A stretch of 64,000 nucleotides of DNA from Spirulina sp. (GTDB lineage: Bacteria; Cyanobacteriota; Cyanobacteriia; Phormidesmidales; Phormidesmidaceae), in contig JBIPSI010000001.1 in assembly GCA_044070495.1 (NCBI GenBank), positions 160,001 to 224,000 of the forward strand, written 5' to 3'. Below, one piece after another: positions 1-64,000 of this stretch. How positions within the stretch are numbered: position 1 is the first letter of the stretch; each line of letters starts with the position of its first letter. The position numbers were made by a program, and so were the translations under genes. Below the pieces are notes generated by a model. That model was not told the DNA's origin and did no database searches. It saw nothing but the letters and a program-made list of their open reading frames with translations.

Positions 1-202
1 GGCCAACGCTATCGGAAATGTTGGCGTCGTCTAGGGCTTTGGCGACCCGCTTGGCGAGGCCGCTTTCGTCAAACTGGCCATCTAGACCCACCTTTTCGGG
101 GGGGATTCCGGCGCTGGAGGCGGCAGCAGCCACGTTAACGGGGCCAGCGCTAGCGGCTTTGTCTTCTTCTTTTTTGCCGAAGAGTTTACCTAAGAAACCC
201 AT
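1..202 (-). CDS. BON-domain / phospholipid-binding-like protein, N-terminal part (runs off the window start)
   Basis: Not in the ORF track. The minus-strand ATG at 202 is preceded by a GGAGA RBS and reads MGFLGKLFGKKEEDKAASAG...GLDGQFDESGLAKRVAKALDD, which resembles cyanobacterial BON-domain proteins. Confidence 0.6.
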   Translation of the reverse strand, partial: MGFLGKLFGKKEEDKAASAGPVNVAAAASSAGIPPEKVGLDGQFDESGLAKRVAKALDDANISDSVG

Positions 203-350
203 GATTGTCTCCTTTGGGGGCAAATTGAATAAAAGGGGGCTGATTTACATCAACTTCCGGCTTAACTTAGCCTCAGCCGGGTCGGTAGTCAAGACTGCTT
301 GATACATTACCCACAAAAAAGAAGAAACCTACATATTCCGAATCCCGGCA

Positions 351-480
351 CTGACTGACTGACAAAAGATTTTGCGTCGGGCGCGAAAACCACGCCCCTA
401 CAGCATGGGTTTTATGTAGGGGCGTGGTCTCTTGACCCTTTGGCGGATCTGGGTTTTCTCAAGTTTTGTCCGTCACCCAG
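351..480 (+). mobile_element. ~130-bp MITE-like element, copy 1
   Basis: Imperfect TIRs CTGACTGACTGACAAAA / TTTTGTCCGTCACCCAG, an internal CCACGCCCCTAC...GTAGGGGCGTGG hairpin, and homologous copies at 4715-4842 and 38105-38235. Confidence 0.7.
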
Positions 481-490
481 ATTTCGGCAT

Positions 491-518
491 CCCCAATCCC
501 CAATCCCCAATCCCCAAT
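491..518. repeat. STRR-type heptamer tandem repeat (CCCCAAT)x4
   Basis: Four perfect CCCCAAT units, matching the CCCCA(A/G)T short tandem repeat class of filamentous cyanobacteria. Confidence 0.8.
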
Positions 519-520
519 CT

Positions 521-1306
521 TTACGACCGATTGCCCTGCTGATAGGCCCAATACAGCGCTTCTAGGAAGGTGTCCGTGGTCATCTCCGTCGGCAGCGTTT
601 CTAAACCAATCTGATCCCGATAACGGCGGGCCATTTGGTCGCTGACCTGGTGTTTGGCCTTGGGGCTAAGGGTGGCGCGTCGTTGCAGAAAGTCGCGGAT
701 GGTAGCGAGGTCGTCGGGGCTGAGTTTGGCCATATCCGCCAGGGCCAAGAGATCCTGTCCAATCGCTTGGGATCGTTCTGGAATCGTGATTTTACCGCCG
801 CTGTTAGGATCAACCTGTACCACCAAGGTACCCGCCAGCCAGTCGCCAAGGCGCTTTTCCTGGGGGGTGAGTAGAATGCAGAAAAAGCCCAGAAACAGAA
901 TGTCATCCACCGGGCGCAGGAGGGAACGCAGGGTGGCCTGCATGATCCGTTCCGGTTGGCCATCGTCGCGGATGACGCGGATTTTGGTGTAGCGTTTGCC
1001 CGGACTTTGGCCAAACCACAGGGTTTCAAACAGCACAAAATAGCCGATGTAAAGGGCAAACAGCAGCACCAGAAAGATGGCGGTAATCCAAAGCTGGATG
1101 GTTTCCGTGGCGGTGGATAGCACCGACTCTAGGGCGAAAACCTGAATCAGCAAAAAGCTGTAGAGCAACGACAGGGCCAAAATGCCCATGCCCAAACAGA
1201 GATAATCCACCACCAGCGCCACGGCTCGGCTGCCAATGCCCGCCAGCACAAACTCCAGTTCAATGCTTTCGGGGGTGCGAATAGTAATAGTTCTAAATAG
1301 GCTCAT
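521..1306 (-). CDS. RDD family membrane protein
   Basis: Likely start MSLFRTITIRTPESIELEF; motifs LAGIGSRAVALVVD, GQSPGK and KRLGDWLAGTLVV. The longer ORF start overlaps the upstream gene. Confidence 0.85.
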   Translation of the reverse strand: MSLFRTITIRTPESIELEFVLAGIGSRAVALVVDYLCLGMGILALSLLYSFLLIQVFALESVLSTATETIQLWITAIFLVLLFALYIGYFVLFETLWFGQSPGKRYTKIRVIRDDGQPERIMQATLRSLLRPVDDILFLGFFCILLTPQEKRLGDWLAGTLVVQVDPNSGGKITIPERSQAIGQDLLALADMAKLSPDDLATIRDFLQRRATLSPKAKHQVSDQMARRYRDQIGLETLPTEMTTDTFLEALYWAYQQGNRS

Positions 1307-1349
1307 GGTCTCAGTAGGCTCATGGGTGGCGCATGGATACCGTTGCCTT

Positions 1350-2582
1350 CTAAAATCCGTAGGCCCAGCGGGCGCGATAGCCGCGAGTATCGATGTGGGT
1401 GAAGGCGGAGGAACTGGCCAAGCCCCCCCGGTTGCCCCACCAGTCATCCAAGCGCTTGTAGACATCGTGGGGATGGATACCGGAGACATTGAAATCTACC
1501 GCATCGCCTAGGATGTGGCGAGAACGACTGGCCCCACCCACGGCGGCATTGATGGCCCTAGGTCGGTACCAAGAATTAATCGTGACGGAGCGCCCCCCAT
1601 AAATTTGCCGAATTTCCTCTAGGGCTTGGGCGATGCGCACAATGCCGTAGACCACCTGGGCGCTTTCGGGGATGCGGGTGCCGTTGTGGGTGGCTTCCCC
1701 CCAGGTAAAGTTGCCGGGGCCGCCGCTGGCGGTTTTCCAGAGAATAGGATAATTGGTGTAGTAGATGGCGCTAAAGCCCGGAAACCGCATTGCCTTACCA
1801 GGGGATTTGGGGGAGGCGGCGGGTTTTGCCGGACGTTGATCTCTCGGTTGATTGTTGGGTTCGTTACCGTTGATTTCCACATCGGGAACGTAGGCGTACC
1901 AGGTATTGCGCCGCTGTGGCCCCAGCCCGGTTCCTTCCAGGGCCACTTTGATGTGGTTTCGCTCGACGCTGCCGTAGGAATTCAGCCAAAAGACCGTGTT
2001 TTTCTTGGTAAAAAATTTGTCATCCGCCGTCAGTTCCGCCGAAAGTTGGGGCTGGGCCTTTAGCAGCGTATCGCTGACAATGCGAAGCTCTTGGCGGGCA
2101 CCGGAAACCTTCACATCGGGCTGATAGACGTACCAGGTATTACGGTTTTCTGGCCCTAGGTTGGCTCCGGCCAGGGTAATTTTGAAATGGTTCCCTAGGG
2201 CTGGCAAATAGCCGAGCAGAGCATACTGAGTGCCTGTTTTTACAAATACTTTTTGGTGGTCGGCCAGTTGGCTAGAGAGGGTGGGCGCTTGCTTAAAGAG
2301 CGTATCGCTTACCACCGTGAGCTGCACCGAGGTTTGGATTTCCACATGGGGTTCATAGACCAACCAGGTCACCGTTTGTTGATCGTCTAAGGTCGGGTTG
2401 GCGAGAATTATCTGCCAATGGTCGCCCAAATCCACGTAGTACTGAATATCGAGGGTTTTTCCCTCCGGCACCAACACCTTTTCTGCCTCCGGCAGTTGAT
2501 CCGCCGCTGCAAGGCGCTTTTTGAAGTAGGTTGCTTGCTTTGTTCTTAGGTACATAACATTGCCCTGCGGATCCGGTGACAT
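1350..2582 (-). CDS. Peptidase M15A (D-Ala-D-Ala carboxypeptidase-like) with three N-terminal ~73-aa repeats
   Basis: C-terminal SWYR...GGASRSRHILGDAVDF...THIDTRG Zn-peptidase motifs; repeats of T(L/Y)FK..P..S..L....K...H....L...TWY.Y.P.V. Confidence 0.85.
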   Translation of the reverse strand: MSPDPQGNVMYLRTKQATYFKKRLAAADQLPEAEKVLVPEGKTLDIQYYVDLGDHWQIILANPTLDDQQTVTWLVYEPHVEIQTSVQLTVVSDTLFKQAPTLSSQLADHQKVFVKTGTQYALLGYLPALGNHFKITLAGANLGPENRNTWYVYQPDVKVSGARQELRIVSDTLLKAQPQLSAELTADDKFFTKKNTVFWLNSYGSVERNHIKVALEGTGLGPQRRNTWYAYVPDVEINGNEPNNQPRDQRPAKPAASPKSPGKAMRFPGFSAIYYTNYPILWKTASGGPGNFTWGEATHNGTRIPESAQVVYGIVRIAQALEEIRQIYGGRSVTINSWYRPRAINAAVGGASRSRHILGDAVDFNVSGIHPHDVYKRLDDWWGNRGGLASSSAFTHIDTRGYRARWAYGF

Positions 2583-2779
2583 ACTGCGGTCTGCTCACAG
2601 TTATGCCCAAATTCTAGGCAGAACTTAGGGATTAGGCCGATTTTTTCCAAACCTTTTCTATACCTTTAGAATCGGCCAGTCACGAAAGTTAATATTAGAC
2701 CGATGGGCAACGGGCTAGGGTAACCCTTGGCCCCAGTTTACCGGGGTTGTCGCCCTTCTCTACTCTGGCAGGTCTGGCT

Positions 2780-3823
2780 ATGGCAGAGGTTCCCCCAATC
2801 AAGCTGGCCATCGTCGGGCTGGGGCGATGGGGTGTGCACTTGTTACGAAACTTTTTGGCCCTGCCTGGGGCTGAAGTCGTCGCGGTGGTGGAGGCCAACC
2901 CAGATCGCCTTAGCCAAATGCAGGGGCAGTTTACCCTGCCAGCGGGCGGACAGTGGTATAGCGACTGGGCCTCTGCCTTGGCGTTGCCCGCCTTAGATGC
3001 GGTGGTGATTGCTACCCCCGCCAGCACCCACTACGACCTGATCCAGACTGCCCTGGATCGGGGGCTACATGTGCTGAGCGAAAAACCCCTCACCCTAGAC
3101 TCCGCCAGTTCCGCCGCCCTCTGTCGCCTAGCCCAGGCTCAACAACGGCAGTTGATGGTAGATCACACCTACCTCTTCCATCCAGTGGTGCAGCGGGGGC
3201 AAGCGCTCTGCCAGCAGGGGATTTTAGGCGATTTGCGCTACGCTTACGCCGCCCGTACCAACCTTGGCCCCGTGCGCCCAGATGCCGATGCCCTGTGGGA
3301 TCTGGCTATCCACGACCTATCAATTCTCAACCACTGGCTGGGTCAGGAACCTGTTCAGGTTAACGCCTGGGGATCGATCTGGCTTCAGCCCCAGCCTCGG
3401 CCCCACTTCCCAAACGGGCTGCGGGATGTGGGTTGGGTGCGCCTCACCTATGCCAGCGGCCTAGAGGCGACGGTGCAGGTCAGTTGGCTGAACCCCGACA
3501 AACAGCGACGGCTGGGCTTGGTGGGCAGTCAGGGCACCTTGGTGTTTGACGAAATGCAGTCGGCTCAGCCCCTCACCCTTTACCCCGGCCATCTGGAATC
3601 CCAAGGGTCGGCCTTTGTGCCCGTCGTCAGCCCGCCCCAGGCCATCGCCTATGCCCCCGCCGAACCCCTGGCCCAGGTCTGTCAGCATTTCCTAGACTGT
3701 GTGCGCCATCAGCGGCCCTCGCCCCTGTCCTCCGGTGAGATGGCGACCCGTTTGGTACAGGTGATGGAAGCCATCACCCAATCCGCCGAGCAGGCCACAG
3801 CGGTCGCCCTACCCTGGGCCTAG
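2780..3823 (+). CDS. Gfo/Idh/MocA family oxidoreductase
   Basis: IVGLGRWG Rossmann motif, ATPASTH, HVLSEKP and WDLAIHD. Confidence 0.9.
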   Translation: MAEVPPIKLAIVGLGRWGVHLLRNFLALPGAEVVAVVEANPDRLSQMQGQFTLPAGGQWYSDWASALALPALDAVVIATPASTHYDLIQTALDRGLHVLSEKPLTLDSASSAALCRLAQAQQRQLMVDHTYLFHPVVQRGQALCQQGILGDLRYAYAARTNLGPVRPDADALWDLAIHDLSILNHWLGQEPVQVNAWGSIWLQPQPRPHFPNGLRDVGWVRLTYASGLEATVQVSWLNPDKQRRLGLVGSQGTLVFDEMQSAQPLTLYPGHLESQGSAFVPVVSPPQAIAYAPAEPLAQVCQHFLDCVRHQRPSPLSSGEMATRLVQVMEAITQSAEQATAVALPWA

Positions 3824-4248
3824 CCTTTTCTGCCCAGCGGTAGAGGGCAGATTCCCCTGGTGGAGGGAGGGCTTTAGAGGCTGGCTTCCCCTAGCCTAGG
3901 GTTAGGGAGTTTTGCCATTACCACGGTCGATGAAGTGGCGGATTATCACCGCAACCCGCGAAGACTGACAGAGCCGTCCTGACGAAATAGCCTCGACACC
4001 ATGTCAAGGAATACTTCCATCCGTAAATACACAATAAGTTTGTTTGGGTGGCCAGGGTGCATGGGCTATAGATAGGAAAGTCGGCGCGAGGGCGTGCCAG
4101 CGCTGTCGGTTCGCCCTAGGTTCGGTGGCTCGATTCTCCCTAGGCCGAAGCCGTGGTCGAGGTCTATCCCCATTCCCGAATTCCCAGCCATCGTCAGTCT
4201 ATCCATCGCCGTTGATGCCTCTAACGTCTCTGTTCCTCACACCCTTAG

Positions 4249-4602
4249 ATGACTATGAAAACCTCCTACCCTTTGCTCGTTACCCTAACTGTCCTGGGGC
4301 TCAGTAGTGCCGCCCTCCCTGCCTGGGCAGGCTCAACCCTAGAACCCCCGGTTGCAGTCTCCATGACCGATGTGGTGCAGTCTACCCCCCACAGTGCCGA
4401 TCATCTCAACCATTTGGCCGGACGCATCCAGCGCCGCATGGCCGCTACCGACAACCCAGAGGCCATGTCCACCCTAGATTTTCAGCAGATTCCCCTGGTG
4501 GGCGATCTGTTGGATGAGGACGGTAACCTCAACCTGCCCCTGGGCCTGACGATTTACAACACCATGGGCGATACCTCCATTGGCTTTGGCTCCGAGTTTT
4601 AA
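4249..4602 (+). CDS. Small secreted hypothetical protein
   Basis: 117-aa ORF with a signal-peptide-like N-terminus ending in PAWA; codon style typical of the window. Confidence 0.65.
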   Translation: MTMKTSYPLLVTLTVLGLSSAALPAWAGSTLEPPVAVSMTDVVQSTPHSADHLNHLAGRIQRRMAATDNPEAMSTLDFQQIPLVGDLLDEDGNLNLPLGLTIYNTMGDTSIGFGSEF

Positions 4603-4714
4603 TACGCATCGTCTAGGCGGCTAGCGCGACATTCCTAAGGATCCAATCTTTTTTAGAGCAAACCCGCATCAGAAAAACTCGATGCCCAATCCAGAAGATA
4701 GGGTTGAGGCCGCC

Positions 4715-4842
4715 TTGGTTGACAGACAAAACTTGCTGGAACCCATATCTGTCAAAGGGGCAGGAGACCTGACCCCTATATGCAACCTGCTGTAGGGGGG
4801 CGGTTTTCGCGCCCGACGCAGAAGCTTCTGTCTGTCAGCCAG
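4715..4842 (-). mobile_element. ~130-bp MITE-like element, copy 2 (inverted)
   Basis: The reverse complement aligns with 351-480 (shared TGCGTCGGGCGCGAAAACC..CCCCTACAGCA); TIRs TTGGTTGACAGACAAAA / TTCTGTCTGTCAGCCAG. Confidence 0.7.
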
Positions 4843-5036
4843 GAGGTCTCTTCACCCAGCCCGATATTGGGGGTAAGCCACCAGGAGTTTGGGTCAGGTT
4901 CCAAGTAGGAGGGGCGGATAATTTGATCGGTTTTCCTAAAAATCAAAATTGCCGCCTTTCCTAGGCCAAAGGCCGTTTCTGACGGTGGGCAAGGTTTATA
5001 CTCTATACCCAGTGCCGCACGTTGGGGTAGGGATTT

Positions 5037-5678
5037 TTGGGCGTCGATCTTCGTAGTTACGTATACATAGATAATCTGCAACCCCAGCACGCCGCCTACA
5101 TGGGCACCGTATCCCTGGGCTTTTTGCCGCTGCCGGGGGATGCCTCCCTGTGGATTGAAATTTCCCCCGGCATTGAGATCAACCGCATCCTCGACATTGG
5201 CCTCAAGGCGGCGGTGGTACGCCCCGGTACGCTGATTGTGGAACGCCTCTACGGGCTGCTAGAACTCCACGCCAACAAGCAGGGGGAAGTCCACGCCGCT
5301 GGCCAAGCCATGCTCGATGCCCTAGGGGTGAGCTATCGGGAACGCCTCAAGCCTCGGATTATCTCCAGCCAGGTGATCCGCAACCTTGACCCCCACCATG
5401 TGCAACTGATCAACCGCAACCGCCGAGGCAATATGATCGTCGCAGGCCAAACCCTCTACGTGTTTGAGGTGGAGCCTGCCGCCTATGCCTCCCTGGCCGC
5501 CAACGAAGCCGAAAAAGCCGCCCTGATCAACATTCTGCAAATTAGTTCCGTGGGTAGCTTTGGTCGCCTCTACCTAGGGGGCGAAGAGCGTGATATTTTA
5601 GCGGCCCAGCAAGCTGTCCTCGCCGCCATGGAATCGGTGGCGGGGCGCGACCATTCCGACTACCAGCGCCAAGAATAG
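5037..5678 (+). CDS. ccmP: Carboxysome shell protein CcmP (tandem BMC domain)
   Basis: 213 aa; [20 protein letters not shown]...[12 protein letters not shown]...VERLYGLLE and [17 protein letters not shown]...[10 protein letters not shown] match CcmP. TTG start. Confidence 0.9.
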
Positions 5679-5691
5679 TGGCCTACCTCCT

Positions 5692-5973
5692 ATGACCGAT
5701 CCCCGATTGCCCCAGTCCAACGATGGCGACTCCAGCAACGGATCGACGCCGCCGATGCCCAGATCCCACGCGGATCGACTGCCCCAGCCCCCCCCAGCAC
5801 CCCAGGCCCCGATTACCGAAACCCTCAGCCCCGGCATGAAGCGAGACATTCGGCGGGCCTTTTTGATTTTGCTGGGCACAGGACTCGTGATCGGCCTCCT
5901 TACCGCCACGGGGATCGTCCTGGTGATGAATCATTTCAACCTGATCGGCGTACCGGAACAAACCGCCCCCTAA
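5692..5973 (+). CDS. Small membrane hypothetical protein
   Basis: Pro-rich N-terminus and one TM helix; begins 13 nt after ccmP. Confidence 0.65.
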   Translation: MTDPRLPQSNDGDSSNGSTPPMPRSHADRLPQPPPAPQAPITETLSPGMKRDIRRAFLILLGTGLVIGLLTATGIVLVMNHFNLIGVPEQTAP

Positions 5974-6938
5974 CTCGCCCGTCGCTGACGAATTTGGGCC
6001 ATAAAAAACTCCTCCAGGCTTGGTCGGGCCTGTTGCAGGGAAATAATCTCAGCCCCCATTTGGGAAAGCTGCTGCACAAAGGCGTAGGGATTGCCCGTCA
6101 GGTGGCCATGCCAGAGATCCCCCTGCACCGTCAGATGATCCAGCCAGGGATCGATCTGACTAAACTGCCCCCCTCGCCCCCGCACCTGATACTGATCGGC
6201 GGTACCCAGCAGATCGCTAAGGTTCCCCACACAGACCAAATCCCCCTGATCCAAAATGGCGATGCGGTCGCAAATTACCTCCACATCGGAGAGGATGTGA
6301 CTGTTAAAAAAGATGGTTTTGCCCTCCCGTTTCAGGGCCAAGATAATTTCCCGCACCTGAAACCGCCCGGTGGGATCAAGGCCCGACATCGGCTCATCTA
6401 AAAAGACCAAGTCGGGGTCATTCACAAGGGCCTGGGCAATGCCAATGCGTTGCAGCATCCCCTTAGAATATTGCCGTAGCTGCTTCTTTTTGGCGGCCTC
6501 CTGGGGTAGCCCGACCAAGTCTAAAAGTTCCACAATGCGGCGCTGGCGGGCGGCGGCGGAAAGGCCAAACAGTCCGGCGGTGTATTGCAAAAATTCCCAA
6601 CCCGTCAAAAAATCGTAGAAGTAGGGATTTTCAGGCAGATAGCCCAACCGCTGTTTCACGGTGTAATCCCCCAGAGGTTGCCCCAACAACTGGGCCTGCC
6701 CTGCGGTGGGTCGAATAATGCCCAGCAGGGTTTTCAGCAGCGTCGTTTTTCCGGCACCGTTGGGGCCAAGCAAGCCAAAGGTTTCCCCCTGGTAAATGGT
6801 GAGGGAACAATGCTGGAGCGAGGTAATCCGCTGATTTAGCCAAAACCCCGTGCGATAGGTTTTGCCTAGATCCTGGGTTTCAATCACCACGGGCTTCGGC
6901 TGAGAATTGGCCGCAGGAGGGGACACAACGTTGCTCAT
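5970..6938 (-). CDS. ABC transporter ATP-binding protein (ABC-2 type)
   Basis: Walker A GPNGAGKT, signature YSKGMLQR, Walker B LVFLDEP. Confidence 0.92.
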   Translation of the reverse strand: MSNVVSPPAANSQPKPVVIETQDLGKTYRTGFWLNQRITSLQHCSLTIYQGETFGLLGPNGAGKTTLLKTLLGIIRPTAGQAQLLGQPLGDYTVKQRLGYLPENPYFYDFLTGWEFLQYTAGLFGLSAAARQRRIVELLDLVGLPQEAAKKKQLRQYSKGMLQRIGIAQALVNDPDLVFLDEPMSGLDPTGRFQVREIILALKREGKTIFFNSHILSDVEVICDRIAILDQGDLVCVGNLSDLLGTADQYQVRGRGGQFSQIDPWLDHLTVQGDLWHGHLTGNPYAFVQQLSQMGAEIISLQQARPSLEEFFMAQIRQRRAS

Positions 6939-7025
6939 AAAATCGCCAGCCCAACAAGGACATCAACACCTGTCCTAGAATACACAGACAACCCCCTAGG
7001 GGTACCCCTGTGTGAGAAAAACGCC

Positions 7026-7259
7026 ATGGATCGCTCAAAAATCGTCGCCATTGTCACCGGAGTCCTGTCCTTGCTGCTGGCCATAGGCTATCTGCTGTTG
7101 GTGCAGCTTCTAGACTTTCGGGGAGAGATGATCCCCGCGCCCATTTCCCTCCTTCCCTCACCCTCGGTAGCGGTAGGGAACCTAGCTCAGTCCATCGCTG
7201 TCGATCTGTTTAGGGGCGCTCCTGCCCTGACCCCATCGTGGCTTGAGGACGCAGCCTAA
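7026..7259 (+). CDS. Conserved small cyanobacterial membrane protein
   Basis: MDRSKIVAIVTG...YLLLVQLLDFRGEMIPAP resembles a widespread small cyanobacterial protein. Confidence 0.7.
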   Translation: MDRSKIVAIVTGVLSLLLAIGYLLLVQLLDFRGEMIPAPISLLPSPSVAVGNLAQSIAVDLFRGAPALTPSWLEDAA

Positions 7260-7493
7260 GGTGAAGAATTGACGACAAACCCCAGTGAATATTAGAAATT
7301 TCTATAATTGTGCGTCATTTCTTGGTCTGATGCTGGGATACCTATCGTGGCTTAGGCTGACAGCGGCTAGGGCAAGCAATCGACCTCAGCCGTGGAGCGA
7401 CCTAGGGGTCAGAATCCAACCTGACTAACTTTCCCATAGTATTATTGCGATTAAAATCAAAAAGTTTATTCCTTAGCAAACCAGCAGGACACC

Positions 7494-8195
7494 ATGGCTA
7501 TGCAATCGTTAGAGACTGAAACCACCTTTGACTATCAGTCTGAGGGTTACAAGGACGCCTACAGCCGCATCAACGCAATTGTGATTGAGGGTGAGCAGGA
7601 GGCCTACGACAACTACTGCAAGCTGGCGGAACGTCTGCCCGACCATGGGGCGGAACTGCTGCGTTTGGCCAAAATGGAAAGCCGCCACATGAAAGGCTTC
7701 CAAGCCTGCGGCAGGAACCTCTCCGTTACCCCCGACATGGACTTTGCGCGGGAGTTCTTCGCCCAACTGCACCGCAACTTCCAGCAGGCCTGGGCCGAGG
7801 GCAAAATCGTCACCTGCCTGCTGATCCAGTCCCTGATCATCGAAACCTTCGCCATTTCGGCCTACAACATCTATATTCCTGTGGCCGACGACTTTGCCCG
7901 CAAAATCACCGAAGGCGTGGTGAAGGACGAATACATGCACCTCAACTTTGGCGAAGAGTGGCTAAAGGCCAACTTTGAAGCCTCCAAGGAAGAACTGGAG
8001 CAGGCCAACCGGGAAAACCTACCCCTGGTGTGGGCCATGCTAAACCAGGTAGCCGACGATGCGCGGGTGCTGGGCATGGAAAAAGACGCCCTGATTGAAG
8101 ACTTCATGATCACCTACGGCGAAGCCCTAGCCAACATCGGCTTCTCCAGTCGGGAAGTGATGAAGCTCTCCGCCCAGGGGCTAGCCGCCGCTTAG
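7494..8195 (+). CDS. ado: Aldehyde-deformylating oxygenase
   Basis: [19 protein letters not shown], di-iron motifs ESRH and KDEYMH; adjacent to aar. Confidence 0.97.
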
Positions 8196-8238
8196 ACTAC
8201 CGCTGAGAAGTGGGTCTCTGTACTTGGTGGCCCCATTG

Positions 8239-8410
8239 TGAAGATCCCCCCTAGCCCCCCTTAGTAAGGGGGGAACTGGATTAAACGTTCCCCCTTTCCA
8301 CGGAGTAACCAGCGTCAAAGTCCCCCTTTTTAAGGGGGATTTAGGGGGATCTCCAAGGACGCTTCATAACCAAAGTCCCCCTTTTTAAGGGGGGTTCGGG
8401 GGGATCTTCA
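8239..8410. repeat. REP-like cluster of CCCCC-TT..AA-GGGGG hairpins inside an outer inverted repeat
   Basis: TGAAGATCCCCCC...GGGGGGATCTTCA outer IR enclosing three CCCCCTT(N)TAAGGGGG palindromes; a related sequence lies at 62475-62505. Confidence 0.75.
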
Positions 8411-8589
8411 GGGGCTGCGGATCCATCTGAGTTCTGTGTACACGGTAGCTCCCTGGGGAGGGTCGCCGCCGAGTCGTCGTCAGGGGTTTTCCCCTGGTTC
8501 GTGTTCATTGGGTCGGTAGCGGTTTATTCTAGGTAAATTGTTCCCCTGCACCACTTCCCCGGCGCACCCTACGCAGTAACGTATTTGCA

Positions 8590-9642
8590 ATGTTTGGCCT
8601 AATCGGACATCTCACTAGCCTCGACCATGCCCAAGCCGTCGCCCGTGATCTGGGATACCCAGAATACGCAGACCAGGGAATAGACTTTTGGTGTAGCGCA
8701 CCGCCGCAAATTGTAGATACCATCAAAGTCACTAGCGCCACGGGGCAGCAGATTGAAGGGAAATACGTAGAGTCCTGCTTTCTGCCGGAGATGTTAGCCT
8801 CCCGGCGGATCAAAGCGGCCACTCGCAAAATTATCAACGCCATGGCCCACGCCCAAAAGCACGGTATCGACATCACGGCCCTGGGTGGGTTTTCCTCGAT
8901 TATTTTTGAAAATTTCAACCTCAGCCAAATTCAGCAGGTACGCAACGTCACCCTAGAGTTTGAGCGCTTTACCACGGGCAACACCCACACCGCCTACATT
9001 ATTTGCCAGCAGGTCAAAGCGGCCTCGGCCATGCTGGGCATTAACCTGTCGGATGCCACCGTGGCGGTCTGTGGAGCCACCGGAGACATTGGCAGTGCGG
9101 TGTGCCGCTGGCTGAATGCCCGCACCGACATTAAGGATTTACTGTTAGTGGCCCGCAACCAAGAGCGCCTGCAAAACCTCCAAGAGGAACTGGGACGCGG
9201 TATGCCGATGGCCATGGATGCGGCCCTGCCCAAGGCGGATATTGTGGTGTGGGTAGCCAGTCTGCCCAAGGGCGTCACCGTGGATCCCACCACCCTGAAA
9301 CAGCCCTGCCTGATGATCGATGGCGGCTATCCCAAAAACCTGGATCAGCAGTTCAGCTTCGAGGGCGTCCACGTCCTCAAGGGTGGCATCGTCGAGCATT
9401 CCCTCGACATCGATTGGCGAATTATGAACATCGTCAACATGGATGTGCCTGCCCGCCAGCTCTTTGCCTGCTTTGCCGAGGCCATGCTGCTGGAGTTTGA
9501 GAAGTGGTACACCAATTTTTCCTGGGGCCGCAACCAAATCACCCTGGAAAAAATGGATTTGATCGGGCAGGCGTCGGTCAAGCACGGCTTCCGGCCTCTG
9601 CTGGATCTCAACCGCCAGCCCCTCACCGCCAAAGCCTCCTAG
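8590..9642 (+). CDS. aar: Long-chain acyl-ACP reductase
   Basis: [52 protein letters not shown]. Confidence 0.97.
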
Positions 9643-9643
9643 C

Positions 9644-10609
9644 GTGATGCCCCTAACGCCCCTTACCCGCCCGCAAGACCTGGGTTCAGTGGTGGCCACC
9701 ATGGGGCAACTGGCCAGGGAAGCCAACCGCTACCCCGCCGGATCCCTGGATGGTCGATCTTTAGCGGATCGCGACCCGGATAAAATCGACCAGATGCTCC
9801 CCTTTTTTGACTGGGTGTATCACCACTACTTCCGGGTCAAAGCCGATGGCTGGGAGCACATCCCTGCCCAGGGGCCAGTGCTGATCGTGGGTTCCCACAA
9901 TGGCGGACTAGCCGCGCCCGACACCCAAATGATGACCTACGACTGGCTGCGCCGCTTCGGTAGCCAGCGTCCGGCCTATGCCGTCATGGATCCCAGGGTG
10001 TGGCAAGTGTTTCCCATCCTGGGGCGCATGGGAGCCTGGATGGGCTGCCTACGGGCCGACTCCCCTGCCGCCGTCCGTGCCCTGCGGCGGCGGGCTTCGC
10101 TGCTGGTCTACCCCGGCGGAGCACGAGACGTATTTCGGCCCCACCACCTACGTAACCAGATTTGTTTTTTCGGCCAAAAGGGCTTCATCAAACTCGCCCT
10201 GCGCGAGGAAGTTCCCATTGTGCCCGCCATTTCCTACGGTGCCCACGACACCCTCTGGGTGCTGGAGGACTTCTACGACCTCGCCGATACCTGGCGACGG
10301 AAACAGGGCTGGGACTGGCCCCTGAATCTGGATCCCGGCACCCTGCCCCTCTACCTCGGCTGGCCCTGGGGTATTGCCTTTGGCCCCCTGCCCAATTTTC
10401 CTTGGCCCGTGCAGCTCCACACCCGCGTTTGCCCACCCATCACCTTCCCCCGCTACGGCCTCGCCGCCGCCCAAGATGATGCCTACGTAGACGCCTGCTA
10501 CGAGCAAGTCCGTAAAACGATGCAGCAGTCCCTCGACCAACTCTTCGCCCTCTACGAACCCCCAATAACCAATAACCAACAACCAGCCCCCGTAGATCCA
10601 GAACTATGA
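9644..10609 (+). CDS. slr2103-like (DGAT2/PlsC-type) acyltransferase
   Basis: YFRVKADGWEHIP, VGSHNGGLAAPD (HxxxxxxxD region), LVYPGG..DVFRP, KGFIKLAL, LYLGWPWG; closely resembles Synechocystis Slr2103 as I recall it. Confidence 0.8.
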   Translation: MMPLTPLTRPQDLGSVVATMGQLAREANRYPAGSLDGRSLADRDPDKIDQMLPFFDWVYHHYFRVKADGWEHIPAQGPVLIVGSHNGGLAAPDTQMMTYDWLRRFGSQRPAYAVMDPRVWQVFPILGRMGAWMGCLRADSPAAVRALRRRASLLVYPGGARDVFRPHHLRNQICFFGQKGFIKLALREEVPIVPAISYGAHDTLWVLEDFYDLADTWRRKQGWDWPLNLDPGTLPLYLGWPWGIAFGPLPNFPWPVQLHTRVCPPITFPRYGLAAAQDDAYVDACYEQVRKTMQQSLDQLFALYEPPITNNQQPAPVDPEL

Positions 10610-11511
10610 GTAACCCTGTTCTCCCCGCCGCCGCCGCTAGCCTCACGGAATCGACCTCCATCGCCATGGCCACCGCCATTCAGTCCGTAGAGATTCAAAC
10701 CTCCCTGGCCGCTGCCCCCATCCCCACCGCCTATGCCATGGCTGGCGGCGGAGATGAACCCATCCTGCTAATCCACGGCTTCGACAGTTCTCAACTGGAG
10801 TTTCGGCGGTTGTGGCCCTTACTAGCTCAGCATCGGCAAACCTGGGCCATAGACTTGCTGGGCTTTGGCTTTAGCGACCGCGCCCAATGTCCCCAATTGT
10901 CCCCAGCGGCAATTAAGCAGCACCTACATGCCTTCTGGCAGCAGCAAATCCAGCGGCCTATGGTGCTGGTGGGGGCCTCCATGGGCGGAGCCGCCGCCAT
11001 TGACTTTGCCCTCACCTATCCGGAGGCCGTGGCGTCCCTAGTCCTCATCGACAGTGCTGGGTTTGCCGCTGGCCCCGCCATGGGAAACCTCATGGTGCCG
11101 CCCTTGGATAGCCTTGCGACGGGTTTTTTGCGGAGTGCCTGGGTGCGTCGCAGTATCAGCAAATCCGCTTATTTTGATAAATCCTTCGTTACCCCCGACG
11201 CCGAACTCTGCGCCGCCCTGCACCTAGATTGCCCCCGCTGGAAGGAAGCCCTGATCGCCTTCACCAAAAGCGGCGGCTACAACTTCCTCGACGACAAAAT
11301 TGCCAATATTACCCAGCCCACCCTAGTGATCTGGGGCAAGCAGGATCGCATTCTGGGGACTCGCGACGCCGAACGCTTCCAGCAGACCATTTCCCAGAGC
11401 CACCTGATGTGGATTGATGACTGCGGCCATGTGCCCCACCTGGAAAAGCCCCAGGATACCGCCACCGCCATCCAAACCTTCCTAGCCCGCCTTTGCCCCA
11501 CCAAGGCCTAG
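10606..11511 (+). CDS. Alpha/beta-fold hydrolase
   Basis: LIHGFDSS, nucleophile GASMGG, DRIL, CGHVPHLEKP; ATGA overlap with the upstream gene. Confidence 0.9.
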   Translation: MSNPVLPAAAASLTESTSIAMATAIQSVEIQTSLAAAPIPTAYAMAGGGDEPILLIHGFDSSQLEFRRLWPLLAQHRQTWAIDLLGFGFSDRAQCPQLSPAAIKQHLHAFWQQQIQRPMVLVGASMGGAAAIDFALTYPEAVASLVLIDSAGFAAGPAMGNLMVPPLDSLATGFLRSAWVRRSISKSAYFDKSFVTPDAELCAALHLDCPRWKEALIAFTKSGGYNFLDDKIANITQPTLVIWGKQDRILGTRDAERFQQTISQSHLMWIDDCGHVPHLEKPQDTATAIQTFLARLCPTKA

Positions 11512-11655
11512 GGTTTACGCTTGGCTTACTCTGTTCGCCGACATCAGCGCCGCAGACCGCATCGAACCTTGAACTAGGGTTAGGGTAGCAGTGACCACAA
11601 CGGTTTCCCAAAAACCGTATCGGAGGAAGACCCCCACGTTTCTCGCTCCAAAGCC

Positions 11656-13320
11656 ATGACCATTCCCACAGATCGGACGGCGTTATACCAACTGCTTCTG
11701 GCTCTGCCGACCCCTCAGTTTGAAGCGCTGCTGTTTGACCTCAACCCGCCTAAGGGTAATATTTCGCCTCCCACCGCTCCCCGAGGGCAACGGGTGCCAG
11801 AATTGTTGGACTGGTTGGAAAGCCCCATTGGCCCCGGACTAGAGGCATTGAGAACCGCCGTAGAGCAGGTGGTCGTCGGTCACGAAAAAGGTAGCCGTGA
11901 CAAGCTCCCGGATCCACTGATCCCACAGAATCAAGGGACACCCGATTCGTCACCACGGGATGACAACGCACAAGATAACGATCCCCTCCCTCTCCCCAAG
12001 CGTCTGTTTCCCCTGCGCTTCAGTAAGACACTGATGATTTTGGCCCTGGTCAGTGGCTTTGGGGCGGCCTCCTTGGTGTCGGTCGTGCGCTTTTGGGGAG
12101 CCTTTGAACGGCTGGAACTGATGGCCTACGACCATGTGCTAACGGTAAGACCAGCGGAGCCCGTCAGTGATCGCATTATCGTCCTAGAAGCGAACCGAGC
12201 GGTGGTAGACGCTGAGCAAGCCAAAGAACCCAAAAATCTGGCAGAGACCCTATCCGATGCCACCCTCACCGCTGCCATTCAAAAACTCCAGGACTATGGC
12301 ACCAGCGTGATTGGCTTGGACTGGTATCTGCCCGCTGATCTCAGCCAGTGGTCGGCATCGGTTTTACCAGTCTTTCAGGCCTCTGATCCCGCAGGTCAAC
12401 GCTCGGCTATCTATGGCCTATGCCTCCAGCCCTACCAGGGGCGCACGGGGGAAGAAAATGCGGTACCCGCTCCCCATCCCCAGGCCATCCCCCCGGAGCG
12501 TGTGGGGTTTAGCAACTTTGCGACCGATGGCGATACCGTTCTGCGCCGACACCTGGTCAGCAATGGCCTAGGCGACACGGTTACCGCACCGCCCTGCCCC
12601 TCTACCCAAGCCTTTAGCACCCTCATTGCCCTACGGTACTTGGACGTCAACCATCCCGACCTTGGCCCCTTCCTTCCGCCAGACCTGTCAACCCCTTCAA
12701 CCTTGCGCCGCCAATCCACCCTCGGCCCCACAACCCTGGAGGGGCCGTACACCTATATTTATGGCGGCTACCAAAACCTAGACCCTGCGGCCTTGGAAAT
12801 CATGATCAACTACCGAGAACCGCCAGGGAATAATCTACGCGCCGCCTTTACCCATAAATCCCTCTACGACTTGCTAGAGAATCGGCTAGACCCCGCTGCC
12901 TTTCAAGGAAAAGTGGTGCTGCTAGGGCTAACGGACGATACCCGCATTAGCGACCGATTTTTAACCCCCTACGGTGACGAACTCGGCGTCACCCTGCAAG
13001 CCCACATGGTTGACCACCTGATCAGCTTGGCCCTGGGGGAACGACGGCAAATTTGGGTATGGACGAGGGGCGGCGAGTTTGCCTGGATTTTGCTGTGGGG
13101 TGTGATGGGCGGATGGCTGGGCGTTGTCGGGCGCAAACGACCTTGGTGGCTTACCGGATCGCTCGTGGCTGGGGTGTTGGGCATTTATCTAGCCAGTCGT
13201 TTGACGATGGGAGTCCTAGCCCTTTGGTTGCCCATGGTGCCGCCCATGGTGGCCTTCGTGCTGGCCCAAGGCACTGTGGTTTATACTGAGGCCACATTGC
13301 AAAGGAATCGCTCCGAATAG
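11656..13320 (+). CDS. CHASE2-domain membrane protein with a small N-terminal helical module and no C-terminal output domain
   Basis: TM helix then LELMAYD..L..RP, IGLDWY, VGFSNFATDGDTVLRR, GKVVLLG, GVTLQAHMV, followed by three TM helices and the stop. Confidence 0.85.
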   Translation: MTIPTDRTALYQLLLALPTPQFEALLFDLNPPKGNISPPTAPRGQRVPELLDWLESPIGPGLEALRTAVEQVVVGHEKGSRDKLPDPLIPQNQGTPDSSPRDDNAQDNDPLPLPKRLFPLRFSKTLMILALVSGFGAASLVSVVRFWGAFERLELMAYDHVLTVRPAEPVSDRIIVLEANRAVVDAEQAKEPKNLAETLSDATLTAAIQKLQDYGTSVIGLDWYLPADLSQWSASVLPVFQASDPAGQRSAIYGLCLQPYQGRTGEENAVPAPHPQAIPPERVGFSNFATDGDTVLRRHLVSNGLGDTVTAPPCPSTQAFSTLIALRYLDVNHPDLGPFLPPDLSTPSTLRRQSTLGPTTLEGPYTYIYGGYQNLDPAALEIMINYREPPGNNLRAAFTHKSLYDLLENRLDPAAFQGKVVLLGLTDDTRISDRFLTPYGDELGVTLQAHMVDHLISLALGERRQIWVWTRGGEFAWILLWGVMGGWLGVVGRKRPWWLTGSLVAGVLGIYLASRLTMGVLALWLPMVPPMVAFVLAQGTVVYTEATLQRNRSE

Positions 13321-13391
13321 CCTGGAGCCTACATAGGTCAAGCCAGGTCAAGCTAGGCTCCGTTCGATACAGGCCGAGGTGGGTATTAGCG

Positions 13392-14216
13392 ATGGCAAAC
13401 AAGTGGCTAGGACTCCTCATTGTGGCTGTCGGGTGGAGCTTTGTGGATTCCCCTAGCTGGGCCAATTCCCCAGCCTCAGATCCCGTCGCTGATACCATCC
13501 TCTATGCCCAGGGCAACCAGTCCGAGGGTTTTTGGGTACGAACCTGGCAACGGTTGCGGGGTCGCCCTGCCCCCAGCCAAAGAAGCGGTTCCACAGGGCG
13601 CGGTGGGGCCAACCACGACCGCTGCCTCTACACCACCGAAGAACTGCTGGCCCTAGTGCCCACCGCTGCCGATACAGGGCTGCCCTACCTAGAACCCATC
13701 CTCACGGGCTATCCCACCTGGTGGTTTTACGTGCCCTACGCTGGCAACGGTCGCCTCCAGGCCGAATTTGTGTTGATCGATGCCGACGAAACCATTCTTT
13801 ACGAACAGGCCATCACCGTGCCCCCAACCCCCGGAGTGATGCCTGTCTCCTGGCCCGAAACGGAGCCGCCCCTCTCCCCAGGGGAAGCCTACCGCTGGGT
13901 ATTTTCTATCCGCTGCAACCCCGCCAACCGCTCCGGCGATGCCACCGTCAACGGCTGGATCCAACGCGCCACCACCGAAGAGTCTGCCGCCCTCGCCACT
14001 CAGCTTGCCACCGCCCCCAACCCCTACCAAGTTCTCGCGGACTCCTTTTACTGGTTCGATCTTCTAGCTGCTCTCAACACCCTCAAAACCAGCGATCCCC
14101 AGCAGTTCTCGCCCCTGTGGGATGGGTTACTGTGCCAGGTCTATGCCCAGTCCGACCGCCTCGTTATCCCCACCGAAACCTGCCCCGATCTCTCCAGTCT
14201 GCCAGAACAAAACTAA
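13392..14216 (+). CDS. DUF928 family secreted protein
   Basis: Signal peptide; GGA..RC, LLALVP, PTWWFYVPY, EFVL.D, YRWVFSIRC, VNGWIQR, YWFDLL are typical DUF928 motifs. Confidence 0.85.
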   Translation: MANKWLGLLIVAVGWSFVDSPSWANSPASDPVADTILYAQGNQSEGFWVRTWQRLRGRPAPSQRSGSTGRGGANHDRCLYTTEELLALVPTAADTGLPYLEPILTGYPTWWFYVPYAGNGRLQAEFVLIDADETILYEQAITVPPTPGVMPVSWPETEPPLSPGEAYRWVFSIRCNPANRSGDATVNGWIQRATTEESAALATQLATAPNPYQVLADSFYWFDLLAALNTLKTSDPQQFSPLWDGLLCQVYAQSDRLVIPTETCPDLSSLPEQN

Positions 14217-14260
14217 TTCCCGTCCTTGGCTAACCTTGTCCCCTCTGCCCATCTCCAGCC

Positions 14261-17200
14261 ATGCCCCAGCCCCCAGAAAATCTCCAACACCGCCAACTCC
14301 AGCGATGGCTCAAGCCCTTTGGTATGGTCTCGCTCTTGGCCAGCAGCTACCTACTCACCCAGGCGGCCCAAGCCTTCGAGCCATTCCCACGGAGGGAGAT
14401 GCAATCCCACCTGCAAACGGGATTGGTCCAACTCCGCCAAACCCGCGTTCAACCCCTTGCATTGATCTCAGAAAGCCACCCCAATCCAGTCCTTTCTGAG
14501 GGCCTGGAAGGGCGAAATCTAGCCAAAGATATGGCTTTGTTAAGCCAGAACCCGCCAGATTCCCCAGCGGTTGAAGACCCTGAAGCTACTGAGCCGCCTT
14601 CCGAGCCTCAAGTATTGGTCGCTGAGGTAGTTGTAGAATCCCTAAGCGGTGAACTTCCTGCTGAGCTTAGAGATCTAATCTATGAGACTGTGCAGACCAG
14701 GGCAGGAAACACCACATCCCGCAGCCAACTTCAGCTAGACATTAACAATATTTTTACAACGGGCTTTTTTTCTGATGTCGATGCCCGCCCAGAAGATACA
14801 GATCTGGGTGTACGAGTTACGTTCATCGTACGGCCTAACCCCGTTCTCACCGATGTTCAGATCGTGGGAAATCAGGTGCTACCTTTAGCCATCGTTAATC
14901 AAATTTTTGCGAGTCAAAAGAATCGAATAATTAACCTACTTGATTTTCAAGATGGCATTGAATCTATTAATCAGTGGTATCAAGATAATGGTTATATCTT
15001 AGCTAAGATCATTGAGAATCCAAGGGTCTCCGACCAAGGAGTAGTTACTGTAGAAGTCACCGAAGGCGTGATTGAAGCCATTGAAGTACGGTTTGTGGAT
15101 GAGAACGGAAATACTACTAATGAGCAAGGCCAACCTATTCAAGGCAAAACTCAAGAGTATGTGATTTTGCGGGAGTTTCAAAGTCGTCCAGGTCATGTGT
15201 TTCAAGAATCTCGCATTGAGAGCGACTTTCAGAGGGTAAGAAATCTAGGGTTCTTAGGTAGAGTCACTCCTGGATTAGAGCCTAGTGAAGTTGACCCTCG
15301 CCAGATCAGGGTTATTATTAATATTAATGAGATTAAAAATAATTCGTTTTCAGCAGGGGCGGGAAGAAATTTTTCTGGCAATATTTTTCTTTCCGGCGGT
15401 TACAGCAACAAAAATCTTCTAGGACGAGGGCAAACACTAGCTTTCGAGACAGAGGTTGGCATTTCCGAAACAAAGCTTACTGCATCATTGAACAGTCCTG
15501 GCACTCTGGATAAATCACTTGCTACGCCTTCGGAATTAAATGGCGCAGTTAATGCTGTTAACATAGCCGTTAGTCGGATGAGAGAGCAACCTCTAGATAA
15601 GGAAAGACGCTTAGAGGCCATCGATAAAATGAAAAAGCTACACCGTCTTTCTCAAGCTACGAATAATAAATCTTTAGAGATATTAGTTCTGAACAATTTA
15701 ACCAACTTGTATTTGCGTGATAATGTTATTGACTTTCTTAAGACCTCTGACGAGGCGCTAGAGCTAATTAACAGGATTGAGAGTCCGGCTTTGGAAACGT
15801 ACTTTTTACTTCGTCAAGTCAAAGCCTATAGAGCCTTAAGTAAGCCTCAACGAGCATTGGATAACTATACTCAAGCACTGGAAAAGATCAACAAACTTCA
15901 AAAGAATGTTAATCTATCCAACTGGCTCGGCGAAGATATGTTTGACGCCTTGTCGGACGAATGGCATCTTAGAAGTCAAGAAGATTCGTTCTCTGACAAG
16001 GACATTGCTCAAGCGCTCAATCTAGTTAAATTGGGTATTTTATTGGACACAACTTTTACTTATAGTGTTCTCGGGGATTACCAAGCTGGGCTCTATATGG
16101 CCAGCTCGAATGAGTTTTCAAATACAACAAATTCATTGTTAGATTACATTAACAATTTTTTGAATAGCAATCTAATAAAATTGACATCAGTTGTCGGATC
16201 AAATGAGCCTAATAACGAAAAAGATGGCGATTTGGTTGAAGCATTCTTTTTCAATTTTTGGTTAGTCGAAGCCAAGAAAACTTATCAGGTTTTTCTCAGT
16301 AATATACCAGAAATTTACAAGAGAAAAACCCTCTCTATTCTCTTCTCTGATCTTGATGAGCTTGAATCAAGAGCTATTCAGGAGGCTCGAATTAAAGACA
16401 TGAGTATCTCTCCCAGGAAACAAATAAACCTGCTTTTGTACCGCTCAATGGAATTCCTGTCTAGTCCTGATTATCTTAGTAGCGACGGATTCTTGAGTGG
16501 ATTTGGTGCAGATTTTATGGGGCCTGTTTTGCTTGAGATCCAACCGCTTATCCCAGAGGCATTTGATCTTGAAACTCAGATGTGGAATGCAGAAAAACTA
16601 GAGGCTATCATCAATATTTCAAAAGACTCTCTAATTCAGCATTTTTCTGAATCGGGAGACCAGCAAACAATTACGCTAGTCAATCAGTTCAGCGGTCTGA
16701 TTGATTTTTTTGTACAAAGCTTTGTATCCGGGTCTCGTTTTGAGAAGGATAGCCCTGAGTATTATCAGTACAGGGTAGAACTTGCTCAGACTGCTTTAAG
16801 GGACTGGCAGGGCCAAAATAGTATCAGTCGGGAGTTTGATTGGACTAAAGGATTTATTCTGAAATCTCAGGGTGATGCTCACTATCGGCTTGGCGACTAT
16901 GAAACAGCGGCTTCTGTTTATGAAAGTGCTATTCCATTCTTGATCAAGGCCGAAGAGTTTTATAAAGGAGGATTTAGAAACTCAAATCCTAAAATCCAGA
17001 GCTTCATAGGAGCAGTCAAACATAATGAAAGCTTGTCATGGGCGAATCAACTCATTTTTCAAATACTTTTTTCTCAACGTCTCTCGACTTCCTTAAGCGC
17101 GGCTGATGCCCATCTAGAACTGAAAAAATCAAGTACGGCAAAAGCCCGATATCTTGACGCCTTGGAGCTTAGTGAGAGAGTCATAGCAGAAGAATTTGTC

Positions 17201-18904
17201 TACAAACAGACTGAACTGTCAGAAATTTACTACGGCCTAGCACGGGCTGAGGCAATGTTAGGCAATGCTAAAGAGGCAGAAGAGGCAATAGAACAATCAA
17301 TTGCTATTAGTGAATCATCCTTTCCCAATGAGTCGGTCTCTGGCGGCACTGGGGTTCTAGATTTGGGATTTACCTACGGCTATGGTCTGCCCTATCGAGG
17401 ATCAATTTCGGCCAGCTTTAAACTTGAGACAGAAAATCCCTGGTTAGCGGCAAGTACGAATCAAGATTTTTTAGTAGAGCGACGTTGTGCGACGGTAACA
17501 CAGTATTTTGAATGTCGGCAAAAATATTTTGACTTTTACATTAGCTGGCTATTGCAACAGCACCAGGCCAACCCCACGATGGGGTTTGATGTAAGGGCCT
17601 TTGAGGCCAGTGAGCAGGCCAAATCCTTCAGTTTTCGGCGACCCGATAGCGAGGTTTCGGCTCAGGATCGGTTTGCTCCGACTCGTACTTTGGCGGAGAT
17701 TCAGGCGGCAATTGGGGACAACGAAACGCTGGTGCTGGAATATTTTCTGGGTCAGGAAGTCAGCTATTTGTGGATGCTAGGCCAGGATGGGGCGCTGCAA
17801 GTTTACACCCTACCCCCTCGCGCCGAGATTGAAGCCCAGGCCCAGGTGTTCTACGACCTGTTGACCTCGCCGACCGGGCGGGTGCGGCCCCAAACGACGG
17901 CCCAGGCGGGGGCGGCCCTCAGTAACATGATTCTTGGCCCCGTGGCCGACCAACTGGGCACCCAGCGCTTGGTGATCGTGGCCGATGGATTGTTGCAGTA
18001 TCTTCCCTTCGCCGCCCTGCCCAACCCCAACCCCGACAACCTGCCGACGGTCTCAGCCCAGCAAGGGGAATATGGCCCTGCGCTGAATCCCCTGCTGCTG
18101 GATCACGAGGTGGTGCATCTGCCCTCGGCCTCTACCTTGGTGGCGCTGCGGCGCAATGCCCCCTCGCGGCCCCAGCCTACCCAGGAACTCGCCTTTTTCG
18201 CCAATCCTGTTTTCAATCACAAAGACGAACGGGTGCGGCAGGTAAAGCTGTTCCCTTGGTCACGGCCCTTTAGTCAGGCGGAACTAGACAACATCGAAGC
18301 CCTCTACAGCGCCATTCCCGCCACCGAGGAAGAGTTAGACCGCATCCTAGCCGCTAACCTACTGCCAGAAGGCAAGGTGAAAACCTTCTTTGGCTACGAG
18401 GCCAACCTTGAGGCGGCGCTAGATTCCCAGTTGGGGCAGTATCGCATCGTGCACTTTGCCTCCCACGGCATTTTCAATAGCAATGCCCCAGAGCGTTCCG
18501 GCGTGGTGCTGTCGGGCCTCAGCGAGGCTGGGGTGGTGCAGGCGGGTCTATTGTCGCCCACCTACGCCTTTAACGACATGAACCTTTCTGCTACGGAACT
18601 GGTCGTCCTCAGCGGTTGCCGCACGGGGCTAAGCCAGGGCCACATTGGCCGCGAGGGCATGACCGGGCTCACCAATGGCCTGTTTGATGCCGGGGCCGAG
18701 CGCGTGGTGGCCAGCCTGTGGAGCGTGCGAGATGACGCTACCCGTGAGCTGATGAATCGGTTCTATGGGTTAATGCTAGACCCAGAAAACCCGCTACCGC
18801 CCGCCCAGGCCCTCACCGAGGCCCAGCGCTCGATGTGGAACGAACCCCGCTGGCAAACCCCCTACAACTGGGCCGCGTTTACGCTCCAGGGCGTTTGGGA
18901 GTAG
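14261..18904 (+). CDS. Fusion protein: signal peptide, BamA/Omp85 POTRA1-3 plus ~4 beta-strands, TPR-like helical region, CHAT protease
   Basis: aa ~115-415 match the cyanobacterial Omp85 N-terminus (VLVAEVVV, TSRSQLQLDINNIFTTGFF, WYQDNGY, GKTQEYVILREF, NLLGRGQTL). The C-terminal CHAT domain has IVADGLLQYLPFAAL, VHFASHG, LVVLSGCRTG, VVASLWSV and PYNWAAFTLQG. Confidence 0.85.
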   Translation: MPQPPENLQHRQLQRWLKPFGMVSLLASSYLLTQAAQAFEPFPRREMQSHLQTGLVQLRQTRVQPLALISESHPNPVLSEGLEGRNLAKDMALLSQNPPDSPAVEDPEATEPPSEPQVLVAEVVVESLSGELPAELRDLIYETVQTRAGNTTSRSQLQLDINNIFTTGFFSDVDARPEDTDLGVRVTFIVRPNPVLTDVQIVGNQVLPLAIVNQIFASQKNRIINLLDFQDGIESINQWYQDNGYILAKIIENPRVSDQGVVTVEVTEGVIEAIEVRFVDENGNTTNEQGQPIQGKTQEYVILREFQSRPGHVFQESRIESDFQRVRNLGFLGRVTPGLEPSEVDPRQIRVIININEIKNNSFSAGAGRNFSGNIFLSGGYSNKNLLGRGQTLAFETEVGISETKLTASLNSPGTLDKSLATPSELNGAVNAVNIAVSRMREQPLDKERRLEAIDKMKKLHRLSQATNNKSLEILVLNNLTNLYLRDNVIDFLKTSDEALELINRIESPALETYFLLRQVKAYRALSKPQRALDNYTQALEKINKLQKNVNLSNWLGEDMFDALSDEWHLRSQEDSFSDKDIAQALNLVKLGILLDTTFTYSVLGDYQAGLYMASSNEFSNTTNSLLDYINNFLNSNLIKLTSVVGSNEPNNEKDGDLVEAFFFNFWLVEAKKTYQVFLSNIPEIYKRKTLSILFSDLDELESRAIQEARIKDMSISPRKQINLLLYRSMEFLSSPDYLSSDGFLSGFGADFMGPVLLEIQPLIPEAFDLETQMWNAEKLEAIINISKDSLIQHFSESGDQQTITLVNQFSGLIDFFVQSFVSGSRFEKDSPEYYQYRVELAQTALRDWQGQNSISREFDWTKGFILKSQGDAHYRLGDYETAASVYESAIPFLIKAEEFYKGGFRNSNPKIQSFIGAVKHNESLSWANQLIFQILFSQRLSTSLSAADAHLELKKSSTAKARYLDALELSERVIAEEFVYKQTELSEIYYGLARAEAMLGNAKEAEEAIEQSIAISESSFPNESVSGGTGVLDLGFTYGYGLPYRGSISASFKLETENPWLAASTNQDFLVERRCATVTQYFECRQKYFDFYISWLLQQHQANPTMGFDVRAFEASEQAKSFSFRRPDSEVSAQDRFAPTRTLAEIQAAIGDNETLVLEYFLGQEVSYLWMLGQDGALQVYTLPPRAEIEAQAQVFYDLLTSPTGRVRPQTTAQAGAALSNMILGPVADQLGTQRLVIVADGLLQYLPFAALPNPNPDNLPTVSAQQGEYGPALNPLLLDHEVVHLPSASTLVALRRNAPSRPQPTQELAFFANPVFNHKDERVRQVKLFPWSRPFSQAELDNIEALYSAIPATEEELDRILAANLLPEGKVKTFFGYEANLEAALDSQLGQYRIVHFASHGIFNSNAPERSGVVLSGLSEAGVVQAGLLSPTYAFNDMNLSATELVVLSGCRTGLSQGHIGREGMTGLTNGLFDAGAERVVASLWSVRDDATRELMNRFYGLMLDPENPLPPAQALTEAQRSMWNEPRWQTPYNWAAFTLQGVWE

Positions 18905-18912
18905 CAAAGTCG

Positions 18913-20154
18913 CTAGGTGGTGTACTCAGCGTTGATTTTCACGTAGTCGTAGCTGAGGTCGCAGCCCCAGGCTTGGCCAAAGCCGGGGCCATCGCCGATG
19001 GAAACCTGGATGGCGACGGTGTCGGTTTTGAGGTATTCCCCTTGGCTAGATTGGGTGAGGTAGGCGCTAGCGGCTTGGCGATCAAAGGGAAGGGGCTGGC
19101 CGTGTTCCATCAGCAGGAATTCGCCCAGTTGCACCCGTAGGTCGTCTTGGTCGAAGGTGACCCCAGCCCGTCCGGCGGCGGCGGCGATGCGGCCCCAGTT
19201 GGGGTCGTGGCCAAAGATGGCGGATTTGACCAGGGAGGATCCGGCGATGGTGCGGGCCACTTGGTTGGCGGCGGCTTGGTTGACGGCCCCGGAGACGGTT
19301 ACTTCGATTAGGCAGGTGGCCCCTTCGCCATCGCGGGCAATGGATTTGGCCAGGTATTGGCAGACGGCGGTGAGCATGGCCTCAAGCTGCTCCGCCTCTG
19401 GGCCTTCGTCGGTGATGGCGGGGGTGCGGGATTCGCCGTTGGCTAGGGCGATCAGGGAATCGTTGGTGCTGGTGTCGCCGTCTACGGTGATTTGGTTAAA
19501 GCTGCGGTCGGCGGCGCGGCGCAGCATGTCTTGCCACAGGGTAGGCGACACGGTGGCATCGCAGGTGACGAAGGAGAGCATGGTGGCCATGTTGGGGTGA
19601 ATCATCCCCGACCCCTTGGCAATGCCGCCAATGCGTACCGGGCGGTCGTGGAGGAGGGTTTCCATGGCGATGGTTTTGGGCACCAGGTCGGTGGTGATAA
19701 TGGCGGACGCTGCCGCATCGGAACCCGTGGGGGAGAGGGCCTGCACCAGGTTAGGAATGCCCGCCTTGAGTTGATCCATCTTGATCCGCTGGCCAATCAC
19801 CCCGGTGGAGGCAATCAGCACCGCATCGGCAGGAATATTCAAGGCGACAGCGAGGGTTTCGGCGCTATCTACGGTGTCTACCCAGCCCTGGTTTCCGGTG
19901 CAGGCATTGGCCTGTCCGGCGTTGACCAAAATGGCGCGGCTGCTGGAACGGGCCTCTAGGCGCTGGCGGCAATAGTCTACACAGGCGGCGCGGACATGGC
20001 TGGTGGTGAACACCCCCGCCGCAATGGCGTCACATTCAGAGTAAATCAGGGCCAAATCTGGCGCACCGGAGGGCTTCAGCCCCGCCGTAATCCCCGCCGC
20101 CTGGAAGCCCTTAGGAGCCGTGACGCCGCCCTCAACAATCTGCCACTCCGCCAT
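18913..20154 (-). CDS. argJ: Bifunctional glutamate N-acetyltransferase / ornithine acetyltransferase
   Basis: NAGQANACTG, STGVIG, KGSGMIHPNMATML, DGDTSTND, YVKINAEYTT. Confidence 0.97.
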   Translation of the reverse strand: MAEWQIVEGGVTAPKGFQAAGITAGLKPSGAPDLALIYSECDAIAAGVFTTSHVRAACVDYCRQRLEARSSSRAILVNAGQANACTGNQGWVDTVDSAETLAVALNIPADAVLIASTGVIGQRIKMDQLKAGIPNLVQALSPTGSDAAASAIITTDLVPKTIAMETLLHDRPVRIGGIAKGSGMIHPNMATMLSFVTCDATVSPTLWQDMLRRAADRSFNQITVDGDTSTNDSLIALANGESRTPAITDEGPEAEQLEAMLTAVCQYLAKSIARDGEGATCLIEVTVSGAVNQAAANQVARTIAGSSLVKSAIFGHDPNWGRIAAAAGRAGVTFDQDDLRVQLGEFLLMEHGQPLPFDRQAASAYLTQSSQGEYLKTDTVAIQVSIGDGPGFGQAWGCDLSYDYVKINAEYTT

Positions 20155-20248
20155 TGCCGTTGTTCCTTGTGGATGGTGTTTTGCAGGGGATTATACCAAG
20201 CCCCCCGTCCTGGGGATGCTTACCCAAGACCCATTTCCTATTCCCGGC

Positions 20249-21916
20249 TCATTCCCACTCGGCGGCGTATTGCAGCAATAGGGGCGGCAGCTTGAGGTCG
20301 GCGGGGGTACGATGGCGGGCCTCAAACACGCCTACAATGTCCTTGGGGCCGGGGTTACCCTTGGCCTGTCCGGTCACACCGCTAGCAATCACCACGGCGC
20401 AGCAGCCCCCGCTTTTCTGCTGCCACTGATCCCACCGTTCCAACTGGCGCTGATCGGGGCCGGGGTCACTTTCGTACTCGGCAAACAGGTGCAGTTCGCT
20501 ATCTCCGGTTTGCAGGAGTCCTAGTTCAAAATGGACGCCGTTAAAGGGATCGCTGCCAGGGTTAAAACACACAGCCTGAACGCCCTGGGCTGATTGCAGG
20601 TCTTTGATCAGAGCCTTGGCCTTGGGGCGGGAGGTCTGAATGATCACCACGGGCAGGGTGGCTTGCTTGGGCAGAGGGCCATCGGGATGATCGGCGTAGG
20701 CCACCATAGGATCCAGTTTGGCAAACTCCAGCCAGGATCGTTTGATTTGGGTAAGCAAAATAAGCGCCCCCTCCGGCACATAGTCGTCGCGCAGGACGGG
20801 GAAGGTGAGAACGTCATCGCTGTCGTCGTCGTCACCAATCGCTTGCTCGGTTTGTTCCAGCAGCTCTTCAGTAACTTCCGGCAGGGTTTTGACCGTTACC
20901 TTGAGGGCCGGAGCGCTGCTTTTTTCTGGATTGGGAATGCGATAGCTGCCCTTTAGATCGGGGTAGGGGGGCTTTTCTAGGCGCGACCGATGCTTGGACA
21001 GGAACCGCTGGAGCGCCTCCATGGCCACGAGAAAAATGGCTCCCTCTTCGTCGGCCAGTTGGCTTCGCAGTCCTTCCAGGGGGTGAATACTGCCAAAGAT
21101 TGGATCCACCGCATCGGGGGCGGCGTTGGCCCAGCCTAAGGCCGCAAAGGGGCCGCTGGGAACCGGATCCTCCAACAGTTCAAAGTTTACAAACAGGCAG
21201 TCCTGCTCTAAAAAGGCCTCCTGCATTTGTTTGGGCGATTGTTGTCCCATCAGCACCCGTTCCCGAAACTGTTTCAGGGAGTCTAGGGTGCGGTACATCA
21301 ACAGACCATACTCCACCCCGCCCATGCCCAGCACCGAAACATAGAGGGTCTCAATATCCCAAGCGTTTAGCTCGATAGCGATCACCTGCTGCTCGTTGAG
21401 GCTGTGCCAGGGGCCAAGTTCCCAGACTTCCATGGCCTTGTCGATCATGGCGTCGCCGTAGCGTTCGGGCAATTCCGCTTCCTCCAGGCCGCTAGCCTGC
21501 TGGAGGGCGTTGAACAACTCGTCAATCAGCGGCAGTTCCGGGGCGTAATCTACTTCAATATCCAGCCCTTGAATCGCTCCACGCAGGTAAAACTGAATCT
21601 CCCGATCACTCACCACAATCTTTTTAGGGCGGGCCGGAGGCAGGGAACTTTGGGGCGATTCGATAGCCTGGATCAGGGTGCGAACAATCGGCTCGTAGCC
21701 GCTGCTAGAGGGCACCATGGTAATGCCGCGTACCGTGCCGTGGCCGCTGTCTACCCAAAGAATACAGTCGCTATGTTCACTACTCCCATTGCGATTCCAG
21801 GTGTTCGCATCTTCCTCCACCAGTCCACTCATCGGTCGCCGAGCCCCCTCCCATACGCTAGCAATCCGGGGCAGCTGCTTGAGGCGATCAATGGTAATAC
21901 GGTTCAATCGAGTCAT
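20249..21916 (-). CDS. Conserved cyanobacterial hypothetical protein
   Basis: 555-aa ORF with native codon usage (RLKQLP...WEG.RR, CILWVD, ARPKKIVV.DREIQF.LRG); function unknown. Confidence 0.8.
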   Translation of the reverse strand: MTRLNRITIDRLKQLPRIASVWEGARRPMSGLVEEDANTWNRNGSSEHSDCILWVDSGHGTVRGITMVPSSSGYEPIVRTLIQAIESPQSSLPPARPKKIVVSDREIQFYLRGAIQGLDIEVDYAPELPLIDELFNALQQASGLEEAELPERYGDAMIDKAMEVWELGPWHSLNEQQVIAIELNAWDIETLYVSVLGMGGVEYGLLMYRTLDSLKQFRERVLMGQQSPKQMQEAFLEQDCLFVNFELLEDPVPSGPFAALGWANAAPDAVDPIFGSIHPLEGLRSQLADEEGAIFLVAMEALQRFLSKHRSRLEKPPYPDLKGSYRIPNPEKSSAPALKVTVKTLPEVTEELLEQTEQAIGDDDDSDDVLTFPVLRDDYVPEGALILLTQIKRSWLEFAKLDPMVAYADHPDGPLPKQATLPVVIIQTSRPKAKALIKDLQSAQGVQAVCFNPGSDPFNGVHFELGLLQTGDSELHLFAEYESDPGPDQRQLERWDQWQQKSGGCCAVVIASGVTGQAKGNPGPKDIVGVFEARHRTPADLKLPPLLLQYAAEWE

Positions 21917-22254
21917 GGACTAGGGTGCTCAGAATGAGAGAACTGGAGATGATAACCCAGGCAAAGCCCTCGGTGGCTGGGTTGAATATAGGCAAAAGGC
22001 AACGGTCGGCATAAAGGGGTTTAATGGTCAGGCCGAGGAAAGACCGCCCATAGCCCCACGATTTCCCAAAGCCTCACAGTAAACTATAGAAAGTTCCAAG
22101 GGAAACAGCGAAGGTCAGCCCTCAAAAGTGTTAGATTTCAAAACATTTTATCCACGGCTCTAGCGGACATTAACCGCTAGAATAGTTAACCGCTAAGTTA
22201 TAGCGGCCACGCTTTGCCAAGTTTGCGTCCCCAGTTCTTAGTCGAAAGGTTGTC

Positions 22255-22611
22255 ATGGCACAGGTCACCGAACAAACTCGAGGCATTCTGCTCTCCGAAA
22301 CGGCCCTAGCGCACGTCAAAGCTCTCCAGCAGCAGCAGGGGGGAAAAGCCCTTTGTCTGCGGGTGGGGGTACGCCAAGGCGGTTGCTCCGGCATGTCCTA
22401 CACCATGGACTTTGAAGACGCCAGCAACATCAACGAACACGACGAAGTCTACGACTACGACGGGTTTCAGGTTGTTTGCGACAAAAAGAGCCTGCTCTAT
22501 CTCTATGGGATGATGCTCGACTATAGCGACGCCCTGATTGGCGGTGGCTTTCAGTTCACCAACCCCAACGCCAGCCAAACCTGTGGCTGCGGCAAATCCT
22601 TTGGGGCCTAA
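22255..22611 (+). CDS. A-type Fe-S cluster assembly protein (HesB/IscA/SufA family)
   Basis: [14 protein letters not shown]...[14 protein letters not shown]. Confidence 0.95.
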
Positions 22612-22623
22612 CATCCACACACC

Positions 22624-23040
22624 ATGACCCAAACCGTTGAATCCCTGTTTGATACCGCCATTGAGCGCTATAAGGCGGGGGAAGAACCCGCTGATCTAAT
22701 TCCCGTTTTCAAAGATATCTGTGACCGTGCTCCCAAGAGTGCTGCGGCCTGGGCCTGTTTGTCCTGGCTGTATCTGCTGACGGACAAGCCCAACTCTGCT
22801 GTTAAGGCCGCCCAAAAGTCCGTCAAACTCAGCCCCCAGGATCCCCAGGGCCGAGTGAACCTAGCAGTGGCCATGCTGGATGCGGGCAAACCCGGTGTGC
22901 GCCAGCATGTGGAAATTGCCAGCCAGGTGATGACCGTGGCGGAAGACCTCCGCACCGAAGTGATGCAAAACATTGAGGACGGCCTCACCCGCAAGCCCGA
23001 CTGGGCCAGTCTAGAACGAGTCAAAGCTTGGCTTTCCTAG
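22624..23040 (+). CDS. TPR-repeat small protein
   Basis: AAWACLSWLYLL...AQKSVKLSPQDPQGRVNLAVA TPR pattern; starts 12 nt after the Fe-S carrier gene. Confidence 0.8.
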   Translation: MTQTVESLFDTAIERYKAGEEPADLIPVFKDICDRAPKSAAAWACLSWLYLLTDKPNSAVKAAQKSVKLSPQDPQGRVNLAVAMLDAGKPGVRQHVEIASQVMTVAEDLRTEVMQNIEDGLTRKPDWASLERVKAWLS

Positions 23041-23169
23041 GGCGGCATCGCCAGGGATAGGAAAGCCTACCTCAGCGAAGTACCATTCGTTAACCCTTCT
23101 GTCCTGTCCGGCACCATGGGTTGTGGGCAGGAGGGCTTTTTGATGGGGCTAGTCCATCCAGTCTGCGCC

Positions 23170-23916
23170 CTAGGCCAGGGGAGACTTAGATGGGATACCG
23201 GGCAGACGGGGGAATTTATCGGGGGTGCGGCTGACTTTGTCGATCACCACGTTGTGGCGCACGCCGTGGGTCATGGGGGTGGTCATGGGACGAACTTCCC
23301 GTAACTTTCCCCCCAGACGCGGCAAAATAGCCACCAAACTCTCCTCTTCCTGGGCCGACCACTGGCCTCGATAGAGAATGGCCTGTCCGCCCAGGTTCAG
23401 TAGGGGCAGGGCATATTCCGCGCAGGTGTTGACTGGCCCCACCGCCCGCAGCAGCGCCAGGTCAAAAGCCTCCCGGTAGATCGGCTGATGCCCCACCTGT
23501 TCAGCCCGTTCGGCCAAAAATTTCACGTTGTCTAAGCCCAGGTCGGCACTAGCCTGCTGAAGGGCGGCAATCTTTTTGCGGGTCGCATCCATCAGGGTCA
23601 CCGTCCAGCTAGGGCAGGCCATGGCCAGGGGCAAACCCGGAAACCCGCCCCCCGTGCCAATATCCACCACCGACTGGGGTTGCTCGGCTAGGGCGCTATC
23701 CACCAGCCAAGGGGCCACCCCCTGAAGGGAATCCCACAGGTGCTTTTCCCAAAAGTCCTCCGGGCTGGTAATGCGGGTGAGGTTGAGGGTTTGGTTCAGC
23801 GCCACAATGGCCTGGTACAGTGCCTCAAAGCGGGTCTGGAGATCCGCCGTGGGCTGCCAGTTGAGGGTGGTTTGCCACAGTTCCGTGGGGTTGGGGAGGG
23901 CAGGGGGTGTCGTCAT
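23170..23916 (-). CDS. rsmG: 16S rRNA m7G527 methyltransferase RsmG
   Basis: NLTRI, HLWDSL, DIGTGGGFPG, FPRLPG.P; the start overlaps the upstream stop (TGATG). Confidence 0.93.
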   Translation of the reverse strand: MTTPPALPNPTELWQTTLNWQPTADLQTRFEALYQAIVALNQTLNLTRITSPEDFWEKHLWDSLQGVAPWLVDSALAEQPQSVVDIGTGGGFPGLPLAMACPSWTVTLMDATRKKIAALQQASADLGLDNVKFLAERAEQVGHQPIYREAFDLALLRAVGPVNTCAEYALPLLNLGGQAILYRGQWSAQEEESLVAILPRLGGKLREVRPMTTPMTHGVRHNVVIDKVSRTPDKFPRLPGIPSKSPLA

Positions 23917-24584
23917 CACCAGTCGGCCTCTGAGGGGGTGGATTGAGGGGTGGCCTGACGCTCTAGGGTAAGTTGTCCCTGGTTCAGTCGCCAGCAGCAA
24001 TCTGCTAGGTGGGCCAGTTCATCGGCATCGTGGGACACCACCAGTAGCGTCCAGTTCTGCTTGAGCTGTTGCAGAAGGCCGATGATTTGCTGCCGCATCG
24101 ACCAATCTAGCCCCGCCGTGGGTTCATCCAGCAGCAGCAGGTAGGGCTTACGAATGAGCTGTACCGCTAGGGCCAACCGCCGCTGCTGGCCACCGCTGAG
24201 GGAGTGGGGCAGGGCGGTGAGGGCCAACTGATCAAGCCCCACCGCCTTCAGGGCTTGGTTAATCTGGGGCCGATCCAGTTCGGGGTGGCCCAGGCGCAGT
24301 TCCTCTAGAATGGTGTGGCCGCAAAAGTGTCGCTCTGGAAACTGGAATACTAAGCCTGCAATCTGGCGCAAGGCTTCCGGCTCCAGGGTTTGGTCGCGCC
24401 ACTGAATCTGCCCTGAGCTGGGCCGAGCAAAGCCCGCCATCAGCTCCAATAATGTACTTTTTCCCGACCCGCTAGGGCCATAGATCACCCCCAACTGCTG
24501 GGGAGCCAAGTCTAAGGACACCTGGTTTAGGATAGCCGCTGGGGTGGCCGGAGGATGGTAGGTCAGTTGGTCAAGGTGCAACAT
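23916..24584 (-). CDS. ABC transporter ATP-binding protein (CbiO/EcfA-like)
   Basis: GPSGSGKST, GLVFQFPERHF, LSGGQQRR, LLLDEP; likely start MLHLDQ. Confidence 0.9.
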   Translation of the reverse strand: MLHLDQLTYHPPATPAAILNQVSLDLAPQQLGVIYGPSGSGKSTLLELMAGFARPSSGQIQWRDQTLEPEALRQIAGLVFQFPERHFCGHTILEELRLGHPELDRPQINQALKAVGLDQLALTALPHSLSGGQQRRLALAVQLIRKPYLLLLDEPTAGLDWSMRQQIIGLLQQLKQNWTLLVVSHDADELAHLADCCWRLNQGQLTLERQATPQSTPSEADW

Positions 24585-24883
24585 GGGTGAAACAGGAGGA
24601 TTCCCTGGGGCATGTTCAGTGTGCCCCAAATTGACTTCAAGGCAGCGACAAGAAGAGCAGTAGGACAGTGTAGCATCTGTAACAGTGGCTCGACCCATTT
24701 CTGGGTGGGGGGAATCACAATAAAAGCGAGTATCAATGACAATCCATCCTCCTTTTTGATCCTCTACGCCGTTGCGGGTTGAGGACGGCCTAGGTGGATG
24801 AACTTGAGGGTTATCTACCGCCCGTTTCCCTGGCCCCGTTATCGTCAGTTCGATAGGCTCCGGTCGTAACTTTCTTTAATGTA

Positions 24884-25843
24884 GTGAGTAATTCTATGGT
24901 GGTTCAATCATCCCAACGGTCTGCAACGGTCCTACGATTCCGCCGCCCTCGGTGGCAAACCTGGTTAGCCACCACCCTCACGACCGCCATGGTTGGTTTA
25001 ACGGCCCTGCCAGCCCTAGCGGGGGATCCCTTCCGCCCCAGCAATCCCCACGCCATTGGCGAGGCCACCGAGGCCACCTTCGAGGCTCTGTTCTACGAAG
25101 GGGACTACACCGAGGCGCAGCGTTTGGTCAATCAGGCCATCGCCGCTGAGCCAAACGAGCCCATGAACTACGCCATTGCCGCCGCCCTCGACTATCTCAA
25201 TCAAGACCTCAGTTCGCTGCTGGAAAAAGCCCAGCAGACCCAGTCCGTTGCCGCCACCCTGAAGGAAACCGATCCCCTGCGCGGCCACCTCTATACCGCC
25301 GTGGGCATTTTCCTAGAGGGTGCCCACGTTATCCAAAGCCGGGGGTTAGCTCGCGGCACCCCTACGGTACTGCGCATGTTGCAGCAGGTGTTTGCCGAAC
25401 TAGATGCTGCCGAGGCCATCAGCCCCAACGATCCTGAACTGAGCCTGCTGAAGGGCTTTATGGATTTGCTGTTGGCGGTAAACTTGCCCTTCGCTAACCC
25501 CGATCAGGCCATTAGCCGCCTGCAACAGGGCCACCCCGACTACCTCTCCCAGCGGGGCATTGCCATTGGTCTGCGCGACCTCAAACGCTACGACGAAGCC
25601 CTAGTGGCCGTCAACAACGCCCTAGTGGCCGCTCCCAATAACCCCGACCTGATGTATCTCAAAGCTCAGATTCTCTTCCTCAAGCAGGACTATCAAGGGA
25701 GCCTGCCCTACTACGCCAGCGCCCTCACCTATGCCGATCAACTGCCCACATCTACCGTGCAGCGGATCCGGTTTGAGGAATGCCAAGCCCAGGGGCAAGA
25801 CTCCTCTATCTGCGGCACCTACCTCCAGGCTGGTCAAAATTAG
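24884..25843 (+). CDS. Sll0314/Alr1548-family secreted TPR protein
   Basis: Signal peptide ending PALA|GDPFR; DPLRGHLY.AVG.FLEGA; DPEL.LLKGFMDLLLAVNLPF. Start is 24884 (GTG) or 24896 (ATG). Confidence 0.8.
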   Translation: MSNSMVVQSSQRSATVLRFRRPRWQTWLATTLTTAMVGLTALPALAGDPFRPSNPHAIGEATEATFEALFYEGDYTEAQRLVNQAIAAEPNEPMNYAIAAALDYLNQDLSSLLEKAQQTQSVAATLKETDPLRGHLYTAVGIFLEGAHVIQSRGLARGTPTVLRMLQQVFAELDAAEAISPNDPELSLLKGFMDLLLAVNLPFANPDQAISRLQQGHPDYLSQRGIAIGLRDLKRYDEALVAVNNALVAAPNNPDLMYLKAQILFLKQDYQGSLPYYASALTYADQLPTSTVQRIRFEECQAQGQDSSICGTYLQAGQN

Positions 25844-25947
25844 CCGGGGATTGTCTCGTTGGCCTTCTCCCCAACGCATCGGTCTAAGCAGTAGGGGTAT
25901 GTCACAATGAACTGTCCCCTACTGCTTTTGGAGAGGAACCTGCCCCA

Positions 25948-26403
25948 ATGCACGTTGAATTTCGCGAGTGCGACTTTTTTAATATTTGGATTTGGCTTCA
26001 GTTCGAGACCGTGCCCTCTAGCCTAGAGCAGCAATATATCGACGAAGTGTTTTCCTCCTGGTTTTTCCTCGGCAAACTGGGCGGGTTCAACGCCGAAAAC
26101 CTTCAGGTGCAAGATACTGGCCTAGACATCAGCTATCTACCCTACGACGAAAGCCAATTGGGCAACAGCCTGCTGTCCGTCATGCACAACATGGGCGAGG
26201 TGGAGTACCAAGGGCTGTGGGCACGGTGCTGGTTTGACCTGGGCACCAGCGATGCCTTGGCCCTCGATGTGCTGATCAACGCCTTCGAGCAATTCAGCCG
26301 CGAGTACGTCACCATCAAAACCTGCTACATCGGTGGCGAAAACCCCGACTGGCCCATCCCCCGCAACCGTCGTCCCGAATTTGTGGATGACAACGATAAC
26401 TAA
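25948..26403 (+). CDS. DUF3531 family protein
   Basis: VEFRE...WIWL.F, SWFFLGKLGGFNAENLQ, WARCWFDLGTSD, IGGENPDWP. Confidence 0.85.
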   Translation: MHVEFRECDFFNIWIWLQFETVPSSLEQQYIDEVFSSWFFLGKLGGFNAENLQVQDTGLDISYLPYDESQLGNSLLSVMHNMGEVEYQGLWARCWFDLGTSDALALDVLINAFEQFSREYVTIKTCYIGGENPDWPIPRNRRPEFVDDNDN

Positions 26404-26501
26404 GCACCCACTCATCGCCTTCACCACCACCGGGCCAAAACCGCTGAGAACTTTGCGGTATGGTAAAACTATGCCCTGGCTGAACCTAGCGGAGAATCCC
26501 C

Positions 26502-26990
26502 ATGTCCTGGAATAGTTCCCCCTCCATTCCCGACCGTCTGTTTGCGGCCCTGCCCTACATTTTGGCCATCACCGCCGGGCTACCCTACGGGGTGTTTGTG
26601 GTGCAAGAAGTTCCGGCCATTCAGTTCTTGCTGTTGCCCTTTGCCCCGCTGATTCAGATTTACACAGGTCTTGAGCGCACCATTCCCTTCTTCGGGCTGA
26701 TTGTTTTCTTCGCCCTCATTTTGCTGGTAGTGCGTAACGAAAACATCAGCCGCTTCATCCGCTTCAACACCATGCAGGCCATTCTGCTGAGCTTCATCCT
26801 GGCGGTGTGCGGCTTAATTCTGGATTTATTGCGGCCCGTGCTGGGCGGTGGGCTGCTGGTACAAACCTTTGCAAGTGCTTTGTTCCTAGGGATGTTGGTC
26901 TCCGTTGGCTACTCCCTGGTGCAAACCTTCCGGGGTGAGTACGCCGACATTCCCACCATTTCCCAAGCCGTCCACATGCAGGTGCGCTAG
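26502..26990 (+). CDS. Tic20/Ycf60 family membrane protein
   Basis: DRLFAALPY, VVRNENISRFIRFNTMQAIL, GEYADIPTIS.AV..QV. Confidence 0.9.
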   Translation: MSWNSSPSIPDRLFAALPYILAITAGLPYGVFVVQEVPAIQFLLLPFAPLIQIYTGLERTIPFFGLIVFFALILLVVRNENISRFIRFNTMQAILLSFILAVCGLILDLLRPVLGGGLLVQTFASALFLGMLVSVGYSLVQTFRGEYADIPTISQAVHMQVR

Positions 26991-27088
26991 GCCCGGACAA
27001 CCACGGATTCTTGGGGTGTGCCTTGGCAAAAATGACCCTGTAGATCCAAGACCCATCGGTTAAGCAAGGCTAGGATTACCGATCCGTC

Positions 27089-27865
27089 CTAGGCTCTGGC
27101 GGCGACGACATTTTCTAACGCGCCAATGCCTTCAATTTCCACCCGCACCCGGTCGCCAATGGCGAGGGGGCCAACTCCCGCCGGAGTGCCCGTTAGCACC
27201 ACATCACCGGGAAGCAGGGTCATAATGTGGCTGATGTAGGTGATCAACTGGCCAGGGTTGAAAATCATCATGTCGATGGACGCGGACTGCACCGGATTGG
27301 GGTCGTCGTTGAGAAAGGTTTGAATGACGGCGGCGGGGCTAATTTCCCGCACAATCCAAGGCCCCAAGGGACAGAAGGAGTCGAACCCTTTGGCCCTCGT
27401 CCACTGGCCATCTTTTTTTTGCAGGTCGCGGGCGGTGACATCGTTGGCGATGGTATAGCCCCAGATTTTGCTCTGGGCTTCCTCTAGGGGCACTTGGGCG
27501 CAGCGTTCACCAATAATAATAGCCAGTTCTCCCTCGTAATCCACCTGCTGAGACTGGGGCGGATAGTAAATCGACGATCCCGACGAGATCACCGTGGTAG
27601 AAGGCTTCAGGAAAATCAGAGGTTCCGGCGGCGGCGGCGTCCCCATTTCGGCGGCGTGGTCGGCATAGTTTTTACCGACGGCAACCACCTTAGACGGGGC
27701 ACAGGGAGCCAAGATCGTGTACTGAGCCGGGAGTAGCTCAGCCTCCGTGGGTTGTCCCTGGAGCCAGGGTGGCGCATCCAACACCTGCACCCGGCGGTCG
27801 GGATGAAGCAACCCATAATGGAGCTGCCCAAGGTGAGACTGAACTCTAACGTAGCGCTGCGCCAT
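27089..27865 (-). CDS. Fumarylacetoacetate hydrolase family protein
   Basis: VGKNYADH, FLKP, DYEGEL, NDVTARD, AKGFDSFCPLGP, PGDVVLTGTP. Confidence 0.92.
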   Translation of the reverse strand: MAQRYVRVQSHLGQLHYGLLHPDRRVQVLDAPPWLQGQPTEAELLPAQYTILAPCAPSKVVAVGKNYADHAAEMGTPPPPEPLIFLKPSTTVISSGSSIYYPPQSQQVDYEGELAIIIGERCAQVPLEEAQSKIWGYTIANDVTARDLQKKDGQWTRAKGFDSFCPLGPWIVREISPAAVIQTFLNDDPNPVQSASIDMMIFNPGQLITYISHIMTLLPGDVVLTGTPAGVGPLAIGDRVRVEIEGIGALENVVAARA

Positions 27866-28018
27866 AATACTTGCTAAATCTTGATATAATTGTAGATCCT
27901 TGTCTTTACGCTAGCCGCAAGGCTCCTGGCCCCTAGGTTCCCCCTAGGCTGGTTGTTAGGGGGCTATAAACGCTGTTTTCAAGGGTGTAAAGGCCATTTT
28001 TGTCCATAAGGAGCCTCC

Positions 28019-28354
28019 ATGAAATCATACATGTACGAAACCATGTACATTCTGCGTCCCGACCTCAATGACGAGGTTGTGGATGGCACCATTGGTAAAT
28101 ATCAAACCATGCTCAAGGATCAGGGTGCCTCCATTCTGGAAACCCAGCACCGGGGCAAGCGTCGTTTGGCCTACGAGATCGACCGCAACCGGGAAGGCAT
28201 CTACATCCAGATGAACTACACTGGCCCTGGCGAAATCGTGGCTCCCCTAGAGCGGGCGATGCGTCTTAGCGATGATGTCATTCGTTTCCTCACGGTGAAA
28301 CAAGAGACCGAGGAAGCCCCGGTGGCCGAAGCCGTCGTCGAAGACGCTGAGTAG
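28019..28354 (+). CDS. rpsF: 30S ribosomal protein S6
   Basis: [42 protein letters not shown]. Confidence 0.97.
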
Positions 28355-28427
28355 ACGATAGCCAAGTTATCTGCTCCCTGCGGCCCCGCAACCTAGCCCC
28401 CTGGCTTAACGTTTAGGGAGCCATCAG

Positions 28428-28468
28428 CGCCACAGTGCCTTCGGGAACTGTGGCGTTCTATTTGTTTT
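28428..28468 (+). terminator. Probable intrinsic terminator of rpsF
   Basis: CGCCACAGT-GCCTTCGGGA-ACTGTGGCG stem with a UUCG loop, followed by a T-rich tract. Confidence 0.7.
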
Positions 28469-28659
28469 CAGACTTTTGAAAACAGGTGTGCCAGTTTTGG
28501 CAGCAGGTGCTACATTAGCAGCAATTTGGCCCTCCCCTAGGTTAGAAGCCAGGTCATCACCCAAAGAAAGCTTAGCTAACAGCGTTTCTCTGGGCTAAAA
28601 CATGGGCTAGGGGATTAGGGTTCAGCCCTGGTTGGCCAAAGCTAGTCGGTAATCGTTAG

Positions 28660-29235
28660 TTGGATGGGAGTAGTCCTGTGACGTCGTCTCCGTACACAGA
28701 TATGAATGATCAGCAGGCCGAAGTCGCGCGCCTGACCGCTGAGTTGGAAATTCGTGACCAGCTTGTGCAACAACTCTCCCAGGAGTTATTTCGGCTGGTG
28801 AAGGGCAATGCTGGGTTTATGCCTAGCCCTGAGGTCTCCGAGCAGCACCAGGCCGAGGTACGCGCCCTGCGGGATCAGCTACGGGGCGTGGAAAAGCAGA
28901 TTGACTTTTACCAAGGCCAGCTAGAGGAACGGGATGCCGAGGTGCTGCAACTTCGCCAAACGGTTCAGGAACTCACGGATCGTTCGCGGATGCTGGAGCA
29001 GGTTGTGCAAGAACTGCCCACGGTGTATCGCCAAAAGTTTGCCGAGCGCCTAACCACCGTGAAGCAACGGGTAGCCGAACTCCAGCGGGAGAACCGCCAG
29101 CTTCAGGCCGAATTGCAGAGCGTTACCTACCGCTTGGCCCTGCGTACCCGTCGCAGCCAACGCCTAGAACTGCCCAGCCTCAGCCAGGAGGGCAACCTAG
29201 ACGGCCTCTCGCTGCCCTCCTTCGGCAACGCCTGA
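28660..29235 (+). CDS. Npun_F5560-like coiled-coil protein
   Basis: RDQLVQQLSQELFRLVKGN...DRSRMLEQVVQELP..YRQKF; the true start may lie downstream of 28660. Confidence 0.75.
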   Translation: MDGSSPVTSSPYTDMNDQQAEVARLTAELEIRDQLVQQLSQELFRLVKGNAGFMPSPEVSEQHQAEVRALRDQLRGVEKQIDFYQGQLEERDAEVLQLRQTVQELTDRSRMLEQVVQELPTVYRQKFAERLTTVKQRVAELQRENRQLQAELQSVTYRLALRTRRSQRLELPSLSQEGNLDGLSLPSFGNA

Positions 29236-29423
29236 GGATCTAGACTTTCAACCCACCTTCGGCTATTCGCACGACAGACTTAGATCAGATTTTTTTAGAT
29301 CAGATTTCTGAGGCGGGTCGCTCTAACGGGGCGGGTCGCTAGGACTTGGAGCACAGGACGAGACAACTCACATGGGGCATCACCGCTGTTTTCTCTTGCC
29401 TAGAATTACCGTCTAGAAGCACC

Positions 29424-29765
29424 ATGGATTTTGACACCGCCCACCAGTTTTTGCTCCAACAAACCCTTTCCCCCAGCGATGACCAGCGGGAAACCTTTAT
29501 TGCCTGCCTACGCCAAGGAAAACCACCCGTGCCGGGACAGGTCACCTCGCTACTCCTAGCCCTCAAGGTCATCTATGAAGCGCTTAAGGATGAACCTGTG
29601 CTAGACCGCACCCTGCTCAAAGCTCTACTGGTTTTGATTGACGACAGCGGCCAACTTTACCGTCAGGGTATCACCGAAGGCATTATGTGGCCCCCGCTGC
29701 TAGCTGACGACCTCACCCGCCTGCGCCAAGCCGCCCGTTCCATCATGATTGGCCAAGCCACCTAG
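29424..29765 (+). CDS. Conserved cyanobacterial hypothetical protein
   Basis: MDFDTAHQFL..Q, GKPPVPGQVTSLLLALKV, WPPLL..DL. Confidence 0.75.
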   Translation: MDFDTAHQFLLQQTLSPSDDQRETFIACLRQGKPPVPGQVTSLLLALKVIYEALKDEPVLDRTLLKALLVLIDDSGQLYRQGITEGIMWPPLLADDLTRLRQAARSIMIGQAT

Positions 29766-29770
29766 TTCTG

Positions 29771-30418
29771 ATGCGCCACGCTCCTGCCTGTGTCCTAGTT
29801 TTTGCCCGCTATCCCACCCCTGGACAGGCTAAAACTCGGCTCATTCCGGCCCTCGGCCCAGAGGGGGCCGCGCAGTTGTATCGATGGCTGGCGGAACGGG
29901 TGATTGCCCAGGCTCGATCCTTGCAGCGTCAGGGTTTGGTGGATATCGCCCTCTGGCACAGCGGCGCAACGGCAGAGACCATGGGCGACTGGCTGGGCCA
30001 AGACCTGATCTACTGCGCTCAACCCGAAGGGGATCTCGGCCATCGCCTCGCCACCGCCATGGACTGGGCTTTTAATCAGGGGTACGAGTCGGCCCTAGTG
30101 ATTGGTACCGATTGCCCTGATCTCGATGCCGCTATTTTGAACCAAGGTTTGGAGTCCCTCGCCGCCGGAGTCGATCTGGTGTTGGGGCCAGCCCAGGATG
30201 GCGGCTACTACCTTCTGGGATTAACCGCTCCCCAGCCCACCCTGTTTGAAGGCATTGCCTGGAGTACGTCCACCGTCCTAGCCCAAACCAAAGCCCAGGC
30301 CCAACGACTTCACCTTACTGTTGCCGATCTGCCCATCCTCACCGACATCGACACCCCAGAGGATTTAGCGCATTTATCGCCATCCTGGCCCGTATCCTTG
30401 AGGAAGCCCGAACCCTAG
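29771..30418 (+). CDS. TIGR04282/DUF2064-family glycosyltransferase-like protein
   Basis: FARYP.PGQAKTRL, QPEGDLG.RL, IGTDCP, LGPAQDGGYYLLG, DIDTPEDL. Confidence 0.88.
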   Translation: MRHAPACVLVFARYPTPGQAKTRLIPALGPEGAAQLYRWLAERVIAQARSLQRQGLVDIALWHSGATAETMGDWLGQDLIYCAQPEGDLGHRLATAMDWAFNQGYESALVIGTDCPDLDAAILNQGLESLAAGVDLVLGPAQDGGYYLLGLTAPQPTLFEGIAWSTSTVLAQTKAQAQRLHLTVADLPILTDIDTPEDLAHLSPSWPVSLRKPEP

Positions 30419-30431
30419 GAGCGGTAAGACG

Positions 30432-31139
30432 GTGCCCTACCCCACCATCTCAGTTATTATTCCTACCCTCAACGAAGGGGGTACTCTGGCATCCACCCTA
30501 GACCGCTTGCTGCAAGAACCCAACCTAGAGGTGATCGTGGCGGATGGTGGCAGTACTGACGATACCTGCGCCCAGGCCCAGGCCAAGGGGGTTCAGGTTG
30601 TCCAAGCCACGGGTGGGCGAGGGGCACAGCTTAACCAGGGAGCGGCGGTAGCCACGGGCGAAATTCTGATCTTTCTCCATGCCGATACTCAATTACCCGC
30701 CAATGTTGAGATCTTGGTACAGCAGGCCCTAGCCGAACCCGATACCGTCGCTGGAGCCTTTGACCTAGCTATCGATGGCCCTGGCTGGAGACTACGCTGG
30801 ATTGAGCAGGGCGTGAAGTGGCGATCTCGCTGGCTGCGCCTACCCTACGGCGACCAAGCGCTGTTCCTCACCGCCGAGCACTTCCACCGCATGGGGGGCT
30901 TTGCTAACCTGCCCATCATGGAAGACTTTGATCTCGTGCAGCGCCTGAACCGCCAGGGCCGTATCGCTATGGTCTCAACCCCCGTGACCACCTCTAACCG
31001 TCGGTGGCAACGGCTAGGGGTATGGCGCACCACCGTCGCCAATCAAGCCATGGTGATCGGGTATCTGCTCGGCCTAGACATCCATAGCTTGGCCCACTGG
31101 TACCGCAGCCTAGGAAAATCCCGAACTCCGTCTTCCTAG
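30432..31139 (+). CDS. TIGR04283-family GT2 glycosyltransferase
   Basis: ISVIIPTLNE, DGGSTD, GRGAQLNQGA, FLHADT, LPYGDQALF, PIMED, TSNRRW. Confidence 0.9.
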   Translation: MPYPTISVIIPTLNEGGTLASTLDRLLQEPNLEVIVADGGSTDDTCAQAQAKGVQVVQATGGRGAQLNQGAAVATGEILIFLHADTQLPANVEILVQQALAEPDTVAGAFDLAIDGPGWRLRWIEQGVKWRSRWLRLPYGDQALFLTAEHFHRMGGFANLPIMEDFDLVQRLNRQGRIAMVSTPVTTSNRRWQRLGVWRTTVANQAMVIGYLLGLDIHSLAHWYRSLGKSRTPSS

Positions 31140-31260
31140 GCAAGGGTCGGATAACCAGATCTGGTTTGCGGCCCCTCCGGCATCGATGGGCCAGAAAACC
31201 TTGTCTCTACAGTTTATTGGGCAGAGACTTGGGGATTCCTCATTCGGATTTGGACTGAGG

Positions 31261-31806
31261 CTACATCATGGCCCCAACGCTCTGCCAGGTGGTGGCCACA
31301 AACACCACAAAGGCAATTAAGGCCAAAATGCCCTGGAGCACGTTGCCCACCAGGGTTCCGACCACAATGGCCAGCCCCACCTTGCCCGACTGGATAACCC
31401 GCTGCCCCAGTTTTAGCTCGCGGCGATGGAGGAATTCGCCCACAAAAGCTCCGATCACCGTCCCCAGCAGCAAGCCCAGGAGCGGAATACCCGTGGGCAG
31501 CAGCGGCAGCAAACCAAAAAGGCCCAGAAACATGCCGATAAAGGCCCCAATTTGCCCCCAGGAACTGGCCCCCACTCGCTGCGCCCCCAGCACCCCAGCC
31601 AGATAGTCAATCAGCACACTCAGCACGGTGGCGACGATAGCCACCCCCAGCGCCCACTTAAGGCCGCCAAAACCCGCCACAAAACCCCATGCAACCACGG
31701 CCCCCAGCACCAGACTAATCCCTGGCAGCGCTGGCACCACTGCCCCCACCACGCCTATCAGCATCACCAGCAGCAGCAGCCCATACACCGCAGGCTGCCA
31801 AGCCAT
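31261..31806 (-). CDS. DUF456 family membrane protein
   Basis: GVVGAVVPALPG, DYLAGVLGAQRVGAS.WG, GAFVGE. Confidence 0.85.
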   Translation of the reverse strand: MAWQPAVYGLLLLVMLIGVVGAVVPALPGISLVLGAVVAWGFVAGFGGLKWALGVAIVATVLSVLIDYLAGVLGAQRVGASSWGQIGAFIGMFLGLFGLLPLLPTGIPLLGLLLGTVIGAFVGEFLHRRELKLGQRVIQSGKVGLAIVVGTLVGNVLQGILALIAFVVFVATTWQSVGAMM

Positions 31807-31925
31807 CGAAAAACCCACCTGGGCAACCAATACGCCAATTGGCAGGGGAAATAAGAAAACATCGACATCCATGGCAAGCGGGGGCATCCTAGGCCAGTTA
31901 GGGGCATCTACCTGTAATGTACACC

Positions 31926-32510
31926 ATGACTCAATTCCCGTTCCGGTGGCCTAAAACGGCAGGCACACCGCAGATTTCGGCAACCCCATCCACCGCCCAA
32001 GCTGGATTTACCCTCTTAGAAAGCCTTGTGGTCGTGACGTTAATCGCCCTGCTGGCGGCCATCGGTCTCCCCAGTTGGCTCGGCTTCCTCGATCAGCGGC
32101 GGGTCAACATGACCCAAGATTCGCTTTACCAAGCCCTACGCAGCACCCAATGGGACGCCACAAACCTGCGCCAACAACAGCAATTTAGCCTTCGAGAACG
32201 GGACGGTGGACTGGAGTGGGCCAGCCATTCCGCATCAGTTTCATCTATCCAAGTCGCCCACTGGACACCGCTAATTGATGGCGTCACCCTGGCGAGTGAA
32301 GACAATACCATGAAGCAGAAAGACGGCGTCTACTACGTCAGGTTTGACCATGAGGGAAATTTAATCAGCCTTCGGGATTTAGGACGCGTTACCGTAGTAG
32401 GGGATGGAGGACGATTAAGCCACCGCTGTGTCATTGTCTCAACTTTGATCGGGGCCATGCGTAAGGGACAAGGGCATCACAAAATTCAGGATGAGCGATA
32501 CTGCTACTAG
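31926..32510 (+). CDS. Type IV pilin-like (FimT/GspH-like) protein
   Basis: Class III signal AQAG|FTLLESLVVVTLIALLAAIG.PSW; C-terminal Cys pair (RCVIV...RYCY). Confidence 0.85.
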   Translation: MTQFPFRWPKTAGTPQISATPSTAQAGFTLLESLVVVTLIALLAAIGLPSWLGFLDQRRVNMTQDSLYQALRSTQWDATNLRQQQQFSLRERDGGLEWASHSASVSSIQVAHWTPLIDGVTLASEDNTMKQKDGVYYVRFDHEGNLISLRDLGRVTVVGDGGRLSHRCVIVSTLIGAMRKGQGHHKIQDERYCY

Positions 32511-32544
32511 ATCCCATGGCTTAACTGCCGGATATCCTAACAGC

Positions 32545-32955
32545 CTAGTCGCCCTCTGGCAGGGTGGGCGGAGGATCTAGGGTCACGGCATCCACCGTCA
32601 CATCCACCGCTGTAATGTCGATGGTGCCAGCTTCCGCTTGACGCTGAAATCCTGTGGCGGTGGCGGTGAGCACGGTGCCGCAGTTGGGGCATTGGGTGGC
32701 GGCATCTTTGAGGCCTGTGAGTGGTGTGGTGCAGACGGGGCAGTTGGCCTGAACCAGATTACGTTTGAGCCAAAACTGTAGCCCCACGAAGGCGAAGACG
32801 GGGATCAGGAGAATCAACACCACAATTACCGCCAAGGACTTGATCAACCAGCCCAACCCTACGGCCCCCAACAGCCAAATCACGCCCAGCAGGGTGAGCC
32901 AACAGCCCAGCCCCGACAGATTAAACTGTATTTGGCGAAATCCGGGTTGGTTCAC
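32545..32955 (-). CDS. Membrane protein with a Zn-ribbon (CPxC...CPxCG)
   Basis: Two TM helices, then CPVC/CPNCG and GTIDI.A; GTG start after a GGAG RBS. Confidence 0.75.
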   Translation of the reverse strand: MNQPGFRQIQFNLSGLGCWLTLLGVIWLLGAVGLGWLIKSLAVIVVLILLIPVFAFVGLQFWLKRNLVQANCPVCTTPLTGLKDAATQCPNCGTVLTATATGFQRQAEAGTIDITAVDVTVDAVTLDPPPTLPEGD

Positions 32956-33099
32956 GGCACCATCTCTCCATAGCAAACGCCCGATAGCCCAGGGTTGACC
33001 GACCTAGGCGGGACGATCCCGTTTAGGCGACACAACCCTGAGCATAGCCGTGTACGCTAACCGAACCGTCCATCGAGTGGATCTATTGTAGCGCTGGCT

Positions 33100-34239
33100 C
33101 TAGGGACGGCGACTAGGAGGCTGGGACAATGCCGCCGCCAGCCGTTCGCCCAAGACTGGAGCACTAAACTGGGCCAGGGTTTCCGTTCGCAGCCAATCGC
33201 CTTGGCAGCGGGGATCCTGTCCGTTCAGGATCTCAATGCAGGCCGCTGCTACCGCATCCGCATCCCGGTGGGGCACCCGCCAGCCCAACCGCCCATCCTG
33301 CAACGGATCCGCCGAACCATCCTGATCGCCAGAAAGTACAGGTACACCACAGGCCAGAGCTTCCAAATACACAATGCCAAACCCCTCCTGGGAGGGCATC
33401 ACGTAGGCATCGGCAAGGCGATAGTGATCCACCAGTTTTTCCGTGGGCACAAATCCGGCAAACACCACCCGATCCGCCACCCCCAACTCCTGGGCCAGGG
33501 CGGCGAGGCGAGGCTGATCGTCCCCTCGGCCAATCACCAAATACTTCACGGTGGGAAAGGCTTGGGCAATGGTGGGCAGCGCCCGAATGGTGACATCCAC
33601 GCCCTTGTAAATATCCCCCGACCACAGGCGGGCCACGGTCACCAGGACGCGGCAATGCTCTAATCCGTAGGTTGCCACCAGATCCAGATCGGCGGGGCCG
33701 GGGCAAAAGGTATCGCCATCCACTACGCAGGGCACCATCCACACCCGTTGCGGATCGAGCTGATTGGCCGCACAGGCTTGATCTCGGCTGTAGCGGCTAA
33801 TGGCCCAGATTTGATCCGCCCACCGTAAGGCCCGTTGCACCCTGGGCGGCTGAGGATACCAGACCTCCTTGCCGTAGGTAATGACGACGTAGGGCACCCC
33901 CCCCCAGCGGCAAAGGGGAGCCACTAGGGGCAGCAGCAGCACATGGCCACAGATCACCCGCTGGGGGCGATGGCGTACGAGGGTAAAGATCAGGGCCAAC
34001 AATAACCGAAGCCGTCCGACCATGGCCCATGGACTGGCAAAGGGATGAAACCGTAGCGGTCTAGTCTGTCCCTGGGGCACATGCTGAGGCCCGTCGCGCA
34101 GCAAAAAAACGTCGGCCATTGGGGCGTGGGGCCATTGTCCATAGGCGGCAAGCACATCCTTGATGTAGGACTGAATTCCTCCTTCGCAGGAGAAAATCTC
34201 TAGAAAAACAAAAATATTGCGCTGAGGGGCCGATGGCAT
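33100..34239 (-). CDS. Glycosyltransferase family 4 (GT-B)
   Basis: GGIQ, VARL...YKGVD, EGFGIVYLEALACGVPV. Confidence 0.92.
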   Translation of the reverse strand: MPSAPQRNIFVFLEIFSCEGGIQSYIKDVLAAYGQWPHAPMADVFLLRDGPQHVPQGQTRPLRFHPFASPWAMVGRLRLLLALIFTLVRHRPQRVICGHVLLLPLVAPLCRWGGVPYVVITYGKEVWYPQPPRVQRALRWADQIWAISRYSRDQACAANQLDPQRVWMVPCVVDGDTFCPGPADLDLVATYGLEHCRVLVTVARLWSGDIYKGVDVTIRALPTIAQAFPTVKYLVIGRGDDQPRLAALAQELGVADRVVFAGFVPTEKLVDHYRLADAYVMPSQEGFGIVYLEALACGVPVLSGDQDGSADPLQDGRLGWRVPHRDADAVAAACIEILNGQDPRCQGDWLRTETLAQFSAPVLGERLAAALSQPPSRRP

Positions 34240-34273
34240 CGTAGATGGGGCGGACTAGAGGCATGAGGGTCAA

Positions 34274-34720
34274 TTAGCAGGTCGAGCAGGCCCCATACTT
34301 TACGATAGACAAGCAGTTGCGCCCATCCTGTAGACGTTGGTAGGTGACTCGGTCGGCAAGGCGACGCAGCAGAAACCAACCATAGCCCCCATTATCCAGC
34401 AGTTCCCCTGGTTTTGGTTCGGGCAGCAAATCAGGGTTGAAGGGGTTGCCCTGATCCCAAATCCGAATTTCAACGCAGTCGTTCGCGAGATCGAAATCAA
34501 TGTTGATGGCGGTGTCGGGGGGGAGGTGGGCATGGGCGTGGCGGACGGCGTTGGTAAACCCTTCGGTGAGGGCCAACCCTAGGCGATCCCTAGAGTTACT
34601 AACCCAGTCGAAATCGCCTTCTAGGGAACGACAGACTTCGTTAAACCAGCGCTGCACCTGAAAGACTAGGTCGATCTGGCTGGTTACCCTAAGCCGTTCT
34701 TTCCGTACCGTCTTGACCAT
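34274..34720 (-). CDS. Anti-sigma regulatory factor (RsbW-like HATPase)
   Basis: LALTEGFTNAVRHAH, IWDQG.PF, GGYGW.LL..LAD. Confidence 0.85.
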   Translation of the reverse strand: MVKTVRKERLRVTSQIDLVFQVQRWFNEVCRSLEGDFDWVSNSRDRLGLALTEGFTNAVRHAHAHLPPDTAINIDFDLANDCVEIRIWDQGNPFNPDLLPEPKPGELLDNGGYGWFLLRRLADRVTYQRLQDGRNCLSIVKYGACSTC

Positions 34721-34839
34721 CTTCCAACTGTCCTAACGACGTGAGATCAGCAAGCCAAACGCGTCTGTGCACCCGATCTTTAAAGTTTGTAGTTTTCTAT
34801 ACTCTCTATGATAAGTTTACCGAAAAAACATTCCCCAAC

Positions 34840-34877
34840 AAAAAACTTGCGTAAAACTAAATAGTTCTACGCAAGTT
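34840..34877 (-). terminator. Probable terminator of petBD
   Basis: AACTTGCGTAAAACTA / TAGTTCTACGCAAGTT stem next to an A-run (a U tail on the minus strand). Confidence 0.65.
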
Positions 34878-34922
34878 GAGAGGATGTCAGGAACTCCTGA
34901 GATCCGTCATTGCACGGAAGCC

Positions 34923-35405
34923 TTAGAACAGGCCCAGGGTTAGGGATTCCTGGATGGGGAAGGTGGCTCCAATGCCCAGCCATAGGGTCACAGCTGTGCC
35001 AAACAGGAACAGGGTAGTGGCCACGGGGCGGCGGAAGGGGTTTTGGAACTTGTTGACGCTCTCGATGAAGGGCACCAGCATTAGCCCCAGGGGGATGGCA
35101 GTCATGGCACCGATACCCAGCAGCTTGTTGGGCACAATCCGCAGGATCTGGAAGGTGGGGTACAGGTACCACTCCGGCAGAATTTCCAGGGGAGTGGCGA
35201 AGGGATCAGCGGGTTCACCCACCAGGGCGGGATCGAGCACTGCTAGGGCCACGCAACAGGCGATGGAGCCTAGAATAACCACGGGGAAGATGTAGAGCAG
35301 GTCGTTGGGCCAAGCAGGCTCGCCGTAGTAGTTGTGGCCCATGCCTTGCTTGAGCATTTCTCTGAGCTTGGGATCGCTAAGATCCGGCTTCTTAAGGGTT
35401 GCCAT
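34923..35405 (-). CDS. petD: Cytochrome b6f subunit IV
   Basis: [35 protein letters not shown]. Confidence 0.98.
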
Positions 35406-35432
35406 TCAAATGTTCTCCTCTTAAACAAAGTA

Positions 35433-35479
35433 GGTGAGGCCATGCCTCAACAAATTCGGTGAGGCCATGCCCCAGCAAA
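35433..35479. repeat. Tandem 22-bp direct repeat (period 25) in the petB-petD spacer
   Basis: GGTGAGGCCATGCCTCAACAAA / GGTGAGGCCATGCCCCAGCAAA. Confidence 0.8.
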
Positions 35480-35580
35480 CACAACGGGGAGTTGCCCCTA
35501 ATCTGAATCTAAACAGAATGGGATGAGTTGACCAATTCTAGGGTGCCTCATCCCGATTCCCACGATTCCGTAGACCTCGT

Positions 35581-36249
35581 TTACAAAGGCCCGGAGATGC
35601 CTTGCTTGCGGATCATCAGGAAGTGCATCAGCATGAACACGGCAATCGCCCAGGGCAGAACGAAGGTGTGTAGGCTGTAGAAACGGGTCAGGGTCGCTTG
35701 ACCAACGGCCTCGCCGCCGCGCATCAGTTCCACCACGGTGCCGCCCACCACAGGGATAGCGCCAGGAACGCCGGACACAATTTTCACGGCCCAGTATCCC
35801 ACTTGATCCCAGGGCAGGGAGTAGCCCGTTACACCGAAGGTTACGGTGATCACGGCCAGGATCACGCCCGTCACCCAGGTGAGTTCGCGGGGCTTTTTGA
35901 AGCCGCCCGTTAGGTACACACGGAAGACGTGGAGGATCATCATCAGCACCATCATGCTGGCGGACCAGCGGTGGATAGACCGAATCAACCAACCGAAGTT
36001 GACATCGGTCATCAGGTACTGAACCGAGTTAAACGCTTCCGTTACCGTGGGTTTGTAGTAAAACGTCATGGCGAACCCAGTGGCGAACTGGATCAGGAAG
36101 CAGGTGAGGGTAATGCCGCCTAGACAGTAGAAGATGTTGACGTGGGGAGGCACGTACTTGCTGGAGATGTCGTCGGCCAGGGCCTGAATTTCCAGCCGCT
36201 CATTGAACCACTGATAGGCCTTAGAGTCGGTAACTTGCTTGGTAAACAT
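35581..36249 (-). CDS. petB: Cytochrome b6
   Basis: [43 protein letters not shown]. Confidence 0.98.
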
Positions 36250-36708
36250 GAAGCGGGAAACTCTATATATCAATAATTGCCATCAATGAAAAATGTAACA
36301 TAGCCGTAACGGCAGAACGATCCTGAGCTGTCGCCGTTTTGGCCCATGCCTCCAACGATGACGTTGCCTTGATCTCCCCAAAATGGCTTAAATTGGCGCT
36401 TTCGCCCCATTTCAGATGAGAGGCTATTCATGGTTTTGTAATATTTCGTTACATTCTCTCTCAGAGGCTTAATCCAAAAGCCCTAGGCGGGTTGCCGTGG
36501 AATCGGTCAATATGAACAATGGGATGCGCCTTAGGTACGGTAAAACCAACCTAGGGCGTTTCCCTGTCACTCGGTTACCTCATAGATATAGATCTCGGCC
36601 ATGCCTCTACGGCTAGTCTGGGGGCGAGGGCCAAGCTCGGTCTGGGGAAGCCTTCTCTATGTAAATGCGATTACCCTGTGACAATTCTGTTCGTGGTTTG
36701 CGAGGACT

Positions 36709-37950
36709 ATGAGATCACTGCTGCGGTTGTTGGTGTTGGGACTGTGTATCGCTGGGTTGGTGTTTGGGGCCGTGGGCGCAAGGCCCGCCTTTGCCCTGAC
36801 CTCGGATCAGGATTTGGTGGCGGAGGTGTGGCGCATCGTCAACCGCGCCTACGTAGATGAGACCTTTAATCACCAAAACTGGTGGTTCATTCGTCAGCGG
36901 GCACTGAAACGCAACTTTGCCACCCACGAAGACGCCTACGACGCCATCCGCGAGATGCTGGCCAATTTGGATGATCCCTACACCCGCTTGCTACCGCCGG
37001 ATCAGTACCACAGTTTGCAAACTAACACCGCTGGAGAACTGACCGGGGTAGGGCTTCAGATTACTAAAGACGATGATCCGGGCTGGCTGCGGGTGATTGC
37101 CCCCATTGAAGGCTCCCCCGCCGAACAGGTGGGGCTACAGCCGAAGGATTTGATCCTCTCCATCGACGGCACCGCCACGACGGATCTGTCCCTGGATGAA
37201 GCGGCGGCCAAAATGCGCGGGCTGCGCGGCACCAGCGTGACCCTAGAGGTCAAAAGCGACCAGGAAACCACCTCCCGCAACGTGATGCTGACCCGTGACG
37301 TGATTACTCTCAACCCGGTCTATGCCCAAATGGATATGACTCCGGGCGGACAGTTGGTGGGTTATATGCGCCTTAGCCAGTTCAACGGCAATGCGGCGGA
37401 AAGTGTGGCCGGGGCCATCCGCGACCTGACTGACCAGGGGGCCGAGGGCTTTATTTTGGATTTGCGCAACAACCCCGGTGGGCTGCTCCAGGCGGGGATT
37501 GAAATTGCGCGGCTGTGGCTGCCCCAGGGCACCATTGTCTACACCGTCAACCGTCAGGGCATTTTAGACAGCTTTGAAGCCTTTGGCCATGCCCTCACCG
37601 ATGCGCCCTTGGTCGTCCTCGTGAACGAAGGCACCGCCAGCGCCAGTGAAATTTTGGCTGGAGCTTTGCAAGACAATGGCCGCGCCAAACTGGTGGGTAG
37701 CACCACCTTCGGCAAGGGGCTGATTCAATCCCTGTTTGACCTACCCGATGGGGCGGGTCTGGCGGTGACCGTGGCCAAGTACGAAACCCCCGACCACCAC
37801 GACATCAACCGCCTCGGCATTACCCCCGACCGCATGGTCAAAAGTGTGTCCCTCACCCGCGACACCATCGCCACCGAGGCCGACCCCCAATACCAGGCAG
37901 CCCTGGAGATGCTGAGCCAGTCGCCTGTAGTGGTGGCAGAAATACCCTAG
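36709..37950 (+). CDS. ctpA: Carboxyl-terminal processing protease CtpA
   Basis: S41 peptidase motifs DLRNNPGG, TASASEI, TFGKG; PDZ domain; divergent from petB. Confidence 0.88.
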   Translation: MRSLLRLLVLGLCIAGLVFGAVGARPAFALTSDQDLVAEVWRIVNRAYVDETFNHQNWWFIRQRALKRNFATHEDAYDAIREMLANLDDPYTRLLPPDQYHSLQTNTAGELTGVGLQITKDDDPGWLRVIAPIEGSPAEQVGLQPKDLILSIDGTATTDLSLDEAAAKMRGLRGTSVTLEVKSDQETTSRNVMLTRDVITLNPVYAQMDMTPGGQLVGYMRLSQFNGNAAESVAGAIRDLTDQGAEGFILDLRNNPGGLLQAGIEIARLWLPQGTIVYTVNRQGILDSFEAFGHALTDAPLVVLVNEGTASASEILAGALQDNGRAKLVGSTTFGKGLIQSLFDLPDGAGLAVTVAKYETPDHHDINRLGITPDRMVKSVSLTRDTIATEADPQYQAALEMLSQSPVVVAEIP

Positions 37951-38104
37951 GGATCGGTTCTACGATGTCCGAGATTTCCCCCTCCTCGGATTCATCGCCC
38001 CATCCCGCCCTGGAGTAACCTGTAATGAGCTTGTCGAATCCACCGACCCACTGTGGTGGCCCTCGAAGCTATTTACTCGAAGCTATTTATCTGTTGTGCC
38101 AAGC

Positions 38105-38235
38105 CTGATTGACTGACAAAAGATTCTGCACCGGGTGCGGCAACCGCGCCTCTACAGCCTTTAGATCATTTGGGGGTCAGTTTCTCCTGCCCCTTTAACC
38201 CATCTAGGTTCTGGCAGGTTTCGTCAGTCAACCCG
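38105..38235 (+). mobile_element. ~130-bp MITE-like element, copy 3
   Basis: CTGATTGACTGACAAAAGATT...TTTCGTCAGTCAACCCG; aligns with 351-480. Confidence 0.65.
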
Positions 38236-38275
38236 TTTCAGCCCTCACCCTGGGAAAGGGCTGACAATAAGCTTG

Positions 38276-39508
38276 CTATGGCTGAGTGGGCATGTTGCCG
38301 GGGCGAACGTTGAAGGTTTGTTCCCGACCATCACGGCGCAGGGTGAGGGCAATATTCTGACCCACGGTGGATTGTTCGACCACCCGCTGCACCTCGGCCC
38401 CGTCCTTCACGGGTTGGCCTTCAATGGCGGTGATCACATCCCCGGCCCGCAGCCCGCCCTGGGCCGCCGGGGAGTTGGGCATCACCCGCGCAATCAATAC
38501 ACCCTCTTCCTCTTGGACGGTAAAGGGACTGTTGGGGTCGCTGTTGATGTTCTCCTTCATTTCGGGGGAAAGGGTGACCATTTGGATGCCGAGGTAGGCG
38601 TGTTCCACCCGTCCGGTTTCAATCAACTGGCTGCTAATGCGCTGCACGGTGTTGATGGGGATGGCAAAACCCAAGCCCTGGGCACCCTGAATGATGGCGG
38701 TGTTGACGCCGATCACCTCGCCATTGAGGTTAAGCAGGGGGCCACCGGAGTTACCGGGGTTGATGGCGGCGTCGGTTTGGATGAAGTCTACCCGCTTATC
38801 GGGAACGCCTACTTCGCGGCTAGTGCGGCCCGTGGCGCTGATGATGCCTGCGGTGACGGTGCTATCGAGGCCGAGAGGGTTACCAATGGCGATGGCCCAT
38901 TCCCCCGGTTGGATCTGGTCGGAATTGCTGATTTTAACCGTCGGCAAATCCTGGGCATCAATCTTAATCACGGCAATGTCGGTGACGGAATCGGCCCCCA
39001 CCACTTCGCCGGTGAAGGTGCGGCCATCCTTAAGGGTCACTTGCACCCGGTCGGCCCCTTCCACCACGTGGGCATTGGTGACAATTTGGCCGTCCGCCGT
39101 GGTGATGAAGCCCGACCCCACCCCTTGCTGAATCTGCTCGGAGGGCGGCATGGCATTGCCAAAGAACTGACGGAAAAAGGGATCTTGAAACTGGGGCGGC
39201 AGCCCCGTCTGCACCGTGCGAGAGGCATCAATGCGCACCACCGACGGCCCCACTTCCTTCACAATGTCGGCAATCAGATTGGGGTTAGAAATGGAGGGGG
39301 CAGGGATGCCACTGCGTTGGGCCAGTTGGGGAGCGTCGGACTCAGCCTGGTTGGGGAAGGCCACGGCGGGCCGCTGAACCAGAGACCCGATAGTCGCGAC
39401 AGCTTCGGGGCCAACGGTGGCCACCCCGGCACCAAACAAAACCAGCGCCATGGATTTGGCGACGGTGCCCATGGGACGGTTGGATCGCTCTGATTCAGAC
39501 TTAGTCAT
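38276..39508 (-). CDS. HtrA/HhoA/HhoB family serine protease with PDZ domain
   Basis: GSGFI, TNAHVV, IGNPLGL, IQTDAAINPGNSGGPL. Confidence 0.95.
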   Translation of the reverse strand: MTKSESERSNRPMGTVAKSMALVLFGAGVATVGPEAVATIGSLVQRPAVAFPNQAESDAPQLAQRSGIPAPSISNPNLIADIVKEVGPSVVRIDASRTVQTGLPPQFQDPFFRQFFGNAMPPSEQIQQGVGSGFITTADGQIVTNAHVVEGADRVQVTLKDGRTFTGEVVGADSVTDIAVIKIDAQDLPTVKISNSDQIQPGEWAIAIGNPLGLDSTVTAGIISATGRTSREVGVPDKRVDFIQTDAAINPGNSGGPLLNLNGEVIGVNTAIIQGAQGLGFAIPINTVQRISSQLIETGRVEHAYLGIQMVTLSPEMKENINSDPNSPFTVQEEEGVLIARVMPNSPAAQGGLRAGDVITAIEGQPVKDGAEVQRVVEQSTVGQNIALTLRRDGREQTFNVRPGNMPTQP

Positions 39509-39904
39509 GGCAAGTACCTCAAGACGTTCTTACGGTGGATTGTCTTTACAGTAGGTTGATCATATTGCAAGCCCATAGCGGCAGCATGGCAATGCTGTGA
39601 CAGTTTGCCACCCTTACTCCAGATAGGTAGGGGCCACCGCCCACCGAAGTGCGGTCACCCGAAAATCTCTCCCACTGTAGAGTGGGCACCACCCTACAGT
39701 GGTTCTGGGGTTCACTGCAGACATCTTTGCGGTGCTGCCATCAGCCCCAAATAACCACTTGGTTGTCATCGTCAATTTTGTAGCGTAGACAACGATCACC
39801 CATGAGAATACGATACTCAACCTCCATCCCCTTAAGCTTCAGAGCACCAGGCGAGCGAGGCTCGCCAGAATTTGCTATCACACCACCCAACCGACCAGTG
39901 GGCC

Positions 39905-40315
39905 CTAGGGAATAATCAATACTGGGCAGGGGGAGAGGTTGATGACACGGGTGGTAACGCTTTCGGCCTGGATGTCTTCGATCAGGCCCACGCCGCGACA
40001 GCCCATCACAATTAGGTCGGCATTGAGTTCGTCGGCCACATCGCAAATCACAAAGGCGGGCTGGCCTTGGCGTTCAATCGCTTCAGCGTCGATGCCCTGC
40101 TGGGCAAACACATCCTTGGCCTGACCCAGCAGCGCCGCGACGGCCTCCGGGGAGGTCTGCTGATCGCCAGGGGCATCGGGGGCGGCGGGTTCTACCACCG
40201 AGAGCAGCACCAGGCGGCTTTGGTGGAACTTCACTAGTTCGGCCACCTTGGGAGACGCTTGCTGCGCCTCAGAACTCATGTCGATGGGGAAGAGAACGAT
40301 CTTAAACATGGCCAA
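39905..40315 (-). CDS. Universal stress protein
   Basis: FKIVLFPID.S, G.PAFVICDVADE..ADLIVMGCRG, SVT.RVINLSPCPVL. Confidence 0.92.
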   Translation of the reverse strand: MAMFKIVLFPIDMSSEAQQASPKVAELVKFHQSRLVLLSVVEPAAPDAPGDQQTSPEAVAALLGQAKDVFAQQGIDAEAIERQGQPAFVICDVADELNADLIVMGCRGVGLIEDIQAESVTTRVINLSPCPVLIIP

Positions 40316-40519
40316 TCCCTAGGGCAGAATCAAAAGGGAACTCGGACTCCGGTAGAATAATGGCGTCGATTAGGTAAATATTACGACAGACACCGGAGGT
40401 TGGTTAGGCGGTACTAGCCTGCTCAGTTCTACCTTAGACAAGGTTTAACCTGCTTTAGCCAACCCGCTGCATAACGTAATAAACAAAAGACTTAAGCCGT
40501 TTTTGGGAGGTTTCTCGTT

Positions 40520-41725
40520 ATGGTCAAAAAATCTGTGGCCAGTTTGACCGCCGCCGATCTCGAAGGGAAGCGGGTGTTGGTACGGGCGGATTTCAACGTC
40601 CCCCTGGATGACCAAGGTGCCATCACCGACGACACCCGCATTCGGGCCGCCCTGCCCACCATCCAAGACCTGACGGGCAAAGGGGCCAAGGTGATTTTGA
40701 CCAGCCACTTTGGTCGTCCCAAGGCCCAGGTGGTCGAAAGTATGCGCCTTACCCCCGTGGCCAAGCGCCTGGGTGAACTGCTGGGCCAAGACGTGATCAA
40801 GTGCGACGACTGCATCGGTGACGCCGTGGCTGCCGCCGTCAACGGTATGAGCAACGGCCAAGTGGCCTTGCTAGAAAACGTGCGTTTCTACGCCGGAGAA
40901 GAGGCTAACGATCCCGAATTCGCCAAAGCCCTCGCCGCCAACGCGGATCTCTACGTGAACGATGCCTTTGGCACCGCCCACCGCGCCCACGCCTCCACCG
41001 AAGGCGTGACCAAGTACCTCAGTCCCTCTGTGGCTGGGTATTTGATCGAAAAAGAACTGCAATACCTGCAAGCCGCCATCGAAAACCCCCAGCGTCCCCT
41101 GGCGGCGATCATCGGTGGTTCTAAGGTGTCCAGCAAAATCGGCGTAATCGAAACCCTGCTGGATAAGGTAGACAAGCTGCTGATCGGCGGCGGCATGATC
41201 TTCACCTTCTACAAAGCTCGCGGCCTCAGCGTCGGCGGTTCCCTCGTAGAAGAGGACAAGCTGGAACTGGCCAAGGCCCTAGAAGCCAAGGCCAAGGAAA
41301 AGGGCGTTGACCTGCTGCTGCCCACCGATGTGGTGGTGGCCGACAAGTTTGCCCCCGATGCCAACGCCCAAACCGTCAGTGTCGAGGCCATCCCCGATGG
41401 CTGGATGGGTCTGGATATTGGCCCCGACGCCATCAAGGTGTTCCAAGACGCCCTGAAGCAGTGCAAGTCGGTAATCTGGAACGGCCCCATGGGCGTGTTC
41501 GAGTTCGATAAGTTTGCGGCGGGCACCGAAGCCATCGCCCACACCCTAGCCGAACTCACCCCCCAAGGTGTCACCACCATCATCGGCGGCGGCGACTCCG
41601 TGGCGGCGGTGGAAAAAGTGGGCGTGGCCGAGCAAATGAGCCACATCTCCACCGGCGGCGGCGCAAGCCTAGAACTGCTGGAAGGCAAGGAACTCCCCGG
41701 TATCGCTGCGCTAGATGAAGCCTAG
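40520..41725 (+). CDS. pgk: Phosphoglycerate kinase
   Basis: [40 protein letters not shown]. Confidence 0.98.
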
Positions 41726-41736
41726 TTCTTAGCCTG

Positions 41737-41769
41737 AGAAGCCCGGTTTCCTCAAGCAAACGGGCTTCT
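41737..41769. repeat. AGAA(A/G)CCCGGTTTC-type palindrome, probably the pgk terminator
   Basis: AGAAGCCCGGTTTC...AAACGGGCTTCT, 11 nt after the pgk stop; relatives at 47638 and 59035. Confidence 0.65.
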
Positions 41770-42189
41770 GGGTTTACAGATGAAACCCTGGAATCTAACT
41801 GATTCTAGGGTTTTGTTTTGCGCTGCCGATAACGCCAGGTTAGCGACCGTCTACCAGCTACAGCTTCCTCTAAGAGGGCGTTTGAAAAGGGTGGCCTCAG
41901 GTGCGTTTGATCGTTAAATCGGTGTAAATCTACAGAATTTTGACGGCTGAGGCTGACCTTATCGGTATGGCTTGGGATCCACTTCGGCTTTTCCAATCTC
42001 CTCTAAGTAGGGTTTACTGAAAAAATCAGCGCAGGCTGGATAGCGCTTTTTGATTAGCCCATCGCCGCTCGCCCATCACCGCCTACCAGCGAGCCCTCTT
42101 AACCGCTAGCTTGGCCCCAAACTCAACTCAACTGAAGTTACGGCTTTGCCACGCACGATGGGGCGAACGTGGGGTTGAGTAAGACTGGC

Positions 42190-42219
42190 AATAAAGAAGG
42201 GCGAGGTCTCCTCGCCCTT
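42190..42219 (-). terminator. Probable terminator of the radical SAM gene
   Basis: AAGGGCGAGG-TCT-CCTCGCCCTT perfect stem with a U-rich tail on the minus strand. Confidence 0.65.
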
Positions 42220-42257
42220 ACCGGTAGACGGATTGTGTTGGGAACCGGGCCTTGGCA

Positions 42258-43874
42258 TTAGGCGGCGAGTTGGGCTTCCTCCTGGGCGGGGGTGGCGAGT
42301 TTGGTGGCTTGGTAGGCCGCGAGCTGCTCTTCGATGTTTTGGCGCACGATTTGGCGGAAGTCGATGAAGTGCTCGGCCTGGGCGCAGACGGAGACATAGC
42401 TGGCGGCCACGGCGGGGTAACGCCAGAGCATGATGGCCAAGTTCACCCAGAAACGTAGGCGGGTTTTACGCAGGATTCCCTGCCGCCACAGGATGATGAA
42501 AAAGGCTCGCAGGGTAATCCAGTTAATGCTGGGCGATCCGGCGGCGGCGGCGCTTTTTTTGACGTTGCGTCGTCGTTGGGAGTTGCGCTTGCGGGCTTCT
42601 CCCAGGATCAAATAATGGCGGAAGGTGCGGTTCAACACCACTAGCGGATCGTACAAGTCCCAGAAGGTTTGGATAAATTCCTCGGTGATGTCTTCGATGG
42701 GGCGGGTGGGCACGAAGTTCATCAGGGTGGCCTGGTTGATGTCGGCACTCTTGCCCAGCAGGCGACCTTCTTTCTCTAGGCGATGCCAGAGGGCGGTGTC
42801 GGGCAGGGCTTGCAGCATACTCACCATGGCGGTGGGAATGGCGGTTTGCTCCACGAATTGATAGATGCGTTCGCCTGCGCCCTTCTTCTCGCCGTCAAAG
42901 CCAACGATGAACCCAGCCATCACCCGCATTCCCGATTTGGCAATGGCCACCACCGAGTCGGACAGGGGATCGCGAACATTTTGGAACTTCTTGGTGAGGG
43001 CAAGGCTGTCGTCGTCGGGGGTTTCGATGCCCAAAAAGACGGTACCGAAGTTGCAGTCCACCATCATCTGCATCAGTTCAGGATCCTGGGCCAAGTCCAC
43101 CGAGGCCTCGGTGGCAAAGGAGAAGGGATAGCCGTGATCCTCCATCCAGGGCTTCATGGCCGTCAGCAGGCGCTTAACGTTGCGCTTGTTGCCGATGAAG
43201 TTGTCATCCACCATAAAGATGCTGCGCCGCCAGCCCAGGTCGTAGAGGTACTGAAGCTCGGCCAAAAGCTGTTCCGGTTCCTTGGTGCGGGGTTTGCGAC
43301 CGTAGAGCACGATGATGTCGCAAAATTCGCACTGGAAAGGGCAACCCCGCGAAAACTGAACCGACATTTCGGCGTAGGCATCCAGTTCCAGCAGGTCGTA
43401 GCGGGGGATGGGGGTTTCGGTAACGGCGGGTTTTTCGCCCCCGGATCGGAAGGTGCCGCTGCGGTCGCCCCGTTCCACGGCCTCCACAAACATGGGCAGG
43501 GTAATTTCCCCTTCATCCAAAATCAAAAAGTCTGCCCCGGCTGCTTCCGCTTCGTGGGGGAGCGAGGTCGGATAAGGGCCACCCACAGCGACGAGCTTGC
43601 CGTATTCCTTGGCGGTCTGAATGGCGGCTAAAAAGTCGGGCCGATGGACGATCATGGCGGACACGATCACAATGTCGGCCCAACGCCATTCAGCGTCCTC
43701 AACCTCGCGCACATTGCGGTCTACCAGCTTAAAGTTCCAGCTTTGGGGCAAAATCGCCGCCACCGTCACCAGCCCCAGAGGCGGTAGCTGAGCCTTCATG
43801 CCTACCAGTTCGAGGGTTTTATCAAAGGACCAAAAACTTTTCGGAAAACGAGGATAAACCAACAGAATGTTCAT
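42258..43874 (-). CDS. B12-binding radical SAM protein (DUF4070-type C-terminus)
   Basis: N-terminal cobalamin-binding region (PPLGL.TVAA, GGPY), CPFQCEFC motif, VDDNFIGN, FLGIET. Confidence 0.9.
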   Translation of the reverse strand: MNILLVYPRFPKSFWSFDKTLELVGMKAQLPPLGLVTVAAILPQSWNFKLVDRNVREVEDAEWRWADIVIVSAMIVHRPDFLAAIQTAKEYGKLVAVGGPYPTSLPHEAEAAGADFLILDEGEITLPMFVEAVERGDRSGTFRSGGEKPAVTETPIPRYDLLELDAYAEMSVQFSRGCPFQCEFCDIIVLYGRKPRTKEPEQLLAELQYLYDLGWRRSIFMVDDNFIGNKRNVKRLLTAMKPWMEDHGYPFSFATEASVDLAQDPELMQMMVDCNFGTVFLGIETPDDDSLALTKKFQNVRDPLSDSVVAIAKSGMRVMAGFIVGFDGEKKGAGERIYQFVEQTAIPTAMVSMLQALPDTALWHRLEKEGRLLGKSADINQATLMNFVPTRPIEDITEEFIQTFWDLYDPLVVLNRTFRHYLILGEARKRNSQRRRNVKKSAAAAGSPSINWITLRAFFIILWRQGILRKTRLRFWVNLAIMLWRYPAVAASYVSVCAQAEHFIDFRQIVRQNIEEQLAAYQATKLATPAQEEAQLAA

Positions 43875-44131
43875 GAAAGCCAGTCTATATTTTCTGCCAT
43901 CCTACGAGAGTCATCCTAAATGCGCAAACGGTAGCCCTAGGAAAAGACCAGTTTGCCGATCTTAATCCATAGAAATCTCGCTCTACCATCCCTGATAAAA
44001 ATCAATGCTTTGCCCCGTTTTTTTCATCAATCGTGGAGCAGAAATGTCTGAACATTCCTGAACAAAATGCGATTTTCTCCTAGGTAGAGGTGAATCATAC
44101 TGGCAATAGTCCTCCGAAAATCGCGCCCACA

Positions 44132-44371
44132 ATGGAAACCTTTCTCTTTCTGTTTGTCCTTGGTCTGTGGATTTACCTGAGCCTGCCTAAAAAGGCACCT
44201 CCTACGAGTGACCCCTGGGAGGAAATGGGCAAAGCCATTGGCAAGGCCCTGAAAACCCTCAATGCCCCCGCCGAAGGCAACCCAAGCGGGAGCGGCGGCA
44301 AAAAAGACAGCTTCCCTTGGTTTATTCCCTTGGCCATTGTGACTGGGCTGGCGGTCTATCTGTTCCGCTAA
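44132..44371 (+). CDS. Small two-TM hypothetical protein
   Basis: METFLFLFVLGLWIYL...FPWFIPLAIVTGLAVYLFR; alternative GTG start at 44090. Confidence 0.6.
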   Translation: METFLFLFVLGLWIYLSLPKKAPPTSDPWEEMGKAIGKALKTLNAPAEGNPSGSGGKKDSFPWFIPLAIVTGLAVYLFR

Positions 44372-44412
44372 CGGTCATCACCGTCATCCCCAGGCCGGTA
44401 TCCCTGGCTTCC

Positions 44413-44685
44413 CTAAAAGGAGTAGCCGATCCCGGCAATGCGGTCTAGAACGTTTTGGACAAGGGCCAAGGCGAGGATGGCGAAGGATGCCGATAGATCC
44501 ATGCCAGCAATGGGAGGGATGATGGCGCGAAAGCAAGCGATGTAGGGATCCGTGAGTTGGCGAATTACCGCCAGGACTGGATTGTCCCAATTCACCGTAG
44601 GCACCCAACTCCAAATCACGCGAAGCAGCAGAATCACGAGATAAAGCGCCACAAAGTTGGCTAGGATGTCGAGCCAAATGTCCAT
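44413..44685 (-). CDS. YggT/YlmG family protein, paralog 2
   Basis: LLRVIWSW.P.V.W.NP...I.QLTDPY...FR.IIPPI.GMDLS. Confidence 0.85.
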   Translation of the reverse strand: MDIWLDILANFVALYLVILLLRVIWSWVPTVNWDNPVLAVIRQLTDPYIACFRAIIPPIAGMDLSASFAILALALVQNVLDRIAGIGYSF

Positions 44686-44879
44686 CCGAAGAACCTCAGG
44701 TTTAGGGTACATCACACCCACGAGTAAAGCATTGCCAACGTAGAGCCATGCACGTAGGGTTCATTCCCGAAGCAATCCACTAATTCCTAGGATGCACAAC
44801 GCCAGAACGAGGTTGAACCAATGTCCAGCAAGGCACCCACAGGAAGGGCCATCATGGGTACTGGTTTTCCAGGGATCCC

Positions 44880-45161
44880 TTAGAAGGAGGCGTAGGAGGA
44901 GGTTGCTAGGGCTAGTGTGTCTACACCCTGTTGAGCAACCCATAGCAGGAGAAATGCCAGCATAGGGGATAGATCAATGCCACCGAGAGGGGGAATGATA
45001 GAGCGGAAGAGGCTGAGGTAGGGATCCGTGAGCTGGCTGAGGACAGAAAAGGGCGGGTTAAACCAGTCTACATTGGGGAACCAGCTCAGCAGAATGCGAA
45101 TAATCAGCAGGACGCTATAAATCGAAAGGAAGGTGGAGAGGGTCTGTACCAAAATAGCCAT
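44880..45161 (-). CDS. YggT/YlmG (Ycf19) family protein
   Basis: IRILLSWFPNVDW.NPPFS.LSQLTDPYL..FRSIIPPLGGIDLSP. Confidence 0.92.
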   Translation of the reverse strand: MAILVQTLSTFLSIYSVLLIIRILLSWFPNVDWFNPPFSVLSQLTDPYLSLFRSIIPPLGGIDLSPMLAFLLLWVAQQGVDTLALATSSYASF

Positions 45162-45306
45162 CTGAACAACCTCGGCTGTAGTCGTTAATCACAATACATG
45201 GAGAACAGAAACCTGTCAGTTAGTGTAACGGAATGCTGCATGGATGCTGGCTTGGCCTCGGCTCAGACTAGCCTGCATCGGGCGGTCAGACCGCTAGGCA
45301 GACGGG

Positions 45307-45612
45307 TTAATCGACCTGGGAGGGGTTGCCCCAGGTTTTCTCTGTGTGGCCGTTGATGTGGCCGATCTGTTGGCGCACATCGTCGATGGCCTCGTTGAGT
45401 TGGGCAATTTTGGCCTCTAGCCCTAGGCGAGCCGCCTCCATGCCTTCCTCGGTCATGTCCTCTAGGTCGTCAAAGGCGAGGTCTGGAGTTCGGCGGTCGG
45501 CCTGTCCGGCCTGAATCCGAGAGGCGGCAAGGGCACCCACTACCCCACCGAGGGCACCGCCGACCAGGGTGCCGAGCAAAAATCCGCCGACAAAATTGCC
45601 TTGTTCACTCAT
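45307..45612 (-). CDS. Conserved hypothetical protein (Gly-rich TM plus coiled coil, YtxH-like)
   Basis: FVGGFLLGTLVGGALGG...LEAKIAQLNEAIDDVR. Confidence 0.75.
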   Translation of the reverse strand: MSEQGNFVGGFLLGTLVGGALGGVVGALAASRIQAGQADRRTPDLAFDDLEDMTEEGMEAARLGLEAKIAQLNEAIDDVRQQIGHINGHTEKTWGNPSQVD

Positions 45613-45685
45613 AACGCTATCCGTTCCGCCTCACTCACAGGTTCTGTTGTTCCATTGTATAAAGTCAATGCACCCGTCAACAGCC

Positions 45686-46336
45686 CTACGACCCGAAGGT
45701 GCGATCTCCGGCATCCCCCAGACCGGGCACAATGAAACCTTGGTCATTCACCTCTTCATCAATGCCAGCGGCAAAAATCGTCAGGGTGGGATACACATCC
45801 GCCAGCTTCCGCAGGGCCAAGGGCGAGGCCACGATGGCAATAATCCGCACCAGGGCCGGATCTACCCCCCGATTCACCAGGTCAGCGAGGGTGGCCATGA
45901 TGGTGCCCCCGGTGGCCAGCATCGGTTCGCTGATGATCACCCGCGTTTGGGGATCGATCTGGGCGGGCAGCTTGTTGAGGTAGCAACTGGCTTCTAGGGT
46001 TTCTTCGTCGCGCACATAGCCCACGTGGTACACCGAGGCCAGGGGTAGCAGGTCTTGGATCCCCGGCATCAGGCCCAGCCCCGCCCTCAGGATGGGAACG
46101 ATCATGGTGGGAACATCGGGGTTGATGAAGGTGGCCGCACAGGGGCCGAGGGGTGTATTCACCATGGTGTCTATGGTGGGTAGCCACTCGCGGATGGCCT
46201 CGTAGGTAAGCCAGCGTCCCAGTTCCTCCATGGCCGACCGAAATAACGGCGAAGGGGTATCGGCATCGCGGGCCACCGCCAGCCAATGTTTGACGAGGGG
46301 ATGGGGCGGAACAAAAATACGAAGTTGAGAAGCCAT
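45686..46336 (-). CDS. upp: Uracil phosphoribosyltransferase
   Basis: HPLVKHWL, PILRAGLG, RDEETL, PMLATGGT, IVPGLGDAGDR. Confidence 0.96.
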   Translation of the reverse strand: MASQLRIFVPPHPLVKHWLAVARDADTPSPLFRSAMEELGRWLTYEAIREWLPTIDTMVNTPLGPCAATFINPDVPTMIVPILRAGLGLMPGIQDLLPLASVYHVGYVRDEETLEASCYLNKLPAQIDPQTRVIISEPMLATGGTIMATLADLVNRGVDPALVRIIAIVASPLALRKLADVYPTLTIFAAGIDEEVNDQGFIVPGLGDAGDRTFGS

Positions 46337-46541
46337 GAACCAAAGGGAATGAGCAAATCTGCCACATCATACTCTGTGATGGGGTTTCTGTGACGGGGAA
46401 AAGCCCGCATAAAGCCAACCATTTCGGCTGTTTGGGTACGGTCGATTCGGTGGGAAAAGCCTACCTTTTCAAGGGAAAGCCACACCTGTGCAACGCCGTT
46501 GACTCTGACAAGATAGGGATGTCAACGCAACGGAGAAGGTC

Positions 46542-46862
46542 ATGAAAAAGGGACTATTCAGCCAACCCATTCTGCAAGGCTATCGCCGCCTGATTCGCCA
46601 CCCCAAATATCGCTGGGCGATCCTGTTGGGGACGCTGATTTACCTGGTCAGCCCGTTGGATATCTCCCCCGATGTGTTCCCGGTGGTGGGCTGGGTGGAT
46701 GACGGCCTGATCGCTACCCTCGCCATCACCGAAGTGACCCAGATTTTGTTAGACCGCAAACGCCACCTGCGCCAAGCCGCCCAGGCCAACCGATCCAGCT
46801 TTGACACCGACGATCTACAAACCACGGTGATCGATGTTAACTCTGTGGTGGTGCCCCGCTAG
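46542..46862 (+). CDS. YkvA/DUF1232 family protein
   Basis: YLVSPLDISPDVFPVVGWVDD. Confidence 0.9.
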   Translation: MKKGLFSQPILQGYRRLIRHPKYRWAILLGTLIYLVSPLDISPDVFPVVGWVDDGLIATLAITEVTQILLDRKRHLRQAAQANRSSFDTDDLQTTVIDVNSVVVPR

Positions 46863-47019
46863 GCAAGGGCGAGGGAACCTCACCCCTACCCCAGTGGTTG
46901 TGTCTTGTAAACCTTGGGTCCTTTGACTATCCCTGTTTCAGATCAGGTATGACCCGCTTGTTTAACCCGTTGATTGAAGCCTTGATTGCCCCCCTACTAT
47001 CTTTTTAAGGAGATGCCCC

Positions 47020-47616
47020 ATGGCCACCGCTGTATCTGAAAAAGTGAAAGCCGACTGGAAAAAAGCCCAGCAAGAAAGCGGTCACCGCGTCAGCCGACTA
47101 CGCACCATCGTCACCCAAGCGGCCACCGAAGCCTTGTCGGAAATCAAGGGTGGTTCTAGCGAACTCGAAACCCTAGGCCGCCAATCCCTAGCGGAGATGA
47201 TGGCCCAACTACAAACCCCAGACGCTACGACGCCAGCGACCGAAGCCACCGCCACCGGATCGTCAGAACCCATTGAGGCCAATACCGAAGTCCAGGCCGT
47301 GGTGCCCGTTCCCCCCAAAGCCGAAGCCAGTGCCCCTACCTGGGCCGAACTTTTTGCCACGGTGATTACCCTGGTCAAAACCCGCAAAACCGACTGGGGC
47401 CAAGCCCTGCTAACTCGGCTCCATACCCAACTGGAACGCTTTGATGCGGATATGGAGGCCGAATACGGTGCCCGCTATCGCTTGTTCCAACCCTTTGTTT
47501 GGGGTCTGCGCCGTGTGGTGGCCCTGGGCTTAGATCGTCTGGCTGAACCCGCCGCCGCCCCAGAAGCCCCTGCGTCCCCCGTCACCATCGAAGTGCTAGA
47601 CGACACCGACGCCTAG
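47020..47616 (+). CDS. Hypothetical helical protein
   Basis: 198-aa ORF with an AAGGAG RBS and native codon usage. Confidence 0.7.
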   Translation: MATAVSEKVKADWKKAQQESGHRVSRLRTIVTQAATEALSEIKGGSSELETLGRQSLAEMMAQLQTPDATTPATEATATGSSEPIEANTEVQAVVPVPPKAEASAPTWAELFATVITLVKTRKTDWGQALLTRLHTQLERFDADMEAEYGARYRLFQPFVWGLRRVVALGLDRLAEPAAAPEAPASPVTIEVLDDTDA

Positions 47617-47637
47617 CGTTGGATTCCGGTTTTCTAT

Positions 47638-47667
47638 AACCCCGGTTTTTCAAAAAAAACCGGGGTT
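47638..47667. repeat. AACCCCGGTTTT palindrome, probable bidirectional terminator
   Basis: AACCCCGGTTTTT-CAAA-AAAAACCGGGGTT between convergent genes. Confidence 0.65.
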
Positions 47668-47686
47668 CTGCTTTGTGCCCAAGTCC

Positions 47687-48349
47687 TCAAGGGGTCAACT
47701 GGGCACCCCAATCGCAGGCGGTTTCCCAGCCCAGACCTTTGCGGATGATGGTGGGTTCGTCGTCGATCACATCAATAATGGTAGAGACCTCGTAGGCCAT
47801 CGGTTCGTCGTCGTCGATGATGATATCCACCAGCTTTTCTAGGGTGTCAAACACTTCCACCTTGTCGATGTGGCGTGGCTTGGATTTCGTCGCAGGCTGA
47901 GGCACTACGCTCAGGGCCGAGGTGGAAATGATGGGGTTTCCCAGAGCTTCAATCAGAGCCAAACAAATGGGGCTATTGGGAACTCGAATCCCGGTGGTGC
48001 GGCGTTTAGGACTCATCACGAGGCGCGGCACCTGCTTGGTGGCAGGCAACAAAAAGGTGAACGGCCCCGGAATTAGGCGGCGAATGATGCGGTAGGCGCT
48101 GTCATTCACAATGGCGTAGTCGGCAATGTTAGACAGGGAAGAACAGAGAAAGGTGAGGGGTTTCTCGTTGGCAAGCTGCTTAAGCTGGCGCACCCGCTGC
48201 ACCGCCCCCCGATGATTGAGGTCGCAGCCAATGGCGTAGACTGTGTCTGTGGGGTAGAGGGCAATGGCCCCCTGGCGCAGGGCTTCCACGATGGTCTGCA
48301 CCTTGCGAGATTGCGGGGTTTCGGGATGTAGTCGATACAGCGTGGCCAT
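47687..48349 (-). CDS. Sua5/YciO/YrdC family protein
   Basis: YPTDTVYAIGC, LIPGPFTFLL, GIRVP, PIISTSA. Confidence 0.9.
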   Translation of the reverse strand: MATLYRLHPETPQSRKVQTIVEALRQGAIALYPTDTVYAIGCDLNHRGAVQRVRQLKQLANEKPLTFLCSSLSNIADYAIVNDSAYRIIRRLIPGPFTFLLPATKQVPRLVMSPKRRTTGIRVPNSPICLALIEALGNPIISTSALSVVPQPATKSKPRHIDKVEVFDTLEKLVDIIIDDDEPMAYEVSTIIDVIDDEPTIIRKGLGWETACDWGAQLTP

Positions 48350-48491
48350 GGGGTTGTCTCCTCAAGTCTCCCGAACAGTGCCGCTTGGGTCAGAATGTCA
48401 CCCGCCAAGCTACTCCTAGACAGCTTTGGTACGCTATCCAACGGCGGCTCCCCTATTTTGGAAGAACTCTGGCACAGCACAGCACATTTGT

Positions 48492-50096
48492 ATGAAAACG
48501 ATAGCCTACCTCGACTGCCCATCGGGTATTTCCGGTGACATGTGCCTTGGGGCCGTTTTGGATGCCGGGGTGCCCTTAGAGTACCTGCAAACCCAGTTGG
48601 GTCGGCTGGGGCTAGGGGAGGAATTTCAGCTATCGGTAGCCCCGGTACTGCGCCAAGGTCTCCGTGCCCTCAAGGCCAGTGTTGATCTCAAGGACGATTC
48701 TGCCGGAAAATCCGTTGGAGAACCCACCCACAGTTCTGCCCACAGCCATCACCACAGCCACGGGCAAGAACATCCGACCCGCAGCCACAGTTCTGCCCAC
48801 GGTCACCACGGTCACCATAGCCACACCCATAGCCACACTTCTGCTCACAGTCACAGTCATCACAGCCATCAGGACAGCCACAGCCACAGTTCTGCCCACA
48901 GCCACAGCTATCCCAGTCACCAGGACAGCCAAAGTGATCGATCCCCTAGTCCTGATCAGCCCTCCACCCAGATCGAGCACGATCATGGCCATCCCCCCGG
49001 CACCCGGCACCTACCAGAAATCGAAGCCCTGATCACCCAGGCCGGTTTGCCAGACCGGGCCTGTCGCTGGAGTTTGGCGGTGTTTCGGCAACTGGCGGAG
49101 GCGGAGGCGGCTGTCCATGGGATCGCCATCGACCAGGTGCATTTCCATGAGGTGGGGGCCACCGATGCACTGGTGGATATCGTCGGCACCTGTTTAGGGC
49201 TGGATTACTTGGGCATTGACGAGCTATTTTGTTCGGCCCTGCCCACGGGCCAAGGACGGGTGAAAGCGGCCCACGGCTGGCTGCCTGTCCCCGCTCCGGC
49301 GGTGCTCAAACTGATGGAAATGCGCCAAATCCCCATCTACAACAACGGCCTCTGGGGCGAACGGGTGACCCCCACCGGGGCGGCCATCGTGGCCACCTTA
49401 GCCCAGGGGTTTGGGGAACCCCCAACGATGACCCTAAAGCGTGTGGGCTTAGGGGCTGGCCAAAAAGACTTTCCCCAGGCCAACATTCTGCGGCTATGGG
49501 TAGGAACGGTGGCCGATGGCCCAAGGAACACCCTCCAACCCCGTGATGATCGAAAGATCAGTGTTCAGAAACCTGCCGCCCCACAAGATGACCTAAAGAT
49601 CAACCTTCCACCCACCCACCTTCCACCCACCCACCTTCCACCCAACACCGAAACCATTGCGGTACTCGAAACCCAGGTGGATGACATGGTGCCCCAGGCC
49701 ATGAGCTATCTCTACGACCGTCTATTCGAGGCGGGCGCTTTGGACGTGTTTGCCCAACCAATCGCCATGAAAAAATCCCGCACGGGGCTGCTGATTACCG
49801 TGCTGTGTGACCCCGAAACCGAGGCCCGCTGTACCGAGATTTTGTTTGCCGAAACGCCCACCCTCGGCATCCGTCACCGTCACCAGCAGCGCACCATTCT
49901 TAAGCGGGACTTTCAAACCCTAGAGACCCCCTACGGCCCCGTCACGCTGAAGGTGGCCTACCATCCCCAAACCCAGGCGGTGCTGAACGTTCACCCCGAA
50001 TACGAAGACTGTGCCGCCTTGGCCCAACAGCATCGTGTGCCTTGGCAAGTGGTCTATCACACGGCGCTGGGGATTTGGTACCAGACTGGATCCTGA
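48492..50096 (+). CDS. larC: Nickel pincer cofactor Ni-insertase LarC with a His-rich insert
   Basis: [70 protein letters not shown]. Confidence 0.93.
49603..49646. repeat. 15-bp tandem repeat within larC (LPPTH x3)
   Basis: ACCTTCCACCCACCC twice plus ACCTTCCACCCAAC. Confidence 0.85.
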
Positions 50097-50251
50097 TGGG
50101 ATGAACGTGGGTTGGGATGGACGAGGAGACCTCGCCTCTACGGTTTGGCGGTGTCGTTGGGTAAGGGCTACCAATTATCCCAAGGCTTTAGGGGCCTGGT
50201 TGCCGCGCCCGGTGCAGAATCCTAGGTCGGTCAACCAGGGTTGGTGCCCTC

Positions 50252-51235
50252 TTAACGGGATTGGAAAATGTTTTGCACCATTTGTTTCTCGCTACGGCGG
50301 CTGGCTTGGTCGAGGGCCTCTACTTCGCCGCTGTCTAGCACCCAGCCCAAGGCCCCCAGGTTTTGTTGGGCTTGATGGAGGGACTTAGCCCCTGGGATAG
50401 GCAGGGTACCCTTGGCAATACACCAATTGAGGGCCACCTGGGCAGAGGTTTTCTGGCGCTGATCGGCAATCTCCTGGAGGGTGTGCAGCAAGGGCTGAAT
50501 TTTGGGCACCAGTTGGCGAAACAAGAAGCCCCGCACCCCCTGGGGAAATGGCCCCTGGGGCGAATACTTGCCGGTCAACAGGCCTAGGGCTAGGGGGCTG
50601 TAGGCAATCAGGCGAATACCCAGTTCGTCACAGAGATCCTTCAGGCCCAGTTCCGTGACCGGATAGGTGGACAGCAGGGAATACTGCACTTGCAGGGTGA
50701 CGATGGGGATGCCCCGTTTTTGGAACCGCTGGTGGGCAAGCTTCAGCCGTTTGGGGCCAAAGTTGGATAGGCCGATGCCTTTAATCTGCCCCCGCTCGTA
50801 GAGATCCATCAGGCCATCCAAAAACGGCCCCTCCTGCCAGGGGGCATAGTTGGCGGTAGACCAGTGCATTTGGGCCAGGTCGATGGGGCGTCCTAGCCGT
50901 TGGGCCGAGGCCTCTCCAGCCTTAATCACAGCCCCCCGCGTGATGCGCCAGGGATAGGCCGCCAGCTTGGTGGCGAGGCAAATCTGATCCCGATTTGGCC
51001 CTTGGTAGGTGCTGGTAAACTGGCCCAGCAGGGTTTCGCTGCGGCCATTGAGGCGACCGGTGCCGTAGGAATCGCCGCTGTCAAACAGGGTCACCCCTCG
51101 CGCCACACAGGTCTCAAACACCTGCTGCAATTCGCTATCCATGGCAGGGTCGTAGCCCCACAGCAGACGATTGCCCCAGGCCCAGGTGCCGCAGCCCAGG
51201 GTGGGAAAAGTGAGACGAGCGGGGGGGGAGGTCAT
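50252..51235 (-). CDS. Aldo/keto reductase (pyridoxal reductase-like)
   Basis: GCGTWAWGN, FDSGDSYG, QMHW, IGLSNFG, AYSPLALG.LTGKY, PIPGAK. Confidence 0.9.
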   Translation of the reverse strand: MTSPPARLTFPTLGCGTWAWGNRLLWGYDPAMDSELQQVFETCVARGVTLFDSGDSYGTGRLNGRSETLLGQFTSTYQGPNRDQICLATKLAAYPWRITRGAVIKAGEASAQRLGRPIDLAQMHWSTANYAPWQEGPFLDGLMDLYERGQIKGIGLSNFGPKRLKLAHQRFQKRGIPIVTLQVQYSLLSTYPVTELGLKDLCDELGIRLIAYSPLALGLLTGKYSPQGPFPQGVRGFLFRQLVPKIQPLLHTLQEIADQRQKTSAQVALNWCIAKGTLPIPGAKSLHQAQQNLGALGWVLDSGEVEALDQASRRSEKQMVQNIFQSR

Positions 51236-51237
51236 GG

Positions 51238-53443
51238 CTAAGAAGGGATAGACAGCGGCACTTCGGCGGTGAGGCGGGCCGATAGAAGATAGCGTACGGC
51301 CTGATCTAGGGGCAAGGGTTTGGCGAATAAATAGCCCTGGGCCGCCTCACAGCCTAACCGCTGAAGCTGAATCTGTTGCTCCTCGGTTTCCACCCCCTCG
51401 GCAATGCAGTCCATCCCTAGGTTGTGGGCTAAATCGATGATGGCCTGCACAATCCCCAGCTTTCCGGGCTGCATTTGGTTGACAAAGGAGCGGTCAATTT
51501 TCAGGGTTTCCACCGCAAACTGGCTCAGGTAGCGCAGGGAGGAATAGCCCGTGCCAAAGTCATCAATGCTCAGTTTTATACCCCGTTCATGGATAGCATC
51601 GAGGGTGCGGGCAATGCTGCTCGATTGCTCCAATAAAATGCGCTCGGTGATTTCTAGTTTAAGACGACGACCTTGAACCCCCGTTTCCGCTAAAATCTGA
51701 TCGAGGATAGGAATAAAGCGGTTGTCGCGAAACTGTTGACCCGACACATTAACGCTGACTTGAAAATCGTCGTCTAAATAGACTTTCTGTTCCCACTCAG
51801 CGATGATTTTACACACCTGGCAAAGAATTTGCTTGCCGATGGGTTTAATTAAGCCCGTGTCCTCCGCTAAATCAATAAAGGCCCCAGGCATGATCAATCC
51901 TCGTTGGGGGTGTTGCCAGCGGGCCAGGGCCTCAAATCCAATTAGCGATTGAGACTTTAGATCAACAATGGGCTGGTAATAAACAATAAAAGACTCGCTT
52001 TTAATCGCTTCGCGTAGTTCATTTTCTAGGGTGAGTAGGGCCAGGGCTTCTTGATACATTTCTAGCCCAAAAATTTCGTAGCGATTACGTCCACCCTCTT
52101 TAGCACGATAGAGAGCGATGTCTACATCTCGAAAAATTTCGTTGCTATTTGTGTAATTTGAACTACCCATTAAGACGCCAATACTAGCGGAGGTAAAAAT
52201 AATTTTTCCATCTACCTCAACGGGATTTTCGAGCAGTTGATTAATGGATTCTGCCACCTGAACCACCTCATGGATATGGCTGACATCATCCAAAAAGATG
52301 ACGAATTCATCCCCGCCCCAGCGCGATACCATATCCACTTTGCGAACGGCATGTTTCAGCAGATCCGCCACAGCAACCAGCAGCTTATCCCCGACCAAAT
52401 GGCCCAGACTATCGTTGACGGCCTTAAAGCGATCTAGGTCAATCATCAATAGCCCAAACTGACGACCGGGCTGATGGTGGCACTGGAGAATCTCCACCTC
52501 TAGGCGTTTGGCTAGCCAGTCTCGATTGGGCAAATGGGTCAGGGCATCGTGGAGGGCTTCGTAGCGGAGCCGCCGCTCGACCTTGATCCGCCGAGTGACG
52601 TCTCGCGAACTGGTGACAATGCCGGTGATCGGGCCACCATCATCCAGGATCGATTTGGCCAAGGTTTCAATCCACACATAGCGGCCCGATTGACTACGCA
52701 ATCGATAGGCACTGGTAGTCGAATCGGCGTTTTGGGAGGAGGTTTGAAAATGGAGTTGAAGAATAGGTAGATCGTCGGGGTGGCACAGATCTTGAACCTT
52801 TTTCCCCCTCAAGTCCTCTGGGTTATAGCCCAACAACGCCTCTACGGAAGGACTGACGTAGAGAAATTCGCCCTGGCTGTTGTGAAGGCAGACAAGATCG
52901 CCCATGTGGTCGGCAATTAACCGATAGCGGGCTTCGCTAAGACGGAGATCCTGCTCAACGTGTTGGCGCACTTCGATTTCGGCCTGTAGGGATTGGTTGG
53001 CTAGGGCCAGCTCTTGGGTGCGCTGCTGAACTAACTGTTCGAGATCTTGATTAAATTCTTGTAGTTTTTGATGGGCCTGTCGAAGACTAACTTGAGTATT
53101 AATTCGAGCGATTACCTCAATCATTTTGACGGGTTTTGAGAGGTAGTCAACCCCACCCACAGCAAAGGCTTTGACCTTATCAAAGGGGTCGTCTAAGGCA
53201 CTGATAAAGATGACTGGAATATCCTGGGTCTTAGGGTCTGCCTTCAGCCTTTGACAGATGGTATAACCATCCATATCGGGCAGCATAATATCCAGCAGAA
53301 TCAGATCGATGGGTGTTGAATGGGCGACCGTTAAGGCCATTTCGCCCGTGAGTACACCGCGCGTTTCGTAGCCGTGGTTCGTGAGTTCTCGAGTCAGTAG
53401 ATGCAGGTTATCAGGGATGTCGTCAACCACAAGAATGGTTGGC

Positions 53444-53466
<23 letters not shown>
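51238..53466 (-). CDS. Response regulator REC-PAS-GGDEF-EAL (c-di-GMP turnover)
   Basis: ILVVDD/LLDIMLP/KP receiver; PAS (YVSPS..LLGY, CHPDD); RKVD...[23 protein letters not shown]. Confidence 0.93.
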
Positions 53467-56554
<3,088 letters not shown>

Positions 56555-56930
56555 AGGGTAGGGGTATCCGGCGAGGGGTGATCTCAGTCACCCTTTCAGC
56601 ATCTTACTAGGCTTAAAATGCCCAACCCAGCCCGAAACTTGCCTCATTTAAAGAACTTAATCTACCCTGGTTATCCGAAATAGCCCGCCGATACAGCTTG
56701 CCCTCATCACTAATCTCACCTTTAAAGCCCCTACCGTCGCGCCTTAGGGCTGTTTGCCTAGGGGCGTGGGGATAGCCCCCCTCTTCTGGGCTATGGCCGA
56801 GCTATCTCCTTTGGGGCATGGGTAGGGGCAACCGTACCTCTAGGGGGTAGGAATTGCCGCTTGTGTTGAGGGGGGCACAGCGTCAAAAATGCCCATAGCA
56901 ATGCATACTTAACCGAGTAACCGAACCGCC

Positions 56931-58907
56931 ATGACGACGATTCTGGAACAGGGCAACATTACCATCCATACCGAGAATATTTTCCCGATTATTAAGAAGG
57001 CGCTCTACTCCGAGCACGAAATTTTTCTGCGGGAACTGGTTTCTAACGCCGTAGATGCCATTAAAAAACTCTCCATGGTGTCCCGTTCTGGAGAGTATAG
57101 TGGCGACATCAGCAACCCCGAAATTAGCATTACCCTAGATAAGGACAAGAAAACCCTCAGCGTCTCGGATACCGGGCTTGGCATGACCGCTGACGAGGTG
57201 AAGCAATACATCAACCAAGTCGCCTTTTCGAGTGCCGAAGAATTTATCACCAAGTATAAAGATAGTGCCGCCGAGGATCCAATCATTGGGCACTTTGGTC
57301 TGGGTTTCTACTCATCTTTTATGGTGGCCAGCACCGTTGAAATTGATACGCTGTCCTACAAAGATGGGGCTGAAGCGGTTCACTGGAGTTGTGACGGCAC
57401 CACCCAGTTCTCTCTCAGCCCATCGGAGCGTAACACCGTGGGCACCACCATCACCCTGCATTTGATGGAGGGCGAGGAGGAATATCTCGAATCTGCTCGA
57501 ATCCGGCAGCTCATTAAAACCTACTGCGACTTCATGCCTGTGCCCATCAAAATTGATGGCGAGGTTGTGAACAAACACGAAGCCCCCTGGAAAAAATCCC
57601 CCAGCAGCCTCACGGATGAGGACTATCTGGAATTCTATCGCTACCTCTATCCGTTTCAAGAAGATCCGCTGCTGTGGATTCACCTCAATACCGACTACCC
57701 CTTTGTGGTTAATGGGATTCTTTATTTTCCTAAACTCAAGCCCGATATCGACATCACCAAAAGCAGCATCAAACTCTACTGCAATCAGGTCTTTGTTACC
57801 GATAATTGCGAAGAAGTTGTCCCCCGCTTCCTGCTGCCCCTGCGCGGCGTGATTGACAGCACCGATATTCCCCTCAACGTCAGCCGCAGCTTTTTGCAAG
57901 GGGATCGCACCGTGCGCCGCATCGCCGACTACATCGCCAAAAAAGTGGGTGACAGCCTGAAAGCCCTGTATCGGGACGATCCGGCGAAATACATTTCGAG
58001 CTGGCAGGATCTGGGCAACTTCGTGAAGTTTGGTTCCCTCAACGACGACAAATTCAAGGAACAGGTCAAAGACATTCTCATTTTCCGCACCACCGCTAAA
58101 TTGGCGGATGCCGAGGAAGCGGCCAAGGTAGAAGTGCAAACCGAAGAGGGCGATGCCTGGGCCGAAGTGTCTGACCATAAACCTGCCACCGATGCCAACG
58201 GCAATTTCTACACCACCCTAAAGGACTACCTAGATCGCAACAAAGCCAAGCACGAAAATCGTGTTTTCTATGCCACCGACGAAGTCTCCCAGGCCACCTA
58301 TATCGATCTCTTTAGGGGGCAAGGGCTAGAGGTTTTGTTCATGGATTCCTTCATCGACACCCATTTTGTTCCTTCCCTAGAGAATGAGTTCTCGGAGGTT
58401 AAATTTGTCCGGGTCGATGCCGATCTCGATGACACCCTCCTCGACAAAGAAAAGCAAAGCGAAATCGTTGACCCGGCCACCAACAAAACCCGCGACGACG
58501 AAATTAAGGAGATGTTTGAAAAGGCGCTGGGCAAGCCCCGTGTCAACATCAAGCCCCAGGCTCTAAAAGGCGAAAATGCACCTCCGGCCATGGTGCTGCT
58601 ACCCGAAGAGGCTCGCCGAATGCAGGAAATTAGCGCCCTGATTCAGCAAAAGGCGATGGAATTCCCTGAAGACCATGTGCTGATGGTGAACACTGCTCAC
58701 CCGCTGATTCAAAACCTGCTCGGCCTCAGCCAGAGCACGATTTTGGCCGCCGATGGCAATGCTTCCCCCGCCGGAGCCTTGGCCGAAATGATCTGTAATC
58801 AGGTCTACGACACCGCCCTGATGGCCCAAAAAGGCTTCGATGCCGAGGGCATGAAAACCTTCGTGGATCGGTCAAACACCCTGCTCACCAAGCTCACCGA
58901 GCGCTAG
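56931..58907 (+). CDS. htpG: Molecular chaperone HtpG (Hsp90)
   Basis: IFLRELVSNAVDA, DTGLGM, IIGHFGLGFYS, DIPLNVSRS. Confidence 0.97.
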   Translation: MTTILEQGNITIHTENIFPIIKKALYSEHEIFLRELVSNAVDAIKKLSMVSRSGEYSGDISNPEISITLDKDKKTLSVSDTGLGMTADEVKQYINQVAFSSAEEFITKYKDSAAEDPIIGHFGLGFYSSFMVASTVEIDTLSYKDGAEAVHWSCDGTTQFSLSPSERNTVGTTITLHLMEGEEEYLESARIRQLIKTYCDFMPVPIKIDGEVVNKHEAPWKKSPSSLTDEDYLEFYRYLYPFQEDPLLWIHLNTDYPFVVNGILYFPKLKPDIDITKSSIKLYCNQVFVTDNCEEVVPRFLLPLRGVIDSTDIPLNVSRSFLQGDRTVRRIADYIAKKVGDSLKALYRDDPAKYISSWQDLGNFVKFGSLNDDKFKEQVKDILIFRTTAKLADAEEAAKVEVQTEEGDAWAEVSDHKPATDANGNFYTTLKDYLDRNKAKHENRVFYATDEVSQATYIDLFRGQGLEVLFMDSFIDTHFVPSLENEFSEVKFVRVDADLDDTLLDKEKQSEIVDPATNKTRDDEIKEMFEKALGKPRVNIKPQALKGENAPPAMVLLPEEARRMQEISALIQQKAMEFPEDHVLMVNTAHPLIQNLLGLSQSTILAADGNASPAGALAEMICNQVYDTALMAQKGFDAEGMKTFVDRSNTLLTKLTER

Positions 58908-58952
58908 GGCCAGGATCACGTTTTCGGTGAATCTTGACGTTGGATGGTTATA

Positions 58953-58998
58953 AAACAAGCCCCCTGCCTAACGAAACTGTTAGGCAGGGGGCTTGTTT
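58953..58998. terminator. Perfect 20-bp inverted repeat, probable bidirectional terminator
   Basis: AAACAAGCCCCCTGCCTAAC-GAAACT-GTTAGGCAGGGGGCTTGTTT between convergent htpG and the DUF1517 gene. Confidence 0.8.
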
Positions 58999-59034
58999 CA
59001 GTGATGTAGATTGGGCCTAGAGCCTCGTGTTGTT

Positions 59035-59102
59035 AGAAACCCGGTTTCTTCGCCGGTTGGCCTACAGGATTGAGTCTCTTCCAGGCTAGAAACCGGATTT
59101 CT
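59035..59102. repeat. Pair of AGAAACC(C/G)G.TTTCT palindromes
   Basis: AGAAACCCGGTTTCT at 59035 and AGAAACCGGATTTCT at 59088. Confidence 0.7.
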
Positions 59103-59113
59103 GCATCGGTGTT

Positions 59114-60082
59114 CTAGAGCAGTTTGAGGTGGGGGTATTCGGCGATCATTTCGTCGGCACTGAGGGTTTCGCCGGATTGCTGGGGCGTCCACAGCACCTC
59201 CACCGCTAGCAGATCATCACTGCCAATGGCCCCAATTTGGCCCAGCGCCCGCCGCAGGTCTTCGGTGGAGTGAATATCGGGCAAATCCAGTTTGCCCTGG
59301 GCGGCGACGACGAGGGTAGCCAAGATATATTCCCCAGGGCTGGCAAGGTCGTCGGCCTCACCGGGCAGGGTCGCCTTGGGGGTGGCTTGGGTAAGCTGAC
59401 TGTTCACATTGGAAAGGGTTTCCTCGGTGAACTGGCTGCGAGTGGCTAGGGTATAGCGGTTGAACTCTTGCTCGGCACTCAGGAGACGGGTTTGCTTGTC
59501 TTCGCTGGCCCCGTAGACCCAGTAGTCGGGGTGGCGCAGCAGGGAGAGGGTGGTTTCCTGGAGTAGCTTGGCCAGTCCGGCACTGCTGCCCGTATCGGCA
59601 CTGAGGGCAAGGCGGTTGAGGTCGTCTTGTAGGGAGCGGGCATTGGCCAACAGACCCACTTGCAGCTTGGCCACCGACACCGGAGGATTGCTAGAGGCCG
59701 CCATGGGGATGCCGTCTTCCCCTTCCCCCGCCCGGCGGAAGCTGTTGATCACAAAGTTGGCAATGGCAAAGACCATCAGCAGGGTGAACAAGCCGCCAAA
59801 GCCGCCGCCAAAGCCAAACAGCGGGAACAGGAAGGGAAAGCCAAAGCCGCCACCGGGATAGTAACCGCCGCCTCCCACCGGGGCACGGGTGCTGGGGGCA
59901 GGGGCCATGCGCGGGGCCGGAGCCCGGAAACTGCCGCCGCCAATGCGACCGCCTGCCTTGGCCGCCCAAGCACCATCGGCATGGCCAAACACCAGCACTA
60001 GGGCCAACCCTAGGGCCAAGGCAGGTTTAAATAGGGGCTTCACCCATTGCAGCTTAAAGCGTTGAAAGAATCGTTGCAGCAT
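59114..60082 (-). CDS. DUF1517 family protein
   Basis: GGRIGGGSFR, a Gly-rich TM segment, KLQVGLL, LLRHP.YW, AVEVLWTPQ, YPHL. Confidence 0.9.
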   Translation of the reverse strand: MLQRFFQRFKLQWVKPLFKPALALGLALVLVFGHADGAWAAKAGGRIGGGSFRAPAPRMAPAPSTRAPVGGGGYYPGGGFGFPFLFPLFGFGGGFGGLFTLLMVFAIANFVINSFRRAGEGEDGIPMAASSNPPVSVAKLQVGLLANARSLQDDLNRLALSADTGSSAGLAKLLQETTLSLLRHPDYWVYGASEDKQTRLLSAEQEFNRYTLATRSQFTEETLSNVNSQLTQATPKATLPGEADDLASPGEYILATLVVAAQGKLDLPDIHSTEDLRRALGQIGAIGSDDLLAVEVLWTPQQSGETLSADEMIAEYPHLKLL

Positions 60083-60231
60083 GGCTTTTAATACCGGAAA
60101 AGACTAAACACCGGACGATATTAAGGTGTTGGTTAACGTATCTATACTTTACCGCGCCCGAATCGGACAACCCAGGCCCACGATCCCCGACCCCAGGCCG
60201 GAAAACCGTACTGGTTGGGGATGGGCTTCCC

Positions 60232-60468
60232 CTAACCGCCGCCTACAATGGTGACGATCTCTAGGCGGTCGTTGGGGCGGAGGTAGGTGGAGTCCCAAAG
60301 CTGGCGGTGCAGAATTTCACCGTTATATTCCACCGCCACCAGACGCGGATTTAGCCCTAGGGAGGCAAGAAAGGCGGGCAGCAGGGTGGCGGGCTGACAG
60401 GGCTTGGTTTCGCCATTTACCCGCACGAAGAAGTGATCCAGGGTGGGGTCGAGGGTGGGGTCAGTCAT
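60232..60468 (-). CDS. thiS: Sulfur carrier protein ThiS
   Basis: VNGE, LVAVEYNGEILHR, DRLEIVTIVGGG C-terminus. Confidence 0.92.
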   Translation of the reverse strand: MTDPTLDPTLDHFFVRVNGETKPCQPATLLPAFLASLGLNPRLVAVEYNGEILHRQLWDSTYLRPNDRLEIVTIVGGG

Positions 60469-60737
60469 GGGTACGGTTGGACAGGGTCAGGGTCGGGGGT
60501 AGGAAATTCGGATTGGCTATGGGATTGGATGGGCCGATTTGGATAGATCGCTGTTGCCCTTTCCTATCCTAATGGGCTAGGTATCGCCATGGGGCGAGGG
60601 CAGAAGTCTGCCGCTGAGTTCCCAATGCTGGCACACTGGAGGCTGTACCTGGGGATGGCTTGGCCCACGGATTGCCCAGCTTTCGGAAATCCCCAGAACA
60701 GTCTGCGTTTGCCCTACGGAGTCCAGAACCCACCGCC

Positions 60738-61919
60738 ATGTACGCCCTGACCCACTGCACCCTCTACACAGGCACGCGCACCCTGCGGGATCATGCGTTG
60801 ATTATTGATGGGGCCACCATTGTTGACCTGGTGCCCACGGCACAACTGCCCTCGGATATGCCTCAACAATCGGGCCAGGGTGGGGCGGCGGCACCGGGGT
60901 TTATTGATTTGCAACTGAATGGCTGTGGCGGGGTGATGTTTAACGACGCCATCACCGCAGACACTCTGGACACCATGCACCGCACCAATCTGCGGAGCGG
61001 CACCACCAGCTTTCTACCCACCCTGATTACCACCTCCGACGAGGCCATGGAACAGGCTATCGCGCTTATGGATGGCTATCGGCGCGACCACCCCACCCAA
61101 GTCCTCGGTCTCCATTTAGAAGGCCCCTACCTCAACCCCAAGCGGCGGGGCATCCACGATGGTGCCTACGTGCGCCCCGCCGATGGGGCCATGATCGCCA
61201 AGCTGGCCCAGGCTGGCCCAGAACGGGTGCGGATTGTGACCCTGGCCCCGGAACAGGTGCCAGCGGATCAAATTCGACGCTTGGTGGAGGCCGGAATTCG
61301 GGTTTCGGCGGGCCATTCCGATGCCACCTTTGAGGCGGCGATGGCGGGGTTTGATGCAGGCGTGGGCATGGTCACCCATTTGTTTAATGCCATGTCACCC
61401 TGGCTAGGCCGGTCGCCCGGTTTGGTGGGGGCTGTGTTCAGCCGCCCAGAGGTCTACGCCGGAATCATCGTGGATGGCCACCATATCCACCTCGATTCGG
61501 TGCAGTTGGCCCATCGCCTCAAGGGGGATCATCTGCTGCTGGTCTCCGACGCCACGCCCCCGGTGGGCACCCCGGTGGGCACCGAGATGGACTCCTTCAT
61601 CATCGGTGGGCAGGAGGTCTTTTATCGGGACGGCAAATGTGTGTCGGCGGAGGGTACCCTAGGCGGTTCGGCCTTGACCCTGATGGAAGCGGTGCGACTC
61701 TGTGTGGAACAGGTGGGCCTGCCCCTGGCGGAGGCGTTACGGATGGCTAGCCTTTACCCGGCCCGTGCGATTGGCGTTGATCGAAATCTGGGCCAACTGG
61801 CTCCGGGCTATTGCGCCAATGTTACGGTGTTTGATCCCCAGAACTGGACGGTGCAGGGGGTGATTGAGCAGGGGCAATGGCGTTTAGTTAAACCTGTGCC
61901 CTGCGCCCCAATCCTCTAA
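60738..61919 (+). CDS. nagA: N-acetylglucosamine-6-phosphate deacetylase
   Basis: PGFIDLQLNGCGG, GLHLEGPYL, SAGHSDA, THLFNAM, IVDGHH, LVSDA, LGGS. Confidence 0.95.
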   Translation: MYALTHCTLYTGTRTLRDHALIIDGATIVDLVPTAQLPSDMPQQSGQGGAAAPGFIDLQLNGCGGVMFNDAITADTLDTMHRTNLRSGTTSFLPTLITTSDEAMEQAIALMDGYRRDHPTQVLGLHLEGPYLNPKRRGIHDGAYVRPADGAMIAKLAQAGPERVRIVTLAPEQVPADQIRRLVEAGIRVSAGHSDATFEAAMAGFDAGVGMVTHLFNAMSPWLGRSPGLVGAVFSRPEVYAGIIVDGHHIHLDSVQLAHRLKGDHLLLVSDATPPVGTPVGTEMDSFIIGGQEVFYRDGKCVSAEGTLGGSALTLMEAVRLCVEQVGLPLAEALRMASLYPARAIGVDRNLGQLAPGYCANVTVFDPQNWTVQGVIEQGQWRLVKPVPCAPIL

Positions 61920-62071
61920 AGAGGATTTCGGCTCTGAGCCTTGGACTTCGAGTTCTGGGTTCCTTGACTACCCCCACCAGGGAGTTCACTCCCTGGCTCA
62001 TAGCAACAGTCTGCTGAAATTGTTTCGGGAAATCAGGCTGAGCAGATCGCAAAGTCTCCGCAGCCCACCCT

Positions 62072-62094
62072 TTCCTGCGGAACGCTACGCGAAC
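62072..62094. repeat. Very small dispersed repeat, copy A
   Basis: TTCC-TGC-GGAA-CGCTACGCGAAC; a related copy lies at 62671-62694. Confidence 0.5.
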
Positions 62095-62131
62095 GGGAAG
62101 CAAGTTACACCCCCAGTTCCTCTCCCAGGAG

Positions 62132-62476
62132 GGCTACTGTGTACACATAAGTCCTTGACGTAGATGGCTCGCCAATATCGCCCCGATACTCACCTTCGGA
62201 TTCGCCCAAAATCGATCAATGCTTTGGCTCTCGCTGGCGCTCTGAGTGGCTTGGGGGACGCTGGCCGTCGGATGCTCTCCCAAGGCTGTGAGCACGTTTC
62301 GTAACCGCCGGACATGGCGTAAGTCCTGGAAATGGACGGGATTGATCTCTTAGCTGACCCAATCTTTCATGAGGTTCTCGCTCCAGCTAACCGTATCTTC
62401 CGCCTAGCCTCCTACACATTCCGCCCTAAATCACCAGACAGTAACCTTTCTACAGACTTTTGCGTAAAGGATAGCC
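62132..62476. mobile_element. 345-bp MITE-like element with GGCTA...TAGCC ends
   Basis: Imperfect 22-bp TIRs GGCTACTGTGTACACATAAGTC / GACTTTTGCGTAAAGGATAGCC (16/22 match); no transposase; a related end at ~8428-8450. Confidence 0.55.
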
Positions 62477-62540
62477 TTAATAAGGGGGGATGGGGGGATT
62501 TTCACGGTGTACCCCATTCAAGTGAAACCCGCTATGGATA

Positions 62541-63332
62541 GGTAATGATGCGTTGTAGTGGGGAATAAAATTCCACACCAGGCCAATGTGATTCCGTAGG
62601 CTCTTCGAGAAGGCTAAACTGCGTCTGACAAAGCGTGAAACTCGCTGTCTAAGCGTATAGTTAAACCGTGTTGCTTCGCAACGCTAACGCGAACAATGTA
62701 ACTCGTCTTGCCGCTCGACTGACTGACGACTCGGTGTCGCTTATGGGGGAGAACCTGCTAGTACGCCTCCCAGGCGTCGGAATAGATAACCGCACACTGC
62801 CGATAGACCTTGGGTAAGGACTCCCAGAGTCGTGGGGCACTTTGGGCAGAGGGTCACCCACATCAGCCCCGATCATCTCGCGAGTCTCGGCATCCAGCGC
62901 TAACCAAACCCATTGTTTGTTGCCCTTGTAATCCACAAACGACCAGCGTTCATCGCATTGCACCGTTAATGGCCTTTTTTTTGACCTGACCGTGGCGTGA
63001 GCCGGTGTTTGGGCGACGGTGTCTGGGCGACTTTGCCGGTGACATAGTCTTGCAGCCATTGCTCGGAAACCTGAGTGGCCCAAGCGATTCCAGCCATCGA
63101 GCTACGCTTTAGCAAGAGCCGGTCGATCAGTGCCCGTGTCGGGGTGTCGATCACCTTGTTAGTCGGGTTTTCGACGAACGGACGACCATAGCCACGGTAT
63201 AGGTAACGCGGCTTGTCCGTGTGAATGTGGCCATGTTTGACCGTTCGTTTAGAGGTGCAATCAGAGTAGGAAGGTATAGGCATAGGCATTGTTGCTAAGC
63301 AACACTATCATCCGAAAAAAACCATAATTACC
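62541..63332 (-). mobile_element. Degenerate IS1-family insertion sequence
   Basis: GGTAAT...ATTACC ends about 790 bp apart, enclosing InsA-like and InsB-like remnants. Confidence 0.8.
62545..63289 (-). pseudogene. IS1-family transposase pseudogene
   Basis: Decayed Zn-finger (SDC..KRTVKHGHIH..KPRYLYRGYGRPFV), HTH, and LTVQCDERWSFV..K.NKQWVWLALD. Frameshifts, an in-frame TAG after YSDAWEAY, and a 14-bp duplication interrupt it. Confidence 0.85.
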
Positions 63333-63643
63333 TCTAGAGTTCTACCGGCGACTTTACCCAGGTTAACGTGACAGGAAAAGTACAGACGCCGTGGTTTGAT
63401 GATCGCGTGGGCATTAATCTAGCGTGGCGGTTTTTACTGAACCCACAAGGCCAGATTTTCTTTGTCGGCATTGACGTGCTGGCCTCTGCCCAAAAACTGT
63501 TGAATTTGGGTTTAGTCCGGTAAAAGCATGGGTACCTGGCATCAGATAGCCTCAGCCAAAGTCTTACAGCAACTCGACAGGCATGTTGATCGCGGGCAAG
63601 TCAGAAGTCATCCCATATCCCGGTGGCTTACCCCCGATTCAAA

Positions 63644-64000
63644 TCACAGATGGGCTGGCGTCAACCCCAACCTGGCACCGATAGTAGCCACAACGGATTG
63701 GCTGAGGGCGTTGTAGTCGTAGCCGCCCTCTAGGCCAAAGAGGATGTTGTCGGTGACGCGCAGGGCAAAGTGGGTGAAGGTTGCGTAGTCCTGGGGGCTT
63801 AGGTTAATGCTGGCTAGGGGGTCGGCGGCGGTGGCGTCGTATCCGGCGCTAATTAGCAGCAGGTCGGGGTTGAAGGCCCGCAGGAAAGGAATCGCCTGCT
63901 GGTCGAATTTTTTGTGGTAGTCGGCGCTAGTGCTTCCGGGGGGCATGGGCAGATTGAGGACGTTGTGGTGGAGGCCCGTTTCGGTACTGCGTCCGGTGCC
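63644..64000 (-). CDS. Histone deacetylase/AcuC family protein, C-terminal part (starts beyond the window)
   Basis: GTG...NVLNLPMPPG, PDLLLISAGYDA..ADPL, LEGGYD. Confidence 0.9.
   Translation of the reverse strand, partial: GTGRSTETGLHHNVLNLPMPPGSTSADYHKKFDQQAIPFLRAFNPDLLLISAGYDATAADPLASINLSPQDYATFTHFALRVTDNILFGLEGGYDYNALSQSVVATIGARLGLTPAHL

Follow-up and report, generated by a model that had tools for sequence, protein, structure and literature searches.

CHASE2 receptors usually carry a C-terminal cytoplasmic output domain (kinase, cyclase, or GGDEF). In the DegS-RseA-RseB-sigmaE and CpxP-DegP-CpxA pathways of E. coli, an inner-membrane signalling protein is altered once a periplasmic protease has sensed outer-membrane proteins that failed to assemble or has degraded an inhibitor in the periplasm. 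At the outer membrane, the POTRA domains and first barrel strands of BamA receive the beta-signal of nascent outer-membrane proteins, and POTRA domains of Omp85 proteins bind outer-membrane or two-partner-secreted substrates.

According to the main text of Kaur, Iyer, Burroughs, and Aravind (eLife 2021, PMC8195603), EACC2-caspase proteins have variable C-terminal sensors including CHASE2 and are accompanied by an ECF sigma factor and DUF1822; no mention of DUF928 or CHAT was found in that main text. Effector-associated domains (EADs) of NTPase-centered conflict systems are described in the main text of Kaur et al. (eLife 2020, PMC7159879) as small helical modules with copies on the core and the effectors, and the term "CHASE2" has no occurrence there. 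In Anabaena PCC 7120, HetF-PatU3 is a case of a CHAT-domain protease for which a specific protein substrate has been demonstrated (PNAS 2022, PMC9457339), and the portion of that article covered here contains no link of HetF to POTRA, DUF928, or CHASE2. For Sinorhizobium meliloti NsrA with CyaK and CyaD1/D2 (CHASE2-domain cyclases), a signal of protein nature and the need for an outer-membrane partner have been reported (PMC7529298, PMC13001267). Among the sources covered, these cyclases are the only CHASE2 receptors whose input has been studied; their output is the fused cyclase, and DUF928, CHAT, and an adaptor are absent from the parts of the two articles considered.

We analyzed a locus of three genes in a DNA stretch of 64,000 nucleotides, referred to as the window. 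The features of the locus are as follows.

11656..13320, + strand: CHASE2 receptor gene (ORF), P0001, 554 aa
11659..11874, + strand: cytoplasmic four-helix adaptor, putatively of the effector-associated-domain type, residues 2-73 of P0001
12073..13113, + strand: periplasmic CHASE2 domain, residues 140-486 of P0001 (Pfam PF05226)
13321..13391, no strand: 71-nt gap from CHASE2 to DUF928, with a GAGG-type ribosome-binding motif ahead of the DUF928 start
13392..14216, + strand: gene for an exported DUF928 protein (ORF), P0002, 274 aa
14217..14260, no strand: 44-nt gap from DUF928 to the CHAT gene
14261..18904, + strand: gene for an exported BamA-POTRA/TPR-like/CHAT protease (ORF), P0003, 1547 aa
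14558..17560, + strand: AT-shifted, fast-evolving tract, codons ~100-1100 of the P0003 gene (from GC3)
14651..15499, + strand: BamA-derived module, residues 131-413 of P0003, comprising POTRA1-3 and roughly the first 50 barrel residues
17906..18892, + strand: CHAT caspase-fold protease domain, residues 1216-1544 of P0003 (Pfam PF12770)
18452-18469, + strand: CHAT His motif HFASHG
18608-18619, + strand: CHAT Cys motif LSGC

An earlier note on this DNA had described three co-oriented genes, separated by 71 and 44 nt and lying between lipid genes and argJ, and the ORFs and flanking genes agree with this description. Upstream lie genes for an aldehyde decarbonylase, a reductase-like protein, an acyltransferase, and an alpha/beta hydrolase; downstream of the CHAT gene lies argJ on the minus strand. 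No terminator-like site was found in either gap. None of P0001, P0002, and P0003 matched the anti-phage models of PADLOC-DB 2.0, and no study of the CHASE2-DUF928-CHAT trio was found in the literature searched. The note had also placed the working parts of all three proteins outside the cytoplasm, and the anatomy indeed has them facing the periplasm: both signal peptides that it had reported were seen by eye, with cleavage after SWA in P0002 and after AQA in P0003, and the CHASE2 domain does lie between transmembrane helices, one before it and three after.

The order of P0001 is adaptor, linker, transmembrane helix, periplasmic CHASE2 domain, and three transmembrane helices. The CHASE2 match was strong (E = 8.8e-42; 143.9 bits against a Pfam cut-off of 26.3), and a confident AF2 model (mean pLDDT 86.9) together with hydropathy placed the helices at residues 121-146 and, for the three behind CHASE2, within residues 471-553. 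Neither Pfam nor the model revealed a C-terminal output domain; the protein ends just past the last transmembrane helix, and its sole cytoplasmic domain is the N-terminal adaptor.

The "cytoplasmic adaptor module" that the earlier note had invoked proved to be real. It is a small (~70 aa), all-helical, non-enzymatic domain at the protein terminus, with helices in P0001 at residues 7-16, 19-29, 43-55, and 62-77 and block-mean pLDDT values of 87-97 over residues 1-70. Pfam models, including EAD1-EAD11, gave no match to it at E ≤ 1, nor to eight other copies at E ≤ 0.1. Clusters scored as adaptor look-alikes carry EAD7 (25-72% of members) and EAD1 (18-77%); these scores are labelled by the tool as leads, and naming the adaptor effector-associated-type is a lead of the same standing. 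Among the best 110 of 970 representative clusters, the partner domains of the adaptor were Pentapeptide (24), TRADD-like_N (18), TIR_2 (12), NACHT (10), CHAT (6), and EAD1 (5).

The genome encodes 12 copies of the adaptor. The copy closest to that of P0001 lies on residues 223-294 of P0208 (74% identity [73-74%]; E = 9e-33), and the remaining 10 copies are at most 53% identical to the P0001 adaptor. P0208 is a caspase-like protein without a signal peptide, encoded outside the window (G000:C10:148920-150029, minus strand) beside a NACHT NTPase gene, and it matched the "chat" model of PADLOC-DB 2.0 (4.3e-17). Other carriers are NACHT and NB-ARC NTPases, a trypsin-like protease, a Clp_N protein, and a TRADD-N/pentapeptide protein. 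In Leptolyngbya sp. CCY15150, caspase-like, adaptor, and CHASE2 domains form one polypeptide, P0201, a Rosetta-stone fusion whose residues 1-241 are 59% identical to residues 56-296 of P0208 (E = 9e-99). Phormidium FACHB-1136 has a split receptor together with an orthologue of P0208 that is 90% identical and has kept the NACHT neighbor, and its cognate adaptor pair is 70% identical, compared with at most 49% for other copies.

As judged from sequence, this distribution matches the EAD principle in the main text of Kaur et al. 2020 (PMC7159879): copies occur on a sensor and on effectors across the genome, the cognate pair is the most alike, and the adaptor is linked to cyanobacterial TRADD-N/pentapeptide proteins. 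Whereas the EAD systems described there are centered on an NTPase, the core component here is a receptor in the membrane whose sensor is extracytoplasmic. Like the EACC2-caspase systems of the main text of PMC8195603, the module would pair a CHASE2 receptor with a cytoplasmic caspase-fold protease. Unlike them, P0001 has no fused caspase domain and carries only the adaptor, with the protease encoded elsewhere, and no sigma factor or DUF1822 gene flanks the trio. The fusion absent from P0001 is present in its orthologue P0201 and in a paralogue of this genome, the C16 locus (sigma/DUF1822/caspase-like-CHASE2/DUF928), an arrangement also found in L072-L077 and L081-L082. The 74% adaptor identity could, however, stem from a fused gene that split recently, without continued interaction, and P0208, which shares a separate operon with a NACHT NTPase, may answer to that NTPase alone. 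A further, improbable reading makes P0208 one executioner with two arms, giving bacteria an equivalent of the two-armed control of caspases in animals. The extracytoplasmic arm would consist of the BamA-mimicking protease, DUF928 in the role of ligand or substrate, and CHASE2 as a "death receptor" bearing a death-fold-like adaptor; in this arm, POTRA and the first barrel strands would sense assembly failure or foreign beta-strand proteins; the other arm would be the NACHT NLR, taken to share a private amyloid-like motif with P0208.

The exported protease P0003 carries a CHAT domain (E = 1e-63, 215.9 bits) whose His/Cys dyad was found at the positions that the earlier note gave. Both motifs were retained in 13 of 13 family members covering them; on this basis, the domain, its dyad intact, is predicted to be a protease. 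HetF, in the portion of PMC9457339 covered, is likewise a cyanobacterial CHAT-domain protease, but its role lies in cell division and in the control of heterocysts. Of the "POTRA/TPR part" proposed earlier, the POTRA portion is present (E = 1.7e-19 in Pfam; partial matches to TIGR00992 and TIGR03303) and is specifically a BamA copy with a barrel start, whereas for TPR there were only weak Pfam matches in the middle of the protein. Residues 131-413 align without gaps, at 55% identity, to residues 281-563 of the 854-aa BamA encoded in the same genome (G000:C58). The barrel-start segment is retained in the 10 closest family members, and 13 homologues have POTRA and CHAT together. P0003 is like BamA/Omp85 in having POTRA1-3 and the start of the barrel and unlike it in lacking a 16-stranded barrel: the BamA alignment ends at residue 413, and no Omp85/ShlB Pfam match was found in P0003. 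Because the BamA-derived module is fused to a protease, P0003 cannot be an insertase. In the AT-shifted tract, GC3 is 0.31-0.48, compared with 0.63-0.81 at the ends of the gene and 0.64-0.77 in neighboring genes. The shift at synonymous sites and the fast evolution of the helical protease middle were seen across the family.

P0002 matched DUF928 (Pfam PF06051) over residues 71-250 (E = 3.1e-35; 122.1 bits against a cut-off of 26), with the conserved columns of the family present. The structural model comprises a seven-stranded beta-sandwich (residues 100-192) followed by a helical bundle (residues 195-251), suggesting that the DUF928 fold is a non-enzymatic beta-sandwich plus helices. Ahead of it is a flexible N-terminal arm of ~55 aa, modelled with low confidence, that holds a conserved basic/Gly motif and Cys78. 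In the literature searched, a single paper names DUF928.

The earlier note had stated that CHAT, DUF928, and CHASE2 genes recur together and had suggested gene-neighborhood searches. In this genome, all four DUF928 genes adjoin a co-oriented CHASE2 gene (upstream, within ~2 kb), with a CHAT gene within 15 kb; the cytoplasmic modules of the four receptors differ (caspase-like, His-kinase-type ATPase, Ser/Thr kinase, and adaptor). Among 31 public DUF928 loci, 29 had upstream DNA, and in 28 of these a co-oriented CHASE2 gene lies directly upstream of DUF928. A CHAT gene was found within 10 kb in 24 of the 31, usually immediately adjacent (15 being of the BamA-POTRA type), and was not found in the fetched flanks of the other seven. 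These counts are far beyond chance. The trio is conserved as claimed, although the obligate pair is CHASE2 and DUF928, with CHAT as a frequent third; the protease is not obligatory beside the pair, given the seven loci without it in the flanks. These results show that the module is built around a CHASE2 membrane receptor and, from the gene immediately downstream, an exported DUF928 protein, the usual third being an exported CHAT protease. In most public loci, the CHAT gene runs convergently to the pair and so is not co-transcribed with it there, making the putative three-gene operon special to the lineage of this window.

Distance matrices of DUF928 and CHASE2 were correlated over 32 loci (r = 0.86), as were those of DUF928 and CHAT (r = 0.905) and of CHASE2 and CHAT (r = 0.92) over 11 loci; none of 2,000 permutations reached the observed Mantel correlations, which are inflated by shared ancestry. 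DUF928 and CHASE2 had the same nearest neighbor in just 16 of 32 loci. Near-identical whole modules occur in Nostoc, a Calothrix plasmid, and Iphinoe, indicating that the set moves as a unit. That the three genes are chance neighbors with no common role is hardly credible, being contradicted by both the neighborhood counts and the co-variation. We also consider it unlikely that two separate functions travel together in an island shared via accessory-gene clustering, with CHASE2 and DUF928 forming a self-contained sensor of small molecules or peptides and POTRA-CHAT working independently as a periplasmic protease for quality control or processing. This would fit the seven loci without CHAT in the fetched flanks, the mostly separate, convergent CHAT unit elsewhere, and the 23 CHAT and 11 CHASE2 matches in the genome, numbers at which some proximity is expected. 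It is opposed by the usually immediate adjacency in the 24 loci, by CHAT distances that parallel the DUF928 and CHASE2 distances (r 0.90-0.92, 11 loci), and by the near-identical whole modules.

In the three paralogous loci of this genome, as in L076-L078, TpsA/TpsB genes neighbor the module, and one of the TpsA proteins has a CHAT domain at its end. This neighborhood and the lack of a classical output domain on P0001 would suit an inside-out, LapD-LapG-like scheme, in which a cytoplasmic state, via the adaptor or the kinase and caspase modules of the paralogues, changes the CHASE2-DUF928 complex; the CHAT protease, held or released by it, would then process outer-membrane or two-partner-secreted proteins bound by the BamA-like POTRA. 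We regard this scheme as rather doubtful, since no TPS or TpsB gene flanks the window locus or most POTRA-CHAT loci, caspase-like domains, kinases, and cyclases in the cytoplasm typically serve as outputs rather than inputs, and the fusion P0201 puts an effector-type protease on the receptor. P0003 itself has no match to the TPS domain (PF05860), whereas the paralogous loci do have TPS proteins.

Our preferred reading, held tentatively and at somewhat less than an even chance, is that the three genes represent one instance of a trans-envelope signalling module that is conserved in cyanobacteria and runs from CHAT through DUF928, CHASE2, and the adaptor to P0208; its outside-in direction is assumed. 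The BamA-like and variable parts of the periplasmic protease would recognize a protein cue at the outer membrane, such as beta-strand proteins that are foreign or have failed to assemble; the protein signal and outer-membrane partner reported for the S. meliloti CHASE2 cyclases speak for an input of this kind. The CHAT protease would then act on DUF928, with the flexible conserved arm as substrate or tethered ligand, and the change in DUF928 would alter the state of the CHASE2 receptor. The receptor adaptor would cluster and recruit the cognate adaptor on P0208, switching on the cytoplasmic protease by proximity. Possible outcomes are envelope-stress control, defence, or cell suicide. By analogy, the scheme would follow the logic by which a death receptor feeds into a caspase; with the DegS and CpxP pathways, the module would share logic only, the protein families being unrelated.

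From sequence comparison, three aspects of the locus appear to be new: the derivation of the protease N-terminal part from the genome's own BamA, a CHASE2 receptor that has the adaptor it shares with P0208 in place of a C-terminal output, and the family-wide AT shift in the fast-evolving protease middle. What CHASE2 domains sense has been a question since the domain was described, and the locus offers a compact, testable system for it. It supplies a near-obligate periplasmic partner of CHASE2, DUF928; a candidate input enzyme, whose recognizable substrate-binding part is borrowed from BamA; and, unusually, an identifiable output, in which a specific adaptor pair would lead to a caspase-like protease, as supported by a natural fusion in another species. 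Together, these would make up a route, open to testing, that leads from the cell envelope to an enzyme of the cell-death type. If the proposed route is true, the adaptor logic of bacterial cell death and immunity would extend from cytoplasmic NTPase sensors to an outward-looking receptor, and caspase-fold proteolysis would operate on both sides of the inner membrane.

The CHASE2 receptor (P0001, 554 aa), the DUF928 protein (P0002, 274 aa) and the POTRA-TPR-CHAT protease (P0003) are encoded by three co-oriented ORFs separated by gaps of 71 nt (CHASE2/DUF928) and 44 nt (DUF928/CHAT), as the earlier note had described. Its placement of this trio between lipid-type genes and argJ was also upheld, the HFASHG and LSGC motifs of the CHAT His/Cys pair were found where it had put them, and its anatomy of the three proteins proved right.

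The trio, its CHAT motifs and its flanks in the window
11656-13320, plus strand: CHASE2 receptor gene, an ORF with Pfam CHASE2 at residues 140-486 (E 8.8e-42)
13392-14216, plus strand: DUF928 gene, an ORF with Pfam DUF928 at residues 71-250 (E 3.1e-35)
14261-18904, plus strand: POTRA-TPR-CHAT gene (1547 aa), with Pfam POTRA (E 1.7e-19), weak TPR, and CHAT at residues 1216-1544 (E 1e-63)
18452-18469, plus strand: CHAT His motif
18608-18619, plus strand: CHAT Cys motif
Upstream flank: aldehyde decarbonylase, reductase-like gene, acyltransferase and alpha/beta hydrolase
Downstream flank: argJ, on the opposite strand

The signal peptides of the DUF928 and CHAT proteins were called by eye from their N-termini. 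A consensus promoter/terminator scan detected no terminator-like site within either gap of the trio, and its promoter-like sites (6 seen against 5.2 expected) were uninformative. No trio protein had a PADLOC match, and NCBIfam gave no useful match beyond partial TIGR00992 and TIGR03303 matches on the CHAT protein, which lie in its BamA-like part. Four DNA metagenome runs, each from a different study, contained contigs at least 85% alike that spanned CHASE2, DUF928 and the two ends of the CHAT gene. Positions 15516-16519 of this gene were uncovered in all four runs, absent cover being no evidence of absence, and loose contig ends lay within the gene at 16735, 16789 and 17318 (X1) and at 16828, 16904 and 17222 (X5). 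Upstream, the aldehyde decarbonylase gene (E 3e-123) followed by the reductase-like gene at 7494-9642 resembles the ordinary cyanobacterial alkane-synthesis pair and is separate from the trio finding. On the other side, a 555-aa protein with DUF6930 and DUF7309 domains adjoins argJ (20249-21916, minus strand).

The genome (5.3 Mb, 74 contigs) contained 4 DUF928, 11 CHASE2 and 23 CHAT matches, and all four DUF928 genes adjoin a CHASE2 gene and lie within 15 kb of a CHAT gene.

Cytoplasmic part of the receptor at the four DUF928 loci
Window: short N-terminal module
Contig C16: caspase-like, with a sigma-like gene and DUF1822 upstream
Contig C18: histidine-kinase-type ATPase
Contig C6: Ser/Thr kinase

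Two-partner-secretion genes are present at the C16, C18 and C6 loci. Paralogous module genes and neighbours at C6:131010-133851 and C16:104309-108697 have a GC content of 0.38-0.47 against a genome mean of 0.567, and parts of these copies, too, look foreign or fast-evolving. CHASE2 has been described among the variable C-terminal sensors of EACC2-caspase proteins, whose gene neighbours include an ECF sigma factor and DUF1822 (Kaur et al. 2021, PMC8195603); neither DUF928 nor CHAT was found in the main text of that paper.

For public genomes, one genome per species was scanned with a 68-sequence DUF928 alignment, and the resulting 31 loci were annotated with HMMs from the paralogues of this genome. 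Of the 29 loci having upstream DNA, 28 have a co-oriented CHASE2 gene immediately upstream of DUF928; in the exception, L078, CHASE2 is 7.7 kb from DUF928. A CHAT gene was found within the fetched flanks of 24 of the 31 loci and in none of the remaining 7. It is of the BamA-POTRA type at 15 of the 24 (14 with the near-duplicate contigs L061 and L062 merged), although at L053 and L055 the gene was seen by its start only, at the contig end. The POTRA-CHAT gene mostly runs convergently to the CHASE2-DUF928 pair; apart from the window locus, only the closest relatives of that locus (L053-L055) have it co-oriented with the pair. The three genes do recur together, with the CHAT gene as a frequent but less constant and mostly convergent third member. 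The invariant core is the CHASE2-DUF928 pair and not the trio.

One of two main rival explanations is a looser link, with the protease independent of the CHASE2-DUF928 sensor pair instead of acting on DUF928, as it would in the mechanism we propose. In comparisons of distance matrices, DUF928 and its adjacent CHASE2 domain correlated at r = 0.86 (32 loci), and the CHAT domain correlated at 0.905 with DUF928 and at 0.92 with CHASE2 over 11 loci, with 0 of 2000 permutations as high; such values are inflated by shared ancestry and are read only as inheritance of the genes as a set. DUF928 was found in 19 of the 26 relatives searched, with 1-8 matches apiece. The CHASE2 domains of L058 (Nostoc sp. 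PA-18-2419), L059 (Calothrix brevissima NIES-22 plasmid4) and L079 (Iphinoe sp.) are near-identical (branch lengths 0.005-0.02). Likeness of this degree across three cyanobacterial families, with one copy plasmid-borne, indicates that the whole module was recently transferred horizontally. Phormidium sp. FACHB-1136, a close relative, has the flanking hydrolase at 89% identity and ArgJ at 97%, yet both are on contigs apart from the trio, and its trio is preceded by DNA that matches C18, C24 and C49 of this genome instead of the window. The module is mobile as a set and not only inherited.

In the receptor model (mean pLDDT 86.9), a four-helix domain (residues 7-77), hereafter the adaptor, is followed by a disordered linker (80-119), a TM helix and CHASE2; the protein ends with three TM helices. 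The whole model had no Foldseek match to structures at E<=0.001. A profile search of the CHASE2 alignment against solved structures returned only a CHAT chain, matching caspase-like N-parts, and a sequence-profile search with the adaptor returned nothing. The Atlas model of the adaptor aligned with CARD/death-domain models at TM 0.56-0.72, all under the naming bar. No Pfam EAD model matched the adaptor itself; its language-model look-alikes carry EAD7 and EAD1.

The genome contains 12 copies of the adaptor module. Residues 2-73 of P0001 are 74% identical (E 9e-33) to residues 223-294 of P0208, whereas all copies other than this pair are 33-53% identical. P0208, encoded on contig C10, has 346 aa and no hydrophobic segment, and its N-terminal half is caspase/CHAT-like with HFSGHG and LNGC motifs. 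The other bearers are two NB-ARC/TPR proteins, two NACHT proteins, a trypsin-like protease, a Clp_N protein, a TRADD-N/pentapeptide protein, two proteins of unknown family and one fragment. Adjacent genes at C7:59081-59944 and 60842-61927 (287 and 361 aa, family unknown) each start with an adaptor module. Under the effector-associated domain principle (Kaur et al. 2020, PMC7159879), a core protein has one copy of a domain, effectors that may be encoded elsewhere have others, and cognate copies are most alike; the distribution of the adaptor matches this principle. A profile of 13 module copies retrieved 970 representative clusters at E<=0.001. Among the 110 top-ranked hits scanned with Pfam, we found Pentapeptide (24), TRADD-like_N (18), TIR_2 (12), NACHT (10), CHAT (6), TIR (6) and EAD1, EAD9 and NB-ARC (5 each). 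CHASE2 was not among the 25 families listed for these 110 (smallest count 2), indicating that adaptor-CHASE2 receptors are rare among module bearers. In the representative library, P0218 (810 aa, no Pfam match at E<=1e-4) and P0219 (1583 aa) contain 7 and 5 tandem adaptor modules and could be hub or scaffold proteins of an adaptor network.

A natural fusion was found in P0201, the orthologous receptor of Leptolyngbya sp. CCY15150, in which a caspase-like domain, the adaptor and CHASE2 are on a single chain. Residues 1-241 of this chain share 59% identity with residues 56-296 of P0208 (E 9e-99), and the DUF928 and POTRA-CHAT orthologues of this strain come from contigs of equal length (167174). 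The five closer receptor orthologues (P0196-P0200) are all of the adaptor-CHASE2 form. In FACHB-1136, which has the split receptor, the P0208 orthologue is 90% identical and is followed by the same NACHT gene (80% identity). This Rosetta-stone fusion, together with the co-occurrence in FACHB-1136, appears to tie the receptor and P0208 together. The analysis adds to the earlier note an identifiable putative output pathway for the receptor. An N/Q/G/S-rich motif, identical at 21 of 31 residues, is shared by the C-terminal tail of P0208 and residues 38-69 of the NACHT NTPase (711 aa) that overlaps it downstream; these are its only two copies in the genome.

G000:C10:148891-149110 (L043 ~8891-9110), minus strand, outside the window: shared P0208/NACHT motif

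The arrangement is that described for bacterial NLR-associated amyloid signalling motifs, for which CHAT is among the known effectors (10.1101/2020.01.06.895854).

The alignment of DUF928 shows a hydrophobic N-terminus, a basic/Gly-rich motif closed by Cys78, which is nearly invariant, and conserved motifs in the core. Its AlphaFold model (mean pLDDT 80.6, pTM 0.73) is low-confidence over most of residues 1-78 (pLDDT <50 in 1-4, 22-43, 65-69 and 71-74), followed by a seven-stranded beta-sandwich (100-192) and a helical bundle (195-251). Foldseek matches were generic Ig/FnIII/carbohydrate-binding sandwiches; the MtxA C-terminal domain (4z29, E 1.3e-5) was the sole match covering both sub-domains, with a VIA-align Z of 8.8 over 155 aligned residues (rmsd 4.5). 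A sequence-profile search against solved structures gave none at E<=1. Nothing suggests that DUF928 is an enzyme; a binding module whose conserved arm is flexible would suit either a co-receptor or a protease substrate. In the literature searched, only one paper was found to mention DUF928, in a CHASE2-DUF928-WD40 cluster of Nostoc punctiforme.

Residues 131-413 of P0003 align gap-free at 55% identity with residues 281-563 of the BamA of the same genome (854 aa). This stretch comprises POTRA1-3 and approximately the first 50 barrel residues, with the remaining barrel absent. The N-part of the protease is thus a BamA copy, an origin that the earlier note had not defined. Thirteen homologues with both POTRA and CHAT (31-69% identity) were present in the protein collection, so P0003 is not a one-off chimera; the barrel-start segment is retained in the 10 closest family members and missing from the 4 most distant. 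No paper in the literature searched was found to contain both "CHAT domain" and "POTRA".

The GC3 of the P0003 gene is 0.63 over codons 1-100, 0.31-0.48 over codons ~100-1100 and 0.64-0.81 beyond, compared with 0.64-0.77 in neighbouring genes. Identity to the closest homologue is 74-78% in the N-part, 84-99% at the CHAT end and 42-66% over residues 301-1000. Taking the dip as the mean of deciles 3-6 against that of deciles 1, 9 and 10, worked by hand, we found a dip of at least 0.11 in 8 of 11 other POTRA-CHAT genes; L060 and L061 lack it. Because the dip runs through the family, one recent transfer from a low-GC donor was no longer kept as the only explanation. Even the AT-rich Nostocales genes show it (GC3 0.28 to 0.12 to 0.37), which makes a still more AT-rich donor implausible. 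The middle of P0003 is better read as a fast-evolving variable region with a drift towards AT, to which cassette exchange between the well-conserved gene ends may have contributed. The mid-gene drop (14558-17560 in the window, and in the POTRA-CHAT genes of L054, L056, L058, L059, L063, L066, L067, L071 and L079) recurs in genomes of very different base composition and is unusual within a single ORF; relaxed constraint, diversifying selection or repeated cassette exchange may be the cause. The CHAT gene contains a single trivial tandem repeat. The 51-kb contig C35 has at least 10 CHAT genes. Within TPR-CHAT genes of this contig, near-identical 120-nt repeats that code for TPRs form arrays (23967-25553 and 42280-42909), and such repeats could drive recombination between paralogues. 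A motif search on C35 gave only this repeat and an intergenic pattern common to just 4 regions; no comparable pattern was seen by eye upstream of the trio.

This analysis established how the three proteins are built, with a model of the receptor topology, and that their gene neighbourhood is conserved, the catalytic dyad is intact, P0001 and P0208 carry an adaptor pair, and a natural fusion exists. The sensor-protease mechanism put forward in the earlier note is plausible. The exported protease would recognise a protein cue via its BamA-like and variable parts and then act on DUF928; DUF928 may in turn set the state of CHASE2, and the receptor adaptor would recruit P0208. The DegS/RseA/RseB and CpxP/DegP/CpxA pathways follow a similar logic, and the paralogous sigma/DUF1822 loci give this analogy some substance. 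The other main rival explanation is signalling in the opposite direction, in the LapD-LapG pattern. The one studied CHASE2 system fits a protein-type input that reaches the receptor via an envelope partner (PMC7529298, PMC13001267). The module is real and conserved, and the copy in the window is an informative variant of it.

Follow-up and report, generated by a model that had tools for sequence, protein, structure and literature searches.

Why should a gene for a caspase-like protease begin with half of BamA, and what would that half do there? This question was raised by one open reading frame in the 64,000-nucleotide stretch of Spirulina sp. DNA that was analysed (the window). A first-pass annotation had read it as three cyanobacterial Omp85-type POTRA domains and a truncated barrel, fused in frame to a TPR-CHAT protease, and had proposed that the BamA fragment serves as a sensor or decoy. 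The features of the locus are listed below.

11656..13320, + strand: CHASE2 membrane receptor gene, 554 aa (Pfam CHASE2, 8.8e-42)
13392..14216, + strand: DUF928 gene, 274 aa, with a signal-peptide-like N-terminus (Pfam DUF928, 3.1e-35)
14261..18904, + strand: POTRA-relic-TPR-CHAT fusion gene, 1547 aa plus stop
14261..14602, + strand: leader, aa 1-114 (sequence; leader conserved in the homologues P0002-P0004 and G038)
14603..15334, + strand: POTRA1-3 of the cyanobacterial BamA type, aa 115-358 (Pfam, NCBIfam, alignment with the genome's own BamA, AlphaFold, Foldseek)
15335..15499, + strand: relic of barrel strands 1-4, aa 359-413 (alignment with own BamA, four predicted strands)
15500..17680, + strand: helical/TPR scaffold, aa 414-1140, about 730 aa (Pfam TPR, AlphaFold, Foldseek)
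17681..18901, + strand: pre-CHAT and CHAT caspase-fold domain, aa 1141-1547 (Pfam CHAT)
18464-18466, + strand: His1402, in the CHAT domain
18617-18619, + strand: Cys1453, in the CHAT domain

One reading frame joins the periplasmic half of BamA to a protease

The open reading frame at 14261-18904 (+) is a single frame with no internal stops, in which nucleotides 14603-15502 encode aa 115-414. A Pfam scan of the fusion gave POTRA in three stretches (1.7e-19), TPR motifs, and CHAT at aa 1216-1544 (1e-63); the frame does run on through helices into CHAT, as the first-pass annotation had it. The assignment of aa ~115-360 to three Omp85-type POTRA domains was borne out by Foldseek, where the best matches to this module were POTRA1-3 of cyanobacterial Omp85 from Anabaena (3MC8) and Thermosynechococcus (2X8X), with probability 1.00, a TM score by target of 0.78-0.91 and 47-49% identity. 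With the genome's own BamA, aa 131-413 of the fusion align ungapped at 55% identity, up to BamA residue 508, which lies inside the barrel. The NCBIfam Toc75 model (TIGR00992) covers aa 119-400, and the BamA model (TIGR03303) aligns aa 296-421 with its positions 334-458 of 741. AlphaFold modelled POTRA1-3 with a pLDDT of about 90. The fusion of BamA's periplasmic half with a caspase-like protease in 14261-18904 is confirmed.

The leader combines basic residues with a hydrophobic stretch, has an AQA-F site near aa 38 and continues into a Pro/Ser-rich linker, a pattern that is signal-peptide-like. Starts of this basic-hydrophobic-AxA type were observed in the fusion, in the DUF928 proteins and in two other TPR-CHAT proteins of the genome.

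Like BamA, the fusion has the first four barrel strands behind the POTRA domains, including the conserved turn N-L/F-x-G-R/Q-x-Q. AlphaFold placed these strands at aa 361-369, 375-383, 392-400 and 404-411, with a pLDDT of 46-65 in a model of the N-terminal part and of 67-82 when they were modelled with the rest of the protein. The remaining barrel strands are absent, again as first described. Pfam PF01103 found no match in the 1547-aa fusion, and a BamA HMM built in this analysis matched over its positions 226-534 of 835, with no match beyond position 534 and no second match with filters off. Unlike BamA, the fusion lacks strands 5-16 and the C-terminal motifs and carries 1130 aa of scaffold and protease instead; because the barrel is replaced in this way, the fusion cannot be an insertase. 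A hairpin at aa 1033-1055 (G-F-T-Y-G-Y-G) was considered as a relic of the last BamA strands and rejected; a second BamA-HMM match with filters off was seen in one of 16 proteins of class A (see below), at an i-E of 1.3. A predicted complex of four relic copies (aa 352-418), run without controls, scored 0.01.

The helical/TPR-CHAT part was modelled by AlphaFold with a pLDDT of 83.5 and a pTM of 0.82. The best Foldseek matches for aa 348-1547 were Csx29 and separase, both with E about 1e-11, and DdvA (8ROT, E 8e-10) was also among the top matches. H1402, G1403 and C1453 are invariant in all 34 aligned rows, and H1402 and C1453 are, going by CHAT motifs, presumably the catalytic dyad. The CHAT domain is a putative caspase-fold protease with an intact His/Cys pair. 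A search for sequencing runs with matching sequence listed none from RNA, and no run contained more than 0.11 of the query words.

The fusion belongs to a family of cyanobacterial proteins

The first-pass annotation had advised a search for other POTRA-CHAT architectures, and these were found. Five closer homologues have precomputed POTRA and CHAT domains, and in a Pfam scan of 25 cluster representatives related to the middle region, both domains occur in one chain in 17, three further representatives being POTRA-bearing fragments. Of 219 stored proteins, 36 contain BamA-type POTRA within a protein that is not BamA, and POTRA1-3 is retained in these 36 as the rest of the chain falls to about 30% identity. 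The barrel relic is retained in 15 of the 16 class-A members and missing from class B. In 15 of the 16 class-A proteins the BamA homology ends at HMM positions 526-544. About half of the family (19/36) stops at the POTRA3 border and lacks the relic, so that strand 1 cannot serve as bait in general. The genome also has an intact bamA elsewhere, separate from the fusion.

Family members are labelled in databases only as 'CHAT domain-containing protein', and no published description of a POTRA-CHAT architecture was found in the literature. The fusion itself, however, is not unique. The fusion belongs to an undescribed family of cyanobacterial proteins. In the genus, the only other copy is that of G005, in which the whole gene is broken and POTRA1 is lost; the gene is therefore dispensable there.

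The POTRA part is replaced by host bamA sequence and is under purifying selection

In the POTRA tree, which had been suggested as a check, the POTRA modules of the fusions are scattered and not a single clade; they are interleaved with the BamAs of different lineages. An AU test rejected a single fusion-POTRA clade (p 0.0005), as did a five-row test (p 2e-5). On a 63-row tree, 10 changes are required to account for the 17 class-A POTRA modules, which are monophyletic in none of 200 bootstrap trees; fast-evolving fusions beside slow BamAs can mislead such trees. The POTRA tract of the G038 fusion shares 89.6% protein and 88.4% DNA identity with G038's own bamA over 638 ungapped nt; no other conversion tract could be traced to the bamA of a known host. 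The same fusion resembles P0004 (56-84%) in its leader, its relic, its helical part and its CHAT domain, and the relic follows P0004 (55%) and not the host BamA. The POTRA part of the G062 fusion has only 51% identity to the host BamA. In a small tree built with the relic, G062 fell among the other fusions; only the larger trees placed it close to the BamA lineage of its host. The trees and the G038 tract show that the POTRA part has repeatedly been replaced by bamA sequence of the host lineage.

Two other histories were set aside. A first small tree had indicated a single Nodosilinea-type origin with one conversion; wider sampling of BamAs gave many placements, and G062 was unstable. Independent capture of POTRA and relic in each lineage is unlikely, because the BamA homology ends at the same place in nearly all class-A proteins and because the G038 relic follows P0004.

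The POTRA part is under purifying selection and does not evolve neutrally. Between G000 and G005, dN/dS was 0.17 over 73 POTRA codons, 0.18 in the helical part and 0.11 in CHAT; bamA itself gave 0.04 in its POTRA part. The relic evolves fast, with a mean identity to BamA strands of 27-42%. GC3 changes along the fusion from 0.61 in the leader to 0.37 in POTRA1-3, 0.39 in the helical/TPR part and 0.74 in pre-CHAT/CHAT; in the genome's own bamA, the POTRA part has a GC3 of 0.72. Recombination that keeps the POTRA part near the host BamA fits a module that needs to resemble BamA.

The fusion is the third gene of a CHASE2-DUF928 cassette

The fusion protease follows the gene of the CHASE2 receptor and that of the exported DUF928 protein. 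Genes for CHASE2 and DUF928 adjoin the fusion in all five genomes with readable flanks (G000, G005, G038, G061 and G062). The CHASE2 protein of the window has its CHASE2 domain at aa 140-486 and a hydrophobic C-terminus. Each of the genome's four DUF928 genes has a CHASE2 gene next to it and CHAT or TPS genes nearby. Its three TpsB genes each have a CHAT gene within 8 kb; in one case a TPR-CHAT gene is 45 nt away. Given this proximity, the POTRA fusion looks like the gene-fusion version of a recurring partnership. There is no TpsA/TpsB pair near the fusion: the genome's four Omp85-superfamily matches fall on contigs C58, C18, C16 and C6, and the contig of the window, C1, carries none of the four. 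No paper describing a CHASE2-DUF928-CHAT module as a whole was found. In relatives, the sequences that flank the cassette are found on separate contigs or some 400 kb from each other, so that no empty site could be shown to mark the cassette as an insertion.

A candidate envelope sensor and its relation to known systems

We tentatively favour the reading, held at somewhat under even confidence, that the fusion is a periplasmic TPR-CHAT protease with a BamA-mimicking module, which meets BamA's clients or partners and signals via DUF928 and CHASE2. Judged from its leader, the fusion would be exported by Sec, and the protease would act in the periplasm. Since the protein looks exported, its POTRA module would share the compartment in which BamA's POTRAs work. 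The module may bind there as in BamA, either to unfolded beta-strand clients or to BamA's periplasmic partners, and binding would bring the protease to outer-membrane-protein traffic or let it report on such traffic. By analogy with Csx29, separase and DdvA, the helical scaffold would keep CHAT inactive until binding. The active protease would then cut some protein of the periplasm, for which DUF928 and the CHASE2 ectodomain are the simplest candidates, a guess from gene adjacency, and the CHASE2 protein would relay the signal across the inner membrane.

In Csx29, the TPR-CHAT protein of Craspase, and in separase, a CHAT protease is gated by a helical scaffold. Unlike the fusion, these proteins are cytoplasmic or nuclear, have no envelope domains, and have RNA-guided Cas7-11 or loss of securin as their triggers. 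In E. coli, the periplasmic protease of the DegS-RseA system is activated by unassembled outer-membrane proteins and starts a transmembrane signal. Its likeness to our model is a functional analogy without homology: DegS is a serine protease of the HtrA family with PDZ recognition, whereas the fusion has a CHAT fold and POTRA domains. DdvA of Myxococcus xanthus (8ROT) is a periplasmic TPR-CHAT protein of solved structure, proposed as a sensor of a periplasmic protein signal and proposed to cut as a site-1-like protease in transmembrane signalling (PMC11506125). The fusion shares the TPR-CHAT arrangement and the structural match to 8ROT, and is likewise predicted to be periplasmic. Unlike the fusion, DdvA is itself the membrane-anchored anti-sigma factor, with an incomplete active site and no POTRA. 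In the fusion system, the protease would be exported as a protein of its own, with CHASE2 as the membrane component.

Alternative explanations

The sensor or decoy proposed by the first-pass annotation held up in part. As an integrated decoy or guard, the fusion would offer a BamA-like bait to an attacker of BamA, such as a phage protein, a bacteriocin or a peptide, whose binding would trip CHAT, and CHASE2 would pass on a death or defence signal. We consider this unlikely, and we are similarly doubtful of its wider form, in which the POTRA module would be a living BamA mimic that is kept current by bamA gene conversion and binds stalled outer-membrane proteins or BAM attackers, with the signal passing through the protease and CHASE2 to a cytoplasmic caspase-like or death-type adaptor domain. 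The likeness to integrated-decoy immune receptors is by analogy, a domain copied from a host protein, and such copying was observed: the POTRA part nests among host-lineage BamAs and, in the G038 conversion tract, is re-matched to the host bamA, as expected of a mimic. The BamA origin of the module, the apparent export and the CHASE2 partner also speak for the earlier interpretation. The CHASE2 partner bears a caspase-like N-terminal domain in G038 and G061. In the window, the CHASE2 protein starts with ~125 aa that Pfam leaves unassigned; over its first 95-140 aa neither Pfam nor NCBIfam gave a match, and the ESM Atlas gave a weak lead to the effector-associated adaptor domains EAD7/EAD1 (0.77-0.79), which lies below the 0.9 bar. 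The cassette is patchy in cyanobacteria and lies in G038 among conjugation/replication-type genes (TrwC relaxase, Prim-Pol), but its neighbours in the window are housekeeping genes, and PADLOC matched no defence family to the three cassette proteins. DdvA shows that phage defence can include a periplasmic TPR-CHAT protein. A decoy is also opposed by the structure of the bait. Known BamA binders act through extracellular surface loops, and these are absent from the fusion, which keeps no more than the periplasmic part and two short loops; half of the family lacks the barrel piece altogether.

It is also rather improbable that the POTRA domains and the relic are only a localisation tether. In that case a small oligomeric or hybrid barrel, or contacts of the POTRA domains, would hold the protease at the outer membrane or on the BAM/Omp85 machinery, and sensing would fall to other parts (TPR, DUF928 and CHASE2). 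Because a set of four strands has both its ends on the periplasmic side, the domains before and after it would face the periplasm, and the relic strands retain an alternating polar/non-polar pattern. Retention of the relic throughout nearly all of class A and its higher pLDDT in the context of the whole protein point the same way. However, class B proteins manage without the relic, and where present it diverges fast from BamA strands.

A recombination passenger, serving at most as leader or spacer for an exported TPR-CHAT protein and with no function of its own, is very doubtful. The compositional mosaic, the frequent recombination with bamA and the loss of POTRA1 in G005 might be taken for such a leftover, but the retention of POTRA1-3 across the 36 divergent proteins, its low dN/dS and its confidently predicted folds argue for a function, and the breakage in G005 affects the whole gene and not POTRA alone. 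That the frame is an assembly chimera or a frameshift artefact linking a bamA fragment to a CHAT gene, as the sharp GC change within it might suggest, is hardly credible, because the same junction recurs in independent assemblies (P0002, with four full-length members, G038, G062 and L035), the GC dip is repeated in the G038 and G062 copies, and the genome holds its own bamA.

Implications

To our knowledge, POTRA domains have been described only within Omp85-type membrane machines; across a whole cyanobacterial family they form the front end of a soluble caspase-fold protease. The re-copying of host bamA gives a rare and clear example of a domain that tracks its parent gene, and its repetition argues that resemblance to BamA is the thing selected. 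The family provides a testable handle on the substrates of exported bacterial CHAT proteases, on what the CHASE2 sensor and DUF928 detect, and on proteolytic monitoring of outer-membrane-protein assembly beyond enterobacterial models. If the guard reading were true, these bacteria would watch over outer-membrane biogenesis by means of an integrated decoy.

Architecture of the fusion protein

A BamA fragment and a CHAT protease are joined in a single long reading frame:

14261-18904, + strand: fusion ORF, single frame, 1547 aa (protein P0001)
14603-15502, + strand: aa 115-414 of this ORF, BamA-type POTRA domains and barrel relic

The first-pass annotation had described POTRA1-3 and barrel strands 1-4, the absence of the remaining barrel and a frame continuing into helices and CHAT. 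This observation was right in every particular, as judged by Pfam, NCBIfam, alignment to the genome's own BamA, a BamA profile and AlphaFold. Pfam matched POTRA in three separate segments, found dispersed TPR motifs and recovered CHAT as a complete domain (aa 1216-1544, E 1e-63), with no match to the Omp85 barrel domain in the ORF. The NCBIfam BamA model aligned over positions 334-458 of 741 with aa 296-421, and the Toc75 model matched aa 119-400. The genome's own BamA aligned to aa 131-413 without gaps at 55% identity, ending at BamA residue 508, within the barrel. A profile built from 26 cyanobacterial BamAs (835 positions) matched over positions 226-534; beyond position 534 no further match was found in the fusion, even with filters off.

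In an AlphaFold model of aa 100-620, POTRA1-3 reached a pLDDT of about 90 and the four strands (aa 361-411) 46-65; its best PDB matches were the cyanobacterial Omp85 POTRA1-3 structures 3MC8 and 2X8X. In a model of aa 348-1547 (pLDDT 83.5, pTM 0.82) the relic strands rose to 67-82, and the closest structures were Csx29 (Craspase), separase and the periplasmic TPR-CHAT of DdvA. Every one of the 34 aligned relatives has His1402 and Cys1453. The N-terminus, in which basic residues are followed by a hydrophobic stretch and an AQA-F site, is read as a putative Sec signal peptide. The intact bamA expected elsewhere in this genome (5.31 Mb, 74 contigs) lies on a contig other than the window's, followed by lpxC.

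Family and distribution

The fusion is not unique: a word-based search returned another five proteins that combine POTRA and CHAT in a single chain (P0002-P0006). Full-length identity to the fusion is 51-69% for P0002-P0004, and P0005 and P0006 are more distant; the P0002 cluster holds four full-length members on separate contigs. Independent assemblies carry the same POTRA-CHAT architecture and, to the extent that they can, rule out an assembly chimera. The middle region (aa 430-1200), used as query in an exhaustive search, had 2025 matches at E ≤ 0.001, and among the best 25 representatives Pfam identified POTRA plus CHAT in 17, POTRA-bearing fragments in three and no POTRA in five. Among 219 collected proteins, the BamA profile detected a BamA-type POTRA region in 36 non-BamA proteins. 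Seventeen, the window fusion included, form class A, where 15 of the 16 aligned members match BamA up to HMM position 526-544 and thus across the four-strand relic (aa 359-413 in the window copy); in the 19 class B proteins BamA homology ends at the POTRA3 border (HMM position 486-496). One POTRA-TPR-CHAT protein, P0083, bears the label of a Pseudohongiellaceae (gammaproteobacterial) MAG, although its POTRA part and a cyanobacterial BamA (L110) share 72% identity; mis-binning is a likelier explanation than transfer.

Databases label fusion-type proteins, which come from Leptolyngbyaceae, Spirulina and Coleofasciculus assemblies, only as 'CHAT domain-containing protein'. No paper combining 'POTRA' with 'CHAT domain' was found in the collection searched, and POTRA is mentioned in none of the papers listed by a wider literature search on caspase homologues. 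The architecture, suspected to lack a published description, is real and is undescribed in the literature searched.

The fusion gene is sparsely distributed. It was found in one (G005) of 36 other genomes of the genus and in one (G038) of 24 genomes from other families of the class, and a species-representative collection added two copies, L035 (genome G061) and L103 (genome G062). The G005 copy (L032:1-900, L031:6200-6517) is a pseudogene with an in-frame deletion of POTRA1, a frameshift in POTRA2 and a stop in the POTRA3 loop. Between aa ~290 and ~505 there are contig ends and unrelated sequence, perhaps owing to an inserted repeat; the assembly is interrupted ahead of the helical part. The L035 copy carries frameshifts on a contig at about 2x coverage (cov_2.14).

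Replacement of the POTRA part from host bamA

The nearest BamA sequences to the window genome's own are those of Nodosilinea and allies. In a tree of POTRA plus relic (37 rows), P0001-P0004 fell within the Nodosilinea-type BamA clade (100/100), while the G038 fusion was sister to the BamA of its own genome (100/100). A single clade of these five fusions was rejected by the AU test (p 2e-5). Outside the POTRA part the G038 fusion resembles P0004 (leader 60%, relic 56%, helical part 60%, CHAT 84%), whereas its POTRA tract (aa ~148-346) shares 89.6% protein identity with host BamA and 88.4% DNA identity over 638 nt without gaps (98% in a core), and has its border just before the relic. Judged by these alignments, it is a gene-conversion tract from host bamA; only in G038 did a known host bamA and clearly delimited tract allow conversion to be checked in this way.

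After addition of 77 named BamAs, the 17 class A POTRA modules were spread over BamA lineages. A tree of 63 rows required 10 changes, at least eight of them forced by well-supported branches, and the modules were monophyletic in 0 of 200 bootstrap trees. Their union in one clade was rejected (AU test, delta lnL 416, p 0.0005); the groups in these clade tests were defined only once the data had been inspected. For POTRA1-3, the best BamA match equalled or exceeded the best other fusion in 11 of 16 fusions (P0075, for example, is 73% identical to a BamA versus 54%). In G062, fusion and host BamA share no more than 51% identity, and this fusion does not keep a stable place in the trees. The trees may be distorted by rate differences, since fusions change several-fold faster than BamA does. 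Because the junction and the relic are common to class A fusions, we read the pattern as a single ancient fusion whose POTRA1-3 were later replaced, again and again, by sequence from the resident bamA, rather than as a series of new fusions.

Selection and composition

Selection was assessed between the window copy and the G005 copy.

Selection and third-position composition along the fusion
Segment; dN/dS; GC3
Leader; 0.35; 0.61
POTRA (73 codons available for dN/dS); 0.17; 0.37
Relic; –; 0.34
Helical part; 0.18; 0.39
CHAT; 0.11; 0.74
POTRA part of bamA (comparison); 0.04; –
Neighbouring genes and own bamA; –; 0.64-0.77

The POTRA part, for which neutral evolution had been considered, is constrained, but less so than in BamA, since its dN/dS is 0.17 versus 0.04; dS of the POTRA piece and helical part is 1.3-1.5, near saturation. 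The ORF is a compositional mosaic with a low-GC3 middle (0.34-0.39) from POTRA1 through the helical part, and the same dip occurs in the G038 and G062 copies. This middle is the most divergent part among homologues, the ends being far more conserved (identity to P0002 is 92% in CHAT and 59% in the helical part). The pattern would be compatible with swapping of the middle among alleles or hosts, anchored by the conserved ends.

Gene neighbourhood

Upstream, on the strand of the fusion, are genes for a CHASE2 membrane protein and a putatively exported DUF928 protein, at spacings of 71 and 44 nt:

11656-12030, + strand: CHASE2 protein, aa 1-125
13392-14216, + strand: DUF928 protein
20249-21916, - strand: 555-aa protein with DUF6930 and DUF7309, downstream of argJ

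CHASE2 and DUF928 genes adjoin the fusion in all five genomes with readable flanks, co-directionally in four and convergently in G062. In G038 the cassette (L030, G038:C80:146001-164000) has a TrwC relaxase/helicase gene on one side and Prim-Pol, helicase and SNF2-like/DUF6908 genes on the other, which suggests an integrated conjugative or mobilisable element. The CHASE2 proteins of G038 and G061 begin with a caspase-like domain; in its place the window protein has the cytoplasmic-looking aa 1-125, with no Pfam or NCBIfam match and a weak ESM Atlas feature-search lead (0.77-0.79) to the effector-associated domains EAD7/EAD1. Behind the signal peptide, the DUF928 proteins (window, L014, L030, L103) share a Gly/Arg/Ser-rich stretch whose end reads G-G-A-x-x-D-x-C or a variant of it. 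This stretch is a candidate for a cleavage segment or a ligand segment.

Elsewhere in the window genome, each of the four DUF928 genes is next to a CHASE2 gene, and each of the three TpsB (ShlB-type Omp85) genes has a CHAT gene at a distance of less than 8 kb. A gap of 45 nt separates one TPR-CHAT gene from a TpsB gene, and CHAT forms the C-terminus of one TpsA. In this context the fusion looks like a version of a CHASE2-DUF928-CHAT-TPS module with the POTRA partner inside the protease chain, its POTRAs being of BamA rather than TpsB type. Contig C16 (L014:1342-8678) has the order DUF1822, caspase-like-CHASE2, DUF928, TPS-domain protein. Contig C35 (51 kb; L006-L009, L011) bears at least nine CHAT-domain genes in a row, of 23 CHAT matches genome-wide, one in the same ORF as a partial CHASE2 match. 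On contig C58 (1602-2561, -; 5377-7197, +) a CHASE2 gene (842-aa frame) lies ~3 kb from the true bamA-lpxC locus, possibly by coincidence.

Proposed function and alternatives

An exported-looking protein with BamA-type periplasmic POTRAs and a putatively active caspase-fold protease, accompanied by CHASE2 and DUF928, might act in signalling. The POTRA module would play the usual part of POTRAs and bind either BamA's partners or extended β-strand segments of outer-membrane or TpsA-type proteins that are unfolded; gating by the helical scaffold would follow the pattern of Csx29, separase and DdvA; the protease would cut a periplasmic target, and the CHASE2 protein would relay the cleavage event. 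The DegS-RseA pathway, the textbook case of sensing unassembled porins, offers an analogy for such a sensor. We favour this reading as a whole only tentatively. DdvA, a structural match, is the only periplasmic TPR-CHAT known to have been studied, and its authors propose site-1-like cleavage induced by a periplasmic protein signal (PMC11506125).

That the BamA-like module is instead a bait that triggers the protease, as the first-pass annotation proposed, seems unlikely: re-matching of the POTRA part to host bamA would suit a decoy, as would CHASE2 partners whose cytoplasmic ends resemble caspases or adaptors, but the surface loops are missing, class B lacks the relic and no defence signature was found for the cassette. 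A BamA piece serving localisation alone is rather doubtful, and a passenger without function is improbable.

We regard the fusion as a new form of exported TPR-CHAT protease within the CHASE2-DUF928 module. The main new result, which was not expected, concerns its evolution: time and again the POTRA part has been re-matched to the host bamA.
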